Positions 1-64,000 of a DNA stretch of 64,000 bases are shown here, in pieces; positions within the stretch are counted from its first letter, which is position 1, and the number at the start of each line of letters is the position of its first letter. Where the stretch lies: positions 100,136-164,135 of the forward strand of contig DAOUJL010000039.1 of NCBI GenBank assembly GCA_034422735.1. The letters run 5' to 3'. The stretch is from Dehalococcoidia bacterium (GTDB taxonomy: Bacteria; Chloroflexota; Dehalococcoidia; Lucifugimonadales; CATOSD01). The notes beneath the pieces are model-generated. The model was not told the origin of the DNA, ran no database searches, and saw only the letters and a program-made list of their open reading frames with translations. The translations under genes were made by a program, and so were the position numbers.

Positions 1-462
1 GCCCAGCGGAAGCAGGCCGGAGAGAATTCCCAATCCGTAGATGGCGGTAACCGCCACCGAGATTATGATGGACACGCAGCCCCGCTCGATGAATCCGCAC
101 GCCACCAGGTAGCCAAAATAGCCGAACACCAGCCCGCTCGCGCCTATGTGTACGGCGGACCTGCCCAACAGCCAGATGCCTAACCCGGCGAATAGCGCGA
201 TGAAGGCCGAACAGACGAGCAGCACGCGCTCGCCTCGAAACGCCGTAAGGCCGCCCAGAATCAGAAGGGGAAACGTATTCGCCATCAGATGCCCGAATCC
301 CCCGTGAATGAACACGTGTAGCGGGATGCCGCGCAGTCCGGCGCTGTCGCGCGGGACTGCGCCGTACCGCGTCAGGTCCAGGCCGGGAACGAGATCGACG
401 ATGGCTACTATCCACAGCAGCGCGACGAATCCCAACAGCCAGACGAACGACCGCAGACGCAT
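1..462 (-). CDS. rhomboid family intramembrane serine protease (partial, runs off window)
   Basis: Reverse-strand translation from ATG at 462: MRLRSFVWLLGFVALLWIVAIV...HVFIHGGFGHLMANTFPLL...VHIGASGLVFGYFGY. It carries the rhomboid HxxxN and GASG catalytic motifs. The frame is open to position 1. It is missing from the ORF track because no stop lies in the window. Confidence 0.8.
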   Translation of the reverse strand, partial: MRLRSFVWLLGFVALLWIVAIVDLVPGLDLTRYGAVPRDSAGLRGIPLHVFIHGGFGHLMANTFPLLILGGLTAFRGERVLLVCSAFIALFAGLGIWLLGRSAVHIGASGLVFGYFGYLVACGFIERGCVSIIISVAVTAIYGLGILSGLLPLG

Positions 463-566
463 CGCCGCGTTCACCTTACGTTGCCGCTCTCCTCTCGGTG
501 AGAGGGGCAGCAACAGCCCGCACTGAACTTGGCGAATGATCCGTCAAGCAAGACCGTGCTGTCCGG

Positions 567-1193
567 TTAGCCCAGGCCGTCCGCCGCGGCCGCGTACGAT
601 TCCGGGCCGCCCTGGCCGCCGACCACCCGGCCTGCGCGTATCTCCAGCGACAGGTCGCGGCAGGGGTTGGGGTGCCCCGGCGTCTGCCCAATCGGCCAGA
701 CGCGGGCGCTCAGGCGCTCGGGCGCAAGCTCCAGCAGGCCCACGCCGCCGAGCCGCAGCTCCTTGTGGCGGGGGAAGGTGATGCTGCCGGTGTTGATCAG
801 CACCACGTCTTCGCGGTACTCCAGGACCTCCATGTGGGTGTGGCCCGCTATCATCACGTCCACCGGGGCGGGGAAGTGGCGCTGCAGCTCGCGCATGGGG
901 CGGAACTGCCGGTCCAGGCTGTGCACCATGCCGATGCGCCAGCCGTGCACCTCGAGGGTCTGGACGTCCTGGATGCGCGGATCGGGAATCGGATCGTTGT
1001 TGCCGGTGGCGCAGAGAACGGGCGCGTACTGTTCGAGCCAGTCCAGCACGATGGGGGACGTGAGGTCGCCCGCGTGCAGGATCAGGTCGACGGTGGAGAA
1101 GAACTGGGCGGGTTCCGGCCCAAGCTCGTCGAGGGTGCGGATTCGCCCGGGCATGTGGGTGTCGGCAAGCAGTCCGATGCGCATGTGGTGCAT
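567..1193 (-). CDS. YfcE/MJ0936-type metallophosphoesterase
   Basis: 208-aa ORF with LLADTH, HAGD, GNND and AGHTH motifs of calcineurin-like phosphoesterases. The internal ATG at 1184 (MRIGLL) may be the true start. Confidence 0.8.
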   Translation of the reverse strand: MHHMRIGLLADTHMPGRIRTLDELGPEPAQFFSTVDLILHAGDLTSPIVLDWLEQYAPVLCATGNNDPIPDPRIQDVQTLEVHGWRIGMVHSLDRQFRPMRELQRHFPAPVDVMIAGHTHMEVLEYREDVVLINTGSITFPRHKELRLGGVGLLELAPERLSARVWPIGQTPGHPNPCRDLSLEIRAGRVVGGQGGPESYAAAADGLG

Positions 1194-1565
1194 GGTAGGC
1201 GATGGGGCGTGGCGGCGTCAATGCGGGCGGGGGTGCGCTCGCGTCTGCGACCTGATGAGCCTCACCCGTCCCTGGACAAGAATTGTCGAGGAATCTGTCG
1301 CACTCCATTGGAATCGGCCAGGATGCTGCCAATCTGTAGGCGCAGGTAGTGATTCCATCGGGACCTTTCTTTGTGATGGAAAGCACGAACGTGTGTGCGT
1401 GGCGTCACAAGGGTTTGTGGTACGATCGGGGCAGACGAGAGCTTTCGGCGCGGGAAAAGACCTCGGCGACTGGAACACCCGCAAGGCCTACTGGAACAAG
1501 CACTATCTCGAATAAACCGCTCCGGGCGAACAATGGAACGCCACAGACATAGAGGAGCGCACGAC

Positions 1566-2213
1566 ATGAAGAAGAGGATAACCAATCACAAGGGGCTCGC
1601 CGTCGCGTCCGTCGTGGCGCTGGGGGCGGTGCTCTGCGCCTTCGCCCTGGCCTTCGCGAACATCGCGCGCCCGGACGCGCCGGGCGTGGTGCCGCCCATG
1701 ACGCTCACCTACGAGGTCTACGGGCCGGGCGTGAGCGTCGGGAACCGATCCATACCGGCCTTCAAGGAGATTAGGCGGCTCGAATACAGGGGCGAGAACG
1801 ATTGGACAGAGACCGTCATCGAGTCCCCAACCCTCGACCTCGGCAGATACGGCGAGGCCAGCAACGCGGGCTCGGACCGGACGGTGAAGGGCAACACGGA
1901 GACCGAACACGACGCTATGGACGGCAGTACGAGCACATACACGCTCGACGGGGGCGGCAGACAGATACCGTTCAGCGCATTCGGGTACACTCACATTCCC
2001 CCGGGATTCGCGCCCATCGGCGGGGCCACCACCGGAATGGTCGCCATCGACGCGGAGTTGAGCATCGGGGGCGAGCTCATGCAGAACGCGCGGGCCGTCG
2101 AGTACAAGAAGGGGAACCGTACACTCGTGATGTACGAGGGGAACGGCTTCACCATCCCCGTCAAAAACGGAGACCACTTCATCCTCAAGTCCGCCGTGAT
2201 CCACGGGCCGTAG
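1566..2213 (+). CDS. hypothetical membrane-anchored/secreted protein
   Basis: ORF 1395..2213 trimmed to ATG 1566. MKKRITNHKGLAVASVVALGAVLCAFALAFA is a basic N-terminus plus one hydrophobic helix. No family recognised. Confidence 0.5.
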   Translation: MKKRITNHKGLAVASVVALGAVLCAFALAFANIARPDAPGVVPPMTLTYEVYGPGVSVGNRSIPAFKEIRRLEYRGENDWTETVIESPTLDLGRYGEASNAGSDRTVKGNTETEHDAMDGSTSTYTLDGGGRQIPFSAFGYTHIPPGFAPIGGATTGMVAIDAELSIGGELMQNARAVEYKKGNRTLVMYEGNGFTIPVKNGDHFILKSAVIHGP

Positions 2214-2250
2214 CGCCGTATGACGACGCCGATTGCCCCCGAAGACGAGG

Positions 2251-2287
2251 CCCCGGAGGTTGCAAAGACCTTCGGGGTCTTTCTCTT
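2251..2287 (+). terminator. intrinsic terminator-like hairpin
   Basis: A 9-bp stem ccccggagg/ccttcgggg (one G-U pair) with loop ttgcaaaga is followed by the T-rich tail tctttctctt, 38 nt after the stop at 2213. Confidence 0.55.
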
Positions 2288-2398
2288 GCGGCGATGAATG
2301 TGAACGTTGCAACTCTGAACGGTCGCCGCGTCGCCCGGTAAGCGCCCCAGCGCCTGGGTTCCGGCTCGGAGGCCGGAATGACGACAGCCGCTCCCGCG

Positions 2399-2427
2399 TT
2401 GACTAGTCCTATGCCGTGTGCTACGTT
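2399..2427 (+). promoter_or_regulatory. sigma70-like promoter candidate for the thiolase/DUF35 operon
   Basis: TTGACT (2399-2404), a 17-nt spacer, then TACGTT (2422-2427), about 45 nt upstream of the ATG at 2474. Confidence 0.35.
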
Positions 2428-2473
2428 TTCGGCGCACCTGGGAATCCCCAACTGAGATCGAAAGGAGCAGCCT

Positions 2474-3667
2474 ATGGCCGGAAGCAGAGACGCAGCCATC
2501 GTCGGTATTCACGAGTATCCCCTCAGAGTTACGGGCGGGGGTGTAAGCGCGCTCCAGATAAAGGCGTCGTCCGCCGCGAAGGCGCTGGAGGACGCGGGGT
2601 TGTCGTGGGGGGACGTGGACGCCATCTACGACAACGGCAGCCACCAGGGAATCGGCGGACTCGGAATCTCCGAGTACCTGGGGCTCAAGCCCAACGTTAT
2701 CGACAACACCGCGGTCGGCGGCTCGTCCTACGAGTTCCAGGCCAACCACGCGCGGGAGATGATCGCCGCGGGCAAGTGCAACGTGGCGCTGCTCACCTAC
2801 GGCTCCACCGCCCACGCCGACCGCCGCGCCATCGGCACAGCGGGCGCGACGGGGCAGGGGCCGGCCAATCCGCTGAACAACATGGAGGACCCGTGGGGGC
2901 TGACGCTGATCAGCAACTACGCCATGGTAAAGCAGCGGCACATGCACCAGTACGGCACCACCGACGAGCAGTTCGCCGCCATCTCGGTTACCACGCGCAA
3001 GCACGCGATGCGCAACCCCGAGGCGGTGAAGGCGATGACGGACCTGGAGTTCGTGGGCGTGCGCGAGATTACCGTGCAGGACGTTCTCGAGTCCCGGATG
3101 ATAGCCCACCCGCTGCACCTGCTGGAGTGCTGCATGGTGTCCGACGGCGGCGGAGCGGTGGTCATCGCGTCGCCGGACGTGGTTCGGAACACCCGCAAGA
3201 AGCCGGTGTGGATAATCGGCACGGGCGAGGCGACCAAGTACACCGAGAACGGCGGCGACATCACCGTCAGCGCGGGCGCGCAGGCGGCGCCGGTGGCGTT
3301 CGGCGAGGCGGGCGTTTCGCCGTCCGAGATCGACGTGCTGATGGCCTACGACTCCTTCTCGATTACCGTGATGTGCATGATAGAGGACCTGGGCTTCTGC
3401 ACCAAGGGAGAGGGCGGCGCCTACGTGGAGGACCTGCACCTGGCCTTCGACGCTCCGGGCAAGCCCGCCATGAACACGGACGGCGGAGGGCTGTCCTCGA
3501 ACCATCCGGGCGAGCGGGGCATCTTCCTGCTGCTGGAGGCCACGCGGCAGCTACGCGGCGAGTCCACGTCGCAGGTCGACGATCCCAAGCTGGCGGTCGC
3601 GGTCGGAAACGGCGGGCAGCTAGGCTCGCGGCACGCGACGGGCGTGACTATACTGGCGGCGGACTGA
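2474..3667 (+). CDS. thiolase-like protein (SCP-x/DitF-type acetyl-CoA acetyltransferase family)
   Basis: 397 aa with a thiolase-fold pattern including the C-terminal NTDGGGLSSNHPGERG and GNGGQLG. RBS gaaaggag lies upstream. It is followed by its usual DUF35 partner. Confidence 0.8.
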   Translation: MAGSRDAAIVGIHEYPLRVTGGGVSALQIKASSAAKALEDAGLSWGDVDAIYDNGSHQGIGGLGISEYLGLKPNVIDNTAVGGSSYEFQANHAREMIAAGKCNVALLTYGSTAHADRRAIGTAGATGQGPANPLNNMEDPWGLTLISNYAMVKQRHMHQYGTTDEQFAAISVTTRKHAMRNPEAVKAMTDLEFVGVREITVQDVLESRMIAHPLHLLECCMVSDGGGAVVIASPDVVRNTRKKPVWIIGTGEATKYTENGGDITVSAGAQAAPVAFGEAGVSPSEIDVLMAYDSFSITVMCMIEDLGFCTKGEGGAYVEDLHLAFDAPGKPAMNTDGGGLSSNHPGERGIFLLLEATRQLRGESTSQVDDPKLAVAVGNGGQLGSRHATGVTILAAD

Positions 3668-3689
3668 GGAGCTATCCGACAACCCTTCA

Positions 3690-3729
3690 GCACCCCCATC
3701 CTAACCTTCCCCCTGCGAGGGGGAAGGGA
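3690..3729 (-). repeat. family-A hairpin repeat (copy A1)
   Basis: The reverse complement is GTCCCTTCCCCCTCGCAGGGGGAAGGTTAGGATGGGGGTG, identical 40/40 to copy A4 at 24797. It is intergenic. Confidence 0.9.
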
Positions 3730-3750
3730 CACTTCTGAGGAGCGACGACA

Positions 3751-4173
3751 ATGACCAGCACACCGCTGAGGCCGCAGCCCCGCTTTCCGGAGCCGGACAC
3801 CGAGCCGTTCTGGGAGGCGACCAAGCGCCACGAGCTGACCTACCAGGAATGCAACGACTGCCCGACCGTGATCTTCTTCCCGCGCCGCCACTGCACCGAG
3901 TGCGGCTCGGACAACAACGAATGGAAGGTGTCCAAGGGCGAGGGCACGGTGTACACGTTCAGCGTGGTAATGCAGAGCCGCCATCCGGCGTTCAAGGACC
4001 TGGGCGCCTACGCGGTTGCCTACGTAGACCTGGACGAGGGGTTCCGCATCATGACCAACATCGTGGGCGTGGACGACCCCGTTAACGACGTAAAGTGCGG
4101 GATGCGCGTGAAGCTGCGCTGGGAGGACCAGGGCGAGGGCGGGATTTCGCTGCCCATGTTCGAGCCGGCGTAG
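3751..4173 (+). CDS. Zn-ribbon/OB-fold protein (DUF35 family, thiolase partner)
   Basis: 140 aa with a CNDC...CTEC zinc ribbon followed by an OB-fold-like segment (GEGTVYTFSV...). This is the classic pairing with SCP-x-type thiolases. Confidence 0.8.
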   Translation: MTSTPLRPQPRFPEPDTEPFWEATKRHELTYQECNDCPTVIFFPRRHCTECGSDNNEWKVSKGEGTVYTFSVVMQSRHPAFKDLGAYAVAYVDLDEGFRIMTNIVGVDDPVNDVKCGMRVKLRWEDQGEGGISLPMFEPA

Positions 4174-4191
4174 CGGCGGGAGACACTGAAG

Positions 4192-5655
4192 ATGGCGACA
4201 TTCACTTCGGCGGACATCGACCGGGTACGAGCGACGGCGGCCTCGCTGGTGGACGAGTATCACGTGCCGGGCATGTCGATAGGCGTCGTATCAGGCGACG
4301 AGCTGGTGTACTCGCAGGGCTTTGGGTACGCGGACATCGAGTCCGGCAGGCGGCAGGCGCCGGAGCTCCGGCAGCGCATCGGGTCGATCACCAAGACTAT
4401 GGTGGGACTGTGCGCGATGGCGCTGGTGGACGAGGGCAGGCTGAGCCTGGACGAACGGGTGGTGGATCGGCTGCCGGATATCCGGTTCAACGGGCCGGGT
4501 GAGACGCTGCGTGTGTGCGATTTGATGACGCACACCAACGGCATAGGCGAAGCGCCTACGATGGGGGACTATCGCGACGCGCTGGGCAAGCTGTGGTCCA
4601 ACAGCCCCACGCCGATGCCGGTGAACCAGATGTACCCGGACGGCATCGACATCGAGGTGCCGGTGGGCACCAAGTGGGCCTACGCGAACCACGCCTTCTG
4701 CCTGCTTGGCGAGATCGTCGCGCGGACGGAGGGCCGGCGCATCGAGGAGGTGCTGGAGGAGCGCGTGTTCGGGCCGCTTGGCATGTCCAACAGCGATTGC
4801 TGGGACCAGCAGCGCCCGGAGCTGACGACCGGCTACCACCACGCGCCGGACCACGACGACCTGGACGCGCTTTCGATCCTGGGCATCGCGCCGCCGGACT
4901 CGCCAAGCGTCGACGGCCACAACATTCCGGGCGAGTACATCTACGTCGCGACGCGGGCGGCGGGCGCCGTCCAGTCCACGATTCCGGACATGGCCCGCTA
5001 CGCCTCGGCGCTGCTGGCGAAGAGCAAGGGGATAGTGAGACCCGAGACGTTCGACGAGATGACCTCGCCCCAGTACTGCCCTGACGAGCGGCTGCTGAGC
5101 CTGGGCCTCACGCTCATGCGCGTGGAGCGGTTCGGGCGGCGCAGCTTCGGGCACGGCGGCGGAATCTCCGGCGGCTGGAACACGCACATCGACGTGTTCC
5201 CGTCCGAGAACCTGGCGGTGCTGACGCATCTGAACATCAGCTTCGATCGGTCGGACGCCATATTCTCGAAAGTCATACAGTCGGTGCTGAACGAGCCGGA
5301 CCCCGACACCACTGGCAGTCCCATCTCTTCTGACGCGGCGGCCGCGGCGGTCGGCGTGTACGAGCCGCCGCCGGGCTTCCTGACCAGCTACCGTATCATC
5401 CGGGGCGTCGGGCGCATCCAGATTACAGAGCGGGACGGCGGCCTGGAGTTGAGGTCGAGACGCGGCGCATGGCGCGAGGGGGTGCGGCTCTACCAGCCGG
5501 ACGCGAACGACCCCGGCTTCTTCCGGCTGGACACCGGCGCGCCCGAGCCGCCGGGACTCGTGCTTCAGTTCGGGGACGGCGGGGGCAAGGCGACCGGCAT
5601 TCTGCTGCCGCGCATGAACCTGGTGCGCAACGACGGGCTGTCCGCCTGGGCCTAG
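4192..5655 (+). CDS. serine hydrolase, class-C beta-lactamase/esterase family VIII-like
   Basis: 487 aa with SxxK (SITK), YxN (YANH) and HGGG motifs in the expected order. Confidence 0.8.
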   Translation: MATFTSADIDRVRATAASLVDEYHVPGMSIGVVSGDELVYSQGFGYADIESGRRQAPELRQRIGSITKTMVGLCAMALVDEGRLSLDERVVDRLPDIRFNGPGETLRVCDLMTHTNGIGEAPTMGDYRDALGKLWSNSPTPMPVNQMYPDGIDIEVPVGTKWAYANHAFCLLGEIVARTEGRRIEEVLEERVFGPLGMSNSDCWDQQRPELTTGYHHAPDHDDLDALSILGIAPPDSPSVDGHNIPGEYIYVATRAAGAVQSTIPDMARYASALLAKSKGIVRPETFDEMTSPQYCPDERLLSLGLTLMRVERFGRRSFGHGGGISGGWNTHIDVFPSENLAVLTHLNISFDRSDAIFSKVIQSVLNEPDPDTTGSPISSDAAAAAVGVYEPPPGFLTSYRIIRGVGRIQITERDGGLELRSRRGAWREGVRLYQPDANDPGFFRLDTGAPEPPGLVLQFGDGGGKATGILLPRMNLVRNDGLSAWA

Positions 5656-6516
5656 CGCTCCAGGAACGCGACGCCGAGTAGCCCCGGTCCGATGTGCGCG
5701 CCCATCACGGGGGTGAACTGGGCCACGAAGATGCGGTCGCACTCGAACGCCGCCTCCACTGCGGCCCGCAACTCCCCCGCCGCGTCCTCCGCGTCGGCGT
5801 GCATCACGCAGGCGCTGATCGGGCCTTCGCCGGCGCCCTCGCGCATCAACTCGACCAGACGCCGGATCGCGCGCTTCAGCGTCCGGGGGCGCGCCACCGT
5901 GCTCACCGTGCCCCGGCGCAGTTCGAATATGGGTTTCACGCCCAGCAGCGCCGAGCCCGCGTGAGCGATTACGGGCACGCGGCCGCTCTTCCACAGGTAG
6001 TAGAGCGTGTTGGGGAAGGCGAGCAGCCGCACGCGCTCGATGGCCGACCGGACGGCCTCTCCCACCTCGTCCAGGCCCGCGCCGTCGCTCACCAGGCGCA
6101 GCGCCTCCAGCGCGACCAGGCCCTGGCCGCCCGCCGCGCTCTCGGAGTCCAGCACGCGCACCTCGACGCCGGGCAGGGCGTCCGCCGCCTGGCGCGCCGC
6201 CACGACCGCTGAGTCGTATGACGCGCTGACGCTCGCGGCCACCGTCAGGCAGAGTATCGACGACGCGCCCAGCGCCGCGCGGCGGTAGGCGTCGAGAAAC
6301 GCGGCGGGCGTGGGCGCGGATGTGGTGGGCGGCGAGGGAGCGGCCCTCAGCATCCTGTAGAACTCGGACGGCGAAACGTCCTCGCCGTCCAGGTAGGTGC
6401 GGCCGGCGAGCGTGAGGCTCATGGGCGCGACATGGAGATGCGGGCCAGCGAGCGCCTCCGCGGGCAATGTGGCCGCGCTGTCGACGACCAGCGCCACGCG
6501 GCCAGGATCGGGCGGC

Positions 6517-6527
<11 letters not shown>
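5652..6527 (-). CDS. DegV family fatty-acid-binding protein
   Basis: 291 aa with a DegV-like pattern (VALVVDSAATLP..., ...LCLTVAASVSASY...). The start overlaps the upstream gene's stop by 11 nt. Confidence 0.75.
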
Positions 6528-7338
<811 letters not shown>

Positions 7339-7490
7339 TCCGGGCGGCCCGAAAGCCGCCGCCAATGCTAAATTGCGGGCCGCCGCCAAGTCAATCCGCC
7401 GCACTTTCATTGGCACAAGCCTTCGCGTTATACTTTCTGCGAACTGAGCGGAGGCGGGATAGCACTCGCCCCCGCGCACGGGAGCTTTAT

Positions 7491-8711
7491 TTGACCAGAC
7501 GACCTATAGGCCGGCTGCCCGGAATGCGTGACGTAACCGCCGAGCAGCGCGACCGCATGAGCGGGCTGGCGTCGGACACCGAGGCCTACCTGGAGAAACA
7601 GGGCTATCAGCCCATCCATACGCCCCTGCTGGAACAGACGGAGCTGTTCGTCCGAAAGTCGGGCGGCGACCTGGTAAACAGCCTGTACACGTTCCAGGAC
7701 CCCGGAGGCAACGACGTAAGCCTGCGCCCGGAGTTCACGTCCTCGGTGATTCGACACTACGTCGAGGTGGCGGACAGCCTCCAGTCGCCGGCGCGGTGGC
7801 AGTACGGCGGACCTGTCTTTCGCTACGAGACCGACGGCGCTGAAGGTTCGCTCCGGCAGTTCACGCAACTGGGCGCGGAGCTGGTGGGCGCGGGAGGCGT
7901 AGAGGCCGACGCCGAGGTCATCCACCTCGCCTGGAGCGGTCTGGCCCGCGCAGGGTTGGAACGCTGCACGCTGCGCGTGGGCCACCTGGGCGCGGTCACC
8001 GCGCTGCTGGCGGAGCACGACCTGTCCGACGCCGCCAAGCTGTTCATAGTCGGGAACCTGCGGCCGCTGAAGGAGGGCGAAACCGACGTGGAAGCGTTGA
8101 AGCGCCGCGCCCAGGACGCCGGCCTGCTGAGGGAACGCGCGGAGGACGGCATAGGCGGCGAGGCGGGCTCGATGGATCTGCGGGCGGCGCACGAGCTGGT
8201 CCGGCGCGTGGTCGCGGATCCGAGCGCGTCCAGGATGGGGCAGCGCACGCCGGAGCAGATAGCGTCACGGCTGCTTCGCAAGATGCGGCGCGCCCACGAT
8301 CCGGCGGTCTTCGATGCGGCCCTCGAGATGGTGGACGAGCTGGCGCGCGTGGAAGGCCCGCCCGGTGTCGCGCTCGCGGCGCTCAGCGAGGCCGCGGGCG
8401 GCGCGGCGGTGCGGTGCGGCGCCTACGACGACCTGTCGCGGCTCATGGAAGCGCTCGGCGAGCGCGGCGTGCCCGAGGACGCGGTGTCGCTGGACGTCGG
8501 CCTGGCCAGGGGGATCGCCTACTACACCGGCGCCATCTTCGAGATACACGCGGGACCGGAGGGAGGTCCATCGCTTGGCGGCGGAGGCCGCTACGACGGG
8601 CTGGTGAGGGCGCTGGGCGGCGCGGACGTGCCGGCCATGGGGTTCGCCTACAATCTGGAGAGCGTGATCGAGGCGCTGACGGGCGCGGGTGAAGCGGCGG
8701 TGGCGCGGTGA
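7491..8711 (+). CDS. hisZ: ATP phosphoribosyltransferase regulatory subunit HisZ (HisRS paralogue without anticodon-binding domain)
   Basis: It carries class-II aaRS-like motifs (LPGMRD, FRYE...LRQFTQLGAE, GGGGRYDGL...PAMGF), and the protein ends shortly after motif 3. The stop overlaps the hisG start (GTGA). The start is uncertain: TTG 7491 or ATG 7524. Confidence 0.75.
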   Translation: MTRRPIGRLPGMRDVTAEQRDRMSGLASDTEAYLEKQGYQPIHTPLLEQTELFVRKSGGDLVNSLYTFQDPGGNDVSLRPEFTSSVIRHYVEVADSLQSPARWQYGGPVFRYETDGAEGSLRQFTQLGAELVGAGGVEADAEVIHLAWSGLARAGLERCTLRVGHLGAVTALLAEHDLSDAAKLFIVGNLRPLKEGETDVEALKRRAQDAGLLRERAEDGIGGEAGSMDLRAAHELVRRVVADPSASRMGQRTPEQIASRLLRKMRRAHDPAVFDAALEMVDELARVEGPPGVALAALSEAAGGAAVRCGAYDDLSRLMEALGERGVPEDAVSLDVGLARGIAYYTGAIFEIHAGPEGGPSLGGGGRYDGLVRALGGADVPAMGFAYNLESVIEALTGAGEAAVAR

Positions 8712-9703
8712 ATCACCAAAAGCAGGTGCTGAGGCTGGCGATACCCAGCGACGGCGCGCTTCACGAGTCGACGCTGATGTTCCTCCGTTCGTGCGGGCTG
8801 GGCGTGCTGCGCGCCAATTCCCGCAGGTACACCGCGGTGATTCCGGCCCTGGAGGGCGCTACTGTGCTGTTCCAGCGCGGCTCCGACATCACTTCCAAGG
8901 TGGAGGAGGGCAGCGCCGACATGGGGATAGTGGGGCACGACCGCTACCTGGACTCGCGGCGCGAGGGCGGCGACGCCATAATCGTCATCGACACGCTCGG
9001 CTACGGCCACTCCCGGCTGGTGCTTGGGGTGCCCGACTCGTGGGTGGACGTGTCCTCGCTCGCCGACCTCGCGGAGCTTTCGGTCGAGATGCGGGAGGAG
9101 GGCAGGGACATACGCATCGCCACCAAGTACCCCCGGCTGGTGGAGCGGTTCCTGCTCGGCAACGGTGTCAACTACTTCACGCTGGTGCAGTCCAGCGGCA
9201 CGCTGGAGGCGGCGCCGGCGATGGGCTTCGCCGACGCCATAGCCGACATCACCGAGAGCGGCGTGACGATGCGGGAGAACCACCTGAAGAACGTGCACGG
9301 CGGCACGATAATGACCTCCAGCGCGTGCCTGGTCGGCAACAAGGCGCTGCTGAACGCCGACCCCGATAAGCTGAGGCTCGCCAAGTCCATGGCGGAGCTT
9401 ATGGAGGGCCGGCTGCAGTCGCAGGAGTTCTACAGCGTCACCGCCAACATGCAGGGCGAGAATCCCGAGGAGATAGCGGGGTACGTGTTCAAGCACGCCG
9501 AGATCGCGGGCCTGCGCGGTCCCACCATCGCGAAGGTGTACACTCCGGACGGCGAAAACTGGTACGCGGTAACCGTCGTCGTGCAGAAGGACAAGCTGCT
9601 CGACGCCGTGGCCCACCTGCGCAGGGTGGGCGGCAGCGTCACGGTGTCCCAGCCGAGCTACGTGTTCGGCTCGGCGTGCGAGGCGCACGCACGCCTCGGC
9701 TGA
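8708..9703 (+). CDS. hisG: ATP phosphoribosyltransferase, long form with C-terminal regulatory domain
   Basis: 331 aa. The N-terminal LRLAIPSDGALHE...GSADMGIVGHD catalytic domains are followed by a HisG_C-like tail (...RGPTIAKVYTPDGENWYAVTVVVQKDKLLDAVAHLRRVGGSVTV). Confidence 0.85.
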   Translation: MNHQKQVLRLAIPSDGALHESTLMFLRSCGLGVLRANSRRYTAVIPALEGATVLFQRGSDITSKVEEGSADMGIVGHDRYLDSRREGGDAIIVIDTLGYGHSRLVLGVPDSWVDVSSLADLAELSVEMREEGRDIRIATKYPRLVERFLLGNGVNYFTLVQSSGTLEAAPAMGFADAIADITESGVTMRENHLKNVHGGTIMTSSACLVGNKALLNADPDKLRLAKSMAELMEGRLQSQEFYSVTANMQGENPEEIAGYVFKHAEIAGLRGPTIAKVYTPDGENWYAVTVVVQKDKLLDAVAHLRRVGGSVTVSQPSYVFGSACEAHARLG

Positions 9704-9724
9704 ACCGGCGCACAGGAGCTACGA

Positions 9725-10471
9725 TTGCCCAATCTACGCGCACACATCGACCTGGCGCACCGCGCCGCGGAGCGCCTGGCGCACCCGACGCTCGACGCCA
9801 ACATGGGCTGCTTCCTGTTCGGCTCCACGTCCCCCGACATCCGCGTTATCACGCGCCGCGACAGGTCTATCTATCACTTCGCGCAGCTGGACTTCGACGA
9901 ACTGGGCGCCGGCATGGACGGCCTGTTCGCCGAGCATCCCGCGCTCAAGCACGCCAACGGGCACAACGAGCAGACCCAGGCGTTCGTGTGCGGCTACCTC
10001 ACCCACCTCATCGTCGACGAGTCATGGATAGTGGACATGTACCGCCCCTACTTCGGCAACCGCGAGGTGTTCAGTGACGGCGCGAAGGGGAACGTGTATG
10101 ACCGCGCGCTGCAACTGGAGCTGGACAGGCAGAGCACGAGGCCGTCGGACGCCGAGGCGATGCTGCGCCGGCTGCCGCTGGACGAGATAGACGTGGGCTT
10201 CATACCGGCGGAGACGCTCAACGACTGGCGGGACTGGGTCGTGTCCAGCCTGGCGCGCGGATTCACCTGGGAGCGGCTGCGCTTCATGGCGAGCCGGATC
10301 TCGCGCGGCGACGAGTCTCATCCGGCGCACGCGCTGGCGGACGAGTTCGTGCGCGGCGTTCCCAACGGGCTGGAGAGCATCTACGGCTATGTTCCCCAGG
10401 AGAGCCTGGACGAGTACAGGGACCGCTCGGTAGACGCCCTTGTGAAGACCATCGGAGAGTACCTGCCGTGA
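9725..10471 (+). CDS. metal-dependent hydrolase, zinc-dependent phospholipase C-like family (function unknown)
   Basis: 248 aa with TTG start and AGGAG RBS. The His/Asp pattern H-x3-H...GSTSPD...HF...GYLTHLIVDESW resembles PF00882-like proteins. The stop overlaps the hisD start (GTGA). Confidence 0.5.
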   Translation: MPNLRAHIDLAHRAAERLAHPTLDANMGCFLFGSTSPDIRVITRRDRSIYHFAQLDFDELGAGMDGLFAEHPALKHANGHNEQTQAFVCGYLTHLIVDESWIVDMYRPYFGNREVFSDGAKGNVYDRALQLELDRQSTRPSDAEAMLRRLPLDEIDVGFIPAETLNDWRDWVVSSLARGFTWERLRFMASRISRGDESHPAHALADEFVRGVPNGLESIYGYVPQESLDEYRDRSVDALVKTIGEYLP

Positions 10472-11790
10472 GAGTGGCGCGGGGGTTGCCGGACGCTCTC
10501 GCGCTCCTGTGCGAGGGCAGGGGGCTGAACCTGGAGGACTCCGACCCGCGCTTGGCCGCGGGCATCGAGAGGACGTTCGGCGAGCCGCTGACGCCCGCGC
10601 AGGTTGTGGAGCGCATCATCGCGCAGGTGCGCGAGCGCGGCGACGCCGCGCTGCGGAATCTCGCGCTCAAGCTGGACGGCGCGCGGCTGGAAGAGTTGCG
10701 CGTGCCGCCCCAGGACATCGCAAAGGCACGTGACGACGCGCCGCCCGACGTGGTGGACGCGCTGGCGAGCGCGGCGGCCCGCGTCGCGGGGTTCCACAAG
10801 CAGAGCCTCAGGCAGAGCTGGTTCGACTTCGACTGTGGCTACGGCGAGTTGATGAATCCCGTAGAGCGCGTGGGAGTCTACGTGCCCGGCGGCACCGCGC
10901 TGTACCCGTCCACGCTGCTGATGGGCGTGATTCCCGCGCGTGTCGCCGGTGTCGGCGAGGTCATCGTGTGCACGCCCACGCGCGGCGGCGACGACCCGCA
11001 CCCGGCGCTGCTCGCGGCGGCCCACCTCGCCGGCGTGGACGGTGTCTACCGCATTGGCGGCGCCCAGGCCATAGCTGCCATGGCCTACGGCACGCAGTCC
11101 GTGCCGCGCGTCGACCTCATCTGCGGCCCGGGCAACCTGTTCGTCACGCTCGCCAAGAAGCAGGTCTACGGCGACGTGGGCATAGACGGGCTGTACGGCC
11201 CGACCGAGACGATGGTGATAGCCGACGATTCCGCCAACCCCACGCTGTGCGCCGTGGACCTGCTGGCGCAGGCGGAGCACGACGAGCTGGCCAAGCCGGT
11301 GCTGGCCACCACGTCCGAGCGCCTGGCGTCGGCAGTGCAGGCCGAAGTGCAGTCGCGCCTGGCACGGCTGGACCGCTCCGCAATCGCGGCGGCGTCCGTG
11401 AACGAGCAGGGATGCGTGGCGATACTGGACACGGTCAAGGACGCGCTCGTGCTTGCCAACGCGTTCGCGCCCGAGCACGTGTGCCTCATGGTCGAGGACG
11501 CCTGGACGCACGTGGGACGAATCAGGCACGCGGGGGCGGTGTTTGTGGGCGAGATGTCGCACGAGGTGCTGGGCGACTACGTGGCGGGGCCTAGCCACAT
11601 CATGCCGACCGCCGGAACGGCGCGCTTCAATTCGGGCGTGGGAGTTCACACTTTCGTTAAGACAAGCCCTATACTGGCACTGGACGACGCGACCGCGGCG
11701 CGCATATCCGGCGCGGCCTCCACCATCGCCCGCGTGGAGGGCCTGACGGCGCACGCGGAGGCGGCGGAGGTACGCGAGGAGCTGGCCTAG
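10468..11790 (+). CDS. hisD: histidinol dehydrogenase
   Basis: 440 aa with VYVPGGTALYPSTLLM, AQAEHD and PEH motifs. Confidence 0.95.
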   Translation: MRVARGLPDALALLCEGRGLNLEDSDPRLAAGIERTFGEPLTPAQVVERIIAQVRERGDAALRNLALKLDGARLEELRVPPQDIAKARDDAPPDVVDALASAAARVAGFHKQSLRQSWFDFDCGYGELMNPVERVGVYVPGGTALYPSTLLMGVIPARVAGVGEVIVCTPTRGGDDPHPALLAAAHLAGVDGVYRIGGAQAIAAMAYGTQSVPRVDLICGPGNLFVTLAKKQVYGDVGIDGLYGPTETMVIADDSANPTLCAVDLLAQAEHDELAKPVLATTSERLASAVQAEVQSRLARLDRSAIAAASVNEQGCVAILDTVKDALVLANAFAPEHVCLMVEDAWTHVGRIRHAGAVFVGEMSHEVLGDYVAGPSHIMPTAGTARFNSGVGVHTFVKTSPILALDDATAARISGAASTIARVEGLTAHAEAAEVREELA

Positions 11791-11849
11791 CGCCGGCTCG
11801 ACCCGATAGGGCAGGGAATGGAGATAGACCAGGAACGAGGGAAAAAGCG

Positions 11850-12938
11850 ATGACGGTGGACCTGACAAAACTGATGCGACCGCACCTGGCCGGAGACGTC
11901 CAGACCTACGACTCGATGGACCCGCCGGAGGTGCTCGCGCAGCAGTACGGCGTCGCGCCCGAGGACGTGATCAAGCTGAACGGCAACGAGAATCCCTACG
12001 GCTACTCGCCGAAAGTTAGGGACGCCGTCGCCAACGCCCCGCTGCAACACTATCCGGACCCGTTGCAGCGCAGGATGCGCGACGCGCTGTCCGACTACAC
12101 CGGCCTGGGGCCGGAGCACATCATACTGGGCGCGGGCAGCGACGAGCTGATCCACCTGGTGTTCCAGATGTTCGTGTCGCCGGGAGACAAGATTCTCGAC
12201 TTCGACCCCACGTTCGGCATGTACAACTTCTGCGCCAGGGTGGCGGGGGCGACCATCGAGATGGTTTCGCGGGACGAGCTTTTCGAGATCGATCTCGACG
12301 CCGCCCGCTCCGCCATGGACGACCGCACCAAGATCATATTCGTCGCCACGCCCAACAACCCGACGGGCAACCTCGCCTCGGACGAGCAGATAGCCGGCCT
12401 GCTGGACACCGGGCGCGTGGTGGTGGTGGACGAGGCCTACTTTGAGTTCTGCGGCCAGACCTCCGCGTCGATGATCGCCGAGCACGACAACCTGGTCATC
12501 CTGCGGACGATGAGCAAGTGGGCAGGGCTGGCCGGACTCCGAATCGGCTACGGCATGATGGGCGAGGACCTCGTGAGGCGAATCTTCGACGTCAAGCCGC
12601 CCTACAACATCAACGTCGCCGCGGAGGCCGCGCTGCTGGCCTCGCTGGAGGACGCCCCCACGCTGCTGGACAACGTACAGCTCATAGTGGACGAACGCGA
12701 ACGTCTGACTCGGCTGCTGAACGAGCTGCCGGGCGTCACCTGCTGGCCGTCATCCGGCAACTACGTGCTCTGCCAGTTCGCGCCAGGAAGGGCGCCGGAG
12801 ATGTACCAGGGCCTGGCGCGAAAGGGCATATTCGTGCGCTTCTTCAACACGGACCGGCTGCGCGACTGCTTCCGGGCCGCCATCGGCACGCCGGAGCAGA
12901 CCGACGCCCTCGTGGACGCGCTGCGCGAGCTGGTGTAG
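11850..12938 (+). CDS. hisC: histidinol-phosphate aminotransferase
   Basis: 362 aa class-II aminotransferase (LNGNENPYG..., PNNPTG, RTMSKWAGLAGLRIGY) in the his operon. Confidence 0.9.
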   Translation: MTVDLTKLMRPHLAGDVQTYDSMDPPEVLAQQYGVAPEDVIKLNGNENPYGYSPKVRDAVANAPLQHYPDPLQRRMRDALSDYTGLGPEHIILGAGSDELIHLVFQMFVSPGDKILDFDPTFGMYNFCARVAGATIEMVSRDELFEIDLDAARSAMDDRTKIIFVATPNNPTGNLASDEQIAGLLDTGRVVVVDEAYFEFCGQTSASMIAEHDNLVILRTMSKWAGLAGLRIGYGMMGEDLVRRIFDVKPPYNINVAAEAALLASLEDAPTLLDNVQLIVDERERLTRLLNELPGVTCWPSSGNYVLCQFAPGRAPEMYQGLARKGIFVRFFNTDRLRDCFRAAIGTPEQTDALVDALRELV

Positions 12939-12946
12939 CCGCTGAG

Positions 12947-13543
12947 ATGACACACCGCACCAGCAGCCTGAGCCGGCACACCAACGAGACCCAGATCGAG
13001 GTCGCGCTGGACCTGGACGGGCAGGGGACATACGAACTCGACACCCCGAACGGGATGCTGAACCACCTGCTGGCGCAACTCGCGCGTCACGGCCTGTTCG
13101 ACCTGCGCGTAACGGCGAACGGCGACGTGGACGTGGGCTGGCACCACCTGGTCGAGGATTTGGGCATCCTGCTGGGCAGGGCGTTCCGTGAGGCCGTGGG
13201 CGAGGGCAGGGGCATCACCCGTATGGGCCACGCCTACGTGCCGCTGGACGAGGCGCTGGCGCTGGTGGTCGTCGACTTTGGCGGACGGGGCTACTCGGTG
13301 ATCGACGCCGAAATGGGCGACAGCGACCTGGGCGGCTTGCCCGCCGACCTCGTTCGCCACTTCCTGGAGTCGCTGGCGCGCGAGGGCGGCTTCAACCTGC
13401 ACGTCCGCGTGCTGGCGGGGGTCAACAACCACCACAAGGCGGAGGCGATATTCAAGGCGCTGGCGCGCGCCGCGAGGGCCGCGCTCACGCCCGACCCGAG
13501 GCAGGAGGGCGAGGTGCCGAGCACCAAGGGCACCATTTCCTGA
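12947..13543 (+). CDS. hisB: imidazoleglycerol-phosphate dehydratase (monofunctional)
   Basis: ATG at 12947. The sequence MTHRTSSLSRHTNETQIEVALDLDG...HHLVEDLGI...NNHHKAEAIFKA carries the IGPD signature motifs. At 198 aa it has no HAD phosphatase domain. Confidence 0.92.
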   Translation: MTHRTSSLSRHTNETQIEVALDLDGQGTYELDTPNGMLNHLLAQLARHGLFDLRVTANGDVDVGWHHLVEDLGILLGRAFREAVGEGRGITRMGHAYVPLDEALALVVVDFGGRGYSVIDAEMGDSDLGGLPADLVRHFLESLAREGGFNLHVRVLAGVNNHHKAEAIFKALARAARAALTPDPRQEGEVPSTKGTIS

Positions 13544-13549
13544 ACACGT

Positions 13550-13588
13550 CCCCCTCACCTCAATCCTCTCCCGCCAGGGGAGAGGATG
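13550..13588 (-). repeat. family-B hairpin repeat (copy B1, divergent)
   Basis: The sequence ccccctcacctcaatcctctcccgccaggggagaggatg lies between the convergent hisB and purS stops. Confidence 0.75.
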
Positions 13589-13605
13589 TCATCGGAATGG
13601 CCCGT

Positions 13606-13860
13606 CTAGCCCACGCGCTCCAGGTCGAAGGTGTAGTCCTCGATTACGGGGTTGGCCAGCAGCCGGTCACACATCTCCTCTACGGATTGCCTGGCCTGTG
13701 CCTCGTCCTCGGCTTGGACTCGCACCTCGATGTACTTGCCCACGCGGACCGACTCCACGCCCTCGAAACCTAGCTGGCGCAGGCCGCCGTGCACGGTCTG
13801 TCCCTGTGGGTCGCTGACGTCCGACCTGAGCAGGACGCGAATCTTGGCGAGGTACGTCAC
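13606..13860 (-). CDS. purS: phosphoribosylformylglycinamidine synthase subunit PurS
   Basis: 84 aa. The sequence ...RVLLRSDVSDPQGQTVHGGLRQLGF...ANPVIEDYTFDLE is typical of PurS. Confidence 0.9.
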   Translation of the reverse strand: MTYLAKIRVLLRSDVSDPQGQTVHGGLRQLGFEGVESVRVGKYIEVRVQAEDEAQARQSVEEMCDRLLANPVIEDYTFDLERVG

Positions 13861-13870
13861 TTTACGGATT

Positions 13871-13909
13871 CACCCCCGTCCTAACCTTCCCCCAACAAGG
13901 GGAAGGGAC
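13871..13909 (-). repeat. family-A hairpin repeat (copy A2)
   Basis: The sequence cacccccgtcctaaccttcccccaacaaggggaagggac lies inside the minus-strand pur operon, between the DUF3105 gene and purS. Confidence 0.85.
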
Positions 13910-13923
13910 ATTGGAGCCGCTTT

Positions 13924-14544
13924 CTACGGGACGTTGTATTCCGGCGCGTTGGGCGAGCTCTCGTGCGCCGCGATGAAGGCGACGATTCGCGCCGCGTCAA
14001 ACTCTTCGAAGGCGTCCAGGTAGTTCCACGCCGTAAGCGCGATGCGCGTGGGCATGGCGGGATAGGGCGACGCAACTATCTTGGTTCGCGGTTGGCTCTG
14101 GATTGCCGCCACTAAGTCGTCCACCAGGTCGTCGCATCCCTGCGGACAGTTGTAGTGCACGCCTATGCCACCGTGCTCCAGGTTGTGGACCAGAACTTCG
14201 TCAGGCAGCGGTTCCGCGTACAACCCCCAGTGGACGGGCGCGAGCGGGACAGGGTAGTGCCATCCGGACGTGGCGGGCGTGGAATTATATGGCGGATGGT
14301 CGGCTCCCAAGTCTATGTGCGTGTTGCCCTGGTCCGGGTAACGCTCGCCGGGCGTCGTCTGCGCGAGCGGCGCAGGCGTCGCCGTTGCGATCGGGACGGC
14401 TGCGGTTGCCCGCTCCACAAGCGTCGTGGACGTTGGCGCCGCGTCCTCACCGCAAGCGGCTGCGGCCCACGTCAGCACGGCCGACGCCAGCAGCGCGGCG
14501 AGCGGCTTGGCCGAACTGCCGAGCGCTAACGTCAGTCTTGCCAT
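13924..14544 (-). CDS. DUF3105 domain lipoprotein
   Basis: 206 aa with a signal peptide and lipobox-like AAAACG. DUF3105 motifs are present: SGWHYP, HNLEHGGIGVHYNCPQGCDDL and LTAWNY. Confidence 0.75.
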   Translation of the reverse strand: MARLTLALGSSAKPLAALLASAVLTWAAAACGEDAAPTSTTLVERATAAVPIATATPAPLAQTTPGERYPDQGNTHIDLGADHPPYNSTPATSGWHYPVPLAPVHWGLYAEPLPDEVLVHNLEHGGIGVHYNCPQGCDDLVDDLVAAIQSQPRTKIVASPYPAMPTRIALTAWNYLDAFEEFDAARIVAFIAAHESSPNAPEYNVP

Positions 14545-14570
14545 GCGATAGCGTCAGTCTGCGCCCGACC

Positions 14571-15221
14571 TCACCGGGCCAGGTTCTCCGGCGCGTTGGG
14601 AGAGCTCTCGTGGGTCTCGATGAAGTCCACGATCCTGCCTTCGTCGAACTCCTCGAAAGCGTCCAGGAAGGTCCAGGCGGTTAGCGCAAGGCGCGTCGGC
14701 ATGTCGGGGTAGGGCGCGAGCACGACTTTGAGATTCTCCGCGAGCGCCCGGTTGGCTATGCGCTCCAGCTCTTGAAGCAGGTCATCGCAGCCGTCGGGAC
14801 AGTTGTAGTGGATGCCGATGCCGCCGTGTTCAAGGTTGTGAAGGAGATACTCCTCCGCGACGAAGTCGTCGTAAATGCCCCAGTCCACCGGCGCGATGGG
14901 CAGGTTGTAGTGCCAGCCCGACGTCGCGGGAACCGAGTTGTAGGCCGGGTGCTCTTGGCCGGGCACTACGTGGTCGCGGCCCTGCGAGGCGATCTTCTGC
15001 CCGGGTCCATCGGGCACGTTGCTGCCGAACAGGTCGGCGAAGCCGCCGAACGGCACGCTGGGCAGGATGAGCGACAGGATGAATAGCCCGGCGATAAGCC
15101 CAACCGCGGTGAACGCGGCGATGCGCTTGAGGCGGCTCCGTGAGCGCTGCCTGGCGCGCCGCGCCGCCCGCGCCTGCGTCGGCGTGGCCCTGTTTCGAGC
15201 GCGTCGTTGACTTGACGCCAT
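14571..15221 (-). CDS. DUF3105 domain membrane-anchored protein (paralogue)
   Basis: 216 aa with an Arg-rich N-terminus and a TM helix. It shares the motifs of the neighbouring gene (SGWHYN, HNLEHGGIGIHYNCPDGCDDL, LTAWTF). Confidence 0.75.
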   Translation of the reverse strand: MASSQRRARNRATPTQARAARRARQRSRSRLKRIAAFTAVGLIAGLFILSLILPSVPFGGFADLFGSNVPDGPGQKIASQGRDHVVPGQEHPAYNSVPATSGWHYNLPIAPVDWGIYDDFVAEEYLLHNLEHGGIGIHYNCPDGCDDLLQELERIANRALAENLKVVLAPYPDMPTRLALTAWTFLDAFEEFDEGRIVDFIETHESSPNAPENLAR

Positions 15222-15281
15222 GTGTCTCCCTCGTGTGGCCCGGCCCGCTCCGACGCTGCGGACGAACCGGGGCGGATTGGG

Positions 15282-16157
15282 CTAGGCCGGGTCGAGCCCC
15301 GTGAGCTTGCGGTGCGCCTCCAGGTAGCGCTCGGTCGTGCGCCGCACCACGTCTTCTGGAAGGTCGGGCGCGGGAGGCTCGTGGTCCCAACCCTGTTCGT
15401 CCAGCCAGTCGCGGACGAACTGCTTGTCGTAGTTTGGCTGAGACTTGCCGGGCGCGTAGCCGTCGGCGTCCCAGAAGCGGCTGGAGTCCGGCGTGAGCAA
15501 CTCGTCGATGAGCGTAAGCTCGCCGTCGACCAGGCCGAACTCCAGCTTGGTGTCGGCCAGCACGATGCCGCGCTCCAGCGCGTAGTCGCGCGCGTGGCTG
15601 TACACGTCGATGGTGGTCTGCTCCAGCCGCGCCGTTAGCTCCGCGCCCACCATGTCCCGCATCTGGTCCATGGTGATGTTCTCATCGTGGCCCACCTCTG
15701 CCTTGGTCGTGGGAGTGAACAGCGGCTCGGGGAAGCGGTCGCCCTCCTTCAGCCCGGCCGGCATCTCCATGCCTGAGACCGTACCCTCGCGCCGGTACTC
15801 CGCCCAGGCGGAGCCGGTGATGTAGCCGCGCACCACGCACTCGACGTCGATGCGCTCGGCGCGCTTCACCACCATCGCGCGCCTGGCTACCTCGTCCGGC
15901 AGGGACAGCTCATCGCGCCCTCCGGCAAGGTGGATGAGGTGATTGGGCACGATGTGGCCGGTCCGCTCGAACCAGAAGGCGGACAGGCTGTTGAGCACCA
16001 CGCCCTTTTCGGGTATCGCGGTGGGCAGCACCACGTCGAACGCCGAAATGCGGTCCGTGGCCACTATCAGCAGCCGGCCCTCTCCCAGGCCGTAGGTGTC
16101 CCGCACCTTGCCCCGGTACAGCATGTCTGGCAGGTTTGTCTCTCTTATCGCGGTCAT
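15282..16157 (-). CDS. purC: phosphoribosylaminoimidazole-succinocarboxamide synthase
   Basis: 291 aa with the SAICAR synthase pattern (LYRGKVRD...ATDRISAFD...LADTKLEFG). Confidence 0.95.
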   Translation of the reverse strand: MTAIRETNLPDMLYRGKVRDTYGLGEGRLLIVATDRISAFDVVLPTAIPEKGVVLNSLSAFWFERTGHIVPNHLIHLAGGRDELSLPDEVARRAMVVKRAERIDVECVVRGYITGSAWAEYRREGTVSGMEMPAGLKEGDRFPEPLFTPTTKAEVGHDENITMDQMRDMVGAELTARLEQTTIDVYSHARDYALERGIVLADTKLEFGLVDGELTLIDELLTPDSSRFWDADGYAPGKSQPNYDKQFVRDWLDEQGWDHEPPAPDLPEDVVRRTTERYLEAHRKLTGLDPA

Positions 16158-17443
16158 AGTCCCACCCTCTCGAATATCTCGTCTACGTGACGAACGTAGT
16201 AGCCGTAATCGAAGATGTCATCCAGATCGGCAGCGCCAATCCGGGACTTCACTTCGGGGTCGTGCCTCACCAGTTCACGAAAATCGCTGTCCTCGTCCCA
16301 GGTGCGCATCGAGTTGGCCTGCACCACCTTGTAGGCGTCCTCGCGGCTCATGCCGCGCTCCACCAGCGACAGCAGCACGCGCTGGGAGAAGAGCAGGCCG
16401 CGCGTCAGCTCCATGTTGGCGGCCATGCGGTCGGGGTAGACGCGCATCCCGCGCACCACGCCGGCCAGCAGGTCCAGCGTGTAGTCCAGCGCCATGCAGG
16501 AGTCGGGCAGGATGACGCGCTCGGCGGACGAGTGGCTTATGTCGCGCTCGCCCCACAACGCCACGTTCTCCAGCGCCGTAACCGCGTGGCCCCGCACCAG
16601 CCGGGCCAGCCCGCACACGCGCTCGGTCAGCTCCGGGTTGCGCTTGTGCGGCATGGACGAGGAGCCGGTCTGCCCCTCGCGGAACGGCTCCTCGACCTCG
16701 CGCACCTCGGTGCGCTGGAGGCCGCGTATCTCCGTCGCGATCTTCTCCAGGGAGGCGGCGACCAGCGCCAGCGTGGTGACGAACTGGGCGTGGCGGTCTC
16801 GCTGGATGATCTGGTTAGATACGGGCGCGGACGCGATGCCGAGCGCTTTGCAGACGCGCGCCTCGATGGACGGCGGCGCGGTGGCGTGAGTGCCGACCGG
16901 ACCCGAGATCTTGCCGACCGCTATGGCCTTACGCGCCTGCGCCAGCCGCTCCCGGTTGCGGCGCATCTCGTCCCACCAGAGCGCCAGCTTCAGCCCGAAT
17001 GTGACCGGCTCGGCGTGAACGCCGTGGGTGCGGCCCATCATCAGCGTGTGCTTGTGCTCCCGCGCTCGCTGCTCCAGGGCGGTCAGCAGGGCGTCGACCT
17101 CCGCGTCCAGCAGGTCGGCGGCGTCCATGAGTTGCAGGTTGGTCGCGGTGTCCCAGACGTCGCTGGAGGTGAGGCCCAGGTGTATCCAGCGGCCCTCCGG
17201 CCCCAACTGCTCGGTGATCGACGACAGGAACGCGGTGACGTCGTGGCGCGTTCTCGCCAGAATCTCGTTGAGCCGGGTCATGTCGTGCCGGGCGCCGCGC
17301 AGCTTGGCCATGTCCTCGGCGGGAATGACGCCCTCCGCCGTCCACGCCTCGCAGACCGCCAGCTCGACCTCGAGCCACTTGTCGTACTTGTTCTCTTCGG
17401 ACCAGACCTGCTTCATCTTCGGCCTGGCGTAGCGGTCTATCAT
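16154..17443 (-). CDS. purB: adenylosuccinate lyase
   Basis: 429 aa with the fumarate-lyase signature GSSSMPHKRNP. It overlaps purC by 4 nt. Confidence 0.95.
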   Translation of the reverse strand: MIDRYARPKMKQVWSEENKYDKWLEVELAVCEAWTAEGVIPAEDMAKLRGARHDMTRLNEILARTRHDVTAFLSSITEQLGPEGRWIHLGLTSSDVWDTATNLQLMDAADLLDAEVDALLTALEQRAREHKHTLMMGRTHGVHAEPVTFGLKLALWWDEMRRNRERLAQARKAIAVGKISGPVGTHATAPPSIEARVCKALGIASAPVSNQIIQRDRHAQFVTTLALVAASLEKIATEIRGLQRTEVREVEEPFREGQTGSSSMPHKRNPELTERVCGLARLVRGHAVTALENVALWGERDISHSSAERVILPDSCMALDYTLDLLAGVVRGMRVYPDRMAANMELTRGLLFSQRVLLSLVERGMSREDAYKVVQANSMRTWDEDSDFRELVRHDPEVKSRIGAADLDDIFDYGYYVRHVDEIFERVGL

Positions 17444-17480
17444 ATGCTCTTCACCGGACGGAATGGACGCGAGCGCGCTG

Positions 17481-17936
17481 TCATCGTCGCTGCGCCTCGC
17501 GGTAGTCGTCGTATGCCTTGCGGATGGCCTCGTGCTTGATGCCGAGAATCTGCGTCGCGAGGAACGCCGCGTTGCGCGCGCCCCAGCTTCCCACGGCCAC
17601 CGCCGCCACCGGGACGCCGGGCGGCATCTGCGCGATGGCGTAGAGGGCGTCCACGCCCTTCAGCTCGCTCGACGCGATGGGCACGCCGATGATGGGCAGG
17701 GTGGTCCAGGAAGCGAGCACGCCGGGCAGGCCCGCGGAGCCGCCCGCGCCCGCGATTATGACCTCGACGCCGCGTTCCCGTGCCGACAGCCCGTAGCTGC
17801 GGACTTTGTCCGGCGTGCGGTGCGCCGACATCACCTCGACCTCGTGGCTCACGCCCATCTGATCGAGGACGGCGGTAGTTTCGCGCATGATCGGCTCGTC
17901 CGACGCGCTGCCCATCAACACTCCCACCAGTGGCAT
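17481..17936 (-). CDS. purE: 5-(carboxyamino)imidazole ribonucleotide mutase
   Basis: 151 aa with VGVLMGSASD...SAHRTP...IIAGAGGSAGLPGV. Confidence 0.95.
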   Translation of the reverse strand: MPLVGVLMGSASDEPIMRETTAVLDQMGVSHEVEVMSAHRTPDKVRSYGLSARERGVEVIIAGAGGSAGLPGVLASWTTLPIIGVPIASSELKGVDALYAIAQMPPGVPVAAVAVGSWGARNAAFLATQILGIKHEAIRKAYDDYREAQRR

Positions 17937-18029
17937 TGGCTGTACCCCTTTCTGTCTACAGAAGTGGCCCGTCGAATTGCCGCCGGGCCTGCCCTCGCCG
18001 CTCGCGGGAGGACTTTACGTTTTGGTTAG

Positions 18030-19298
18030 CTACCTCAGCAGCGGCCCCTGCGCCGCTATACCGCGGCGGAACTGTGCTTCATCGAAGCTCACGCGGCCCG
18101 CGGACTCGTAAGCCCGCTCCCGCGCCTCGGCCAGATCGTCACCGAGCGCGCACACGGTGAGCACGCGGCCCCCGTCCGTTACGACGGCCTCGTCTTCGAG
18201 CCGGGTTCCCGCGTGGAACACCAGCGCGTCTTCACCCAGGTCGTCCAACCCCCGTATCTCGCGCCCGGTCCGGTACGCTCCGGGATAGCCGCCGGATGCG
18301 AGCACCACGCCCACGCAGGGGCGATCGTCCCACTCCAGCGAAACGCCCTCGAGCTTTCCGGTCACCGTATCAATCATAATTGCGGCAAGGTCGGTTTTCA
18401 ATCTCGGAAGCACCGCCTGGGCCTCCGGATCGCCCATCCTGCAATTGAACTCCACCACCTTGGGACCGTCCGGGGTGAGCATCAGGCCGCCGTAGAGTAT
18501 GCCGCGAAAGGGCGAGCCAAGCTCCGCCAGTGCCCTGGCCGCGGGGACCATGATCCGCTCGCGCACCTCGCGCTCCAGCTCCTCGTTCCACGTCGCGGGA
18601 GGACTGTACGCGCCCATGCCGCCCGTGTTCGGCCCTTCGTCGCCGTCCAGGGCACGCTTGTAGTCGCACGCCGTCGCCAGTTCGGACACCTCTTCGCCGT
18701 CCACGAACGCGAACACGCTGATTTCCTGGCCGTCGAGGTATTCCTCGATCAGCACGCGCCGTCCGGCGTCGCCGAACTCACGCTCCACCATCTGCCGGCG
18801 CAGCGCGTCCCGCGCATCGTCCCGCGTGCTCGCCACCACCACGCCCTTGCCGGCGGCAAGCCCGTCCGCCTTGACCACGATGGGCAGCGGAGCCGCGACC
18901 AGGTACTCGAGCGCCTGTCCGTAGTCGGTGAACGCCTCGGCTCGCCCGGTGGGGATGCCGTTGCGCAGCATGAGCTCCTTGGCAAAGGACTTGCTGCTCT
19001 CGATGCGTGCGGCGGCGGCGGTCGGCCCGAACGTGAGGATGCCCGCCGCCTGGAAGCGGTCCACGATTCCGGCCGCGAGCGGCGCCTCCGGGCCTATCAC
19101 CGCGAACTCCACGCCCTCGCTCTGAGCCAGGCCAAGCAGGCCGTCCACGTCCTCGGCGCCGATAGGCGCGTTCGTGCCGAGCGCGGCGGTGCCCGCGTTG
19201 CCGGGCGCGACGATTAGCTCGCTCACCAGCGGGCTTTGCGCCAGCTTCCAGGCGATGGCGTGCTCCCGCGCGCCGTTCCCCACCAGCAGCGTCTTCAT
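18030..19298 (-). CDS. purD: phosphoribosylamine--glycine ligase
   Basis: 422 aa ATP-grasp protein (MKTLLVGNGAREHAIAWKL...). Confidence 0.95.
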   Translation of the reverse strand: MKTLLVGNGAREHAIAWKLAQSPLVSELIVAPGNAGTAALGTNAPIGAEDVDGLLGLAQSEGVEFAVIGPEAPLAAGIVDRFQAAGILTFGPTAAAARIESSKSFAKELMLRNGIPTGRAEAFTDYGQALEYLVAAPLPIVVKADGLAAGKGVVVASTRDDARDALRRQMVEREFGDAGRRVLIEEYLDGQEISVFAFVDGEEVSELATACDYKRALDGDEGPNTGGMGAYSPPATWNEELEREVRERIMVPAARALAELGSPFRGILYGGLMLTPDGPKVVEFNCRMGDPEAQAVLPRLKTDLAAIMIDTVTGKLEGVSLEWDDRPCVGVVLASGGYPGAYRTGREIRGLDDLGEDALVFHAGTRLEDEAVVTDGGRVLTVCALGDDLAEARERAYESAGRVSFDEAQFRRGIAAQGPLLR

Positions 19299-19714
19299 GC
19301 CTGATCTGCCCCGCGCCGGGGCCTGCGCAGCACCTTGCCCGACGACTCTTCCAGGTAGTGGGTGTCCGACGTCTTGGCGTCGTTCTTTAGCGCAACGTCG
19401 CGGCAGGCGTTCAGTGCCGGACTACCCGCCGTGAGCACGCTGCCCGCCGCGACGAACGCCACGTCGGCAAGCTCCAGCAGCGCGTCGTGCAGGTCGTCGT
19501 TGTTCAGCGCCTTGGAGTGCTCGCCAACCTCCTCCACCAGGTAGGGCAGGCGCGTCCTCAGCATCTCCAGCCCCTGTTCGGGAGTAAGATCGGCGCCGAC
19601 CATCGGCAGGCCGAACCGGGAATGGAAGTCGTACACGCTTTCCGCGATTCGAGCCATTGCCGCGACGAAATCTTCACGCGTCACGCCGCCGTCGCACTGT
19701 TCGCGCCCGGTCAC
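19295..19714 (-). CDS. MazG/PRA-PH-like nucleotide pyrophosphohydrolase superfamily protein
   Basis: An all-alpha pattern ...LVEEVGEHSKAL...LLELADVAFVAAG. The start is set at GTG 19714, which overlaps the upstream stop (GTGA) and has a GGAGGA RBS. The track ORF extends to 19765. Confidence 0.5.
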   Translation of the reverse strand: MTGREQCDGGVTREDFVAAMARIAESVYDFHSRFGLPMVGADLTPEQGLEMLRTRLPYLVEEVGEHSKALNNDDLHDALLELADVAFVAAGSVLTAGSPALNACRDVALKNDAKTSDTHYLEESSGKVLRRPRRGADQA

Positions 19715-20088
19715 GGGGAATCCTCCGGCTGAGCTGAGGAGTGTTCGTAGGCGGCCTTCAGCCATGGCAACACCGCGCCCACGTCCTCCGGCAGCAGCAG
19801 CAGGAACTGCATCCAGCCGGCGAGGAGCGGTTCGTCATCGGCCGCGGGCAGCGGCGAGACGCCGGCGAGCGAGAGCGCCCGTCTGGCCAGATCGAGGGGC
19901 AGGGACATCGCGACCACGCCCTCCAGCAGGACGGCGAAAGGCTTGTCTCCCACGACGTACCCCACGCCGCCCAGCAGCGCTGCGCCGGACACGCCGGGCC
20001 ACGCGAGCAATTCCGCGTCCAAGGCCGCACGCACCTCGGGGTCGATCTCGAACTCTTCGTCTAGGTAGTCCGAGTTCATCAGAAGCAC
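19711..20088 (-). CDS. hypothetical protein
   Basis: 125-aa ORF in an operon with guaA and the MazG-like gene. No family is confidently recognised. Confidence 0.45.
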   Translation of the reverse strand: MLLMNSDYLDEEFEIDPEVRAALDAELLAWPGVSGAALLGGVGYVVGDKPFAVLLEGVVAMSLPLDLARRALSLAGVSPLPAADDEPLLAGWMQFLLLLPEDVGAVLPWLKAAYEHSSAQPEDSP

Positions 20089-20116
20089 TCCCCGGATTTT
20101 GACGCGGAAGCGTAGA

Positions 20117-21709
20117 CTACTCCCACTCTATCGTCCCCGGCGGCTTGCTGGTGATGTCGTACACGACCCTGTTCACGCCCGGAACCTCGTTGGCGATGCG
20201 GGTGGAGATTCGCGCCAGCACGTCGTAGGGCAGCCGCGCCCAGTCGGCGGTCATGGCGTCGCTGCTGGTCACCGCGCGCACGGCGATCACGTAGTCGTAG
20301 GTGCGATAGTCGCCCATCACGCCCACGGTGTGCGTGTCGGTGAGCACCGCGAAGCTCTGCCAAAGCTCGCGGTAGAGGCCGGCAGACTCGATCTCCCGCA
20401 TGACGATCCAGTCCGCGGCGCGCAGCGTCTCCAGCTTCTCGTGGGTCACGTCGCCGATGATGCGAATCGCCAGACCGGGGCCGGGGAACGGCTGGCGGTA
20501 CACGATGTCCTCGGACAGGCCCAGCTCCAAGCCGACCTGCCGCGCCTCATCCTTGAACAGGTACCGCAGCGGCTCGACCAGCTTCAGCCTCATGTGCTCC
20601 GGCAGCCCGCCCACGTTGTGGTGGGACTTGATCCGCGCGCCCTCCTTGCTCTCGGGCGTCTTGCTCTCGATGACATCGGGGTACAGCGTGCCCTGCGCCA
20701 GGTAGTCCACGCTGCCGATGCCGGTGGCCTGCTGGTCGAACACGCGGATGAACTCCTCGCCGATGATGAGCCGCTTTCGCTCCGGGTCCGCAACGCCGCG
20801 CAGCGCGCCGAGAAAGCCCTCGGTGGCGTCGACGTGCACCAGGTTCAGGTCCAGGCCCTCGAACACGTCCACTATCTGCTCCGGCTCGCCCTGCCGCATC
20901 AGCCCGTTGTCCACGAACACGCACGTGAGCTGGTCGCCGATGGCGCGGTGCACCAGCGCGGCGGTGACCGCGGAGTCGACGCCGCCGGAGAGCGCGCAGA
21001 TGACCCTGCCGTCCCCGACGGTCTCGCGTATCTCGCTCACCGAGCGCTCCACGAAGCTGGCCGCGGACCACTCCCCCTCGCAGCCGCAGACCTTGAACAG
21101 GAAGTTCTCCAGCAGCGCCTTGCCCAGCGGCGTGTGCTCCACCTCCGCGTGGAACTGGATGCCGTAGGCGCCCCGGCCGTTTCCGAGCGCCGCGATGGGC
21201 GAGTTGTCGGAGTGGGCTAGCGGCTCGAAGCCGGGCGGGGCAGCGGTGATGTGGTCGCCGTGGCTCATCCACACCGGGAACGAGTCGGGCAGCCCGTCGA
21301 ACAGGGGACTGTCCGCGCCGTTCAGGTGTAGCGTGGCCGGCCCGTACTCCCTGGCGTCCGTCCGTCCCACGCCGCCTCCGAGCTGGTGCACCATCGCCTG
21401 CATCCCGTAGCAGATGCCCAGCACCGGCAACCCGCCGTCGTACACCCAGCCGGGTGCGAGCGGCGCGCCCTCCTCGTAGACGCTGGCCGGTCCGCCGGAG
21501 AGTATCACGCCCTTGGGGTTCAGGCGCTCCACGTCCTCCCAGGCGGCGTCGTGCGGCACTATCTCGCAGAACACCCGGCACTCGCGCACCCTCCGCGCTA
21601 TGAGGCGGCTGTACTGCGACCCGAAGTCGATTACCAGCACCGCCTCGCGCGGTGAGCTTTCGGTTGGCTCGACCAAACGACTCACCTCTGTAAGCAGGCC
21701 AAAGGCCAT
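20117..21709 (-). CDS. guaA: GMP synthase (glutamine-hydrolysing)
   Basis: GATase ([20 protein letters not shown]...GICYGMQ) plus an ATP-PPase domain (SGGVDS). The C-terminus is ...GTIEWE. ATG 21709 is preferred, although the ORF is open to 21736. Confidence 0.95.
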
Positions 21710-21738
21710 ATGCCTGAAGCCAAATGAAGGTAACATTT

Positions 21739-21748
21739 ATGCTACAAT
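21739..21748 (+). promoter_or_regulatory. extended -10 promoter candidate (TGcTACAAT) for tsaC
   Basis: TGCTACAAT ends 12 nt before ATG 21761. This would give a very short or absent leader. It lies in the only AT-rich patch of the 48-nt guaA/tsaC divergent spacer. Confidence 0.3.
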
Positions 21749-21757
21749 CTATCAACC

Positions 21758-22417
21758 TTGATGCCGAACCAATCCCCCAGCGCCGACCCCTCCGCCAACC
21801 CTCTCCCGGCACAGATAGAGGCCGCCGCCGAGCACCTGCGAAGCGGCGGAGTGGCGGCGATTCCCACCGACACCATCTACGGACTGGCGGCGAACGCGCT
21901 GGACGAGCGCGCCGTGGAGCGCGTGTTCCGGCTGAAGCGCCGGCCCTCGGGCATGGCGCTGCCGCTGCTCATCGCCGACGCCGCCGACCTGGACCGCTGG
22001 GCGCGCGGCGTCCCGGACGTGGCGCGCCTGCTGGCCGAGCGCTTCTGGCCGGGCGCGCTGACGCTGGTGCTACGCAAGGCGCCGGACGTCCCGCACGTCG
22101 CCACCGGCGGGCTGGACACCGTGGCGCTGCGTGTGCCGGCGCACGACACCCCGCGCGAGCTGGCGCGGCTGCTCGGGTGCCCGGTGACGGGCACCAGCGC
22201 CAACCGCAGCGGACGCCCGGGACTCACCGACGCCAACGAGGTGCGCCGCGAGTTCGAGGGCGAGTGCTGCATGGTGGTCGACGGCCGCTGCGACGGCGGC
22301 GTCGCCTCCACGCTCGTGGATCTGTCCGGCGCGCAGCCGCGAATCCTGCGCCAGGGGGCCGTCACGCGCGCCGCCCTGTCCGAGGTCTGCCCCGGCATCG
22401 CGGCAGCGGACGGGTAG
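21758..22417 (+). CDS. tsaC: L-threonylcarbamoyladenylate synthase (YrdC/TsaC family)
   Basis: 219 aa with GGVAAIPTDTIYGLAANA...RPSGMALPLLI...LRVP.H motifs. Confidence 0.85.
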   Translation: MMPNQSPSADPSANPLPAQIEAAAEHLRSGGVAAIPTDTIYGLAANALDERAVERVFRLKRRPSGMALPLLIADAADLDRWARGVPDVARLLAERFWPGALTLVLRKAPDVPHVATGGLDTVALRVPAHDTPRELARLLGCPVTGTSANRSGRPGLTDANEVRREFEGECCMVVDGRCDGGVASTLVDLSGAQPRILRQGAVTRAALSEVCPGIAAADG

Positions 22418-22437
22418 GGTCGCCTGAATTCCAAAGG

Positions 22438-23448
22438 ATGCAGTTGACGAACATAGAAGACCTTTCCGCCCAGGTAGAGGACGCGCTCAAAGACGCGGTA
22501 ACCGGCCGCGACATGCCGCTGTACGACATGATGGCCTACCACCTGGGCTGGGCCGCTGAACCGGGCGAACCCGGCCCGGCCCGGCCCAGATTCCGAGCGC
22601 TGGGGGCGCTCTGCCTGCTCGCATGCCGCGCGGCGGGAGGCGACGCCAGGCTCGCGCTGCCCGCCGCCGCCGCCGTGGAGCTGGTGGTGAACTTCTGCGA
22701 GATTCACGAGGACGTGCAGGCCGGCGCGCCCGCGAGAGGCGTCCGCGAGACCGTCTGGTGGAAGTGGGGACCCGCGCAGGCGATCAACGCCGGGGACGGG
22801 ATGCACGCGCTCGCCAGGCTCACGCTGTTTGGCTTGCAGGATGCGGGACTGTCGGCGGAGGCCACCTTCCGCGCCGTGCAGGTCCTGGACGAGGCCAGCC
22901 TCCGCACCTGCGAGGGGCGATTCCTCGACCTCCAGGCCCAGGAGCGCATAGACCTGGCACTGGACGACTACCTGGAGATGGTGCGGCTCAAGTCCGGCGC
23001 GCTCGCCGCCTGCTCCTCCCGCCTCGGTGCGCTCGCCGCCTCCGCGGACGCGGCCGTATCGGACGCGCTGGCGTCGTGCGGCGAAAGCCTCGGCGTCGCC
23101 TCGCAGCTACGCGAGGACGTCCGGCTCTTCTGGGACCTGTCACCCGGAGGGTCGGAGCCGTACCCGGAAGTCGCCAACAAGATGAAGCTGCTGCCGGTGG
23201 TCTACGCCTTCTCCAACGCCAACGCGAACCAGAAGCGCCGCATGGGAGAGTTCTACTTCAAGCGCGTGCTCGAAGCGGACGACGTGGGCCGCCTCCGCGA
23301 GCTCGTGGACGAAATGGAGGTCCGCGACGCCTGCGAGGACCTGATAGCGCGCTACCGCGACGAGTCCGCGCGGGCGCTCGCCGAAGCGGGCGTCTCGGAC
23401 GAGGGCAGGGCGGCGATACAGGCCCTGTCCGACGAGCTGACCCGGTGA
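22438..23448 (+). CDS. polyprenyl synthetase-fold protein with degenerate Asp-rich motifs
   Basis: ATG 22438 (MQLTNIEDL...). The trans-IPPS pattern is present (AVELVVNFCEIHEDVQ..., AINAGDGMHA, KSGALAA, LGVASQLREDVRLF), but both DDxxD motifs read EDVQA and EDVRL. The 574-aa track ORF upstream of 22438 is out-of-frame read-through over tsaC. Confidence 0.65.
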   Translation: MQLTNIEDLSAQVEDALKDAVTGRDMPLYDMMAYHLGWAAEPGEPGPARPRFRALGALCLLACRAAGGDARLALPAAAAVELVVNFCEIHEDVQAGAPARGVRETVWWKWGPAQAINAGDGMHALARLTLFGLQDAGLSAEATFRAVQVLDEASLRTCEGRFLDLQAQERIDLALDDYLEMVRLKSGALAACSSRLGALAASADAAVSDALASCGESLGVASQLREDVRLFWDLSPGGSEPYPEVANKMKLLPVVYAFSNANANQKRRMGEFYFKRVLEADDVGRLRELVDEMEVRDACEDLIARYRDESARALAEAGVSDEGRAAIQALSDELTR

Positions 23449-23487
23449 CGCGGCGCAGCCCGCACCAATCAGGAAGAACCCATTAAA

Positions 23488-23526
23488 TCCCTTCCCCCTC
23501 GCAGGGGGAAGGTTAGGATGGGGGTG
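23488..23526 (+). repeat. family-A hairpin repeat (copy A3)
   Basis: tcccttccccctcgcagggggaaggttaggatgggggtg. The tail overlaps the annotated pgk start. Confidence 0.9.
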
Positions 23527-24729
23527 ACGCACTTGGCCGCCAAGCAAACCATCGAGGACATCCGCGTAGACAACCACACCGCCCTGGTGCGCGTCGACTA
23601 CAACGTGCCCTTCCGCCCCGGCACGACCGACATCTCCGACGACAGCCGCATCGCAGCCTCGCTGCCCACGCTCCGGTACCTGCTTGAGCGCGGATGCCGG
23701 CTGATAGTCTGCTCGCACCTCGGCCGCCCGCGCGGTCGCGTCGTGGAAGACCTCCGCATGGCCCCCGTGTCGGCGCGGCTGGCCGAGCTGCTCGGCGCGC
23801 CCGTCCGCCAGCTTGCGGACTGCGTAGGCCCCGATGTGATGGACGCCGTGGACGCCATGCGGCCCGGCGAGGTCGTCATGCTCGAAAACCTGCGTTTCCA
23901 CGCGGGCGAAGAGGCCAACGACGTCGAGTTCGCCACCGGCCTCGCCATGCCCGCGGACCTCTACGTCAACGACGCGTTCGGCGCCGCGCACCGCGCCCAC
24001 GCCTCCACCGAGGGCGTGGCCCGCCTGCTGCCCGCCGCGGCCGGCTTCCTCATGGCCAAGGAGCTTGCCATGCTCGGCCAGGCGCTGGACGAGCCGCGCC
24101 GCCCGTTCGCGGCCATCATGGGCGGCGCCAAGGTCTCGGACAAGATAGCCGTGCTCGAGAGCCTGGCGGCCAAGGTCGACAAGCTCATCATCGGCGGCGG
24201 CATGGCCGCGACTTTCTTCAAGGCGCAGGGCCTGCCCGTGGGCGACTCGCTCGTGGAGGACGAGTGGGTCCCGTTCGCCCGCGATTTTCTCGACAAGGCC
24301 CGCGAGACCGGCCTGCAGGTGCTGCTGCCCGTGGACGTCGTGGTCGCCGACGAGTTCGCCGAGCACGCCGAGAGCCGCGACGTAGGCGCGGGCGAGATTC
24401 CCGCCGGATGGCGCGTCATGGACGTCGGCCCGGCCAGCGCCGACGCCTTCGCGCGCGCCGTCGACGGCTGCGGCACCGTGCTCTGGAACGGCCCCATGGG
24501 CGTGTTCGAATGGAAAGACTTCTCGCGCGGCACCGTGCGTCTCGCCGAGGCGCTGGCCGCGCTGGCCGACGCCACCACCGTCGTAGGCGGCGGCTCCACC
24601 GCGGAGGCCGTACAGTCGCTGGGCTACGCCGACCGCATGACCCACGTATCCACCGGCGGCGGCGCGTCCCTCGAGTTCCTGGAGGGCAGGGAACTGCCCG
24701 GCGTAGCCGCCCTCCCGGACAAAACGTAG
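23518..24729 (+). CDS. pgk: phosphoglycerate kinase
   Basis: 403 aa with ...LVRVDYNVPF..., SHLGRP and GGGMAATF motifs. TTG 23533 (LAAKQTIEDI) is an alternative start just after the repeat tail. Confidence 0.95.
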   Translation: MGVTHLAAKQTIEDIRVDNHTALVRVDYNVPFRPGTTDISDDSRIAASLPTLRYLLERGCRLIVCSHLGRPRGRVVEDLRMAPVSARLAELLGAPVRQLADCVGPDVMDAVDAMRPGEVVMLENLRFHAGEEANDVEFATGLAMPADLYVNDAFGAAHRAHASTEGVARLLPAAAGFLMAKELAMLGQALDEPRRPFAAIMGGAKVSDKIAVLESLAAKVDKLIIGGGMAATFFKAQGLPVGDSLVEDEWVPFARDFLDKARETGLQVLLPVDVVVADEFAEHAESRDVGAGEIPAGWRVMDVGPASADAFARAVDGCGTVLWNGPMGVFEWKDFSRGTVRLAEALAALADATTVVGGGSTAEAVQSLGYADRMTHVSTGGGASLEFLEGRELPGVAALPDKT

Positions 24730-24738
24730 CCTCCATAA

Positions 24739-24778
24739 GTCCCCTCTCCCTTGATGGGAGAGGGCTAGGGTGAGGGTG
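24739..24778 (+). repeat. family-B hairpin repeat (copy B2)
   Basis: gtcccctctcccttgatgggagagggctagggtgagggtg, preceded by ctccataa. It forms a tandem B-A doublet with A4. Confidence 0.9.
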
Positions 24779-24796
24779 AACCCCCGCACTCCATAA

Positions 24797-24836
24797 GTCC
24801 CTTCCCCCTCGCAGGGGGAAGGTTAGGATGGGGGTG
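24797..24836 (+). repeat. family-A hairpin repeat (copy A4)
   Basis: gtcccttccccctcgcagggggaaggttaggatgggggtg, preceded by the same ctccataa prefix as B2. Confidence 0.9.
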
Positions 24837-24850
24837 AAAGAGAGACAACC

Positions 24851-26056
24851 TTGATAGACCTTCCCTTCCTGGACGAAATCGCCCGCCCCACGCCGTCCCG
24901 CATCATCATGCTCGTCGTCGACGGCCTCGGCGGCGCGCCCCACCCCGATACGCGCAAGACGGAGCTTGAGACCGCGCGCCTGCCCAACCTGGACGCCCTG
25001 GCGGCCCAGAGCGCGACAGGCCTCACCACGCCGGTGCTTCCGGGCATCACCCCCGGCAGCGGACCCGGCCACATGGCCCTGTTCGGCTACGACCCCGTCA
25101 AGTACCTGATGGGTCGCGGCGTCCTGGAGGCGCTCGGCTCCGGCATCGAGATGGCCGCGGGCGACGTCGCCGCGCGCGGCAACTTCTGCACTGTCGACGC
25201 CAGCGGCGTGATAACCGACCGCCGCGCCGGACGCATCCCCACCGCGGAGAGCGCGCCGCTGGTCAAGCTGCTCGACGGCATCGAGGCGCCCGGCGTGGAC
25301 GTGTCCGTGTACCCCGTGCAGGACTACCGCTTCGTCCTGCTGCTGCGCGGCGACGGCCTCAGCGACGCCATCACCGGCACCGACCCGCAGGTGGAGGGCG
25401 CCGCCCCGCTCGAATCGCAGCCGCTCAGCGACGACGCCCGCAAGACCGCCGACGCGGTGAACCGCTTCTCCCGGTCCGCGCGCGCCGTCCTGGCCGGACG
25501 CGAGCGCGCCAACATGGTGGTGATGCGCGGCTTCTCCGGCGTGCCCGACCTGCCGGACTTCGGTGCTTGTTACCGGCTCAACCCGGCCGCCATCGCCGCC
25601 TATCCCATGTACCGCGGCCTGGCGCAGCTCGTGGGCATGAGAATCGTCCCCACGGGCGGCGACTTCGATGCCGAGCTGGAAACGCTGGAGGCCGTCTCCG
25701 CCGACCACGACTTCATCTTCCTGCACTACAAGCCCGCCGACGCCGCGGGCGAAGACGGCGACTTCGACGCCAAGGTGCGCGCGCTGGAGGCGCTGGACGC
25801 CCGCATCCCCCGCCTGCTGGCCACCAACCCCGACGTGCTCGTCGTGGCGGGCGACCACTCCACGCCCGCCATCGTAGTCGGCCATAGCTGGCACCCCGTG
25901 CCCCTGCTCATCCGCTCGCGGTTCACCCACGGCGAGGGCGTCTCCGCGTTCTCCGAGCCTGCCTTCCGCGCCGGCTCCCTCGGCTCGCTACCCGCCGAGA
26001 ACGTCATGCTCCTCGCAATGGCCCACGCCGAAAAGCTCAACAAGTACGGCCCGTAG
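24851..26056 (+). CDS. apgM: cofactor-independent phosphoglycerate mutase, archaeal-type (ApgM family)
   Basis: 401 aa with ...IIMLVVDGLGG...TPNLDALA..., DFIFLHYKPADAAGEDGDF and VVAGDHSTP motifs. Confidence 0.85.
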   Translation: MIDLPFLDEIARPTPSRIIMLVVDGLGGAPHPDTRKTELETARLPNLDALAAQSATGLTTPVLPGITPGSGPGHMALFGYDPVKYLMGRGVLEALGSGIEMAAGDVAARGNFCTVDASGVITDRRAGRIPTAESAPLVKLLDGIEAPGVDVSVYPVQDYRFVLLLRGDGLSDAITGTDPQVEGAAPLESQPLSDDARKTADAVNRFSRSARAVLAGRERANMVVMRGFSGVPDLPDFGACYRLNPAAIAAYPMYRGLAQLVGMRIVPTGGDFDAELETLEAVSADHDFIFLHYKPADAAGEDGDFDAKVRALEALDARIPRLLATNPDVLVVAGDHSTPAIVVGHSWHPVPLLIRSRFTHGEGVSAFSEPAFRAGSLGSLPAENVMLLAMAHAEKLNKYGP

Positions 26057-26065
26057 GGGGTAACC

Positions 26066-27721
26066 ATGAGAGTGGATCAGAGCGACCACGTCCAGCGTGA
26101 TCCAGAAGCCGAGTCTTGGGACGAATTCGTTGCACGCGCCAAAGCGATTTCCTTCAACGATGAACTGATTCAGGGTGACATCATCCCTAAGCTCAGGACG
26201 AGTAAGAGGTTGAATGAGGCGCGCGAAGCGGTACTCAAAGGGAGTCGCGATTGGCCAGATGTCGTTAAGAGGAAGGCAATTCCATCCGTACAGTACCCAA
26301 TCATCAACGTAAATGGCCAGATAGCACTCAGGAATTGGATCGACGCATCCCCAGACGAAGCGCTACAGGCGTTACATGAGATATGGACACCTCGCCGTGC
26401 GTCTATTCCAGAACGGATCCACGCGTTCTGCGAACACTTCCCCCGAAGCATACCGGGAGGCAGTGGAACACGGACAACAACCATCTCACAGCTGCTTATG
26501 GCATTGGACGCTGAACAATATCCGCCGTACAAAACCGAGGCGTTCAAATTGGCATATAGACGTACCGGGTACGAAGTACCACCCCAGCGTGCGAGTGAAG
26601 TTGCTCTGTACGAACATGCGCTTGGCTTCCTCGACCGGTTCATACATGAAGCAATGGTTCGCGGACTGGAGTTGCATCACAGATTGCACGCTCAGTCCTT
26701 AGTCTGGCTTAGCCAGTACCCCGAGAATTGGAATCTCGTAGATGATGAGGAATGTACTTGGTCAATCCCCAGGTCGTCAGATTACCTGACTGGCCTAGAC
26801 GAAGACCTGGACTTACTCGCCGATTACCTCTTCCTTCCCGAGGACTTCCTGCGCGAAATCGAGGCTCTGCTCAAGGACAAAAAGCAGGTCATTTTCCAGG
26901 GCCCGCCGGGCACAAGTAAGACCTACGTCGCGCAGGAGCTGGCCGCCCATCTCGCTGGGTGGGCAGGCCGCGTGACCCTCGTGCAGTTTCACCCCTCCTA
27001 CGCTTACGAGGACTTCGTACAGGGGTTTCGCCCGACGTTGCAGGGCAATCAGGCGGGCTTCGATCTGCGGAACGGACCGCTGTTGCGAGTCGCCGAGCGA
27101 GCGCGGGAGGAACCGGACGAAAAGCACTTCCTCATCATCGACGAGATAAACCGAGGTAACCTATCGAAGGTGTTCGGCGAGTTGTACTACCTTCTGGAGT
27201 ACCGCGACGAGGAGATCACGCTCCAGTACCAGGGGGACCGGGGCAGGAAGTTCTCGCTGCCGCCCAACCTCTACATCATCGGGACGATGAACACGGCCGA
27301 CCGCTCCATCGCAAGGGTGGACCTTGCTCTGCGCCGCCGCTTCTACTTCGTTGAGTTCCATCCCGACGACGAGCCGGTCAAGGGCTTGCTACGCCGCTGG
27401 CTGAGAGACAAAGCTCGCCACATGGAATGGGTCGCCGACGTGGTCGAGCACGCGAACGATCTGCTGGAGCGCGACCGGCACGCCGCCATCGGCCCCAGCT
27501 ACTTCATGGTGAAAGGCGACCTGAACTACGATGTGGTGGAACGTATATGGAAACACAGCGTCCTCCCGTACATCGAGGAATTGCGTTTCGGCGACGCCAA
27601 GGTCAGGGAGGACTTTGATCTCTGGAGACTCAAGAGGCTATCTTCTTCGGCTGCCCAGCCTGAGGATGTCGCGGAAGACCAGAACAGCGGTGATGGTGGC
27701 GCGGACGATGCCCAATCTTGA
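26066..27721 (+). CDS. mcrB: McrB-family AAA+ GTPase (type IV restriction, motor subunit) with unrecognised N-terminal domain
   Basis: 551 aa with Walker A FQGPPGTSKTY, Walker B LIIDEINRGN and the McrB-specific MNTADRS (NxxD-like) and ALRRRF motifs. The first ~270 aa are helical, AT-richer and unlike the E. coli McrB DNA-binding domain. Confidence 0.85.
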   Translation: MRVDQSDHVQRDPEAESWDEFVARAKAISFNDELIQGDIIPKLRTSKRLNEAREAVLKGSRDWPDVVKRKAIPSVQYPIINVNGQIALRNWIDASPDEALQALHEIWTPRRASIPERIHAFCEHFPRSIPGGSGTRTTTISQLLMALDAEQYPPYKTEAFKLAYRRTGYEVPPQRASEVALYEHALGFLDRFIHEAMVRGLELHHRLHAQSLVWLSQYPENWNLVDDEECTWSIPRSSDYLTGLDEDLDLLADYLFLPEDFLREIEALLKDKKQVIFQGPPGTSKTYVAQELAAHLAGWAGRVTLVQFHPSYAYEDFVQGFRPTLQGNQAGFDLRNGPLLRVAERAREEPDEKHFLIIDEINRGNLSKVFGELYYLLEYRDEEITLQYQGDRGRKFSLPPNLYIIGTMNTADRSIARVDLALRRRFYFVEFHPDDEPVKGLLRRWLRDKARHMEWVADVVEHANDLLERDRHAAIGPSYFMVKGDLNYDVVERIWKHSVLPYIEELRFGDAKVREDFDLWRLKRLSSSAAQPEDVAEDQNSGDGGADDAQS

Positions 27722-28943
27722 TCTGACGGAATACGAGCGGAGCCGTCCGTACGGCCTCTCATCAGCCGCGCGAGACGATCTCAAGGCCGCACTTCCATCG
27801 CTCACCGTAGAGCCGGCGGAAGGTGCGGACGCCGCCTACCACGTCACCCCGTCCTCCACCGTCGGCGCGGTGGACATAGACGGCCTGTCCGTCCTCATCC
27901 GGCCCAAGATAGGCATTACCCAGCTACTGTCGCTGGCCTGCTACGCCATGGGCGTGTACAAGCCACAGGAGCAGCACCTGTTCGACTTCGAGGAGGAGGC
28001 CGCGCTCCCCGACACCCTGGCCCTCGCGCTCGCCGCCGCGGCCCGCAGGGCGTTCGCGCGCGGCCTGCTGCACGGCTACCGCACCGAGGAGGAGGCGCTG
28101 TACGCCGTAAGGGGACGTATCCGGTTCGACGAGCAGATCCGGCGCAGGTTCGGCATCCCCATGCCCGTGGAGGTGCGCTACGACGAGTTCACCGACGACA
28201 TCACCGAAAACCGGCTCGTGAAGGCGGCCGTCGCGCGGCTCGGCGAGATGCGACTGCGCTCGTCCCAGGCGCGGCGCGGCCTGGGCTGGACCGCCGCGAT
28301 GCTCGAGAACGTCTCGCTCGTCGAGTACGGCCCGAGAGACGTGCCCGACGTGACCTTTGACAGGCTGAACGACCACTACCGAGGCGTAGTCGGCCTGTCG
28401 CGCCTCGTCCTGCGGCACAGCGCGTTCGAGGCAAAGCGCGGTAAAGTGCGCGCCACCGGCTTCCTGATGGACATGAACACGCTCTTCCAGGAGTTCGTCA
28501 CCGTGGCGCTACGGGAGTCGTTGCAGGTCTCGGCGAACGTATTCTGCTCCGACAGGCAACTCACTGGCAGCCGTCGCATCCACCTTGCAGATAACGACCG
28601 CGTGCGACTCTGGCCCGACCTCACCTGGTGGGACGCCAACACCTGCACGTTTGTGGGCGACGCCAAGTACAAGACGGTAAGTGAGAACGGCGTCCCCAGT
28701 GCGGATTTGTACCAACTGCTGGCCTACGTGACCGCGCTGGAACTGCCCGGCGGACTGCTGGTCTACGCGGAAGGCGAGGCGGACGCGGCCAGCTATCGCG
28801 TCCGCCACTCCGGCAAGCTGCTCGAGATCGCAACGCTGGATCTGTCCGGCACGCTCGACGACGTGCTGGGGCGCGTCTGCCGCGTGGCCGCCAGGATTGG
28901 CGAATTGCGCGATGAGGCCCGGAGGCGCCAGCCCGCCGCGTAA
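27708..28943 (+). CDS. mcrC: McrC-family PD-(D/E)xK endonuclease subunit
   Basis: ATG 27708 overlaps the mcrB end by 14 nt. The protein is 411 aa and carries ...PDLTWWD...FVGDAKYK..., the McrC nuclease motif. Confidence 0.8.
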   Translation: MPNLDLTEYERSRPYGLSSAARDDLKAALPSLTVEPAEGADAAYHVTPSSTVGAVDIDGLSVLIRPKIGITQLLSLACYAMGVYKPQEQHLFDFEEEAALPDTLALALAAAARRAFARGLLHGYRTEEEALYAVRGRIRFDEQIRRRFGIPMPVEVRYDEFTDDITENRLVKAAVARLGEMRLRSSQARRGLGWTAAMLENVSLVEYGPRDVPDVTFDRLNDHYRGVVGLSRLVLRHSAFEAKRGKVRATGFLMDMNTLFQEFVTVALRESLQVSANVFCSDRQLTGSRRIHLADNDRVRLWPDLTWWDANTCTFVGDAKYKTVSENGVPSADLYQLLAYVTALELPGGLLVYAEGEADAASYRVRHSGKLLEIATLDLSGTLDDVLGRVCRVAARIGELRDEARRRQPAA

Positions 28944-29011
28944 CCGCGTCCAGGCAAAATCGCCTATACTGGACGGCGAACCAGCAACATTCGCCTGACA
29001 GGAGTCCCGCC

Positions 29012-29767
29012 TTGCGAACCACCATCATCGCCGGCAACTGGAAGATGTTTACCACCCGACAGGAAGCCATCTCGCTCGTCGAGCAGATGCGCGACGGTCT
29101 CGACGCCGTGGAGGGCGTCACCTCGCTTGTGTGCCCGCCGTTCGTGCACCTGGAGGCCGTCGCGGATGCGCTGCGCGGCACGTCCGTTGCCTTGGGCGCG
29201 CAGAACATGCACCCCGAAAGCTCCGGCGCCTTCACCGGCGAGGTCTCGCCCGACATGCTCGCTGACCTGTGCCAGTACGTCATCCTGGGCCACTCCGAGC
29301 GGCGGGAGCTGTTCGGCGAGACGGACGAGTTCATCAACCGCAAGGTGTTGGCCGCGCTCGCCGCCGGCCTGCGGCCCATCCTGTGCGTCGGCGAGCGTCT
29401 GGAGCAACGCGAGGGCGGGGAAGCGGAAGCCGTCGTCGAGCGCCAGGTAGCCCTCGGACTGGAGGGCGTCGAGGACGCCACGTCGCTCGTCGTCGCCTAC
29501 GAGCCGGTCTGGGCCATCGGGACGGGCAGGGCGGCCACCCCGGACGTGGCGCAGTCCATGATGGCGACAATTCGCGGCGCGCTGGCCGCCCGTTTCGGTG
29601 AGGACGCGGCCGGCGAAGTCCCGCTGCTGTACGGCGGCAGCGTTAATCCCGGCAACGCCGAAGACTACGCCCGCCAGCCGGACGTCAACGGCGCGCTCGT
29701 CGGCGGCGCCAGCCTCGACGCCGAAGCGTTCACGCAGATAGCGCGGCTGGCGGCCCAGGCAGGCTGA
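29012..29767 (+). CDS. tpiA: triosephosphate isomerase
   Basis: 251 aa with IIAGNWKM, ILGHSERR and AYEPVWAIGTG motifs. Confidence 0.95.
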   Translation: MRTTIIAGNWKMFTTRQEAISLVEQMRDGLDAVEGVTSLVCPPFVHLEAVADALRGTSVALGAQNMHPESSGAFTGEVSPDMLADLCQYVILGHSERRELFGETDEFINRKVLAALAAGLRPILCVGERLEQREGGEAEAVVERQVALGLEGVEDATSLVVAYEPVWAIGTGRAATPDVAQSMMATIRGALAARFGEDAAGEVPLLYGGSVNPGNAEDYARQPDVNGALVGGASLDAEAFTQIARLAAQAG

Positions 29768-29800
29768 CGCGGCCAACCGCCCCGGCGCCTGGCCGGCACC

Positions 29801-30745
29801 ATGACGCCCCCGCCCGAAAAACCCCCCGTCATCACCATCGTCGGCCAGACCGCCGTCGGCAAGAGCAACCTCGCCATGTGCCTCGCCAAGCTCCTCGACG
29901 GCGAGATAGTCAGCGCCGATAGCCGCCAGGTCTACCGCCGCATGGACATCGGCACCGCCAAGCCGCCGCCCGACCACCTGGCCGCCGTCCGCCACCACCT
30001 CATCGACGTCGCCGACCCCGACGACGAGTACAGCCTGGCGCTGTTTCTACAGGATGCGCGGAAAGCTATCCAAAACGTAAACGGGAATTCTCGGCTTCCC
30101 ATAGTGGCGGGCGGCACCGGTCAGTACGTGTGGGGACTGCTGGAGGGATGGCAACCCGCCCCGGTAGCGCCCGACCCGCTGCTACGCGCCGAACTCGAGG
30201 CGCGCCTGGAGTGCGAGGGAGTCGCGTCGCTCCACCGCGACCTTGCCGAGCGCGACCCGGAAGCCGCCGCCCGCGTCGACGCCCGCAACCCCCGGCGCGT
30301 CGTCAGGGCGCTCGAGGTTGCCCGCGCGAAAGGGGAGGGCGCGACACGCGCCGCTCGCCGGACCCCGCCGCCGTACAACGTCGCCATCCTGGGTCTGGCG
30401 ATGGACACTGACGCGCTGCGACGGCGCATCGACGATCGAGTGGACGCCATGCTCGCCGCCGGGTGGGTCGACGAGGTGCGCGGCCTGCTCGAGTCGGGCT
30501 ACGGCCCGGACCTGCCCTCCATGTCGAGCCTCGGCTACCGCGAGATCGCCGACCACCTGCGCGGCCGTCTGTCGCTCGACAAGGCCGCAGACGCCGTGAA
30601 GCGCGGCACCCGCAGGTTAGCTAAGCGACAGCGCGCCTGGTTCAAGCCGGCCGACCCGCGCATACGCTGGTTCGACGCCGAGACCGAGCGAGCCGAGGCG
30701 ATCCGCCACGCCGAGCAGTGGCTGAGCAGCGTCCGATCATCCTAA
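29801..30745 (+). CDS. miaA: tRNA dimethylallyltransferase
   Basis: 314 aa with the P-loop GQTAVGKS and SADSRQVYRRMDIGTAKP. Confidence 0.9.
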   Translation: MTPPPEKPPVITIVGQTAVGKSNLAMCLAKLLDGEIVSADSRQVYRRMDIGTAKPPPDHLAAVRHHLIDVADPDDEYSLALFLQDARKAIQNVNGNSRLPIVAGGTGQYVWGLLEGWQPAPVAPDPLLRAELEARLECEGVASLHRDLAERDPEAAARVDARNPRRVVRALEVARAKGEGATRAARRTPPPYNVAILGLAMDTDALRRRIDDRVDAMLAAGWVDEVRGLLESGYGPDLPSMSSLGYREIADHLRGRLSLDKAADAVKRGTRRLAKRQRAWFKPADPRIRWFDAETERAEAIRHAEQWLSSVRSS

Positions 30746-30848
30746 ACCCGCGCCCAAAAGCCCGCATCCGGCCACTTTACGTCTTGGTTAGCTTCCGTTT
30801 ACCCCGATGGCACGGCGTTTCTGTGTTAGGGCCTGTTTGCATTCACTG

Positions 30849-31154
30849 TCACAGAATCATCACGGGAGGGTCTGGATCAACGAAACGATAGATGACATAC
30901 GGGTTGCGCAGACCTATCGATACCGCCTCTTTGACTACCTTTCTCGCGTCATCGCCGGACACGACGACACCATCTTTGGTGTACGCTATCCACTGTCCGG
31001 GATGCCGCTCCAGAATCTCGGGCAGATGAGCCTCGTAGTGATCGACGACCTCCCCAAAAGCGGCGAGACGCTCCAGCATCTCCTCTTCACCACCCATCTC
31101 TGCGATTGTGCGCTCCAATTCATGCCCTGACAGTATCTTGTTTGTAGCCATCAC
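30849..31154 (-). CDS. small hypothetical protein, DUF5678-like C-terminus
   Basis: 101 aa. The C-terminal HPGQWIAYTKDGVVVSGDDARKVVKEAV...YVIYRFVDP resembles the DUF5678 pattern. The region is AT-richer, and no partner gene is visible. Confidence 0.45.
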   Translation of the reverse strand: MMATNKILSGHELERTIAEMGGEEEMLERLAAFGEVVDHYEAHLPEILERHPGQWIAYTKDGVVVSGDDARKVVKEAVSIGLRNPYVIYRFVDPDPPVMIL

Positions 31155-31480
31155 GACACACCTCCGTAACTCAGTTTACCGACGACACCCCCTACTGAGC
31201 AACACACAGCAGCAACCACCCAAAATCCGTGCCCCAAACCTTCCCAACCGCATATCCCAGACGCCACACCCCTTCCCATCACCGCGCAATCCCTTCTCAT
31301 CTGTGTCCCAAAAATCCCCACAATCAGGCCCTGACTCCCCTCACCAGCCCGTAGGGGCAATCCCTTGTGGTTGCCCACTCCCCCTCGCCAGCCCGTCCGG
31401 CGGGGGACGGCCCCCTCCGCATTCGTCATACCCTCGAAAGAACGTCACCCCCGTGAATACGGGGGCGGGAACCCAGATAC

Positions 31481-31547
31481 GCGGCCCCGACCCCTTGATT
31501 CTACAGCACGAACGTGCTACTTTCGACCACGTAGGCGCTGAGGCAAC
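31481..31547 (-). repeat. palindrome-containing ~70-nt element, copy E1
   Basis: The reverse complement agTTGCCtCAGCGCCTAcgtgGTcGAAAGTAGCACGttCGTGCTGTAGAaTCAAggg-GTCGGGGCCgCG matches 50787..50858. It contains the inverted repeat AGCACG-NN-CGTGCT. Confidence 0.8.
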
Positions 31548-31567
31548 TCTTCATTGGTGAAGCCAAT

Positions 31568-31607
31568 GTCCCTTCCCCCTTGATGGGGGAAGGTTAGGAT
31601 GGGGGTG
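31568..31607 (+). repeat. family-A hairpin repeat (copy A5)
   Basis: gtcccttcccccttgatgggggaaggttaggatgggggtg. Confidence 0.9.
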
Positions 31608-31824
31608 ATTCCGGCCCAGGATCACCTACGCGTTCCTGTGTCATTCTGCGCCAAACTAGACACCGGTGTACCGTGATCGAACACAAAGAGGACAGCCCGC
31701 CCAGCTACGAAATGGACAGCATGGAGCAGAATCGAACAGATTTTTTCGTACGCGCCGGGATCGGACCGGCCGCCCTGGAATCTGTGCTAGAATAATGCAC
31801 CGAAACCCCCGCGAGAGGCCCCGC

Positions 31825-32664
31825 ATGAAGTTCACCAAGATGCACGGCGCCGGCAACGACTACGTGTTCGTAGACGGCAGAGACGGCGACCGCGACTGGC
31901 CCGCTCTGTCCGTCGCCATGAGCGACCGGCACCTCGGCGTCGGCTCCGACGGCGTAATCGTGCTCCAGAGCGCCGACGACGCCGACGTCCGCATGTCCAT
32001 GTTCAACGCCGACGGCTCCCAGGGCGAGATGTGCGGCAACGGCATCCGGTGCTTCGTGCGGTTCGCCATCGACAACGGCGCGGTCTCCGCCGACAGGTCG
32101 CCCATCACCGTGAAGACCCTCGCCGGCGTGCTCGAAGTCTCCCCCGGCTGGGAGCGCGGCGAGCTGACCCACGCCAGCGTGAGCATGGGCGAGCCGATAC
32201 TGGAGCCAGCGGAGGTGCCGGTGCTCGCGCCCGGTCCCGGCCCCGTGCTGCGCCACACGCTCAGCGTGGGAGGGCGCACGTTCGATCTCGCGTTCGTGTC
32301 GATGGGCAATCCGCACGCCGTCGCCTTCATCGACGAGCCGGTGGACGACGTGCCGCTGCACGAGATAGGGCCGCTCGTGGAGCACGACCCAATCTTCCCC
32401 AACCGGGTGAACTTCGAGATAGTGAACGCTCTCAGCGAAACGCACCTGGCCGCGCGCGTGTGGGAACGCGGGTCGGGCCTCACCCAGGCGTGCGGCACCG
32501 GAGCCTGCGCCATCGCGGTCGCGGCGCGGCTGCGCGGCCTGACCGGAGACGCCGTGGCCGTGACGCTGCCCGGCGGCGACCTGACCGTGCGCTGGCCCGG
32601 ACACGGCGAAGTCATACTCAACGGCCCCGTCGCCAAGGTGTACGAGGGCACCTGGCCCGGCTAA
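31825..32664 (+). CDS. dapF: diaminopimelate epimerase
   Basis: ATG 31825. MKFTKMHGAGNDYVFVD...GEMCGNGIRC...ACGTGACA, with both catalytic Cys motifs present. Confidence 0.93.
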   Translation: MKFTKMHGAGNDYVFVDGRDGDRDWPALSVAMSDRHLGVGSDGVIVLQSADDADVRMSMFNADGSQGEMCGNGIRCFVRFAIDNGAVSADRSPITVKTLAGVLEVSPGWERGELTHASVSMGEPILEPAEVPVLAPGPGPVLRHTLSVGGRTFDLAFVSMGNPHAVAFIDEPVDDVPLHEIGPLVEHDPIFPNRVNFEIVNALSETHLAARVWERGSGLTQACGTGACAIAVAARLRGLTGDAVAVTLPGGDLTVRWPGHGEVILNGPVAKVYEGTWPG

Positions 32665-32678
32665 GGGGGCCTCATACA

Positions 32679-32718
32679 TCCCCTCTCCCCCGCGCGGGAG
32701 AGGGCTAGGGTGAGAGGG
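32679..32718 (+). repeat. family-B hairpin repeat (copy B3)
   Basis: tcccctctcccccgcgcgggagagggctagggtgagaggg, in tandem with B4. Confidence 0.9.
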
Positions 32719-32728
32719 CCACGTTAAT

Positions 32729-32769
32729 GTCCCCTCTCCCCCGCGCGGGAGAGGGTTAGGGTGAGGGGG
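32729..32769 (+). repeat. family-B hairpin repeat (copy B4)
   Basis: gtcccctctcccccgcgcgggagagggttagggtgaggggg. Confidence 0.9.
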
Positions 32770-32831
32770 CACTCGGGACGGGAATGCCGAACTGTGAAAC
32801 TGAGATTCCGACTAACTGAGGGAGGCTGCCA

Positions 32832-34022
32832 GTGAAGCTCGCCAGACGTCTAGACAAGATACCGCCGTACCTCTTCGTCGAGATAAGCCGCAAGATCGCC
32901 GCGAAGAAGGCGCAGGGTATCGAGGTCATCAGCTTTGGCATAGGCGACCCGGACATTCCGACGCCTCCCCACGTCGTGGAGCGCCTCCGGGAGACGGCCC
33001 TGGACGCGCCGAACCACCGCTACCCCGAGTCCGACGGGCTGCCCGAGTTCCGGCAGGCCGCCGCCGACTGGTACCAGCGGCGTTTCGGCCTCTCGCTCGA
33101 CTCCGATAAGGAAGTGCTCTCGCTCATCGGCGCCAAGGAGGGCATAGGCCACGCCGCGCTGTGCTTCCTGGACCCGGGCGACGTGGCGCTCGTGCCCGAC
33201 CCCGGCTATCCCGTCTACTCGGTGGGCACCTGGTTCGCGGGCGGCGAGTGCCACTGGATGCCGCTGCTGGAGGAGAACGGCTGGCTGCCAGACCTGGAGG
33301 CCATACCGGAGGACGTGGCGCGAGCCGCAAAGGTGATGTGGCTCAACTACCCGAACAACCCCACCGGCGCCATTGCCGAGGCCGACTACTTCGAGCAGGT
33401 CGTCGAATTCGCGGCCCGCTACGACATTGCGGTGCTGCACGACGCCTCCTACACCGAGGTCGCCTTCGACGGCTACAAGCCCGCCAGCTTCCTGCAAACC
33501 CCGGGCGCGATGGAAGTGGGCATGGAGTTTCACTCCCTGTCCAAGAGCTACAACATGACCGGATGGCGGCTCGGCGTCGCGGCCGGCAACGCCGAGATGA
33601 TCGACGCGCTGATGGTCGTCAAGTCGAATCTCGACTCGGGCGTGCCCCAGGCCATCCAGTATATGGGCATCGAGGCGCTGAAGGACCCGCTCGACGCCAT
33701 CGACGAGCGAAACGCCATCTACCAGCGCCGCAGGGACCGTGTGCTCGAGACGCTCCAGGGCATCGGGCTGCACGTGGACCCGCCCAAGGCGGGCCTGTAC
33801 GTGTGGGCGCGCATCCCGCACGGCTACACCTCGGCCCAGATAGCCGAATCGCTGCTGGAGCAGTGCGACATCGTCGTCACGCCCGGCAAAGGCTACGGCG
33901 CCTACGGCGAAGGCTACATCCGGCTGACTCTGACCATAAACGACGAGGACATGGAGCGGGGCCTCCAGCGCCTGGCCGACTGGAAGCTGCCCCCGCCCGC
34001 CAAATGCACAAAAGGGAGCTAG
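32832..34022 (+). CDS. dapL: LL-diaminopimelate aminotransferase
   Basis: 396 aa with LDKIPPYLFVEI...ISFGIGDPD...NYPNNPTG...SLSKSYNMTGWRLG. It is adjacent to dapF. Confidence 0.85.
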   Translation: MKLARRLDKIPPYLFVEISRKIAAKKAQGIEVISFGIGDPDIPTPPHVVERLRETALDAPNHRYPESDGLPEFRQAAADWYQRRFGLSLDSDKEVLSLIGAKEGIGHAALCFLDPGDVALVPDPGYPVYSVGTWFAGGECHWMPLLEENGWLPDLEAIPEDVARAAKVMWLNYPNNPTGAIAEADYFEQVVEFAARYDIAVLHDASYTEVAFDGYKPASFLQTPGAMEVGMEFHSLSKSYNMTGWRLGVAAGNAEMIDALMVVKSNLDSGVPQAIQYMGIEALKDPLDAIDERNAIYQRRRDRVLETLQGIGLHVDPPKAGLYVWARIPHGYTSAQIAESLLEQCDIVVTPGKGYGAYGEGYIRLTLTINDEDMERGLQRLADWKLPPPAKCTKGS

Positions 34023-34052
34023 GCCATACCTAACCGGACCGTCGAGACCCAA

Positions 34053-35210
34053 ATGCACAACGTGAGGCGGCGGCGCGAACGGGCGCTGCTGGTCGGGGTG
34101 CGGCTGAAGTCCCGCCAAAAGCCGCTCTGGTCGTTCGAAGAGTCGCTCAACGAGCTCGGCGACCTGGCCGCGAGCGCCGGCGCGCACGTCGTGGCCAGGA
34201 TGAAGCAGCGACTGGCCAAGCCGGCCAACACCTACGTCGGCAAGGGCAAGCTCCAAGAGCTGCGTGAACTGGTGCAGTACCGCGACGTCGGCACCGTCAT
34301 CTGCGACGACGAGCTAACGCCCACCCAGCAGCGCAACCTCGAAAACGCGCTGGGCGGTGGGCGGCCAGATGCACAAGCCCCAGATGCACAAGTGAAGGTC
34401 ATAGACCGCACGGCGCTCATCCTCGACGTGTTCGCGCAGAGAGCGCGCACCAGGGAGGGCCGGCTGCAGGTGGAGCTCGCCCAGCACGAGTACCTGCTGC
34501 CCAGGCTCGCGGGGCAGTGGTCGCACCTGGAGCGGCTCGGCGGCGGCATCGGCACCCGCGGACCCGGCGAGACCCAGATAGAGACGGACCGCAGGCTGGT
34601 GCGCGACCGCATCCTGCGGCTGAAGAAGAGCCTGGACGACGTGAGACGCCACCGGAGCGGATACCGCGCCCGCCGCCGCGAGATGCGGCTGCCCGTGGCG
34701 TCGCTGGTGGGGTACACCAACGCGGGCAAGAGCACGCTGCTGAACAACCTTACCGGCGCCGGCGTGCTGGCCGAGGACCGGCTGTTCTCCACGCTCGACC
34801 CGGTGACCCGAAAGGTGCGCCTGCCCTCGGGCCGGACGGTTCTGGTCTCCGACACGGTAGGGTTTATCCAGAAGCTGCCCACGTCGCTGGTGGCCGCGTT
34901 CCGGGCCACGCTCGAGGAGATCGAGGAATCGACGCTCGTCATCCACGTGCTGGACATCACCCGGGCCAACGCCGCAGAGCAGGCCCATGTCGTCACGGGA
35001 ATCCTGGACGACATGGGCCTGTCCGACCACCCGCAGATCCTGGTGCTGAACAAGACCGACCTGCTGCCCGAGTTCGATCTGTTGGACAGTCTCGTTGAGG
35101 AGGACGACCGGGTGGTGTTCGCGTCCGCGCTGACCGGCGAGGGCGTGGGTGATCTGCTATCCGAGATAGACGACGTGCTGAGCCGCTCGGAAGCGGCGGT
35201 TATCGCGTAA
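34053..35210 (+). CDS. hflX: GTPase HflX
   Basis: 385 aa with the HflX N-domain (ERALLVGV...) plus G-domain GYTNAGKSTLLN, DTVGF and NKTD. Confidence 0.92.
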   Translation: MHNVRRRRERALLVGVRLKSRQKPLWSFEESLNELGDLAASAGAHVVARMKQRLAKPANTYVGKGKLQELRELVQYRDVGTVICDDELTPTQQRNLENALGGGRPDAQAPDAQVKVIDRTALILDVFAQRARTREGRLQVELAQHEYLLPRLAGQWSHLERLGGGIGTRGPGETQIETDRRLVRDRILRLKKSLDDVRRHRSGYRARRREMRLPVASLVGYTNAGKSTLLNNLTGAGVLAEDRLFSTLDPVTRKVRLPSGRTVLVSDTVGFIQKLPTSLVAAFRATLEEIEESTLVIHVLDITRANAAEQAHVVTGILDDMGLSDHPQILVLNKTDLLPEFDLLDSLVEEDDRVVFASALTGEGVGDLLSEIDDVLSRSEAAVIA

Positions 35211-35292
35211 GCGCATCCGGGGGTGCGGGTGTGCGGTAGGGGGGAGAAATCAGGGTGCGTGGGGGCCATGGCGCGATGTTCGCACTATAATT

Positions 35293-35342
35293 GTTATGTA
35301 AAGTACAGCTACGGCACGAACCAAAAACTTGCTTTACATAAC
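35293..35342. promoter_or_regulatory. 11-bp perfect inverted repeat (operator/hairpin candidate) upstream of MFS gene
   Basis: GTTATGTAAAG (35293-35303), 28 nt, then CTTTACATAAC (35332-35342), in a sharply AT-rich patch. A TATAAT hexamer lies at 35286-35291. Confidence 0.35.
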
Positions 35343-35393
35343 GTAACATCGCCGTTTCGCCCACGCCAACAGCCCGGACGCTGATTTCCCAAA

Positions 35394-36671
35394 ATGGCCT
35401 TACCCCCGCGCCTGAATCGCCTCCGACTCGTGCGAACGCCCGCGCTGGCCTACCGCGACATGCGGCTGCTGTCGGCGGCGGGCGTGTTCGACGGTGTCGG
35501 CTTCCTGGGCGAGCATCTCGTGCTGGGATGGCTCATGCTCGAGCTGACCGACTCGCCCTTCATGGTTGGTGCTGCGCTCGGCATTCGAATGGCGCCAGCC
35601 TTCCTCCTCGGAGCGGTCGCCGGAGCTCTGGCGGACATTGTGGACCGCCGCGCGGTGTTGATCCTGATAAACGGACCGCTGGCGGCCACCGCGGCCATCT
35701 CGGGCGCGCTGTACCACTTCGGTCTGCTGGAACCGTGGCACCTGTTCGTTCTGGCTGTGGCGGGCGGCAGTTTGCCTCCTCTGAAGATGACGCTGCAACA
35801 GAGCTACGTCGCGGACCTGGTAGGCCTGCCGAATCTGCTGAACGGCATCGCCTTCCTCAATATTGGAACCAGGGGCGGCGGCTTCCTGGGCTCGATCCTG
35901 CTGGGATTCGTGCTGGAGCGCCTTGGCGCAGACTACGCCTACTTCACCATGGCCTCGACCTACCTGTTGACGGCGGGTATCCTCGCTCTCACGCGCGGTC
36001 CAGCGGACGCCGACAGTGGCGGCGGCAGACCACGCCGGCCGCGGCGCGCCGAAGGTTTGGGCGGCGTGCTTGGCGAGCTGGCGGGCAACGTGGCCCGCCT
36101 TGCGGCAGAGCTGAGGCGCAACCGCCTGCTCCTTACGCTCGCCGGCACTAGCATGATCATAGAATTAGCGGGGTTTTCTCACTTCTCACTGTATCCCAGC
36201 ATCGCGCGGGACGTGCTCGGCGTCGGCCCGCAGGAGCTGGGCTACATGAGCGCGGCGCGCTCGCTGGGAGGAGTTCTCGCAGTTATGATGATGGCCGCCA
36301 TCGGAGTACAGAGCCACCGGGGGGTCAGCTACATGGCTACCATCTTCGTGTTCGGCCTCGGCGTGGTGCTTCTGGCGTTCATCGGCAACCTCTGGCTCGC
36401 GCTGGTCGCCATAGCCGTGGTGTGCGGCATGGCGTCGCTGCTGGACGTCTACTCGCAGAGCATGATGCTCACCATCGTGCCGTCCGACCTGAGGGGCCGC
36501 GCGGCCGGGGCATGGGTCGTGGCGACGGGCACGGGCCCCCTTGGAAGCCTGCAAATAGGCGCTCTCGCCTCTTCTACTACCATCGCCTTCGCACTGGGCG
36601 CCAACGGGGCCGTCCTCGTGTTGCTGGCGGTTTTCGGGCTGCTGTTTCTGCCGACCCTGCGCCGCCTTTAG
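35394..36671 (+). CDS. MFS transporter
   Basis: 425 aa with about 12 hydrophobic segments and an Arg-rich central loop. The architecture is MFS-like. Confidence 0.7.
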   Translation: MALPPRLNRLRLVRTPALAYRDMRLLSAAGVFDGVGFLGEHLVLGWLMLELTDSPFMVGAALGIRMAPAFLLGAVAGALADIVDRRAVLILINGPLAATAAISGALYHFGLLEPWHLFVLAVAGGSLPPLKMTLQQSYVADLVGLPNLLNGIAFLNIGTRGGGFLGSILLGFVLERLGADYAYFTMASTYLLTAGILALTRGPADADSGGGRPRRPRRAEGLGGVLGELAGNVARLAAELRRNRLLLTLAGTSMIIELAGFSHFSLYPSIARDVLGVGPQELGYMSAARSLGGVLAVMMMAAIGVQSHRGVSYMATIFVFGLGVVLLAFIGNLWLALVAIAVVCGMASLLDVYSQSMMLTIVPSDLRGRAAGAWVVATGTGPLGSLQIGALASSTTIAFALGANGAVLVLLAVFGLLFLPTLRRL

Positions 36672-36684
36672 ACGCTAACGGCGG

Positions 36685-37779
36685 CTAGGTGACTACCTTT
36701 ATGATCCCCGTGTCTCTCAGCGACAGCAGTAGCGCCAGCCCAACGTCTTCGGGACGGTCCCGCGTGTAGTCGATGGTCTCCAGACCCACGAACGGGCTGT
36801 AGGCCTGTGTATCGCTCTCGCGCAATACCACGACCTTCTTGCTGTAGAGGGCGGATGCGGCGCCGACGTGGAACAGCATCCGGTCCGGTCCCTGCCCGGG
36901 TGTGCTCGCCGTCAACACCAGTATGGCCGAGTTGCAGGCCTTCATGGCCTCCGAAACCCTCGGCGACACCGGCTGCGCGCTGTCCGGCTCATCGTCGACC
37001 GAGCTGTAAGGAATATCGAACTCCTGGAGAAGGTCTTTGATGAATTCTACAACTTCCGTTTCGACCTGGTAACCCAGGTACACCCTGCGGGGAGGCGACT
37101 GCTCCACTTCGTGCGCCGGCTCCGCTGGACGCTCCCCTTCCCCGCCGGTGAGAGTGGCGGCGTCCACAGCGGGCTCGGCCTCGGTTGGTGCCGAGGCGCC
37201 GCTCAGATCCACGCTCAGAATCCCGTCCGCATCCGCCGTCAAGATGCCGACGAACAAACCGTTGGCCCTGATCAACTCGACGCACTCCGCGGAAATCGAG
37301 GGGTCGATTCCCCATCCCCGCTCCAGAACGTTGCGCGAGAAGTCGTCCCTGGGCAGCGCGTCGCCGTCCATCTGTTCGTAGAACCCCACAAAGACGTCCG
37401 GGTTACAGGCCGCCTCGATCAGCGCACCGCGGCGCTCCCCTTCCGACATTGGCGACACCGCCGCCTCCCCCAGCGGAGTCAGGCTGATCACTTCGTCGTT
37501 CACGCCGCCCTCGGTCAGCCCATACTTTACCGACGAAGTCAGCTTCATCCTGAACGCGCTGCTTCCCTTCGTGGTTCCCATCGCATCCGCGAGCCGGTCG
37601 GGAGCCAGCGGCTGGCCCCCGTTTACCGCGCGTATTGCCTCCGCGGCCGCAAGGGTATCCTGAAGGCTGTGGGTCGGGTACGGGCGCCTTATGAGCAGTC
37701 TCTTTGGCCTGCGGCCCGTGTCCTCTCCAGTAGACGCCCTCTGTGTCATATCACTCGCATCCGGAGTTATTTCAGCCAT
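36685..37779 (-). CDS. hypothetical two-domain protein: N-terminal wHTH-like region plus C-terminal degenerate TIR-like (PF10137/COG4271-like) domain
   Basis: 364 aa. The C-terminal ~130 aa (RVYLGYQVETEVVEFIKDLLQEFDIPYSSV...CNSAILVLTAS...MLFHVGAASALYSKKVVVLRE...GLETIDY) follows the strand/helix spacing of TIR-like nucleotide-binding domains but lacks the usual HGH and E residues. A low-complexity acidic linker joins the two parts. Confidence 0.35.
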   Translation of the reverse strand: MAEITPDASDMTQRASTGEDTGRRPKRLLIRRPYPTHSLQDTLAAAEAIRAVNGGQPLAPDRLADAMGTTKGSSAFRMKLTSSVKYGLTEGGVNDEVISLTPLGEAAVSPMSEGERRGALIEAACNPDVFVGFYEQMDGDALPRDDFSRNVLERGWGIDPSISAECVELIRANGLFVGILTADADGILSVDLSGASAPTEAEPAVDAATLTGGEGERPAEPAHEVEQSPPRRVYLGYQVETEVVEFIKDLLQEFDIPYSSVDDEPDSAQPVSPRVSEAMKACNSAILVLTASTPGQGPDRMLFHVGAASALYSKKVVVLRESDTQAYSPFVGLETIDYTRDRPEDVGLALLLSLRDTGIIKVVT

Positions 37780-38047
37780 AATTCAAACAATTCAGATTTC
37801 AGAAATACTAACAGAAGCAGCGCCGGTCGTAAAGCTAATTCAGCGCGATTTCAGTTCTCTACGCCGTGTTACAGGCGCAGAAATACGTGCCTGGATCGAC
37901 ATTCAGGCCATCTGGTCGGATGTCACGCGCTGAAGTCGTCGAGAGGCCGCCGTAGTCCCGGGTGCCGCTGGCGCACGACCGAAGACACGGGCCCATATTT
38001 CAGCCGGTGTCGCGCGCGCCGGCGACGCTCTCCCGCGAGCCCCAAAA

Positions 38048-39406
38048 ATGCCCGGTCCGCCGTCGCCATGCTATGATGTACGGAGTAACTACGCGAAGGT
38101 GAGCGACTTGAGACACACACCGCAAGGATTCCGTTGGGCGGCGGCCATCGCTGTCACCTGGATGTTCGCCATCCTTGTGGCGTGCGGCGGCGAGGCTGCG
38201 GACGCCACGACTCCGGCGCCCTCCCCCACCGCGCCCCCGACGTCAGGGAGCGATCAGCCGGTCGCCCCGGAAGTAGTACAGCTCGATGAGCCGCTCAACG
38301 CGCCGTCCGAGGTGCCCGAGGAGCTGCTGGCGGTCTGGGAAGCCTGGGCGCTGCTCGCGCGGGAACACATCGACCGCGAGAACCTGGATCCCGCCGAGGC
38401 GACCGAGGAGGCCATCCGGGGAGTCATCGAGACGCTGGGCGACCCCCATACCCACTACGTTGCGCCCGAAGAGTTCGACATTCAGAGCCAGGACCTGCAG
38501 GGCGAGTTCGAGGGCATCGGCGCGAGCGTATCGATGCGGCTGGACGGCAACTTGGTGGTGGTCGCCCCCATCGCGGGCAGCCCGGCTGAGGCCGCCGGCG
38601 TCCGGCCCGGCGACATCATCCTGGAGATCGACGGCGTAAGCGTCGAGGGGATGAGCCTTATGGGGGCTGTGAACAAGATCAGAGGTCAGCGCGGCACCAA
38701 GGTCACCATCCTGGTGCGCCACCTCGGAGCCATAGACCCGGTCGCCATCGAGATCATCAGGGGCATCATTCCGCTGGAAAGCGTGCTGCTCCGAAGCGAG
38801 CCGGGCGAGAGGATAGCGCACATCAGGGTTACGGAGTTCTTCGCCGACACCGCTGACGACCTCGGCAACATGCTGCTCCAGGTGATGTCGAGCGGCGCGA
38901 AGGGTGTCATCCTCGACTTTCGGGACAATCCCGGCGGCCTGCTCAGCTCCGTCATCGACGTAGTCAACCTGTTTCTCGACGCCAACCAGCTCCCCGACGG
39001 CGCGCTGGTGACCTACGAGATCGACTCAAGCGGCAAACGCACCAACTTCCACGTACAACCGGGCGGTGTAGCCACGGAGATTCCGATTGTCATCTTGACG
39101 AACGAATTCAGCGCCAGCGCGACCGAGATTCTCGCCGGGGCGCTCCAGGACCACGGAAGGGCCCAAATCGTAGGAGCTACCACCTACGGCAAGGGCAGCG
39201 TCAACATACTGCGCCGCCTCAGCAACGGCGGAGGCCTCATAATAACGTTCGCACGCTGGTACACGCCGGAGGGACGCCAGATTGAGGAACAGGGCATCGC
39301 GCCGGACTTCGAGGTCACGTCCAGAGACCGCCAGACCGCGGAAACCACGCAGCTCGAGAAGGCGAGAGAAGTGATGGAGTCGATCCTCGAAGATGAAGGC
39401 CTGTAG
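38048..39406 (+). CDS. S41 family C-terminal processing peptidase with PDZ domain
   Basis: 452 aa with a signal/lipobox (FAILVACGG), a PDZ domain (GDIILEIDG) and the catalytic region LTNEFSASATEILAGALQD...GKGSV. Confidence 0.88.
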   Translation: MPGPPSPCYDVRSNYAKVSDLRHTPQGFRWAAAIAVTWMFAILVACGGEAADATTPAPSPTAPPTSGSDQPVAPEVVQLDEPLNAPSEVPEELLAVWEAWALLAREHIDRENLDPAEATEEAIRGVIETLGDPHTHYVAPEEFDIQSQDLQGEFEGIGASVSMRLDGNLVVVAPIAGSPAEAAGVRPGDIILEIDGVSVEGMSLMGAVNKIRGQRGTKVTILVRHLGAIDPVAIEIIRGIIPLESVLLRSEPGERIAHIRVTEFFADTADDLGNMLLQVMSSGAKGVILDFRDNPGGLLSSVIDVVNLFLDANQLPDGALVTYEIDSSGKRTNFHVQPGGVATEIPIVILTNEFSASATEILAGALQDHGRAQIVGATTYGKGSVNILRRLSNGGGLIITFARWYTPEGRQIEEQGIAPDFEVTSRDRQTAETTQLEKAREVMESILEDEGL

Positions 39407-39418
39407 CCGGGTCGGACC

Positions 39419-39874
39419 ATGAGCCAGTACAGGACAATCGCCACCAACAGAAGAGCCAGGCGCGACTACGACATCCTCGACACCTTCGAGGCGGGCATCG
39501 TGCTGACCGGCACAGAGATCAAGTCGCTCCGCGCCAACCGCGCCAACATCGGGGACGCCTACGCTCGGCCGGAGGGCGGCGAGCTGTGGCTGCACAACCT
39601 TCACATATCGCAGTACGACGCCGGCAACTCCGCCAACCACGACCCGATGCGCCCGCGCAAGCTGCTGCTGCACAAGATGCAGATACGGCGGCTGAGCAGG
39701 GACGTGTCCGAGAAGGGGTTCACCCTGGTGCCGCTGCGCATCTACTTGAAGCGGCACCTCGCCAAGGTGGAGCTTGCCTTGGCGAAAGGGCGCCGACGCC
39801 ACGACAAGCGCCGCGCCATAATCGACCGTTACCGGGAGCAGGAGGCGCGAGAAGCGATCGGCAGCCGCCGCTAG
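39419..39874 (+). CDS. smpB: SsrA-binding protein
   Basis: 151 aa with ATNRRARRDYDILDTFEAGIVLTGTEIKSLR... and a basic C-terminal tail. Confidence 0.95.
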   Translation: MSQYRTIATNRRARRDYDILDTFEAGIVLTGTEIKSLRANRANIGDAYARPEGGELWLHNLHISQYDAGNSANHDPMRPRKLLLHKMQIRRLSRDVSEKGFTLVPLRIYLKRHLAKVELALAKGRRRHDKRRAIIDRYREQEAREAIGSRR

Positions 39875-39902
39875 GGAACTGAGACAGCGCACCACGCAAA
39901 TC

Positions 39903-39938
39903 GGCGCCGCATATCGGAATTGACCGGTGTGCGGCGCC
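39903..39938. terminator. hairpin between convergent smpB and the small HTH gene (terminator candidate)
   Basis: A 9-bp GC stem ggcgccgca/tgcggcgcc with an 18-nt loop, followed by gttgtctt. Confidence 0.35.
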
Positions 39939-39992
39939 GTTGTCTTGCCAGAGCGAGCACCGACCACGCCGGCGCTCAGCGGCCTTGCCTCC

Positions 39993-40220
39993 CTACTTGA
40001 CCCGGGTCACCTTGATGGTGTCGCCGGGCGCGAGAGCTATCCTCTGCACGCTGATGCCCAGCTTGAGCAGCCAGTAGCCGAGCGTGGCCTTGCTCACCCC
40101 CAGGTGGTCGGCGGTTGCCGTCAGGCCCATCTCCGTCACCATCCCGGGAAGCATTTTCTCCAGCGGCTGGTCAAACTTCGATTCGACTGCCAGCATCTTC
40201 TTCGTCTTCTTGGTCGTCAC
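39993..40220 (-). CDS. small HTH DNA-binding protein
   Basis: 75 aa. The segment LTATADHLGVSKATLGYWLLKLGI is a helix-turn-helix-like core, and the N-terminus is Lys-rich. Confidence 0.5.
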   Translation of the reverse strand: MTTKKTKKMLAVESKFDQPLEKMLPGMVTEMGLTATADHLGVSKATLGYWLLKLGISVQRIALAPGDTIKVTRVK

Positions 40221-40681
40221 TTCGTCCTCCTTAGTGCTGTACAGATATCCTGTGACATTGACCCTGTTCCCGCTGCCTGATGGACCACTGCTGAAATGCT
40301 GCTCACGCTTTACTGTGCGCTAATGCTAAACCCGCCACTAATCGAATGTCAATGCCTCTTCAAAACATTTCTGGCGCAATTCTAATATTGTCAGTGTTTG
40401 TCTGGCAAGTCCAGAAGTCCCCGGCCCTGCTGTTCGGGCGGCCCTAAGTCCCGGGCCTCGGCCCCGCAAAGTGCGACCCCGTAGCTGGCTATAACAAACG
40501 ACACGGCGATTTCGCGTGTAAGTTCATATTATGCGGTGTCTAGGGCCATAGTGTGACCACGGCGACCTAGCGTGATGGCCCGGGTCGCGGGTTGCGCGCG
40601 TGCCCCAGCGTTCCTGTCCCCTACCCCACTCGACGCCCGCCCCGGTCCACCGGCGTCGCCGAGGCGCGAAGCGTCACGATT

Positions 40682-41257
40682 ATGCGAGCGGGCCGCCGCT
40701 GGGTTATGATGGTCAGTGTGTGCCGGCGAACCGGTCGCCGTCCCCTACCGAACCCCAGGAGGCAGTGTTTGGCATCGCGCATTCTGGACAGCATCCGACG
40801 CAACCACGCACTGGAGCACGCCACCGTCACCATGCTCCTCGAGGCCAGGTCCCCTACCCCACTGGGTGGCTACTCCACCCCCGGCGGGTTCTTCATCTTC
40901 GGCCGGGCGTCGCTCGAAGAGGTCTACACCGCAGCTCAGAAGGCCCTCGCCTCACTCCAGGCCGGCCGCGCCGACCTCGCGATCTCGCCCCACTGCGGCA
41001 CCAACATCGCCACCGCCGCGCTGCTGGGCGGCCTCCTCGCCAGGGCGATCCTGGCCCGCGGCCGCCGCATCGCCCGAATCCCCGTCGCCATCGCCGCCAT
41101 GGTCGGAGTCGGCCTCCTGAGCCGGCCCATCGGAAACACGCTGCAGCGCCACTTCACCACCCTCGCCGAGCTCGACGGCGTGGAGATCACCAGAATCAGA
41201 AGAGTATGGGCCGGCGGACTCTCGATCTACCGCGTCAGCACTTCCACGCCGAAGTAG
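40682..41257 (+). CDS. conserved hypothetical protein (NHALEH motif, hydrophobic C-terminal half)
   Basis: The ORF is open from 40592, with ATG 40682 or 40706 plausible as the start. The sequence is ...ILDSIRRNHALEHATVTMLLE...ISPHCGTNIATAALLGG.... No family is confidently named. Confidence 0.5.
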   Translation: MRAGRRWVMMVSVCRRTGRRPLPNPRRQCLASRILDSIRRNHALEHATVTMLLEARSPTPLGGYSTPGGFFIFGRASLEEVYTAAQKALASLQAGRADLAISPHCGTNIATAALLGGLLARAILARGRRIARIPVAIAAMVGVGLLSRPIGNTLQRHFTTLAELDGVEITRIRRVWAGGLSIYRVSTSTPK

Positions 41258-41386
41258 GCGACAGATGCGGCAGTCGCGGTAAGGAGGACGTTGTGCCTAC
41301 CAGGTGGCACGCGGGTGCGATAAGGGCACGCACGATGCAGGAACGAATTCGGCCCGTTGTGCTACACTTGAACACAGTCCTCCGTT

Positions 41387-41463
41387 GTCCCTGTAGCTCA
41401 GTTGGACAGAGCGGCTGCCTTCTAAGCAGCGGGTCGCGGGTTCGAATCCTGCCAGGGACGCCA
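41387..41463 (+). tRNA. tRNA-Arg (anticodon UCU), genomically encoded CCA
   Basis: Cloverleaf: acceptor GTCCCTG/CAGGGAC, D arm GCTC-AGTTGGACA-GAGC, anticodon arm GCTGC-CTTCTAA-GCAGC, variable GGGTC, T arm GCGGG-TTCGAAT-CCTGC, discriminator G, then CCA. Confidence 0.93.
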
Positions 41464-41636
41464 GGCCATACTATGGTCCGCCGGTCCCCACGCATCGAAT
41501 CAGCCGCGGATGCGCGCGAATCTCGATATTGCGATTGCGAAGTCATGCTGGAAATCCTCGTAACGATATCGAAGTCGCGAAAACCCACGGAAACCGCCAC
41601 TATCGGAATATCGCAATTGGCAATAGAGGAGTGAAA

Positions 41637-42296
41637 ATGGCCACCAGTTTTTCATCCGAGCTGCGGCAGGAGGCCGCTTCCGTCTGGGGCGACATCATGG
41701 AGCACCCCTTCCTGCTGGAGCTGCAGAGAGGCACTCTCCCCGTCGAGAGCTTCCGCTACTACGTGATCCAGGACTACCACTACATGGAGGGTTTCGGCAG
41801 AGTGGTCTCGATCGCGCTGTCCAAGGCGCCCGACACCGAGGCCATCCGTCAGTTGGCTCGGCGCGTCGCCACGCCCGTGGAGCGTCCCCTGCACTCCCGC
41901 ATGTTCGAGCTGCTGGGCGTCACCGAGGAGGAGGCCGAGGCCGCCGCCCAGTCGCCCACGAATCTCGCCTACGTCAACCACATGCTCACCGCCGCCTCCA
42001 TGGGGGGAGTCGGCGAGGCCGCCGCGGCCATACTCCCCTGCCCCTGGAGCTACCACGAGATCGGCCAGCAGCTCCAGCCGTCGCCCCATCCGGTCTACGG
42101 CCATTGGGTCGACGCCTACTCCTCTGGTATCCTTGAGGAGAGTACGGTGGCCTGGCGTGAACTGGTGGACCGGTTCGGCGCGGAAGGCGGCCCCGCCGTT
42201 AGGGCGGCCATGCGCGACGCGTTCCTGGCCAGCTCGCGCTACGAGCACATGTTTTGGTCCATGGCCTACTCGCGCGAGCAGTGGCCCGTGTCTTAA
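41637..42296 (+). CDS. tenA: TenA family thiaminase II / aminopyrimidine aminohydrolase
   Basis: ATG 41637. MATSFSSELRQEAASVWGDIMEHPFLLELQRGTLPVESFRYYVIQDYHYMEGF...PCPWSYHEIG is the TenA pattern. Confidence 0.8.
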   Translation: MATSFSSELRQEAASVWGDIMEHPFLLELQRGTLPVESFRYYVIQDYHYMEGFGRVVSIALSKAPDTEAIRQLARRVATPVERPLHSRMFELLGVTEEEAEAAAQSPTNLAYVNHMLTAASMGGVGEAAAAILPCPWSYHEIGQQLQPSPHPVYGHWVDAYSSGILEESTVAWRELVDRFGAEGGPAVRAAMRDAFLASSRYEHMFWSMAYSREQWPVS

Positions 42297-42314
42297 GAGG
42301 CCGAGCCTATCGAA

Positions 42315-42379
42315 GTCCCTTCCCCCTCGATGGGGGAAGAGCCTGCCCTGAGCCTGCCGAATGGGTCAGGATGGGGGTG
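42315..42379 (+). repeat. family-A hairpin repeat (copy A6) with ~26-nt insertion
   Basis: The hairpin gtcccttccccctcgatgggggaag is followed by the inserted agcctgccctgagcctgccgaatgggtc and then the tail aggatgggggtg. Confidence 0.8.
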
Positions 42380-42393
42380 AAAGGGAGATAACC

Positions 42394-43884
42394 ATGGCGA
42401 CACAGAGCTACGCGGGCACCGTGAACGCGCCCGACTTCCCAAAAGGGATGGACTGGCTGAACACCGAGCGGCCCCTCTCACTGGAGGACCTGCGCGGAAA
42501 GATCGTGATCCTGGACTTCTGGACCTATTGTTGAGTCAACTGCATGCACGTATTTCCGCAGTTGCGGAAACTGGAAGAGAAGTACCGGAACGAGCTGGTC
42601 GTGGTCGGCGTGCACTCCGCGAAGTTCACCGCCGAAAAGGATACCGAGAACGTGCGCAAGGCAATCCTGCGCTACGAGATCGAGCACCCGGTAGCCAACG
42701 ACTCCGACTTCGTCATCTGGCAGACCTACACCGTCCGCGCCTGGCCCACGCTCATGTTTATAGACCCGCGCGGCAAGGTCATCGGCAAGCACGAAGGTGA
42801 GATCGTCCTCGAACCCTTCGACAACATCATCGCCGAGATGGTGCGCGAGTTCGACGGCGACGGCCTGATCGACCGCCGGCCCATGACCTTCAAGCTGGAG
42901 AGCGAGACGGAATGGGAGCGGCCCCTGTCCTTCCCGGGCAAGGTGCTGGCGGACGCGGCTTCCGGCCGGCTGTTCATCGCCGACTCCAACCACAACCGCG
43001 TGGTCGTCGCGACGCTGGACGGCGACGTGACCCAGGTCATCGGCAGCGGCGAGCGCGGCCAGGCGGACGGCCCGGCGCACGAGGCCCAATTCGACGACCC
43101 GCAGGGCATGGCGCTCGACGGCGACGTGCTGTACGTCGTCGACACCAAGAACCACTCGATTCGCCGCGTAGCGCTCGACACCGGCCGCGTGGACACCATA
43201 GCGGGCGTTGGCGAGCAGGCGATGCGGTTCCACGCGGGCGGCGACGGGCTGTCCACAGCGCTGAACTCACCCTGGGACCTGGAGCTGCGCGACGGCATCC
43301 TGTACATAGCCATGGCCGGTTTCCACCAGCTCTGGCGGATGCGCCTGGACACGGGCGAAGTCCTGCCCCACGCCGGTTCGGGCCGCGAGAACATCGTGGA
43401 CGGCCCGCTGGGATCAGCGCAGCTCGCCCAGCCCAGCGGCATCGCGTCCATCGACGACAAGCTGTACTTCACCGACAGCGAGACCAGCGCCATCCGCTCC
43501 GCCGACCTGGACACCGGCGGCCGCGTTCAGACCGTGTTGGGCCAGGGGCTATTCACGTTTGGCGACGCCGACGGCGTGGGCGACGCGGTGCGTCTCCAGC
43601 ATCCCATCGGCATAGACGCCGCCGACGGTGTGCTATACATCACCGACAGCTACAACAACAAGATCAAGCGCGTGTACCCCGCGACCCGTGGCTGCATGAC
43701 GATGCTCGGCAGCGGCGGCGCCGGCCACAGGGACGGACCCGCGGGCGAGGCCGAGTTCTACGAACCGTCAGGCGTGAGCGCGGCGGCGGGCAAGCTCTAC
43801 GTCGCCGACACTAACAACCACGCCATCCGCGTCGCCGACCTGGAAACGGGCGACGTGAGCACCCTGGAGCTGCGCGGGCTGTAG
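42394..43884 (+). CDS. thioredoxin-fold (redoxin) plus NHL-repeat beta-propeller protein, probable selenoprotein (UGA-Sec at codon 47)
   Basis: ATG 42394 has RBS agggag. The frame is open to 43884 apart from one TGA at 42532-42534. The translation reads ...[12 protein letters not shown][TGA][17 protein letters not shown]..., so the TGA occupies the first Cys of the family's CxxC motif. NHL-like repeats follow. The track only lists 42544..43884. Confidence 0.75.
42553..42570 (+). promoter_or_regulatory. SECIS-like hairpin downstream of the in-frame UGA
   Basis: A 7-bp stem tttccgc/gcggaaa with apical loop AGTT. The stem starts 19 nt after the UGA, and the loop G/U lies about 27-28 nt downstream. 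Confidence 0.5.
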
Positions 43885-43891
43885 GGGGCCC

Positions 43892-45172
43892 CTACCCCCC
43901 TTGCCCACCCTCGTTGGCGGCAGCCGAACGCAATAGCTCTTCCGGGGCCTTGATCGAGCGAAACTGCAGGTACAGCGCGAAGTTGTAGAGCAGCTTGAAG
44001 AAGGTTCCGATGAGAAACGGCGTGCCCAGCGTCGTAACGCTCGCAGTCGCGCCGCCGATGATGGGGCTGGCGGCCTGAGTCACGTTTCGGCCCAGGTTCG
44101 TTACGCCCGCCATCGCCATGCGCGACTCCGGCGGCACTATCGCCATCGTGTATGACTGGCGCGTGGGCACGTCCATCTCGTTGAGAAGTTCCCTGGCCAC
44201 GTAGAACGCCACGGCCAGCAGCGCGTTGCCGGACAGCGCGAGAGCGATCATCAGCACGTTGGCGAGCACCTGGGTGAACACCATCGTGTTCACCAGCCCG
44301 ATTCTCCTGGCGCACGGGGCGGCAAGCAGCACCGAGACGACGTTGGCTAGCTGCCCCAGGAAGAAAACCGCGGTGATCGAGTTGAGGCTAAGTCCGAACT
44401 TGGTCGCGAACCAGTATGCGATGAAACTCTTCACGTAGAAGCCGCCGCCCAGCGAGTCGATGGAGAAGAGCGCCGCGATGCGGATGATGGCGCCGCGCGC
44501 GCTCAGTCCCCCCTCGTTGGATGGAAATGCGCTCCCTGCGACCGCACGCGCCTCCGCCTGGGGAGTCAGCCCGCCGTAGAAGGCCAGGGCCCCCACGGCC
44601 ACGACGGCGTAGCCGAAGAACATCGCCCGGTACGACGCAAGCTCTTCCATACCCAGCGTGGACTGCAACAGTTCCGGCGCCGCTATCAGCAACGCGCCGC
44701 CCGTCTTGGTGACGATGCTGACGAGGTTGTAAAGGCTGAACACCATGGTACGCTCGCGTTCGGAGGCGGACTGCGCCAGAATTGCGGAGTCCATCGACAC
44801 GAACGCGGTGCGGTCGCCGCCGGTGGTGGTGGTCATCGCGAGCAGTCCGATTGCGGCAAGCTGCCATTCGTTGGTGCCCAGCGCGAACAGCGCGCCGCCT
44901 ACCGACATCAGCAGCGTCATCACAATCAGCAACCGCCGCCGCCCTATCCTGTCGCCTTTCCAACTGGCCACCACGTTGGAGACCGCGCCGCCGGCCATTA
45001 TGCCGCTGAACACCACGCCCGCCTGGAACGCGCTGAACTCCAGCACGCTGAGATACACGCCCAGAAAGACGCTCAAAAAGCTGTAGTCGATTCCCCTGAC
45101 GGCGGTTGCGCCGAACACCATCCAGCCGTCGCGGCTGAGCGAAGGGACGAGGCGCCGGATAAACGCGGCCAC
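43892..45172 (-). CDS. MFS transporter
   Basis: 426 aa with multiple TM segments and the MFS loop motif GDRIGRRRLL. Confidence 0.75.
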   Translation of the reverse strand: MAAFIRRLVPSLSRDGWMVFGATAVRGIDYSFLSVFLGVYLSVLEFSAFQAGVVFSGIMAGGAVSNVVASWKGDRIGRRRLLIVMTLLMSVGGALFALGTNEWQLAAIGLLAMTTTTGGDRTAFVSMDSAILAQSASERERTMVFSLYNLVSIVTKTGGALLIAAPELLQSTLGMEELASYRAMFFGYAVVAVGALAFYGGLTPQAEARAVAGSAFPSNEGGLSARGAIIRIAALFSIDSLGGGFYVKSFIAYWFATKFGLSLNSITAVFFLGQLANVVSVLLAAPCARRIGLVNTMVFTQVLANVLMIALALSGNALLAVAFYVARELLNEMDVPTRQSYTMAIVPPESRMAMAGVTNLGRNVTQAASPIIGGATASVTTLGTPFLIGTFFKLLYNFALYLQFRSIKAPEELLRSAAANEGGQGG

Positions 45173-45205
45173 GGGTGCTCGGGGCCAACGCCGCGGCGGG
45201 CGGCG

Positions 45206-47881
45206 TCAGGCCGTGGCGAGCTTCTCCAGGATGTCGGCCACCCTGGCCTGGCGCTCCTCGATCGTGCGCCAGCGCTCGCGCTCCCTCTCGACCACCTCTT
45301 CGGGGGCACGCGACAGGAAGTTCTCGTTGGAGAGCAGGTCGGACAGCTTGGCCATCTGGCCGTCGAGCTGCCGCTGCTCCTCAGCAAGCCTCTCTCGCTC
45401 CTGCCCGACGTCGATCAGGCCGCCCAGCGGCATCCTGACCGTTGCGCGCTCCAGCACCAGCGACACGGTGTCCGGCTCGTCCCGCCCCGGCTCGCGCGCC
45501 ACGCTGAGCGGCTCGATCCGGCCCAGCGCGGCTATCGCGCCGGACTCGCGGGCCAGCGGGGCTTCCAGCGGCCCGGCCTCCACGGACGCAGCGACCCGCT
45601 GGTTGGGCTGTATCTTGAACTCCGCGCGGAGGTTCCGCACGGAGCGCACGATGTCGATGAGCGCGCCAATCTCGGCCTCCGCGTCGGCGTCGAAGTGGAC
45701 CGCGTCGGCCGCCGGGTAGGCCGCGGCGATTAGCGCGTCGGGACGTCCTGGCTCGTCCGGAAGCATCCGCGTGAGCATCTGCCAAAGCTCCTCGGTGACG
45801 AACGGCAGGAAGGGATGCAGCAAGCGCAGTATGCGCTCCAGCACGTACGCCAGCGTCGGCAGAGGCGACTCCCCATCCTCCTCGTCCGAGCGCATCCGTA
45901 TCTTGGCGAGTTCGATGTACCAGTCGGCGAACTCGTGCCACATAAAGTCGTGGATGGCCCGCTGGGCCTCGCCGAAATTGTATTCGCCCATGAACCGCTC
46001 CACCTGCTCGGCGGTGCGATTCAGGCGGCTGACGATCCAGCGGTCGTGGCGGTGCGACGGCCTGGGGTCGTACCAGCCCTCCATTCCGTCCGCGCCCTCC
46101 AGGTTCTGCATGGCGAAACGGGCGGCGTTCCACAGCTTGTTGGCGAAGTTGCGGCTGGCCTCCAGCTTGCCCTGGTTCAGCCGCATGTCGTTGCCCGGCG
46201 AGTTGCCGGTCGTGAGCGCGAAGCGGAGCGCGTCCGCGCCGTACATGTCGATGAGCTCCAGCGGGTCCACCACGTTGCCCCTGGACTTGCTCATCTTCAG
46301 ACCCTCGGGATCCACCACCAGCCCGTGCAGGTACACGGTGCGGAACGGCACGTCGCCCATGTTCTCCAGCCCCAGCACTATCATGCGCGCCACCCAGAAG
46401 AACAGGATGTCGTAGCCCGTCTCCAGCACGCTGCCCGGATAGAAGTAGTCCAGGTCCTCGGTCTCGTCGGGCCACCCCAGCGTGGAGTGCGGCCACAGGC
46501 CGGAACTGAACCAGGTGTCCAGCACGTCCGGGTCGCGCTCCAAGTCGGTGGAGCCGCATTCCGGGCACGCCGTGGGGTCCGTCTCCTCCACGATCACCGC
46601 CTCGCACCCCTGGCAGTACCAGACCGGGATGCGGTGGCCCCACCAGAGCTGGCGGCTGATGCACCAGTCCCGGATGTTGTCCATCCAGTTGTAGTACACG
46701 CGCGTAAAGCGTTCAGGGACGATCCTGATCGAGCCGTCGGCCACCCGGTCTCTCGCGGGCTTGGCCAGCGGCTCCATGCGGACGTACCACTGGCGGCTGA
46801 TGATCGGCTCGACCACCTCGTCGCACCGGTCGCAGTGGCCCACCGAGTGGCGGTGTGGCTCGCTCTTCTCCAGCCGGCCCTCCGCCTCCAGTTGCGCCAC
46901 GATCTTCTCGCGCGCCTCCATGCGGTCCTGCCCCTCGTATGGGCCGGCGTTCTCGTTCAGCGTGCCGTCCAGGTTCAGAATGCTGACCGTCGGCAGGTCG
47001 TGGCGCTGGCCTATCTCGAAGTCGTTGGGGTCGTGGCCGGGCGTAACCTTGAGCGCGCCGGTGCCGAAGCCCAGCTCCACCGCATCGTCCGCTACCACCG
47101 GCAGGCGACGCCCCAGCACCGGCAGCACGGCGGTGCGGCCCACGAGTTGGCTTGCGCGGTCGTCCTCCGGGTTGACGGCCACCGCGGTGTCGCCCAGCAG
47201 CGTCTCCGGCCGCGTCGTGGCGATCGTGACAGAGCCGCCTCCCTCTAGTTCGTAGCGGATGTCGTACAGCCGCCCGTCCTCGTCCCGGTGCTTCACCTCC
47301 AGGTCGGACAGCGCGGTCCGGCAGCGCGGGCACCAGTTGGTGATGCGCTCGCCCCGGTAGATCAGCCCCTTCTCGTACAGGCTCACGAACGTCTTGCGCA
47401 CCGCTTTCGCGGGGCCGGCGTCCAACGTGAAGGCCGTGCGCGTCCAGTCGCACGACGCGCCCAGCCGCTTGAGCTGCGCGTATATACGGTCGCCGTACTG
47501 GTCCACCCACTGCCACACCCGCTCCACGAACTTCTGCCTGCCCAGGTCGTGGCGCGTGATGCCGTCGGACGCCAGCGCGCGCTCGACCACCACCTGCGTG
47601 GCGATGCCCGCGTGGTCCGAGCCGGGCAGGTACAGCGACGGGTCGCCCTTCATCCTGTGCCAGCGGATCATCAGGTCTTCCAGCGCGGTGGTGAGCGCGT
47701 GGCCCATGTGCAGCTCGCCGGTCACGTTCGGCGGCGGCATGATGATGACGAACGGCTCTTTGTCGCGATCTATCTCCGGCGTGAAGTGGCCGCTGTCCAA
47801 CCACAGATCGTAGATGCGCCGCTCCACGGCCTGCGGGTCATATGCCTTTGGGACATTGCTTCTCCGGGCGGTCTGGGTCAT
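45206..47881 (-). CDS. valS: valine--tRNA ligase
   Basis: 891 aa with PNVTGELHMGH (HIGH), KMSKSRGN (KMSKS), an editing domain and a C-terminal coiled coil. Confidence 0.97.
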   Translation of the reverse strand: MTQTARRSNVPKAYDPQAVERRIYDLWLDSGHFTPEIDRDKEPFVIIMPPPNVTGELHMGHALTTALEDLMIRWHRMKGDPSLYLPGSDHAGIATQVVVERALASDGITRHDLGRQKFVERVWQWVDQYGDRIYAQLKRLGASCDWTRTAFTLDAGPAKAVRKTFVSLYEKGLIYRGERITNWCPRCRTALSDLEVKHRDEDGRLYDIRYELEGGGSVTIATTRPETLLGDTAVAVNPEDDRASQLVGRTAVLPVLGRRLPVVADDAVELGFGTGALKVTPGHDPNDFEIGQRHDLPTVSILNLDGTLNENAGPYEGQDRMEAREKIVAQLEAEGRLEKSEPHRHSVGHCDRCDEVVEPIISRQWYVRMEPLAKPARDRVADGSIRIVPERFTRVYYNWMDNIRDWCISRQLWWGHRIPVWYCQGCEAVIVEETDPTACPECGSTDLERDPDVLDTWFSSGLWPHSTLGWPDETEDLDYFYPGSVLETGYDILFFWVARMIVLGLENMGDVPFRTVYLHGLVVDPEGLKMSKSRGNVVDPLELIDMYGADALRFALTTGNSPGNDMRLNQGKLEASRNFANKLWNAARFAMQNLEGADGMEGWYDPRPSHRHDRWIVSRLNRTAEQVERFMGEYNFGEAQRAIHDFMWHEFADWYIELAKIRMRSDEEDGESPLPTLAYVLERILRLLHPFLPFVTEELWQMLTRMLPDEPGRPDALIAAAYPAADAVHFDADAEAEIGALIDIVRSVRNLRAEFKIQPNQRVAASVEAGPLEAPLARESGAIAALGRIEPLSVAREPGRDEPDTVSLVLERATVRMPLGGLIDVGQERERLAEEQRQLDGQMAKLSDLLSNENFLSRAPEEVVERERERWRTIEERQARVADILEKLATA

Positions 47882-47907
47882 GAATTCTTCCTGGCGGTAT
47901 CACTAAG

Positions 47908-47947
47908 GTCCCTTCTCCCTTGGTGGGAGAAGGTTTAGGTTCAGGAG
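47908..47947 (+). repeat. family-B hairpin repeat (copy B5, divergent)
   Basis: gtcccttctcccttggtgggagaaggtttaggttcaggag. It forms a B-A doublet with A7. Confidence 0.8.
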
Positions 47948-47956
47948 TTCACAATA

Positions 47957-47995
47957 TCCCTTCCCCCGTCAAGGGGGAAGGTTAGGACGGGGGTG
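47957..47995 (+). repeat. family-A hairpin repeat (copy A7)
   Basis: tcccttcccccgtcaagggggaaggttaggacgggggtg. Confidence 0.9.
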
Positions 47996-48037
47996 TCGTT
48001 CCAGGCACAACCGTTGAAGTCCCAAGGCCTACGCCTC

Positions 48038-49441
48038 TCAGCCCCTGTACAGAAACTGCCCGGACACCTGGTCGCGGTTCAGCTTGCGGTTGAGATGCAG
48101 GCCTTCCAGAAGGAACTCTATCGCCGAGGCCACCGCCGAGGGCTCGCCGGACGGCTCGATGCGCTGGATGAGCTCGCCGATGTTGCCGAGCGCCTCCGCC
48201 GCCTCGCCGTAAGCCGAGGACGGCAGATCGCTGCCCGTCCGCACCTCGTAGCCCTCCTCGAACCGCTCCAGCACCTCGTCGAACTCCGCCGGGCTGTAGT
48301 AGCGCCGGAAGACGTTCGTGACGCCCTTCTTGATGAGGTCCTCTACGACCTTGAACTCCCTGCCCTCCTCCACGCTCTCCAGCTCGATCTTGCCGGTGGT
48401 GGAGGCCACGATGGCCGGAAGGTCGCTCACCCTGGGCGAGGTCGGCTCGCCGCTCCTCAGACTGCGCTTGAAGGCGTTGCCCACCATCGTCTCGTAGTTG
48501 GCTATGGACACGCGCAGGCTCACGCCCGAACGCTGGTTGACCTCCGGGCTGCGCCGCGCCAGCGACGTGATTTCGGCCACGATCTCCTTCATGTACGGCG
48601 GCACCGACACGCGCTCGTCCGTGTCCGGGAAGCGGACGTACTCCTGCTCCACGATCTCGATTTCCTCGTCGAGCGACCTGGGGTAGTGGGTGCGGATCTG
48701 CGCCCCGAACCGGTCCTTCAGCGGCGTCACTATGCGCCCGCGGTTGGTGTAGTCCTCGGGGTTCGCGCTCGACACCAGCATCACGTCCAGCGGAAGCATG
48801 ATGCGGTAGCCCTTGATCTGGACGTCACGCTCCTCCATCAGGTTGAACAGGCTCACCTGTATGCGCTCGGACAGGTCGGGCAGCTCATTGATGCAGAAGA
48901 TGCCCCGGTTGGTGCGCGGAATCAGCCCGTAGTGGATGGTCAGCTCGTCGGACAAGTAGCGCCCCTCAGCCACCTTGATCGGGTCGATCTCGCCAATCAG
49001 GTCCGCGACCGATATGTCCGGCGTCGCCAGCTTCTCGGAGTAGCGCTTGTCGCGCCCCATCCACTGGATGGTCGCGCCGTCCCCATGTTCCTCGATGCTC
49101 TGCTTGCAGGCCGTGCAGATGGGATCGAAAGGGTCGCAGTTCAGCTCGCAGCCGGCCATCACAGGAATCTCGTCGTCCAGCAGCGAGACCAGGTGACGGA
49201 TGAGCCGGGACTTCGCCTGGCCCCGCTCGCCCAGCAGGATTATGTCCTGGCCCGCGAGCACCGCGTTCTCGAGCTGCGGAATCACGCTCTCGTCGAAGCC
49301 CACAATCCCCGGAAACAGGTCGTCCGCCTTCTCGATCTTGCGAATGAGATTCTTGCGGACCTCCTGCTTCACCGTCTGGATGGTGTAACCGCTGCTCCGA
49401 AGCTCGCCAATGGTGCTCGGCTTGACAGGGCCTTTGGGCAT
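48038..49441 (-). CDS. ChlI/MoxR-type AAA+ ATPase (Mg-chelatase subunit I-like)
   Basis: ATG 49441 has an AGGAGG RBS. The protein has Walker A LLGERGQAKS and Walker B FCINELPD, plus a Cys-rich insert CELNCDPFDPICTAC. No vWA partner gene is adjacent. Confidence 0.65.
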   Translation of the reverse strand: MPKGPVKPSTIGELRSSGYTIQTVKQEVRKNLIRKIEKADDLFPGIVGFDESVIPQLENAVLAGQDIILLGERGQAKSRLIRHLVSLLDDEIPVMAGCELNCDPFDPICTACKQSIEEHGDGATIQWMGRDKRYSEKLATPDISVADLIGEIDPIKVAEGRYLSDELTIHYGLIPRTNRGIFCINELPDLSERIQVSLFNLMEERDVQIKGYRIMLPLDVMLVSSANPEDYTNRGRIVTPLKDRFGAQIRTHYPRSLDEEIEIVEQEYVRFPDTDERVSVPPYMKEIVAEITSLARRSPEVNQRSGVSLRVSIANYETMVGNAFKRSLRSGEPTSPRVSDLPAIVASTTGKIELESVEEGREFKVVEDLIKKGVTNVFRRYYSPAEFDEVLERFEEGYEVRTGSDLPSSAYGEAAEALGNIGELIQRIEPSGEPSAVASAIEFLLEGLHLNRKLNRDQVSGQFLYRG

Positions 49442-49534
49442 ATCGTCCCTCCTGTTTACCCGGGCGCAGGGGTCGCGCTCCGTCTGCAACGGGGGCTATG
49501 ATACTACGGATAGGCCGGGTTTGTCAGTTCCGAA

Positions 49535-49575
49535 GTCCCCTCTCCCCCGCGCGGGAGAGGGTTAGGGTGAGGGGG
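49535..49575 (+). repeat. family-B hairpin repeat (copy B6)
   Basis: gtcccctctcccccgcgcgggagagggttagggtgaggggg. Confidence 0.9.
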
Positions 49576-49620
49576 ATGTCAGGCCGCGTAAGTCTGCACC
49601 CCCACGAAAACGGAGGAGCC

Positions 49621-50436
49621 ATGCGAAACTACATCTGCGTCACCTGCGGCGTCGAATACACGGAGAGCGAGCAGCCGCCTGAGCGCTGCCCCATCTGCGA
49701 GGACCCGAGGCAGTACGTCGGCTGGGACGGCCAGCGCTGGACCACGATGGCCGAGATGAAGGCAGACGGCTATCGCAACGAAGTCAGGGATGAAGAACCC
49801 GGCCTCACCGGCATCGGCATAGAGCCATCATTCTCCATCGGCCAGCGGGCGCTGCTGATCCAGACCCCCGGCGGCAATGTGCTGTACGACTGCATCAGCT
49901 ACCTGGACGACGACACTGTCGAGCGCCTGAACGCGCTAGGCGGCGTGCAGGCCATCTGCTTCTCGCACCCCCACTTCTACGACAGCATGGTCACCTGGAG
50001 CCGCGCGTTCGGCAACGCCCCCATCTACGTCCCTGAGGCCGACCGCGAGCACGTGATGCGCCCCGATCCCGCGATCCGCTACTGGGACGGCGCGCCGCTG
50101 GAGCTCGCGCCCGGCGTCACGCTCATCCAGTGCGGCGGCCACTTCGAAGGCAGCGCCGTGCTGCACTGGGCCGGCGGCGCGGAAGGCAGGGGCGCGCTGA
50201 TGGTCGGCGACAGCATCACCGTGGTGCCCGACCGCCGCTTCGTCAGCTTCATGACCAGCTATCCGAACCTGATACCGCTCTCTGCGTCGGAGGTCCGCGC
50301 CATCGTCGACGCCGTCGAGCCTTACGACTTCGACCGCATCTACGGCGGCTGGTGGCGCCGCAACGTCAGCAGCGGCGGCAAGGAAGCGGTGCGCGCCTCC
50401 GCCGAGCGCTACATCGCCCACATCACCGGCGCGTGA
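49621..50436 (+). CDS. MBL-fold metallo-hydrolase with N-terminal rubredoxin-like zinc ribbon
   Basis: ATG 49621. MRNYICVTCGVEY...CPICEDPRQY is followed by the beta-lactamase-fold motif FSHPHFYD. Confidence 0.7.
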   Translation: MRNYICVTCGVEYTESEQPPERCPICEDPRQYVGWDGQRWTTMAEMKADGYRNEVRDEEPGLTGIGIEPSFSIGQRALLIQTPGGNVLYDCISYLDDDTVERLNALGGVQAICFSHPHFYDSMVTWSRAFGNAPIYVPEADREHVMRPDPAIRYWDGAPLELAPGVTLIQCGGHFEGSAVLHWAGGAEGRGALMVGDSITVVPDRRFVSFMTSYPNLIPLSASEVRAIVDAVEPYDFDRIYGGWWRRNVSSGGKEAVRASAERYIAHITGA

Positions 50437-50786
50437 CGCGGCTCACCCTCGTTCCCGCTGCAAATCTACAAATTCCGCCACATCATCCAGTCGCTGCCCG
50501 ATTCTGCGCAGAGCCTTTTCGTTCTCCCATCCCGGGCCAGGGGAGAGGGTCGGGGTGCGGAGAATCCGAGCGGGGATCGCGCCTTTGGGCGTGGCTCTCC
50601 GAAAAATCTGCTCAATTCTGCTACTTTCCGCCCATTCCGTAGCTGGGCGGCCCGATGTTTTTGTCACTTTCTGTGAGCCAAGTTGTCAAGGTTCGTCACG
50701 CGCATTGCGCCAAATGTGGCAGAACGCGACGGCGGCGCCGGGCCGGGGGCGGGCGGATTTGAAACCCGGCTCTACTCCACAATCGG

Positions 50787-50858
50787 CTGCCACAGCGCCT
50801 ATCCAGTTAGAAAGTAGCACGCGCGTGCTGTAGATTCAATACCGTTGTCGGGGCCACG
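50787..50858 (+). repeat. palindrome-containing ~70-nt element, copy E2
   Basis: cTGCCaCAGCGCCTAtccaGTtaGAAAGTAGCACGcgCGTGCTGTAGAtTCAAtaccgttGTCGGGGCCaCG matches the reverse complement of 31481..31547. Confidence 0.8.
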
Positions 50859-51262
50859 GGCGGGCGCAGGGCGGGGCTACTTGACATAAGGTTGTGGGAA
50901 TTGGCCTGAGAGTGGGATGTTTTGTAATATGCGTATGGCAGACTTGAGAGCCAGCGAGAGAGGAAGTCGCGTTAGGGTTGCGCGGCTGGGGTAACTTGGG
51001 ACAGGGGTTTTGGATGATTTGAGGTATCGTAAAGGTCCAAGTAATCACTCTTGCGACTGCGAATGAAAGGGTCCTGGCGACAGCCCAGGGTCTTTTCATT
51101 GGGAACAGGTTCCGGGGGTGCATCCGGTGTCGGCATTCAGCCACCAGAGCGGGGTGGTGGTGGGCCAACAGCCGGTCGGAAGCAGGGGGGGCGAACTGGG
51201 AACCTTGAGACGATTGCTTGAGGATGTAGACATAGCTGACCGGGTGGCAAAAGGAGTACCAA

Positions 51263-52690
51263 TTGACAGCGAAACTAACAGACCTTATCTCCCGCGCCCC
51301 CTGGCGGGAGGCCGTCACCTACCGGGACACCTGGCCCCATGAGTACGTCCTCAGCATAAGGGACGGACAGCGGGAACTGCAGGACGCCATCTACGCCCGC
51401 TTCCTCAACGGCGAGGGCGTGGACTGTCGCTTCTTCAGGGTGAGCAACAAGTACCTGTTCATCAGCGACTTCAAGTACTGGTTCAACAACAAATGGGAAG
51501 GCTTCGACCCAAACGATGATAACGTGATAAACCGCGCCCGCCTGTATCGCGACCGCCGGGACTTCGTGATCCAGCCCGGCGACACGGGAAAGCCGGAGGA
51601 TTATCCCACCAATCCGGCCCACCAGAATCCGATCCAGGACCTCACCAAGCCACAAGAGGCCACCCTGCTCAGTTTCATTGCGCAACGCCATACCATAGGA
51701 CTCGAGGACGTAGCCACGGACGCACTGTACTTCATCCTCTCGCGTTCAGACGCTGCCGGAAAGGCCTTGTCCGAACTGATGGGTGATGAACACGGTCCAT
51801 TACCTATCGCAAAGGCGCAACCCTGGGCGACAGACGCGCGCGGAGCGATACCTGACCTGGCCTGCCTGGACGACGACGACAACCTGGTCGCGCTGATTGA
51901 ATCCAAGTTCTGGGCATCACTAACCCACAACCAGCCCGTCACCTACTGGCAGGGACTTCCCACTCACAAGAGTGCCGTGCTCCTGTTCCTGGCTCCAGAC
52001 TATCGCGTCGACCAAGGGGACCTGTGGGACGAATTGGTAAGTAGGTTGCGCGATGCCGGGCACGAATTGGGCCCTGCCGACAGGCGTCCTGGACTGATTA
52101 CCGCGCAATCCAGGAGCGACCAACGGCGCCTGATGCTAACCACCTGGCAACTGCTTCTTGACAGGATGGCAAAGAGAGCCGGGGAGGATGGCGATACTCA
52201 GGCTTGCTTCGAGATCGCCGAACTGCAAGGACTTGCCGCCAGCGCCATCAAGGGCGACAGACCCACACGCGACGAGAACCTGAAACAACTGATTGCGGAG
52301 TCTGTAAAGCGACTTGAGCAATCGAAATGGGCGGACGCCAGTGGACTGGCTGTCGGACAGGGGGCCGACTTCCACGGAAGATATCTTCGCCTCGCGGGCG
52401 CGCTCGCCTGGCTTGGCATCGATTCCAGAGCCGTGAAAGAGACGGGAAAACCGCTGTGGCTACACTTTTACGAGGAAGGCGCACTCCGCATAAAAGTGAA
52501 CCTGGAACAAGTCCGTAGCCGGCTTGAGGGCCGGTTGGAAACGAAACTCACGTGGCGCAGTGACGACGAGGTATACCTGCCCGTAGAACTGCCACGGGGC
52601 GCCGACCGCGAAAAGACCCTGAACGCTATAGTTGCTCAACTGGAACGCATAGCCCGGCTGATTGATCCCGAGGGTCCAACCTACCGCTGA
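51263..52690 (+). CDS. hypothetical protein with PD-(D/E)xK nuclease-like core
   Basis: 475 aa and AT-richer than its neighbours. The N-terminal module reads WPHEYV...FKYW...INR. The central segment IPDLACLDDDDNLVALIESKFW fits the D...(D/E)xK restriction-endonuclease-fold motif. The C-terminus is helical. Confidence 0.5.
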   Translation: MTAKLTDLISRAPWREAVTYRDTWPHEYVLSIRDGQRELQDAIYARFLNGEGVDCRFFRVSNKYLFISDFKYWFNNKWEGFDPNDDNVINRARLYRDRRDFVIQPGDTGKPEDYPTNPAHQNPIQDLTKPQEATLLSFIAQRHTIGLEDVATDALYFILSRSDAAGKALSELMGDEHGPLPIAKAQPWATDARGAIPDLACLDDDDNLVALIESKFWASLTHNQPVTYWQGLPTHKSAVLLFLAPDYRVDQGDLWDELVSRLRDAGHELGPADRRPGLITAQSRSDQRRLMLTTWQLLLDRMAKRAGEDGDTQACFEIAELQGLAASAIKGDRPTRDENLKQLIAESVKRLEQSKWADASGLAVGQGADFHGRYLRLAGALAWLGIDSRAVKETGKPLWLHFYEEGALRIKVNLEQVRSRLEGRLETKLTWRSDDEVYLPVELPRGADREKTLNAIVAQLERIARLIDPEGPTYR

Positions 52691-52700
52691 GTTGCCCACA

Positions 52701-54359
52701 TCAGCGGCGCGTAGCGCCCCCGACTTCGATCAGCTTCTCGTAGCGCCTGATGCCACCATCCTCGATCGACCAGATAGCCGTGGCGAAGCGCTCTATCAGG
52801 TCGCGGTCGTGCACGGCCATGAGCACCGATCCCGGAAAAGCGTCCAGCGCCTGCTCAAACCGCTCCCTGGACGGAATGTCCAAGTGGTTCACCGGCTCGT
52901 CCAGCACCAGCAGGTTGGCCCCCTCCAGCACCAGCTTGGCGAGCAGCAGCCGGGTGCGCTGGCCGTAGCTCAGCCGGCCCGCCGGAAGCAGGGCGTCGTC
53001 CCCCTCGAACAGGTACAGGTGCAGCATGGTCCTCGCCTCCGTCTCGGACAGCTCGGCCGCCCGCCGCACCATCTCCAGCGGCGTCACGTCCCAGTCCAGT
53101 CCCGCCTGGTCCTGCGGCATGTAGCCCGTTCGCACGTTCGCGCCGACGCGCACGTCGCCCGCGTCCGGGGCGACGAGGCCCATCACGATTCCGAGCAGCG
53201 TGGACTTGCCGCTGCCGTTCGGCCCCAGCAGAGCGACGCGCTCACCGTGCTCCAGCACCAGGTCCACGTCGCGGAACAGCCGGCGACCTCCGAATCCGTG
53301 GCCCACGCCATCGAAACGCAGCGCAAGCGTCCCGCCGCGCGCCGGACTGCCAAAGTCCAGGTTCATCTTCCACTCCGCCCTGGGCCGCTCCACTCTGTCC
53401 GGCGAGTCTAGCAGACGCTCCAGCCGCCGTTCCCGCACCTTGGCCTTGCGCGCCACCTTCTTGGCGCGTCTCCGGTAGAAGTCGTGCGTGGTGGCCCTCT
53501 CCGTGCGCATCGCCGTCTGTTTGGTCTGAACTATGTCTCTCCGGATCCGTCTCGCCTCCGCCTCCTGGTCCTTCCACGCCGCCGACTGCTTGTCCAGCTC
53601 CCGGTGCTTCGCCTGCCGGTACTCGGAGTAGCCTCCGGGATAGGCTGCGATTCCGGGCACGTCGCCGCTCAGCGCCAGGATTCCGGTCGCCACGCCGTCC
53701 AGGAAGGCCCTGTCGTGGGACGCGACAAGCGCCGCCCCGGAGTAACCGGACAGGTAGGACTCCAGCCACTCCAGCGCCGCGATGTCCAGGTGGTTGGTCG
53801 GCTCGTCTAGCAGCAGCACGCCCGGATTCGCCGCGATGACGCCCGCCAGCGCGGCCCTCGTCCGCTCCCCGCCGCTGAGCTTCGACAGCGGTGTGTCCTC
53901 CGGCACGCCCCCAAGACCCAATCCCTGCAGGACGGCGGCAGCGCGCTGCTCCACCTCGTAGCCGCCCAGCGCCTCGAACTCCTCCGACGCGCGCCCGTAC
54001 TCCGCGATCAGCGCGTCAAGCTCCCGGCCCGAGGCGCGCGCCATTCGCGCCTCGACGCGCGCCATCCGCGCGTAGGCGTCCGCGTGATCGATCAGCCCGC
54101 GCCGCACAGCCTGTCCCAGCGTCTGCGCCGGGTCCGCCTCGAACCCCTGCGGCATCCACGCCGCCGCCGCTCCCCCGCCCGCAACCACCCTGCCACGGTC
54201 CGCCGGCTCGGCGCCCGCGACTATGCGCAGCAGCGTGGACTTGCCGGACCCGTTGGGACCCACCAGCCCCACGCGCTCACCGGGATTGACGACGAACGAC
54301 ACGTCCTCCAGGACGGTCTCGGAACCGTAATGTTTGGATACGCTCAGGACTTGCAGCAT
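52701..54359 (-). CDS. ABC-F family ATPase (two ABC domains, no TMD)
   Basis: ATG 54359 (MLQVLSVSKHYG). Two Walker A motifs are present (GPNGSGKST twice), with LSGGERTR and LSYGQRTR signatures and an Arg/Lys-rich linker. Confidence 0.9.
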   Translation of the reverse strand: MLQVLSVSKHYGSETVLEDVSFVVNPGERVGLVGPNGSGKSTLLRIVAGAEPADRGRVVAGGGAAAAWMPQGFEADPAQTLGQAVRRGLIDHADAYARMARVEARMARASGRELDALIAEYGRASEEFEALGGYEVEQRAAAVLQGLGLGGVPEDTPLSKLSGGERTRAALAGVIAANPGVLLLDEPTNHLDIAALEWLESYLSGYSGAALVASHDRAFLDGVATGILALSGDVPGIAAYPGGYSEYRQAKHRELDKQSAAWKDQEAEARRIRRDIVQTKQTAMRTERATTHDFYRRRAKKVARKAKVRERRLERLLDSPDRVERPRAEWKMNLDFGSPARGGTLALRFDGVGHGFGGRRLFRDVDLVLEHGERVALLGPNGSGKSTLLGIVMGLVAPDAGDVRVGANVRTGYMPQDQAGLDWDVTPLEMVRRAAELSETEARTMLHLYLFEGDDALLPAGRLSYGQRTRLLLAKLVLEGANLLVLDEPVNHLDIPSRERFEQALDAFPGSVLMAVHDRDLIERFATAIWSIEDGGIRRYEKLIEVGGATRR

Positions 54360-54562
54360 TCTCCACCCACCGTTGCTGCTTGGACAAAAGGGGACTATCG
54401 GCCGGAAGACAGGGGACTGTGACCCGGAAATGATAGCACAGTGCACAGCACCAGCCGCGTCCGCCCGCAGAATAGCCCCGCATCGCCGCCTGTGCTATAT
54501 TTCCCCCAGCGCGCCGGCCTTACAGCCCGGCCCGTGCGCAAACCCAGACGGAGGCCAACTCC

Positions 54563-55375
54563 ATGAAGTTCACCGACATCCTCTACTCCAAGAGCGACGG
54601 CATCGCCCGCATCATCATCAACCGACCCGAGGTCTACAACGCCATTCGCGGCAAGACCACGGACGAGATGATAGTCGCGATGGAGGACACCCACAACGAC
54701 GACAGCATCCGCGTGCTGATAATCGAGGGCGCGGGTCCGAACGCCTTCTGCTCCGGTCGCGACCAGGGCGAAGATCGCACCAGCCCCGAGTACGCCGGCG
54801 AGAGCGAGGGGAATATAGACGACATGGTGCGCAACATGCCCAAGCCCGTCATCGCCAAGGTGGACGGCTACGCCATCGGCTCCGGCAACATCCTCGCCTA
54901 CACCTGCGACTTCACCGTCGCTTCCACCCGCTCCATCTTCGGCCAGACCGGACCGCGCGTCGGCAGCCCGGCCACGGGATTCGGCGTCGGCTACCTGGCG
55001 CACGTCGTAGGCCAGAAGCGCGCCCGCGAGATCTGGATGCTCACCCAGCAGTACAGCGCCCAGCAGGCATACGACATGGGCCTCGCCAACTCCGTCGTGC
55101 CCCACGACCAGCTAGAGGCCGAGGTGCAGCGCTACTGCGCCCTCATCAAGAACAACAGCCCCGTCATCCTGGAGCTCCAGAAGATGACCTTCAACGAGGT
55201 CACCGACTACATGGAGGACATTCCCAATCCCGCCGCTACCTTCATGCCCGAGTACAGCAGCTCCGAAGAGTCCGAAGAACGGCGGCTCGCCTTCATCGAG
55301 CGAAGGCCCATCGACCCGTCAAAGAACATGCCCTTCCTTCACGCCAGGCGCGCACACAAGGTGGCCGCCGAGTAA
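54563..55375 (+). CDS. crotonase superfamily enzyme (enoyl-CoA hydratase/MenB-like)
   Basis: 270 aa with IARIIINRPEVYNA..., GAGPNAFCSGRD and GQTGPRVGS (MenB-like). Confidence 0.75.
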   Translation: MKFTDILYSKSDGIARIIINRPEVYNAIRGKTTDEMIVAMEDTHNDDSIRVLIIEGAGPNAFCSGRDQGEDRTSPEYAGESEGNIDDMVRNMPKPVIAKVDGYAIGSGNILAYTCDFTVASTRSIFGQTGPRVGSPATGFGVGYLAHVVGQKRAREIWMLTQQYSAQQAYDMGLANSVVPHDQLEAEVQRYCALIKNNSPVILELQKMTFNEVTDYMEDIPNPAATFMPEYSSSEESEERRLAFIERRPIDPSKNMPFLHARRAHKVAAE

Positions 55376-55422
55376 CCAAAATGTCCCTTCCCCCTAAACC
55401 AGCTACACACGGAGGAACCTCC

Positions 55423-55791
55423 ATGGCAAACTCAACCGGGGTGCAAGTCAGCATCAATCTCGCCTTCCCAGCGGCGGGCGTCGCATTCAAGATAGACGCG
55501 AACGACGCCGACGACGGCAGCGCGACAGCGTTTCGGCTGTCCGTGACCGACACCGACGGCGGACGCGACATCCCCTTCCGCGTCGACGCCTCACGCGCAC
55601 TCGCCGACTGGGTGCGCGGCTACAGCCGTTGGCTCAACCGCGCCCGCGTCTCCGCGACATTCGACGAGAACGCGATCACCGGCACCTTCCACGAGGGCCT
55701 CACCCCCGAACAGACCCTGGAGGGCGTGGCTCACGCCTGCGACATGATTCGCCAGCGCTTCGAGCTGTACGAGGAAAGCGTGCTGGAATAG
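55423..55791 (+). CDS. hypothetical protein
   Basis: 122 aa with GGAGGA RBS. It lies between the crotonase and PrpD-family genes and is flanked by fragments of a family-A repeat. Confidence 0.45.
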   Translation: MANSTGVQVSINLAFPAAGVAFKIDANDADDGSATAFRLSVTDTDGGRDIPFRVDASRALADWVRGYSRWLNRARVSATFDENAITGTFHEGLTPEQTLEGVAHACDMIRQRFELYEESVLE

Positions 55792-55820
55792 GATGGGGGT
55801 CTAGATGGGGGTCTAAAGGA

Positions 55821-57203
55821 ATGTTCGTTGCACAGAAGCTAGCCAATTTCGTCCACGGCCTGCGCTACGAGGAGCTACCGCCCGACGCCGTAGCCGCCGC
55901 CCGGCGCTACCTGGCCGACAGCTTCGCCTGCGCCCTCGCCGCCTACCACGCCGAGCCTGTCGCCAAGGTCCGCGAGTACGCCCTGGCCCGCGGCGGCGCG
56001 CAGGACGCCACGCTCATTGGCGCCACCGCCAAGACCCCCGCCGACGTCGCGGCCCTGGTGAACGGCACCATGGTGCGCTACCTGGACGCCAACGACATAT
56101 TCGCTCCCACGCCCGGCCGCGAGGGCGGCCACTTCAGCGACGTCATACCCGCCCTGGCGGCTCTTGCCGAGGCGCGCGGCCACGACGCGAGCGAGCTTGT
56201 CACCGCCGTGGTCGCCAACTACGAACTGCTGGGAGCGCTCTCCGAGACCTACCACTTCTCCCGGCGCGGCTACCACGCCATCACCGTCGAGCCGTGGACG
56301 CTGGCCCTGGTCGCCTCGCGACTGCTGCGCGCCGGCCCGGACGCCGCCGTGCACGCATGCGGACTCGCCGGCGCGACGGGCATGGTGCTGAACACCTGGC
56401 TCCGCCCATCGCCCAGCATTCCCATGATCAAGGCCGCGGCCGTCGGCCTGGCGTCCCAGCGCGCGGTCCAGTCCGCGGAGCTGGCGGCGCTCGGCGTCAC
56501 CGCGTCCGAGGACGCGCTGGAGACGACGTTCGAGCGCCTGGCGCCGCTCCACGACGCGCCGGCGGACCTCGGCCGCATCGACGAGCTCGGCGAGCGCTGG
56601 ACCGCCACACGCAACGTCATCAAGTCCTACCCATCGCAGATCTCCACCCAGGCCGCCGTCGAGGCCGCGCTGGCGCTCCACCGCGCCGGCGTGCGCTCGG
56701 AGTCCGTGGCGAAGCTCACCGTGTACGGCCACAACGGCGTCTGCGGCGGCGTGCAGGGATCGCCCGAGGCCTACGCGCCCGCGACGCGCGAGGCCGCCGA
56801 CCACAGCACGCCCTTCGTCGTCGCCATGGCGCTGCTGCGCGGCAGGCTGACCGCGCGCGAGTACGAGGGCGACCCCTGGGACACCGCAGAGTACAAGTCC
56901 CTGGCGTCCCGCATCGACCTGGTGCGTGAGCCTGAGCGCGACGAGGCGATGGCCCAACACGGCATCATGGGCGTGCGCCTCGTGGCGGAACTGGCGGACG
57001 GACGCACCGAGGAGGCGGTAGTGCACCAGCCCAAGGGCCACCCCGACGCGCCGATGTCCGACGACGATCTGCTCGCCAAGATGACCTGGCTCCTCGAGGA
57101 CGTCACCCCCAGCGGCACCCCCGAGCGCATATTCGAGCTGTGCCAGACCATGACCACGCAAGACGACCTTACCGCGCTCCTGGCGGCGTGCCGTCTGGCA
57201 TAG
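55821..57203 (+). CDS. MmgE/PrpD family protein (2-methylcitrate dehydratase-like)
   Basis: ATG 55821. MFVAQKLANFVHGLRYEELPPDAVAAARRYLADSFACALAA... is the typical PrpD-family N-terminus. 460 aa. Confidence 0.78.
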   Translation: MFVAQKLANFVHGLRYEELPPDAVAAARRYLADSFACALAAYHAEPVAKVREYALARGGAQDATLIGATAKTPADVAALVNGTMVRYLDANDIFAPTPGREGGHFSDVIPALAALAEARGHDASELVTAVVANYELLGALSETYHFSRRGYHAITVEPWTLALVASRLLRAGPDAAVHACGLAGATGMVLNTWLRPSPSIPMIKAAAVGLASQRAVQSAELAALGVTASEDALETTFERLAPLHDAPADLGRIDELGERWTATRNVIKSYPSQISTQAAVEAALALHRAGVRSESVAKLTVYGHNGVCGGVQGSPEAYAPATREAADHSTPFVVAMALLRGRLTAREYEGDPWDTAEYKSLASRIDLVREPERDEAMAQHGIMGVRLVAELADGRTEEAVVHQPKGHPDAPMSDDDLLAKMTWLLEDVTPSGTPERIFELCQTMTTQDDLTALLAACRLA

Positions 57204-57251
57204 CCGGAACCCAGGGGCGGCGGTTGGTGCCAAGGAGGACATGGGGGAGAC

Positions 57252-58799
57252 ATGAGGCTCTTCTTCAAATGGCTCGTCTTCGTGATGGTTCCGCGCTGGC
57301 TCATAGTGGCCCTGCGATCCGATATTCCTCGCCGGCCCTCCAAAGACCCCACAAAACACACCGATTACGAAATTGGCTGGGCCCTACAAGACGGCTGGGC
57401 AGAACTGGTAGAGGAGCACGTCCCCGCTTCCGCTGGTGACATCTCCGGCAAGGAAGCCGTGGCGCTCAGGCGAGTCAACATCAACGTAGCCTTCGTCGAC
57501 AGGCGCGAGCACGACGAGGCCATAGCGTTCGTCCGGCCCAGCGTCTCGCTCAGGAGGCTGCCCGACGCCGCGCTGGGGTTGCTCCTGGGCGTGCCGGCAG
57601 AAGCGGCCCGCGCCATCGACCAGGCTATGCGCGAAGAAAACCCCGGCCTCATCTCGCCGATGCACGTGCTTGTTTCGTGCCACTTCCGGCAGGGGCGATG
57701 GCGTCCGATAGTAGTGGACTTGGACGAGCTGGCATTCGAAGCTGAACGGCAGTCGCTAATGGCCGAAGTGTACAAGCGGCAGACCACCTGGAAACAGTCC
57801 GCTGCCCTGGATTCCGAATTGTACGTAGCAATTGGGGAATCGGTCCAGATTCAGACCGACCTGAAGGAGCCGCCGTTCGCCGTGATGGTGCTAGGCCCGG
57901 CCGAAAGCGTGGACGACAAGACAGTTCGCGTGCCCGTCCGCATCACCGCGATTGTCCCCAGATGGTCGCTATCGTCCATCGGCGGCTCTTTCCTGACATC
58001 TCTGCAGACCGAGCCGGGCGAGCGCGGCGAGTCTGTCAGCTGGTCGAATCTCGACACTTCGCCCTCACCCTACTCTCCAGGATTCGAGGACGTCATCCTG
58101 GTCAAAGGAGGCTCGCATGAGATTTACCTGTACTTCCGCGCCGATGACGATAGCCGCGAGACGACGGTCCCGCACCTACCCTTCACGGAGATGCACTACT
58201 TCGACGGCTCAGAGCAGATAATCGCGTCCGATCTGACCCGAACCTCGCCCATTCCGGAGCGCGCCAGGTTAGACGCCGGAAGCCTAGGTGCCCTATGGGA
58301 CGACCCGCCCGTCGAGGCCGTCGGCGCCAGGCTGAGCGGCGGACAGTGGGGGCACATACCCACTCCCCCGAAAGCCGGGATAGGCGACACGGTCAGGGCC
58401 ACGACGTTCACCGACTGGCCCAATCCCGGACGTGACAAGCCCTCTTACGACATCACCGTCCTGGGCTTGCCGCAGGTCTTTGACGACCGCGCCGTCCGCC
58501 TCCACCTTCGAATCACGTCACTGGAGGACGGGCTCTCGTTACGTGCGCTGGAGTTCCAGCTATCGTCCGGCCCCGACACATACGGCCGCATACATCACCT
58601 GTGGGAATCGCGTCCGCTGTACGAGGAGAACCCCAATCTGCCCGACTCCCTGCCTGACGCCGTGCTGGAGGCAGGACAGACCGCCGAAGGCCACGTCTAC
58701 TTTCCCGCCCCGCACAGCGAGCACGTTCCGCCCGGGACAGCACTCACCATCCTCTGGCACGGCGACACCCTGTTCGAGCAGCCAATCACCTTGGCGTGA
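57252..58799 (+). CDS. hypothetical protein with N-terminal hydrophobic segment and two DUF4352-like beta-sandwich repeats
   Basis: 515 aa with an internal duplication: ...FAVMVLGPAESVDDKTVRVPVRITAIV... and ...YDITVLGLPQVFDDRAVRLHLRITSLE.... Confidence 0.45.
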   Translation: MRLFFKWLVFVMVPRWLIVALRSDIPRRPSKDPTKHTDYEIGWALQDGWAELVEEHVPASAGDISGKEAVALRRVNINVAFVDRREHDEAIAFVRPSVSLRRLPDAALGLLLGVPAEAARAIDQAMREENPGLISPMHVLVSCHFRQGRWRPIVVDLDELAFEAERQSLMAEVYKRQTTWKQSAALDSELYVAIGESVQIQTDLKEPPFAVMVLGPAESVDDKTVRVPVRITAIVPRWSLSSIGGSFLTSLQTEPGERGESVSWSNLDTSPSPYSPGFEDVILVKGGSHEIYLYFRADDDSRETTVPHLPFTEMHYFDGSEQIIASDLTRTSPIPERARLDAGSLGALWDDPPVEAVGARLSGGQWGHIPTPPKAGIGDTVRATTFTDWPNPGRDKPSYDITVLGLPQVFDDRAVRLHLRITSLEDGLSLRALEFQLSSGPDTYGRIHHLWESRPLYEENPNLPDSLPDAVLEAGQTAEGHVYFPAPHSEHVPPGTALTILWHGDTLFEQPITLA

Positions 58800-58930
58800 C
58801 GTGCGCCCAAACGCAACCACTATCCGGTACCGGCCACCGCCTGGGTTTCGGTTCTCTTCCCACTACTCCCTGGACTTCGAACCCCCGCCCCCGCCGCGCC
58901 GCCGAACCGGCGGCGATGCTCACGCAGCGT

Positions 58931-59293
58931 TCAATTGTCCATCACCACGCTCATCCCCGCCGCGCGCGCCTTCTCCGCCGCCTCCTCGTTCACCACCCCG
59001 TCCTGCATCCACACGTACCGCGCCCCCGCCTCGATCGCGTCGTCCACCACCGGACCCACCAACTCCGACCGGCGGAACACGCCCACCATGTCGATCGGCT
59101 CCGGCACCGACTTCAGGTCCGGGTACGCTTTCTCTCCCAGCACCTCGTCGATCAGCGGATTCACTGGGATGATGCGGTAACCCTGCTCCTGCATGTACTT
59201 CGACACGTAGTGGCTCGGCCTCTCCGGGTTAAGCGAAATTCCCACCACCGCGATGGTCTTGCTGTTGGTCAATTGCTCGTGCACCGTATCCAT
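58931..59293 (-). CDS. CoA-binding domain protein (YccU/YneT-like)
   Basis: 120 aa with IAVVGISLNPERPSHYVSKYMQEQGYRIIPVNP. Confidence 0.85.
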   Translation of the reverse strand: MDTVHEQLTNSKTIAVVGISLNPERPSHYVSKYMQEQGYRIIPVNPLIDEVLGEKAYPDLKSVPEPIDMVGVFRRSELVGPVVDDAIEAGARYVWMQDGVVNEEAAEKARAAGMSVVMDN

Positions 59294-59324
59294 TGCTCGC
59301 CTCCTTATCGCTCGCCTTCATTGC

Positions 59325-59365
59325 AGTCCCCTCTCCCACGCGGGGGAGAGGGTTAGGGTGAGGGG
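59325..59365 (+). repeat. family-B hairpin repeat (copy B8)
   Basis: gtcccctctcccacgcgggggagagggttagggtgaggggg. Confidence 0.9.
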
Positions 59366-59383
59366 GCTCCCCACAGGCAACCC

Positions 59384-60535
59384 TCACCGCAACTCTCGAA
59401 AGAACCCGCGAATGTCCTCCGCAAGCTCTCGCGGCGTCTCCATCGCGGCAAAGTGGCCGCCGTAGGGCATATCGGTGAACCGACGCAGGTCCGCGAAGAT
59501 ACGCTCGCACCACTCCCTCGGCGGATGCGCGATCTCCTTCGGGAACGTCGCCACCGCCGCCGGTGGTCGTATCCGCTCGTCCCGGCCGAGTTGAAGCGGG
59601 TCGCGCTGCGATTCGTAGTACAGCCGCACCGACGACCCTATCGTCCCCGTGAACCAGTAGATGCTCACGTTGGTCAGCAACTCGTCCTTCGTGTACACGC
59701 TCTCGACGTCCCCGCCGCAGTCGCTCCACGTCCGGAACTTCTCCACGATCCACGCCGCCAGACCCACCGGCGAGTCCGTCAGCCCGTAGGCCAGCGTCTG
59801 CGGCTTCGTGCCCTGGATGTGGCCGTAGCCGCCCTCCGCGTGCCGCCACTGCTCGCGCTCGGCCTGCAACGCCTTCTCCGCCGCCGTGAGCGGCGCCGAC
59901 CCCTCGCCCAGGTACGGCGCGCCTATCACCAGCGTCACGTGTCCGCCTATCACGTCCTCCGGCCGCGCGTGCGCCACGCTCGCCGTGACCGCGCCGCCCC
60001 AGTCGCCGCCGTGCGCGCCGAAACGGCTGTAGCCCAGTTCGTCCGTCATCAGCCGACCGAACAGGTCCGCCACCCGCTGGTAGCTCATCCCCGGCGCCGT
60101 GGGCTTGCCCGAGAAGCCGTACCCCGGCATAGACGGCACGACCACGTCGAAGGCATCCGTGGCGTCGCCCCCGTGCGAGGCGGGGTCGGTCAGCAGCGGG
60201 ATGAGCTTGTACATCTCCCAGAAGGTGCTCGGCCAGCCGTGCGTGATGAGCAGTGGCATCGGATTGGGCCCCTGCCCGCGCGCGTGCACGAAGTGCAGCC
60301 GCTGGCCGCCCACCTCCGCCGTGAACTGCGGCAGCTCGTTCAGCCGCCGCTCCTGCTCGCGCCAGTCGAACCCCGTCAGCCAGTAGTCCGCGAGCTCCCG
60401 CATGTAGCCCAGATTGGAGCCGTAGTCCCAGCCCGCGCCGTCCACCTCATCCGGCCACCGCGTCGCCCCAATCCGACGCCGCAGGTCCTCCAGGTCAGCC
60501 TCCGCTATGTCTATGCGAAACGGTTCAATTGCCAT
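59384..60535 (-). CDS. epoxide hydrolase (alpha/beta hydrolase with EH N-terminal domain)
   Basis: 383 aa with the N-terminal EHN pattern (FRIDIAEADLEDLRRRIGATRWPDE...), HGWPSTFWEM and the nucleophile elbow GGDWGG. Confidence 0.85.
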   Translation of the reverse strand: MAIEPFRIDIAEADLEDLRRRIGATRWPDEVDGAGWDYGSNLGYMRELADYWLTGFDWREQERRLNELPQFTAEVGGQRLHFVHARGQGPNPMPLLITHGWPSTFWEMYKLIPLLTDPASHGGDATDAFDVVVPSMPGYGFSGKPTAPGMSYQRVADLFGRLMTDELGYSRFGAHGGDWGGAVTASVAHARPEDVIGGHVTLVIGAPYLGEGSAPLTAAEKALQAEREQWRHAEGGYGHIQGTKPQTLAYGLTDSPVGLAAWIVEKFRTWSDCGGDVESVYTKDELLTNVSIYWFTGTIGSSVRLYYESQRDPLQLGRDERIRPPAAVATFPKEIAHPPREWCERIFADLRRFTDMPYGGHFAAMETPRELAEDIRGFFRELR

Positions 60536-60550
60536 GTGCGCTTCCTATTG

Positions 60551-60591
60551 GTCCCCTCTCCCCTGCGCGGGAGAGGGTTAGGGTGAGGGGG
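60551..60591 (+). repeat. family-B hairpin repeat (copy B9)
   Basis: gtcccctctcccctgcgcgggagagggttagggtgaggggg, in tandem with B10. Confidence 0.9.
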
Positions 60592-60603
60592 CTGCTCCAT
60601 TTG

Positions 60604-60643
60604 GTCCCCTCTCCCCCGCGCGGGAGAGGGTAAGGGCGAGGGG
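60604..60643 (+). repeat. family-B hairpin repeat (copy B10)
   Basis: gtcccctctcccccgcgcgggagagggtaagggcgagggg. Confidence 0.9.
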
Positions 60644-60655
60644 CTCTAGGCTAGT

Positions 60656-61708
60656 TCACCCCATCCCCAGCTCACCCGCCAGCCCGTACTCCTCCGCCAG
60701 CGACCGCAGCCGCTCCCACGTAGCATCCTCCACCTCCACGCCATCCCGCCGCTTCTGCGCCGAGCGCAGATGCTCCAGCTCGCCCGGATAATACACCCGG
60801 TCGAACCCCTCCGCGGGCGGCGTGCTCGTCAGGTACTCCGCGAACTCGGTGACTTCGCGCCTGAACTCTGCCAGGTCGCGGAACGCGTCCACGCTGAACG
60901 CCGCCATGAAGCAGCCGTCGTTGTGACGCCCGGTCGGGTCGATTCCGAATCCCAGCCCGGTCAGGATGCCCGAGAAAATCTCCACCATCGCGGACAGCCC
61001 GTACCCCTTGTGGCCCTCCGGCCCGCCCAGCGGCAGCATCACGCCGCCCTGGCGAAGCGCGCCCGGGTCCGTCGTCTGGTTGCCGTCTTTGTCCAGCAGC
61101 CAGCCCTCTGGGATGGGCGCGTTGCGCGCCGTCGCCACCGCGAGCTTGCCCGCCGCCACGGCGCTCGTCGCCATGTCGATGAAGAACGGCCCGTCCAGGT
61201 CGCTGGGCATGGCTATACAGATGGGATTCGTCCCCAGCCGCGCCTCGCGTCCGCCGAACGGCGCGACCGACTTGGCCGAGCGCCCGGAGTCCGCGGTCAT
61301 CATCCCGATCATCCCCGCCTCAGCCGCCATGATGGGATAGTCCGCAACGCGCCCCACGTGGCTCTGCCGGAACACCGTCGCCGCCGCGATGCTGTTCTGC
61401 CGCGCCTTCTCGATCGTCATGTTCATCGCGCGCTCGGACACCACGTACCCGAACCCCCAGTGGCCGTCGATCACGGTCGTGGTGGCCGTCTCCCGCACCA
61501 CCTCGAACGGCGCGCCCGGCACGATGTGCTCATGGTTCACCCGGTCGATGTACGTGGGAATCTGGATGATCCCGTGCGAGTCGTGGCCCGCGAGATTCGC
61601 CCCGATGGAGTGCCGGCTGATGATGGCCGCCTCCTCCTCGCTCGCGCCCGCGGCCTGCAGCAGCCTGCTGGCGATATTCTCGAGCCGGTCGGCCTCGATG
61701 GTGGGCAT
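60656..61708 (-). CDS. Ldh_2 family oxidoreductase (malate/L-lactate/ureidoglycolate dehydrogenase family 2)
   Basis: 350 aa with HDSHGIIQIPTYI..., GTNPICIAMP and GHKGYGLS motifs. Confidence 0.85.
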   Translation of the reverse strand: MPTIEADRLENIASRLLQAAGASEEEAAIISRHSIGANLAGHDSHGIIQIPTYIDRVNHEHIVPGAPFEVVRETATTTVIDGHWGFGYVVSERAMNMTIEKARQNSIAAATVFRQSHVGRVADYPIMAAEAGMIGMMTADSGRSAKSVAPFGGREARLGTNPICIAMPSDLDGPFFIDMATSAVAAGKLAVATARNAPIPEGWLLDKDGNQTTDPGALRQGGVMLPLGGPEGHKGYGLSAMVEIFSGILTGLGFGIDPTGRHNDGCFMAAFSVDAFRDLAEFRREVTEFAEYLTSTPPAEGFDRVYYPGELEHLRSAQKRRDGVEVEDATWERLRSLAEEYGLAGELGMG

Positions 61709-61835
61709 CTGCTCACCTCCCTGTCCAGTGTCAGCGTTGCCGCCAAGTCTAGCAGGTTTCCCCGCCCGGCGTGCGTCTCCCGGAACGCGGCCGTGTTGTG
61801 CTAGAGTAACTGAGCCAGTCCAGGCGAAACCACCG

Positions 61836-62484
61836 ATGGGGGGATAGTATTCGCGTCCTGAGCGGCCAGCGCGTCGCCGTATACATAGACGGCTTTAACC
61901 TCTTCTATGGGCTGAGAGACAAGCGCTGGCGGCGCTACTACTGGCTCGACGTGTACAAACTCGCGCAGAATCTGCTCCGCCCGCGTCAGACGCTCACTGC
62001 CGCCAGGTACTTCACCGCCCGCGTCTACCCCGACGCCGGCGACCCCGGAAAGGCCGCCCGTCAGAACGCCTACCTGGAAGCGCTGGGAACCATCCCCGGC
62101 CTGAGCATCCACTACGGTCACTTCCTGCCCAGGACCCGGCGCTGCCCCAACTGCGGCGAGCTAACGCAGTCCTACGAAGAAAAGATGACCGACGTCAACA
62201 TCGCCGTCGAAATGGTCCGGGACGCGCACGACAACCTGTTCGACGCCGCCATAGTGGTCTCCGCCGACAGCGACCTCTCGCGCCCCATCACCGCCATCAG
62301 AGAGCGGTTCCCCGAAAAGCGCGCAATCGTCGACTTCCCGCCCAGCCGCTTCTCAAGCCACCTCAGGCAAATAGCAGGCGCGGCGTTCTTCATACGACGC
62401 GATACATTGAGAGACAGCCAGTTGCCCGAACACATTACAAAACAGGATGGAATCGTCCTCTCGCGCCCCTCATCATGGGATTAG
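61836..62484 (+). CDS. NYN (LabA/DUF88-like, PIN-related) domain protein, N-terminus disrupted at a G6 run or using a non-canonical start
   Basis: The frame is open from 61810 and encodes ...RVLSGQRVAVYIDGFNLFYGLRDKRWRRYYWLDV..., which includes the essential first Asp motif, but it has no ATG/GTG/TTG before GTG 61951. An ATG at 61836 is 1 nt out of frame across the run atgggggga. Removing one G gives MGDSIRVLSGQRVAVYIDGFNL.... Confidence 0.6.
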
Positions 62485-62651
62485 AGGATTCCTGAAAAAA
62501 CGAGACGCCCCCATATCTCTATAGGGACGTCGGCCCAGCGATACTCTCACTGGGGGGGTACATACACTATAATGCGCCCCCTATCGCGCTGTCAACACAT
62601 CGTCGCCGCAATTTCGCGCTTGGCGTGGCGAAAGTCAGGACTGCTGGCAGT

Positions 62652-62680
62652 TTGTCATGGTCATTGCCAAAGGCCATAAT
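62652..62680 (+). promoter_or_regulatory. sigma70-like promoter candidate for the AbrB-like/DUF262 operon
   Basis: TTGTCA (62652-62657), a 17-nt spacer, then CATAAT (62675-62680), about 43 nt upstream of ATG 62723. Confidence 0.45.
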
Positions 62681-62722
62681 GTAAGTCCAACGGCCACTCC
62701 TCAAGGAAACGGAGCGTTTTCA

Positions 62723-62980
62723 ATGTTCGAATCCACCATAGCCGTGAAGGGCCAGACCACGCTGCCCAAAGACGTCAGGGACTCGCTGGCGGTGAAGGCA
62801 GGGGACAGGGTCCGCTATGTCATTCTGGACGAGGGAGTGCTGTTACTGCCCGTGCGGTCCACCAGCCGGCGGTTCGGTAGCCTCAAGTACGACGGCCCGC
62901 CCGTTAGCCTGGAAGATATGGACCGTGCCATCGCAGAGGGGTCAATCTTGGTAGAGAATCCCGGAGGCAATTCGTCATGA
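62723..62980 (+). CDS. AbrB/MazE/SpoVT-family antitoxin-like DNA-binding protein
   Basis: ATG 62723 (the track ORF starts at 62657). MFESTIAVKGQTTLPKDVRDSLAVKAGDRVRYVILDEGVLLLP is a swapped-hairpin barrel motif. 85 aa. The stop overlaps the next start (ATGA). Confidence 0.75.
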   Translation: MFESTIAVKGQTTLPKDVRDSLAVKAGDRVRYVILDEGVLLLPVRSTSRRFGSLKYDGPPVSLEDMDRAIAEGSILVENPGGNSS

Positions 62981-64000
62981 AGGACTCACAGAAGCCCGAC
63001 CACGTGAGCCTCGCCAACATGGTTGGTCGTCTGCGTGAAGGACGATACGTGATCCCCGATTTCCAGCGTGCCTTTGAATGGGAGCCGGGGGACATCAGGG
63101 ATCTAATGAGTTCCATCTTCCGCGACTACTACATCGGTAGCCTTCTTCTTTGGAAGGGCAAAGACGAGAACTTTGAGGTGCTTTCCTGTGAGCCGATCTA
63201 TGGCTATGAGGGAGGTGACGGCCGAAACGACATCGTCTTGGACGGTCAGCAACGTCTCGCGGCCATGTATTACGCTTTCATGGCACCCGACAAGCCCGCA
63301 CCTAACCGCCGTAATCGATACCTCTATTTCATCAAGGTCGACCGCTTCATAGACGAGACTTACGATGAGGCCTTTGCATACGACTGGACTAGCAAGGGGC
63401 TGAATCTGCTGAGTGATCGGACACGCCAGTTCGAGGAGCACATGTTCCCGCTCTCGATCGTTGGAGCAGAGGGCTGGGAACTCCCCAACTGGGTACAGGA
63501 TTATGAGGAGCACTGGCGTGAAGCGGCGGAGACACTTGAAGGATCTGAGGCCGAATCTGCCGCGTTCCATGCGGAAAACGCCAAGAAGTTTGGCGAGCAC
63601 CTGAGAGATATCACCCAGCAGTACCAGATATCGTATATCGAACTGGACCGGGATCTCGAACTCGACAAGATTTGCGATATCTTCACACAGATTAACAGCC
63701 GGGGCGTTAGACTCGACATCTTCGACCTCCTCAACGCCCTCTTAAGGCCGAAGGAGATTCGACTCAGGCAGGAACTGTGGAGAGACGCATCTCCTCGTCT
63801 GGAGTTTGCCGAAGCGGGGCGGATGAACGTGTACGTGCTTCAGGTGATGTCCATACTTCGCCAGGCGTACTGTTCCCCAAAGTATCTGTATAACCTTGTA
63901 CCTGGAAGCCAAAGGCAGGTACGGGGACCGGACGGCAAACTACGGACAGAGGTGCTTGTTTCAGACCCTGTCGAATTCAAGAATCTTTGGCATGAGGCGG
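62977..64000 (+). CDS. DUF262 (ParB-like/GmrS-like) domain protein, partial (runs off window)
   Basis: ATG 62977 has a GGAGG RBS. MKDSQKPDHVSLANMVGRLREGRYVIPDFQRAFEWEPGDIRDLMSSIF...IVLDGQQRLAAMYYAF...FTQINSRGVRLDIFDLLNA carries the DUF262 signatures xPxFQRxxxW and DGQQR. The frame is open through 64000. It is missing from the ORF track because no stop lies in the window. Confidence 0.85.
   Translation, partial: MKDSQKPDHVSLANMVGRLREGRYVIPDFQRAFEWEPGDIRDLMSSIFRDYYIGSLLLWKGKDENFEVLSCEPIYGYEGGDGRNDIVLDGQQRLAAMYYAFMAPDKPAPNRRNRYLYFIKVDRFIDETYDEAFAYDWTSKGLNLLSDRTRQFEEHMFPLSIVGAEGWELPNWVQDYEEHWREAAETLEGSEAESAAFHAENAKKFGEHLRDITQQYQISYIELDRDLELDKICDIFTQINSRGVRLDIFDLLNALLRPKEIRLRQELWRDASPRLEFAEAGRMNVYVLQVMSILRQAYCSPKYLYNLVPGSQRQVRGPDGKLRTEVLVSDPVEFKNLWHEA

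Follow-up and report, generated by a model that had tools for sequence, protein, structure and literature searches.

The stretch of DNA that we analysed (64 kb in length, hereafter the window) belongs to a 100-kb metagenome scaffold, about 80 kb of which (positions 6.7–86 kb) was read. Its forward strand carries a gene of 496 codons that runs from an ATG at 42394 to a TAG at 43882–43884 and is preceded, across a 6-nt spacer, by a Shine-Dalgarno-like AGGGAG (42382–42387). The frame 42394–43884 is broken by a single TGA at codon 47 (42532–42534), and both a public gene caller and the ORF lister divide the gene into an ORF of 46 amino acids and one of 446 amino acids starting at an internal ATG (42544–42546). 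This codon, Met51 of the full-length frame, appears to be a miscalled start lying within a conserved CINCMH motif, and its position is equally invariant in full-length homologues that encode cysteine at codon 47 (Cys forms, as opposed to the TGA forms). By manual count from the table, truncation precisely at Met51 affects 59 of the 120 homologue clusters listed. The preliminary description of this locus had proposed that the same frame is open from the ATG at 42394 behind an agggag ribosome-binding site and that gene callers would truncate the protein; all of its coordinates proved exact, and the public call shows the predicted truncation. No other in-frame TGA with coding potential on both sides was found in the 64 kb, the remaining cases being adjacent genes in the same frame. 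One 510-aa cluster member (P0245) was considered as a read-through form and rejected as a C-terminal frameshift artefact.

Read through the TGA, the gene would encode a two-domain protein. Residues 35–129 (42496–42780) match a Thioredoxin (Trx)-like domain of the Thioredoxin_8 or TlpA-ResA-DipZ type (Pfam PF13905, model positions 1–94 of 94, E 4.8e-18), the 46 codons located 5′ of the UGA (42394–42531) supplying the initial strands of its fold, as far as DFWTYC; the protein also scores on AhpC-TSA and Redoxin. Residues from about 176 to 495 (42919–43878) correspond to a six-bladed NHL-repeat β-propeller (Pfam NHL, E 4.8e-28) and align to the SOQ1 and NHLRC2 constructs that consist of the propeller alone (7djm and 6g7w respectively). 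The closest structures found with phmmer were the lumenal part of Arabidopsis SOQ1 (7djj, E 3e-132) and human NHLRC2 (6gc1, E 6.7e-114), which align from residue 9–11 to residue 492–495 and place DFWTYCCINCMHV opposite DFWTYC-U-VNCMHV of the window protein. The homology is end to end over both domains and includes the same CCINC-type motif, the difference being a predicted selenocysteine (Sec) for the first Cys of CxxC. This is the layout of the NHLRC2/SOQ1 family, i.e. a Thioredoxin_8-type domain with CC(I/V)NC (here with Sec for the second Cys) followed by an NHL propeller. W117-P118-T119 is invariant among homologues, and Pro118 is probably the cis-proline of the Trx fold; the spacing between U47 and P118 (71 residues) is close to that between C90 and P163 of NHLRC2 (73 residues). 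Both hallmarks of a Trx-fold oxidoreductase, a CxxC-type pair and a cis-proline loop, are thus present, the cis conformation itself being predicted.

The family's C-terminal domain (CTD) was not found. The window protein stops at residue 496, directly behind the propeller, and is thus a CTD-less two-domain variant that, unlike SOQ1, has no CTD Cys pair to exchange electrons with the Trx domain. Cys forms of 620–712 aa carry an extra domain with two Cys (alignment columns 540–687). In a further difference from SOQ1 and NHLRC2, no HAD domain, transmembrane helix or signal peptide was detected, so the window protein is presumably cytoplasmic.

The UGA occupies the site of the first Cys of CxxC in homologues (DFWTYC-C-INC), and both flanks are conserved. 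We retrieved 79 species-level genomes via peptide motifs lying at a distance of some 150 to 370 codons from the TGA, and found TGA at this very codon in 48 of them and TGC or TGT in the other 31. The UxxC motif would read C46-U47-V48-N49-C50, and its last residue (TGC, 42541–42543), the putative resolving cysteine, is Cys in all Sec- and Cys-form genomes compared. Through the CC(I/V)NC motif, Sec47 matches Cys431 of SOQ1 and Cys90 of NHLRC2, while Cys50 matches C434 and C93 respectively. Several points that the preliminary description had made are borne out by these comparisons: the motif DFWTYCCINC that it gave for Cys-containing members is real in full-length homologues, the alignment shows TGC or TGT where the TGA was said to replace the N-terminal Cys of CxxC, and the supposed complete redoxin N-terminus is reflected in a Thioredoxin_8 match that covers the whole model across codon 47.

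A trivial origin of the interruption, as a pseudogene or as a sequencing or assembly error for TGC or TGT, would entail no recoding and either no protein or a truncated one. One base separates TGA from TGC, a metagenomic homologue (P0008/L364) has TGC within the same flanks, and public gene callers do take the TGA as a stop. This explanation is nevertheless vanishingly improbable, and cross-species conservation has effectively refuted it. A search of the genome collection with a DNA pattern combining the TGA and the hairpin described below matched at least 120 further stretches, in addition to the 48 species-level genomes with TGA at the same codon. Counting that of the window, 49 TGA-form coding sequences were compared, each with exactly one internal stop and no frameshift, and these three observations together make the TGA more than a chance event. 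Within the TGA forms, the 46 codons before the TGA show a mean pairwise amino acid identity of 0.69 (0.61 in the rest of the gene) and an entropy of 0.62, 0.34 and 1.33 bits at first, second and third codon positions respectively, and the segment aligns with the N-termini of Cys homologues; by these measures it is under protein-level purifying selection. A dedicated hairpin, moreover, goes with the TGA.

The pattern matches, many of which are long-read complete chromosomes, came from Chloroflexota, Gemmatimonadota, Actinomycetota, Rokubacteria/Methylomirabilota and Fervidibacter among the matches listed. The TGA form is present in the complete chromosomes OZ245405.1 (protein 91% identical), OZ220672.1, OZ251547.1 and Fervidibacter sacchari PD1 (NZ_CP130454.1) and in bins of the samples ERZ23495130 and ERZ23495173, and is also carried by Dehalococcoidia bacterium UBA1141 (L277). 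A cassette, UGA-RUN-AAC-UGY-N12-SYG-CAG-UUG-CG, is nearly invariant across Chloroflexota, Gemmatimonadota, Actinomycetota, Rokubacteria/Methylomirabilota and Armatimonadota. It is common to a small single-domain Trx-like protein as well, TGA forms of which were found in Binatia, Methylomirabilota and Rokubacteria and resemble the DipZ-type domain.

The candidate SECIS hairpin (42553–42570, forward strand) lies within the segment that encodes F53-P-Q-L-R-K58 and consists of UUUCCGC (42553–42559), the loop AGUU (42560–42563) and GCGGAAA (42564–42570). It starts about 18–19 nt 3′ of the TGA, with the loop beginning 25 nt after it. Bacterial SECIS (bSECIS) elements are characterized in a 2026 review by a small apical loop in which U follows G, a distance of 16–37 nt between loop and UGA, and an energy of −7.5 kcal/mol or lower. 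We applied these rules by hand, and the hairpin conforms to them: the loop has four nucleotides, with G second and U third, the stem comprises 7 bp, the spacing is 25 nt and the energy is −8.8 to −9.3 kcal/mol. The 18-nt hairpin stands out when folded alone (−8.8 kcal/mol, z = −3.65), and contexts of 44 to 75 nt fold no more stably than shuffled sequence (z about 0). RNAalifold predicted the identical seven pairs across the alignment, in which 97.3% of cells are paired as against 34–70% in controls slid along the sequence, and 61 cells carry double changes, compared with 17.2 ± 3.2 in shuffles (none of 500 reached the observed value). Pair 28–45 occurs as UA (55), CG (32), UG (6) and AU (3), and pair 30–43 as UA (76), CG (16) and GC (5). 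The preliminary description had noted a 7-bp hairpin, tttccgc-AGTT-gcggaaa, 19 nt after the TGA, had called it SECIS-like and had suggested a covariance analysis across orthologues: the hairpin and its bSECIS character hold, and the analysis, now run, points to selection at the RNA level.

It might be argued that the hairpin arose incidentally from selection on the peptide FPQLRK, with no RNA function and with read-through achieved by other means. FPQLRK is indeed highly conserved in TGA forms, and the four loop-proximal base pairs show little or no variation, although part of this invariance in the set from the TGA-plus-hairpin pattern search is imposed by the search pattern. Against this, compensatory changes keep the pairs at the cost of the amino acids (Phe to Leu together with Lys to Glu or Gln), as in the codon pairs TTT..AAA, CTC..GAG, CTG..CAG and ATC..GAT. 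Synonymous sites are frozen as well: across the 49 unbiased TGA forms, Pro is encoded by CCG in 48 of the 48 sequences that have Pro (one has Val), Gln by CAG and Leu by TTG in 100%, and Arg by CGG in 96%, TTG being a rare Leu codon in a gene with a GC3 of about 90%. Other conserved Pro, Leu and Arg columns vary, and codon entropy is above zero in each of the further conserved columns, 71 of them four-fold and 24 six-fold. Cys forms, in contrast, have IPDLKK in place of FPQLRK with mixed codons at the hairpin sites, and typical ones fold no hairpin; the exception is the metagenomic TGC form P0008/L364, which keeps an intact relic hairpin and is one nucleotide away from the Sec form. A mere by-product is thus extremely improbable, and the pattern of substitution indicates that the hairpin is under RNA-level selection.

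Most copies of the hairpin are without a bulged U, and one (L072) has it. Three other structures were considered and rejected: a longer SECIS, the pairs beyond the 7-bp stem not being conserved; a small GUUG/CAAC hairpin over the UGA itself, which is lost in orthologues with TGC-TGA; and a CCGCAGTTGCGG look-alike in a selA locus (L169), which sits in a non-coding context and is consistent with chance.

The proximity of an ATG 9 nt after the TGA, with the hairpin just downstream, could also be read as two products, a 46-aa peptide and a 446-aa NHL protein started at 42544, the hairpin serving coupling, re-initiation or mRNA stability. Termination at UGA is moreover what bacterial selenoprotein mRNAs undergo under selenium limitation. 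Such a division would, however, cut the Trx fold between its first strand and helix α-1 and part the two redox residues, and no purine-rich ribosome-binding site precedes 42544 (bases ttgttgagtcaactgc). Since Met51 shows the same invariance in the Cys forms, whose synthesis yields a single chain, it is better regarded as a motif residue than as a start signal, and the absence of the hairpin from typical Cys forms ties that structure to the TGA rather than to the Met. We consider two separate products highly unlikely, and the in-frame 'stop' very probably encodes the active-site selenocysteine of a Trx-like/NHL-propeller protein.

A UGA that is translated might still specify a standard amino acid: Cys, via a tRNA-Sec-like tRNA(Cys) or as thiophosphate-derived Cys-tRNA(Sec), or else Trp or Gly, via a suppressor or an altered code. 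Cys would be chemically acceptable at position 47, as in the Cys forms, tRNA-Sec-like species with unusual 8/4 structures occur in Chloroflexi and other bacteria, and some of these tRNAs are charged with Cys. However, TGA is the normal stop of 21 of the 52 other gene-like ORFs in the window, and the genetic code is therefore standard; the TGA studied here is the only in-domain one in 64 kb. The conserved SelB-type hairpin, with its canonical loop, spacing and stem, also argues against a standard amino acid, as does the presence in Chloroflexota of selA, whose product makes Sec and not Cys, beside selB and tRNA-Sec(UCA). To insert Cys, a TGC codon would cost less, and so elaborate a module would not have been kept in several phyla. 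Decoding as a standard amino acid is on these grounds very unlikely.

As for the Sec machinery, we found none of selA, selB, selD and tRNA-Sec on the approximately 80 kb inspected of the 100-kb scaffold (window included). Within the window, ARAGORN and Rfam returned a tRNA-Arg only and no tRNA-Sec, and inspection of the six-frame ORF translations by eye, with Pfam scans of selected ORFs, revealed no sel genes; with Chloroflexota SelA and SelB as tblastn queries, the window and 188 TGA-side loci gave only a weak match to a GTPase (HflX). Two selA scans of the genome collection gave, among the matches listed, no assembly in common with the TGA-form genomes, and a SelA profile search of the protein database gave no match to the TGA-bearing chromosomes among the matches listed. 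A search seeded with three Chloroflexota SelA proteins, on the other hand, yielded 80 loci that were kept, all with selA and nearly all from Chloroflexota genomes; tRNA-Sec(UCA) lies nearby in 11 of the 60 selA loci scanned, and in one locus (L199) selB adjoins selA. BSepDB, which admits only species with at least two Sec-pathway genes, lists UBA1141 with 49 selenoprotein genes. The machinery of the source organism aside, the lineage (Chloroflexota) decodes Sec, and selA, selB and tRNA-Sec are common there.

We therefore regard the gene, with a high degree of confidence, as a bacterial NHLRC2/SOQ1 homologue without the C-terminal domain in which UGA is decoded as Sec. From the established bacterial Sec system we infer the mechanism, as regards both SelB binding and the actual insertion of selenium. 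As the ribosome nears the UGA, SelB carrying Sec-tRNA(Sec) would bind the hairpin with its AGUU loop and, competing with release factor 2, deliver Sec. The product would have a U47-V-N-C50 redox centre at the start of helix α-1, facing the propeller as described for NHLRC2, with Sec47 as the attacking nucleophile and Cys50 resolving the selenenylsulfide. For the biochemical substrate we argue by analogy with SOQ1: most likely the propeller holds oxidised proteins that the enzyme reduces, perhaps at disulfides or, through a thiol/selenol relay, at methionine sulfoxide. Neither NHLRC2 nor SOQ1 has classical insulin-reductase activity, and thiol-disulfide exchange and methionine-sulfoxide-reductase activity have been shown for SOQ1.

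Among catalogued selenoproteins with UxxC, the Prx-like thiol:disulfide oxidoreductase (PF00578), the thiol-disulfide isomerase-like family (cd02966), the Redoxin family protein (PF08534) and thioredoxin share with the window protein the fold class, the N-terminal Sec nucleophile and the type of SECIS within the ORF. These families are single-domain, however, and none is described with an NHL propeller. The 2026 selenoprotein catalogue has no NHL entry at the level of family descriptions, at which the comparison was made, and sequences such as these might already be filed under the generic class Redoxin family protein (representative HEU0032618.1). None of the NCBIfam selenoprotein models reaches its cut-off on the window protein, and our literature search returned no paper linking NHL, NHLRC2 or SOQ1 to selenocysteine. 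The closest single Trx-like domain is the C-terminal one of Mycobacterium tuberculosis DipZ (2hyx, E 1e-23), whose motif SCINC shows the same xCINC; in DipZ, though, the domain has Cys instead of Sec, is fused to a CcdA-like domain in the membrane and has no propeller. The hairpin resembles the bacterial SECIS of the Escherichia coli fdhF type, which likewise lies in the ORF just after the UGA and has a small loop with G then U. Bacterial SECIS elements are generally dissimilar between genes (2026 review), whereas the sequence of the core found here (CCGCAGUUGCGG) hardly varies between two protein architectures and among at least five phyla.

The window thus almost certainly encodes a selenoprotein of the ordinary bacterial kind, in a family without a published Sec form in the literature searched. 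We suggest, more tentatively, that the Sec orthologues of NHLRC2 and SOQ1 may make up an uncatalogued selenoprotein family, a proposal for which the odds fall somewhat short of even. If so, the invariant cassette would point either to an ancient Sec state that gave rise to the Cys forms or to the spread of a ready-made recoding module, and the family's substrate could be sought with a naturally hyper-reactive enzyme. The practical consequence concerns annotation: the 59 truncated clusters among the 120 closest listed lack the active site, the first 46 codons being called an orphan ORF, which amounts to a systematic annotation error throughout a lineage widespread in soil and sediment.

NHLRC2 is essential in mammals and mutated in FINCA disease, and SOQ1 controls photoprotection in plants, but redox catalysis by their CCINC motif is debated and classical reductase assays were negative. 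A conserved natural Sec at the CCINC cysteine would provide independent evolutionary evidence for a redox nucleophile at that position, and the Sec/Cys pair would mark Cys90 of human NHLRC2 (Cys431 of SOQ1) as a redox-active catalytic nucleophile. The near-invariant SECIS shared across phyla would allow the recognition of SECIS by SelB to be studied, on a clean set of sequences, beyond Proteobacteria and Firmicutes, and the bacterial Sec forms, one of them in the cultured Fervidibacter sacchari PD1, would be tractable models for the family.

The gene at 42394-43884 (+ strand) starts with an ATG at 42394, preceded by AGGGAG at 42382-42387, and ends with a TAG at 43882-43884, the frame being broken by a single TGA at 42532-42534. 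Re-reading of the sequence upheld this interrupted frame as put forward in the preliminary description, and the AGGGAG and the inverted repeat tttccgc/gcggaaa (42553-42559 and 42564-42570, + strand; loop AGTT at 42560-42563) were likewise as described. The truncation expected there from standard gene callers is indeed found: both in the ORF listing and in the public annotation, a 46-aa ORF and a 446-aa ORF beginning at the ATG at 42544 stand in place of the whole gene. The window is part of a 99,953-bp metagenome scaffold (ENA ERZ23495130 scaffold_739). The one RNA gene detected across the window, a tRNA-Arg(TCT) at 41387-41463, precedes a TenA/PQQC-family gene and is situated some 0.9 kb upstream of the selenoprotein gene. 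A near-identical strain from a sister sample (ENA ERZ23495173 scaffold_4771) differs in local gene order through strain-level indel variation: additional G3P_acyltransf and acetyltransferase genes are present, a BrnT toxin is inserted and the rhomboid gene is missing.

With cysteine placed at the TGA, Pfam Thioredoxin_8 matched in full (model positions 1-94 of 94) on residues 35-129, spanning codon 47 unbroken, and was followed by NHL repeats. The best matches among solved structures, the lumenal Trx-like/NHL region of Arabidopsis SOQ1 (7djj; E = 3e-132; residues 11-495) and human NHLRC2 (6gc1; E = 6.7e-114; residues 9-492), covered nearly the entire protein. Both contain the atypical motif CCINC, the counterpart of C46-U47-V48-N49-C50 in the window protein, which places the TGA at SOQ1 C431 and NHLRC2 C90 and, as read from the alignment, at the N-terminal residue of CxxC. 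C431-C434 is the redox pair of SOQ1, and the NHLRC2 motif (residues 89-93) faces the cleft with the propeller. The window protein has no signal peptide and lacks the C-terminal domain present in eukaryotic SOQ1/NHLRC2 and in acidobacterial Cys forms of 620-712 aa. In NCBIfam no family scored over its cut-off for this protein, and there is no model for an NHLRC2/SOQ1-type selenoprotein.

The same truncation occurs in other genomes: 59 of the 120 listed homologue clusters are 440-453 aa long with 89-90% query cover, and every one examined begins MH(V/I)FPQL. The motif DFWTYCCINC, given for the Cys members in the preliminary description, was present in full-length homologue matches. We then fetched 80 species-level genome loci with the peptide motifs D[TS]YNNK[IV]K and DSNH[NH]R[IV][VL]V, both roughly 150-370 codons away from the TGA site, and the codon was legible in 79 of them. 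It was TGA in 48 (Dehalococcoidia, other Chloroflexota and one Dormiibacterota) and TGC/TGT in 31 (Blastocatellia, Latescibacterota, Armatimonadota and others), the TGA thus standing in for the N-terminal cysteine of CxxC. Exactly one internal stop was present in each of the 49 TGA-form coding sequences, among them that of the window. Across these TGA forms the 37 codons before the TGA (codons 10-46) showed a pairwise identity of 0.69, against 0.61 for the remaining gene, with codon-position entropies of 0.62, 0.34 and 1.33 bits, and are thus constrained at least as much as the rest. A sequencing error or a pseudogene is ruled out by the conserved TGA, the single internal stop and the upstream constraint taken together, which also imply that the upstream piece is translated in-frame. 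The window uses the standard genetic code, with TGA as the stop of 21 of its 52 gene-like ORFs, and no further in-domain TGA was found in the whole 64 kb.

The published bacterial SECIS model sets four requirements, among them a stem of 4-16 bp, a UGA-to-loop distance of 16-37 nt and a minimum free energy no higher than -7.5 kcal/mol. The window hairpin, described beforehand as SECIS-like, agrees with this model (loop AGUU, 7-bp stem, 25-nt spacing; -8.8 kcal/mol and z = -3.65 alone, -9.3 in a 44-nt context), and its folding energy in longer contexts was unremarkable (z about 0). Thermodynamics by itself proves nothing here; the evolutionary evidence, frozen codons and covariation in the TGA forms, does. 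Among the 49 TGA forms, gathered without reference to the hairpin region, the hairpin proline codon was CCG in all 48 with proline (valine in the other one), and codon use was similarly fixed for Gln (CAG, 100%), Leu (TTG, 100%), Phe (TTT, 98%), Arg (CGG, 96%) and Lys (AAA, 87%). Of the other conserved columns, 71 four-fold and 24 six-fold, not one had zero codon entropy (minimum 0.87 and 0.54 bits, respectively). At the homologous sites of the 31 Cys forms codon use was free to vary: proline was encoded by CCC (15), CCG (7), CCT (7) or CCA (1) and leucine by CTG (13), CTC (9), TTG (5) or others; the peptide there reads IPDLKK, as against FPQLRK in TGA forms, and no hairpin was predicted in typical Cys forms.

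Over 109 distinct TGA-form sequences 97.3% of the stem cells were paired, although in the 60-odd sequences that came from a pattern scan the query itself fixed the loop and the four inner pairs, a bias absent from the covarying pairs and from the 49-sequence codon test. Both sides had changed in 61 cells, a count that none of 500 column shuffles reached (17.2 +/- 3.2), and pairing fell to 34-70% when the partner was shifted by one to three columns. The three distal pairs alternate among UA, CG, GC and AU, giving the stems TTTCCGC..GCGGAAA, CTTCCGC..GCGGAAG, CTCCCGC..GCGGGAG, CTGCCGC..GCGGCAG and ATCCCGC..GCGGGAT, and RNAalifold independently recovered the same seven pairs. These switches preserve pairing in the RNA at a cost to the protein sequence, changing Phe to Leu/Ile and Lys to Glu/Gln/Asp.

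Scanning 185,579 species genomes with the pattern TGARTNAACTGY-N12-SYGCAGTTGCG gave at least 120 matches. Every one examined was a DFWTY[CGA]-U-(I/V)NC module, and most among the matches listed were Trx+NHL proteins of 475-545 aa. They occurred in Chloroflexota (Chloroflexia, Thermomicrobiales, Anaerolineae and Caldilineaceae included) and, outside it, in Gemmatimonadota, Actinomycetota, Thermoleophilia, Rokubacteria and the cultured Candidatus Fervidibacter sacchari PD1. The closed genome of the latter (NZ_CP130454.1; TGA form at 2503-2537 of locus L270) encodes a stronger hairpin (CUGCCGC-AGUU-GCGGCAG, -14 to -15 kcal/mol), and this strain is a candidate experimental system. At least five short, single-domain thioredoxin-like ORFs (VEFWTYG-U-INCKNVIPQLR; loci L249, L272, L284, L307 and L310, from Binatia, Methylomirabilota, Rokubacteria and one unclassified bacterial MAG) carry the cassette of UGA plus CCGCAGUUGCGG, a second protein architecture on the recoding module shared with the Trx+NHL proteins.

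Neighbour-joining placed the 31 sampled Cys forms in a single clade, with the 74 Sec forms outside it, so that changes of state look rare in this set, whose sampling is biased. A metagenomic Cys form (P0008; L364 500-560, ENA ERZ24794648 NODE_152769) has TGC followed by an intact relic hairpin, tttccgcagttgcggaaa, the same as the window's SECIS. This Sec-to-Cys neighbour, one nucleotide away, is an apparent very recent switch and shows directly that the position accepts a Cys-like residue. The adjacent gene encodes a Thioredox_DsbH-type thioredoxin-domain protein.

No Sec machinery was found in the window or the readable scaffold (about 80 kb), as expected when some 80 kb of a genome of 3-4 Mb is sampled. 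With a generic alignment of SelA (E. coli and Aquifex, checked against PDB), selA was found in at least three Chloroflexota genomes, and a Chloroflexota SelA alignment found at least 80 selA loci, nearly all Chloroflexota or Dehalococcoidia. Of 60 loci scanned with ARAGORN, 11 had a tRNA-Sec(UCA) no more than 10 kb from selA, and Dehalococcoidia selA loci such as L162-L172 had none at that distance; in one locus (L199) selB, with SelB winged-helix domains, adjoins selA. The Chloroflexota tRNA-Sec genes near selA (L180, L185, L191, L195, L199-L201, L212, L215, L217 and L218) are strikingly alike (GAGTCCCGGTGGGCTTCGCGGACTTCAAATCCGT ... GGTGGGTTCGACTCCCAT), several with an encoded CCA end. Among the matches listed, the selA and TGA-form sets had no assembly accession in common. 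The sole same-genome link comes through the literature: Dehalococcoidia bacterium UBA1141, which has a TGA form (L277), is listed with 49 selenoprotein genes in BSepDB, a database open only to species in which two or more of SelA, SelB and SelD occur.

Standard bacterial Sec insertion is the best-supported reading of the UGA. SelB carrying Sec-tRNA(Sec) would bind the AGUU hairpin 18 nt past the UGA and, so bound, decode it as Sec, yielding a putative selenenylsulfide-forming centre, U47xxC50, at the Trx/propeller cleft. In SOQ1 the Trx domain performs thiol-disulfide exchange, and methionine sulfoxide of the SOQ1 target is reduced by the lumenal region; NHLRC2 is a proposed redox enzyme with a conserved cleft. 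By analogy, the presumably cytoplasmic Sec form without the C-terminal domain probably reduces oxidised protein substrates held by the propeller.

Elsewhere in the window, two ORFs with AAA_5 (McrB-like) and McrBC domains (26057-28943), flanked by a phosphoglycerate mutase gene (24827-26056) and tpiA (28916-29767), look like a restriction-type defence insertion dividing a glycolytic gene cluster; the first has a GC3 of 0.69, against about 0.9 in its neighbours. The right end, 61810-63999 and the scaffold beyond (L363 6945-9758), probably carries a small island of defence or toxin-antitoxin genes, which encode an NYN-domain protein, a MazE/PrlF-like antitoxin and a GmrSD_N (DUF262) protein; the last ORF is low in GC (GC3 0.64). 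Adjacent paralogous ORFs at 13924-14553 and 14571-15281, whose translations have in common the C-terminal block HNLEHGG.G.HYNCP.GCDDL, appear to have arisen when a gene for a secreted or membrane-anchored protein was duplicated in tandem. The long gene-like ORFs 51236-52690 (atypically low GC3, 0.70), 57204-58799 and 36685-37782 (484, 531 and 365 aa) had no Pfam match at E <= 1e-5.

UxxC thioredoxin-fold selenoproteins with an in-ORF SECIS are among the commonest bacterial selenoproteins, and the mechanism is nothing new. The 2026 catalogue and the other literature searched make no mention of an NHL-, NHLRC2- or SOQ1-type selenoprotein, although it might already be covered by a generic entry of the kind 'Redoxin family protein, PF08534, UxxC'. 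The value of the finding lies in correcting a widespread truncation in annotation, in the tie to NHLRC2 and SOQ1 catalysis, and in a SECIS that is unusually sequence-invariant and common to several phyla.

What the first reader, a model, noticed from the sequence alone, without database searches (positions are those of the whole stretch)
62652..64000. AbrB/MazE-like antitoxin-type gene translationally coupled (ATGA) to a DUF262 GmrS-like nuclease-family gene: possible toxin-antitoxin-like or regulated type IV restriction module
A strong promoter candidate (TTGTCA-17-CATAAT) precedes an 85-aa SpoVT/AbrB-fold protein of the VapB/MazE antitoxin type. Its stop overlaps the ATG of a large DUF262 protein (IPDFQRAFEW, DGQQRL, INSRGVRLDIFDL) that continues beyond the window.

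DUF262 is the NTPase/ParB-like half of GmrSD-type modification-dependent restriction enzymes and also appears in BrxU-type proteins. I am not aware of a described architecture in which it is paired with an AbrB-family partner in a TA-like arrangement.

Together with the adjacent NYN gene and the visibly lower GC from ~61800 onward, this looks like the edge of a defence island. The C-terminal part of the DUF262 protein (DUF1524/HNH or otherwise) and any downstream genes cannot be seen.
Basis: partly seen in the sequence, partly recalled or inferred. Interest (0 to 1): 0.65.

Follow-up and report, generated by a model that had tools for sequence, protein, structure and literature searches.

The report
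Orphan antitoxin beside a restriction gene
The small antitoxin-type gene overlapping a large DUF262 restriction-enzyme gene is what remains of an ordinary VapBC toxin-antitoxin pair whose toxin gene was deleted, so the two genes are not a new kind of partnership.

Summary
An 85-aa AbrB/MazE-type gene (62723-62980) overlaps by ATGA a DUF262 (GmrSD_N) gene (62977 onward), behind a TTGTCA-17-CATAAT promoter-like site.

The pairing is secondary. In the closest relatives (Dehalococcoidia/Chloroflexota genomes and metagenome contigs) the order is AbrB(77 aa)-PIN/VapC(138 aa)-DUF262, with ATGA overlaps at both junctions. In the window about 413 bp, the whole vapC gene, is missing. The breakpoints fall in a ~9-bp repeat, GG(G/A)GCAATC. 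The last 12 residues of the window's AbrB protein (SILVENPGGNSS) are the C-terminal tail of VapC. The ATGA overlap and the GGAGG ribosome-binding site come from the old vapC-DUF262 junction.

This VapC family has an AbrB partner upstream in about 70 of 80 metagenome loci and never has DUF262 downstream. The DUF262 family lacks AbrB in about 70 of 80 genomes and usually sits inside type I R-M operons.

The full DUF262 protein, read from an identical longer contig, is 595 aa. It has the DGQQR motif and a DHHIVP...N...N beta-beta-alpha motif, and its model matches BrxU. It is most likely a GmrSD/BrxU-like type IV restriction enzyme.

Verdict: an ordinary defence gene plus an orphan antitoxin. Interest is low to moderate.

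The parts
62652..62680 (+). Sigma-70-like promoter candidate TTGTCA-17-CATAAT of the (former) vapBC-DUF262 operon. A short CATTGC-like direct repeat about 12 bp apart overlaps the -35 and could be the VapB operator (inference only).
   Evidence: 10/12 match. Both hexamers are conserved in position in L003, L015 and L008 (alignment A4).
62723..62941 (+). VapB-derived part of the AbrB/MazE-type antitoxin gene (codons 1-73): the AbrB DNA-binding swapped hairpin plus most of the C-terminal toxin-binding region.
   Evidence: PF04014 E 9.7e-8 and TIGR01439 E 9.4e-8. About 91% identical to the 77-aa VapB of L163 and L165 (the L003 VapB sequence is). dN/dS 0.08-0.14 against relatives.
62938..62947 (+). 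Deletion junction. It lies in a microhomology, GG(G/A)GCAATC, found at the 3' end of vapB and again at the 3' end of vapC in relatives. The ~413 bp between the two copies, the whole vapC gene, are missing here.
   Evidence: DNA alignment A4. tblastn of VapC residues 108-138 hits window 62885-62977. The window's AbrB protein matches L163 and L165 twice: residues 1-75 on vapB and 63-85 on the vapC 3' end.
62942..62980 (+). Remnant of the vapC 3' end, now read as the last 12 codons (SILVENPGGNSS) and the stop of the AbrB ORF. It carries the GGAGG Shine-Dalgarno (62963-62967) and the ATGA overlap for the DUF262 gene.
   Evidence: The L003 VapC ends ...MQGAILVENPGGKSS. Free-standing VapC homologues end ...G(A/T)xLV(E/D)..., and free-standing VapB homologues end ...AIAEGATEG.
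62977..64000 (+). N-terminal 341 codons of a 595-aa GmrSD/BrxU-like protein: a DUF262 ParB-like NTPase domain (IPDFQRAFEW at 63052-63081, DGQQRL at 63241-63258) and the start of the helical linker. The gene continues to window-equivalent 64764.
   Evidence: PF03235 E 7.9e-32. PADLOC PDC-M55C E 4e-24 and HEC-05 E 2e-23 for the full-length protein. Full ORF at L001:10255-12042; L001 is 100% identical to window 62400-64000. AF2 model and Foldseek match to BrxU 7p9m_A, E 3.7e-8.
61836..62484 (+). Neighbouring NYN-domain gene, a homologue of the PADLOC candidate HEC-09. It is apparently frameshifted in a 6-G run just after its ATG. It is part of the mini-island but not of the operon.

Best explanation
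The locus is a degenerate vapB-vapC-gmrSD-like operon.

In an ancestor within Chloroflexota, a canonical type II toxin-antitoxin pair (AbrB-fold VapB antitoxin plus PIN-domain VapC RNase toxin) lay directly upstream of a GmrSD/BrxU-family gene and overlapped it. In the window's lineage a ~413-bp deletion between two copies of a ~9-bp repeat removed vapC exactly. This fused the 3' tail of vapC in frame to vapB. The ATGA overlap and ribosome-binding site that used to link vapC to the DUF262 gene were left in place. These steps are shown by sequence comparison.

The DUF262 protein (595 aa) is most likely a type IV restriction endonuclease that depends on DNA modification and on NTP hydrolysis. 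It has a ParB-like NTPase domain with DGQQR, a helical linker and a C-terminal His-Me-finger nuclease (DHHIVP...N513...N522). This is inferred from homology, the motifs and the fold.

The orphan VapB::VapC' protein no longer has a toxin to neutralise. At most it still represses its own promoter, which probably also drives the restriction gene (inferred, untested).
For: (1) Eight relatives carry AbrB(77 aa)-PIN(138-139 aa)-DUF262 with ATGA overlaps at both junctions, except L021, which has a 74-nt gap between AbrB and PIN. They are L003, L004, L008, L015, L021 and L005 (there vapB is split by a DDE transposase), plus L163 and L165, which hold the closest DUF262 relatives at 89% identity. The PIN protein matches PF01850 at E 8.4e-15, and four acidic residues (D5, E42, D99, D118) are invariant.

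(2) Alignment A4 shows the window sequence switching from the vapB 3' end to the vapC 3' end within GG(G/A)GCAATC. The window's AbrB tail, SILVENPGGNSS, matches the VapC tail AILVENPGGKSS.

(3) Polarity: free-standing VapC homologues also end ...GxxLV(E/D), and free-standing VapB homologues end ...AEGATEG. The tail therefore comes from VapC, and the event was a deletion, not an insertion in the relatives.

(4) In 80 metagenome loci with VapC homologues, an AbrB homologue lies upstream in about 70 and DUF262 lies downstream in none.

(5) In 80 genome loci of the DUF262 family (60-87% identity, many phyla including archaea), the gene upstream is HsdM with an ATGA overlap in about 18. Elsewhere it is HsdS, HsdR, an SNF2 helicase or another methyltransferase. 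AbrB occurs only in the Chloroflexota subset.

(6) vapC was lost independently elsewhere: deleted in L019/L018 relative to L021 and decayed to remnants in L006 and L007.

(7) The DUF262 gene is intact and under purifying selection. It keeps all family-invariant residues and has dN/dS 0.09-0.15. The AF2 model (pLDDT 74.7) has a beta-beta-alpha element at residues 488-526. The only significant PDB fold match is BrxU, E 3.7e-8, probability 1.0. A profile search also hits BrxU 7p9k, E 1.6e-13.

(8) Two independent assemblies (an ENA scaffold and a Logan contig) carry the identical AbrB-DUF262 junction.
Against: No experiment exists for any member of this DUF262 subfamily. The C-terminal domain is not recognised by Pfam DUF1524 even at E <= 10. 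The BrxU fold match has a low global TM-score (0.34-0.36), as expected for a flexible multi-domain model but not proof of the nuclease fold. The vapC-DUF262 overlap is conserved across lineages whose proteins are only 61-68% identical, which hints that the three genes could work together (see rival 1). Pairwise dN/dS cannot show whether the orphan vapB is still under constraint since the deletion, and its values (0.08-0.14) are somewhat above those between intact pairs (0.04-0.05). Only the best 80 of 461 DUF262-family loci were inspected.
Confidence: 0.85

Rival explanations
1. VapBC plus the GmrSD-like enzyme form a genuine three-component defence unit in Chloroflexota. The TA module might stabilise, gate or back up the restriction enzyme, and the PIN RNase might stand in for the C-terminal HEPN-like tail that this clade has lost. 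On this reading the window holds a derived two-gene version in which VapB is kept as the dedicated transcriptional regulator of the restriction gene.
For: The ATGA overlap between vapC and DUF262 is conserved in 8 loci from two DUF262 clades that are about 68% identical, with VapC 61% identical, which is comparable divergence. After vapC loss, vapB and its promoter were kept at least twice (the window and L019). The short-form clade lacks the ~145-aa RNxIRH tail found in most family members, while L021 has both vapBC and the tail. That order of events is compatible with acquisition followed by replacement.
Against: Short-form members without any vapBC exist (L009-L012, L164). vapC has been lost or disrupted repeatedly, which is typical of selfish TA decay rather than of an essential subunit. 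VapC homologues up to 79% identical stand alone, with heterogeneous neighbours. About 70 of the 80 DUF262-family genome loci have no AbrB or VapC gene upstream.
Confidence: 0.12
2. AbrB-DUF262 is a toxin-antitoxin-like pair: the AbrB protein directly neutralises a toxic DUF262 nuclease.
For: The gene order, the overlap and the antitoxin fold resemble a type II TA operon.
Against: The overlap and the last 12 codons are inherited from vapC. This AbrB family pairs with PIN toxins in about 70 of 80 loci. The DUF262 family normally has no AbrB partner. No PADLOC model matches the AbrB protein.
Confidence: 0.03
3. The vapC-less junction is an assembly or binning artefact, for example a collapsed repeat.
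For: The deletion lies between short repeats, and only metagenome assemblies are available.
Against: The ENA scaffold (99,953 bp) and an independent Logan contig (3,308 bp) both carry the AbrB gene overlapping the DUF262 gene; the ENA scaffold was aligned and is identical to the window over 62400-64000. The repeat is only ~9 bp, far below read length. The junction keeps the reading frame. Read-level checking was not possible.
Confidence: 0.02

Closest known systems
BrxU (PDB 7P9K/7P9M), a GmrSD-family type IV restriction enzyme; PADLOC HEC-05
   Same: An N-terminal DUF262 domain with the (I/L)PxxQRxFxW and DGQQR motifs and the conserved Ser in helix 2. A long helical linker. A C-terminal beta-beta-alpha element with D-H-(H)-I-x-P (BrxU has DHIYP). 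About the same length (595 against 587 aa). It is the only significant sequence and fold match in the PDB. BrxU motifs are as quoted in bioRxiv 10.1101/2024.01.29.577857.
   Different: Sequence similarity is limited to the DUF262 domain, and Foldseek identity is 18%. The C-terminal domain is not detected by the Pfam DUF1524 model. The genomic context is different: not BREX-associated here.
GmrSD / RloF-type DUF262-DUF1524 proteins embedded in type I R-M operons (Machnicka et al. 2015, PMC4619093)
   Same: Most members of the window's DUF262 family sit directly downstream of HsdM, or next to HsdS or HsdR. That is the context described for GmrSD homologues.
   Different: The window copy and its clade are not inside an R-M operon. 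They sit behind a vapBC module or its remnant.
ParB(DUF262)+HNH+Swt1-like HEPN fusion proteins (Anantharaman et al. 2013, PMC3710099, Table 1, e.g. VNG7073)
   Same: The majority (~742-aa) form of this family has an extra C-terminal ~145 aa with a conserved A(E/D)LRNxIRHSR motif of the Rx4H type. This fits the architecture listed in that paper.
   Different: The window protein and its clade lack this tail, and no remnant lies downstream. Pfam support for HEPN in the long forms is only sub-threshold: HEPN_Swt1 E 0.08.
Type II VapBC toxin-antitoxin modules with an AbrB-type VapB
   Same: The AbrB protein is an orthologue of the VapB of AbrB-PIN pairs, with the typical promoter-antitoxin-toxin layout and overlapping genes.
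   Different: The toxin gene is absent from the window; only its last 12 codons survive, fused to vapB. This is an orphan antitoxin. Orphan antitoxins as a class appear in the titles and term counts of papers found (e.g. PMC7354431); those papers were not read.

Membership tests
GmrSD / BrxU family (type IV restriction enzymes) | N-terminal DUF262 (ParB/Srx-like) domain with a DGQQR NTP-hydrolysis motif | tested here: met
   PF03235 E 7.9e-32. DGQQRL at residues 89-94, invariant in 24 homologues.
GmrSD / BrxU family (type IV restriction enzymes) | C-terminal DUF1524 His-Me-finger (HNH-type) nuclease domain | tested here: inconclusive
   The Pfam DUF1524 model is not matched even at E <= 10. 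Against that, D489, D490, H491, H492, I493, P495, N513 and N522 are invariant in 18 homologues. The AF2 model has a beta-beta-alpha element at 488-526. The full-length Foldseek match to BrxU has probability 1.0.
GmrSD / BrxU family (type IV restriction enzymes) | Alpha-helical linker of about 200-400 residues between the two domains | tested here: met
   The AF2 secondary structure is almost all helix between about residues 260 and 480. The linker criterion is from PMC4619093.
GmrSD / BrxU family (type IV restriction enzymes) | Cleavage of modified (e.g. hmC or glc-hmC) DNA, stimulated by NTP; protection against phage | not testable with these tools
   Needs biochemistry and phage assays.
Type II toxin-antitoxin module (VapBC) | AbrB/MazE-fold antitoxin gene first in the operon | tested here: met
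   PF04014 and TIGR01439 hits. Orthologous to the VapB of intact pairs.
Type II toxin-antitoxin module (VapBC) | Cognate PIN-domain toxin gene immediately downstream | tested here: not met
   There is no PIN ORF in the window. Only residues 108-138 of VapC match, at 62885-62977. The gene is present in relatives.
   Direct adjacency occurs only in the window/L002 and in L019, both of which are vapC-deletion derivatives. About 70 of 80 DUF262-family loci have no AbrB, and none of 80 VapC-family loci has DUF262.
PADLOC HEC-09 (NYN-domain candidate defence gene), neighbouring gene | Full-length match to the HEC-09 profile, with an intact ORF | tested here: inconclusive
   The profile match is full length, E 4e-84. 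But the conserved N-terminus has no in-frame canonical start, and an ATG followed by a 6-G run is out of frame by one base. HEC-09 gave no protection against the phages tested in the source paper.

The most novel reading that the evidence does not exclude
The vapB-vapC-DUF262 operon of sponge- and marine-associated Chloroflexota might be a functional composite defence system. In it a VapBC module would control or back up a GmrSD-like restriction enzyme, with the PIN RNase taking over the role of the HEPN-like RNase tail this clade has lost. Repeated retention of vapB after vapC loss would then mean that the orphan antitoxin has been domesticated as the regulator of the restriction gene.
Probability: 0.12. 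Interest if true: 0.5.

Novelty: new member of a known kind. Interest (0 to 1): 0.27.

Why it matters
The result removes an apparent new architecture, 'antitoxin plus DUF262 nuclease'. It also shows how such look-alike gene pairs can arise: a deletion between short repeats takes out the toxin gene of a TA module and welds the antitoxin to whatever lay downstream.

It documents a widespread and highly conserved DUF262-HNH(-HEPN-like) family (60-87% identity across bacterial phyla and archaea) that is usually embedded in type I R-M operons. In one Chloroflexota lineage this family is instead co-operonic with vapBC. The repeated decay of vapC in that lineage (four or more events) is a clear natural example of TA degeneration next to a defence gene.

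For annotation, the 85-aa protein should be labelled an orphan VapB::VapC' chimera, not the partner of the DUF262 protein.

Tried and rejected
(1) Pfam DUF1524 or HNH models on the C-terminal 254 aa: no hit at E <= 10. The nuclease assignment therefore rests on motif conservation, the AF2 secondary structure and the BrxU fold match.

(2) NCBIfam: nothing for the DUF262 or NYN proteins.

It was rerun with P0001, which is 99% identical.

(4) Rfam on the whole mini-island at E <= 1: no RNA family.

(5) A repeat search for att-like or target-site duplications flanking the island: only short chance-level repeats.

(6) A search for a remnant of the long-form C-terminal tail downstream of the short-form genes: none.

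(8) HEPN assignment of the long-form tail: only sub-threshold Pfam hits, so it is kept as tentative.

(9) dN/dS of the orphan vapB: it indicates overall purifying selection, but it cannot isolate the period since the deletion.

(10) Literature searches (DUF262 + antitoxin; GmrSD + VapC; orphan antitoxin + VapB): nothing among the listed hits pointed to a vapBC-GmrSD operon, and the four papers that were read do not describe one.
Full report
**1. The observation**

- A sigma-70-like site, TTGTCA-17-CATAAT, lies at 62652-62680 with 10 of 12 consensus matches.
- An 85-codon ORF runs from 62723 to 62980. Its product matches the AbrB/MazE antitoxin models: PF04014 E 9.7e-8, TIGR01439 E 9.4e-8, and PrlF-type below its cutoff.
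- Its TGA stop overlaps the ATG (62977) of a long ORF that is open to the end of the window.
- The first 341 residues of that ORF match PF03235 (GmrSD_N / DUF262) at E 7.9e-32 and contain IPDFQRAFEW, DGQQRL and INSRGVRLDIFDL.
- The upstream gene is an NYN-domain gene.
- GC falls from 0.64-0.70 to 0.52-0.58. The fall begins near 62250 rather than 61800.

**2. Extending the contig**

The exact AbrB protein is encoded on a 99,953-bp ENA metagenome scaffold (L001) and on an independent Logan contig (L002).
- L001 is 100% identical to the window over 62400-64000.
- There the DUF262 ORF is complete: 595 aa at L001:10255-12042, equivalent to window 62977-64764.
- Housekeeping genes follow it: TenA, then F420 ligase and PPDK. 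An Ldh_2-family dehydrogenase precedes the NYN gene.
- The 'island' is therefore only NYN + AbrB + DUF262, about 3 kb. The low-GC block covers AbrB + DUF262.

**3. What the AbrB gene is**

A scan of one genome per species found 461 relatives of the DUF262 protein, and the best 80 were fetched.
- An AbrB homologue is upstream in only eight of them, all Chloroflexota.
- In six of those eight, a 138-139-aa gene lies between AbrB and DUF262, with an ATGA overlap onto DUF262. In the five Dehalococcoidia loci the AbrB-PIN junction overlaps in the same way; in L021 a 74-nt gap separates AbrB and PIN.
- The middle protein is a PIN domain (PF01850, E 8.4e-15) with four invariant acidic residues, that is, a VapC toxin.
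- The two closest known relatives of the window's DUF262 protein (P0002 and P0003, 89% identity) show the same AbrB(77)-PIN(138)-DUF262 order on their contigs.

Aligning the window with these loci shows where vapC went.
- The window follows vapB up to ...GCAGAGGGG, then continues with the last ~40 bp of vapC...CAATCTTGGTAGAGAATCCCGGAGGCAATTCGTCATGAAGG.
- The switch lies in GG(G/A)GCAATC, a sequence present at both the vapB 3' end and the vapC 3' end in relatives. This is the signature of a deletion between short direct repeats, about 413 bp long.
- The window's AbrB protein therefore ends in SILVENPGGNSS, while the L003 VapC ends in AILVENPGGKSS.
- The window's AbrB protein matches L163 and L165 twice, once on vapB and once on the vapC 3' end.

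The direction of the event is clear. Free-standing VapC homologues from unrelated contigs also end ...G-x-x-LV(E/D), and free-standing VapB homologues end ...AIAEGATEG. The tail is therefore VapC sequence.

**4. Is AbrB-DUF262, or vapBC-DUF262, a conserved unit?**

From the toxin side, I fetched 80 metagenome loci encoding VapC homologues at 35-79% identity.
- About 70 have the AbrB homologue directly upstream. Most of the rest are cut by a contig end.
- None has a DUF262 homologue.
- Downstream genes differ in size, distance and strand.
- This VapBC family is therefore an ordinary free-standing TA module.

From the DUF262 side, the commonest upstream gene is the type I R-M methyltransferase HsdM.
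- It is the upstream gene in about 18 of 80 loci, mostly with an ATGA overlap.
- Other loci have HsdS, HsdR, SNF2 helicases or other methyltransferases upstream.
- This matches the published context of GmrSD/RloF homologues (PMC4619093).

A neighbour-joining tree places the vapBC-bearing loci on both sides of the window's clade, so vapBC was ancestral there. It has decayed repeatedly:
- a clean deletion in the window;
- an independent deletion with different breakpoints in L019 and L018, relative to their sister L021;
- PIN remnants in L006 and L007, with an XRE/HTH_37 gene inserted in L006;
- a DDE transposase inside vapB in L005.

Direct AbrB-DUF262 adjacency exists only in these deletion derivatives.

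**5. What the DUF262 protein is**

Most family members are about 742 aa. The window's clade is 595-632 aa.
- It lacks a ~145-aa C-terminal tail that carries a conserved A(E/D)LRNxIRHSR motif of the Rx4H type.
- The tail is probably a Swt1-like HEPN domain. Pfam support is only sub-threshold (E 0.08). A ParB(DUF262)+HNH+HEPN architecture is listed in PMC3710099.
- No remnant of the tail lies downstream of the short forms.

The 595-aa protein keeps every residue that is invariant across 24 homologues. These include DGQQR, S46 and the block D489-D490-H491-H492-I493-x-P495 ... N513 ... N522. Compare DHIYP in BrxU and EHICP in HEC-06, both shown by mutation to be needed for defence (bioRxiv 10.1101/2024.01.29.577857).

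Structure and selection agree with this.
- An AlphaFold2 model (pLDDT 74.7, pTM 0.58) has a helical linker and a beta-beta-alpha element at 488-526.
- The only significant PDB fold match is BrxU: 7p9m_A, E 3.7e-8, probability 1.0, TM 0.34-0.36.
- Sequence and profile searches also find only BrxU, over the DUF262 domain.
- The best PADLOC matches are PDC-M55C, HEC-05 (= BrxU) and HEC-06.
- Pfam's DUF1524 model does not match, so that membership criterion is inconclusive at the profile level.
- dN/dS against relatives is 0.09-0.15.

I conclude that the protein is an intact GmrSD/BrxU-like enzyme. Most likely it is an NTP-dependent nuclease that acts on modified DNA. This is inferred from homology, not shown.

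**6. How the locus probably works now**

The vapB promoter probably transcribes the chimeric vapB and the DUF262 gene as one mRNA. The evidence is the conserved -35 and -10 hexamers, the 4-bp overlap, a dedicated GGAGG, and no terminator-like site on the + strand between the AbrB start and the end of the DUF262 gene.

The orphan VapB keeps its AbrB DNA-binding domain and 73 of its 77 native residues, so it may still repress this promoter. Without VapC as co-repressor, repression might be weaker. That last point comes from general knowledge of type II TA autoregulation and was not tested. Its dN/dS against relatives is low (0.08-0.14) but slightly above that between intact pairs (0.04-0.05). 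The comparison cannot isolate the time since the deletion.

**7. Rivals**

- A true three-component VapBC/GmrSD-like system is not excluded. The vapC-DUF262 overlap persists between lineages whose proteins are 61-68% identical, and vapB was kept twice after vapC loss. Against it stand the repeated decay of vapC, the short-form genes without vapBC (L009-L012, L164), and the near relatives of this vapBC that stand alone.
- A direct AbrB-DUF262 TA pair is contradicted by the comparative data.
- An assembly artefact is unlikely: the ENA scaffold is base-identical to the window across the junction, and the separately assembled Logan contig carries the same overlapping AbrB-DUF262 gene pair.

**8. 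Novelty and verdict**

- The DUF262 gene is a new member of a known kind.
- The AbrB gene is an orphan antitoxin of a known TA family.
- The vapBC-GmrSD-like operon in Chloroflexota did not turn up in the literature I could search. TA genes next to defence genes are, however, common in defence islands.
- Interest is low to moderate. The main value is the clear reconstruction of how the look-alike pair arose.

Noticed in passing
window 61836-61951 (NYN gene 5' end): The conserved N-terminus of the NYN/HEC-09-like protein (RVAVYIDGFNLFYG, carrying the first catalytic Asp) lies upstream of the first canonical in-frame start, GTG at 61951. An ATG at 61836 is followed by a run of six G and is one base out of frame. 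With five G it would read MGDSIRVLSGQRVAVYIDGF... in frame. Both assemblies have six G. The gene therefore looks frameshifted in a homopolymer, or it uses a non-canonical start, or both assemblies share an error.
   Followed up: partly
window 62495-62595, minus strand: Between the NYN stop and the vapB promoter there is a near-consensus promoter on the minus strand (TTGACA-18-TATAGT, 11 of 12). It is followed by two hairpins and a U-run (12-bp stem, then UCGUUUUUUC). The fold energy is -33.4 kcal/mol, z = -3.9. There is no Rfam match, and the sequence occurs only in L001 and L002 among 162 loci. It could be a ~65-nt small RNA or a terminator serving the NYN gene.
   Followed up: partly
L013, L014, L017-L082 (DUF262 homologues of about 742 aa), e.g. 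L025:7780-8229: Most members of this DUF262 family carry an extra C-terminal ~145 aa with a conserved A(E/D)LRNxIRHSR motif (Rx4H), probably a Swt1-like HEPN RNase domain. The window's clade has lost it without trace. Pfam support is only sub-threshold.
   Followed up: partly
L025, L039, L053, L057, L065, L074, L078, L082 and others (genome loci): The DUF262 family is 60-87% identical across Chloroflexota, Acidobacteriota, Gemmatimonadota, Planctomycetota, Proteobacteria, Cyanobacteria and methanogenic archaea. It usually overlaps the stop codon of a type I R-M hsdM gene (ATGA). This points to frequent horizontal transfer as an R-M-embedded cassette.
   Followed up: partly
L005:3935-5260; L163:5999-7465; L165:1258-2787: DDE transposase genes sit inside or next to the vapBC-DUF262 operon in several relatives. 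In L005 one splits vapB while vapC still looks intact. In L163 and L165 the DUF262 ORFs are shortened to 505 and 453 aa. The whole cassette is decaying in several lineages.
   Followed up: no
L006:5467-5805: In one relative an XRE/HTH_37-type gene of 112 aa, which looks like a HigA-type antitoxin, sits where vapB would be, followed by a short VapC remnant. This may be a replacement of one antitoxin-type regulator by another upstream of the same DUF262 gene.
   Followed up: no
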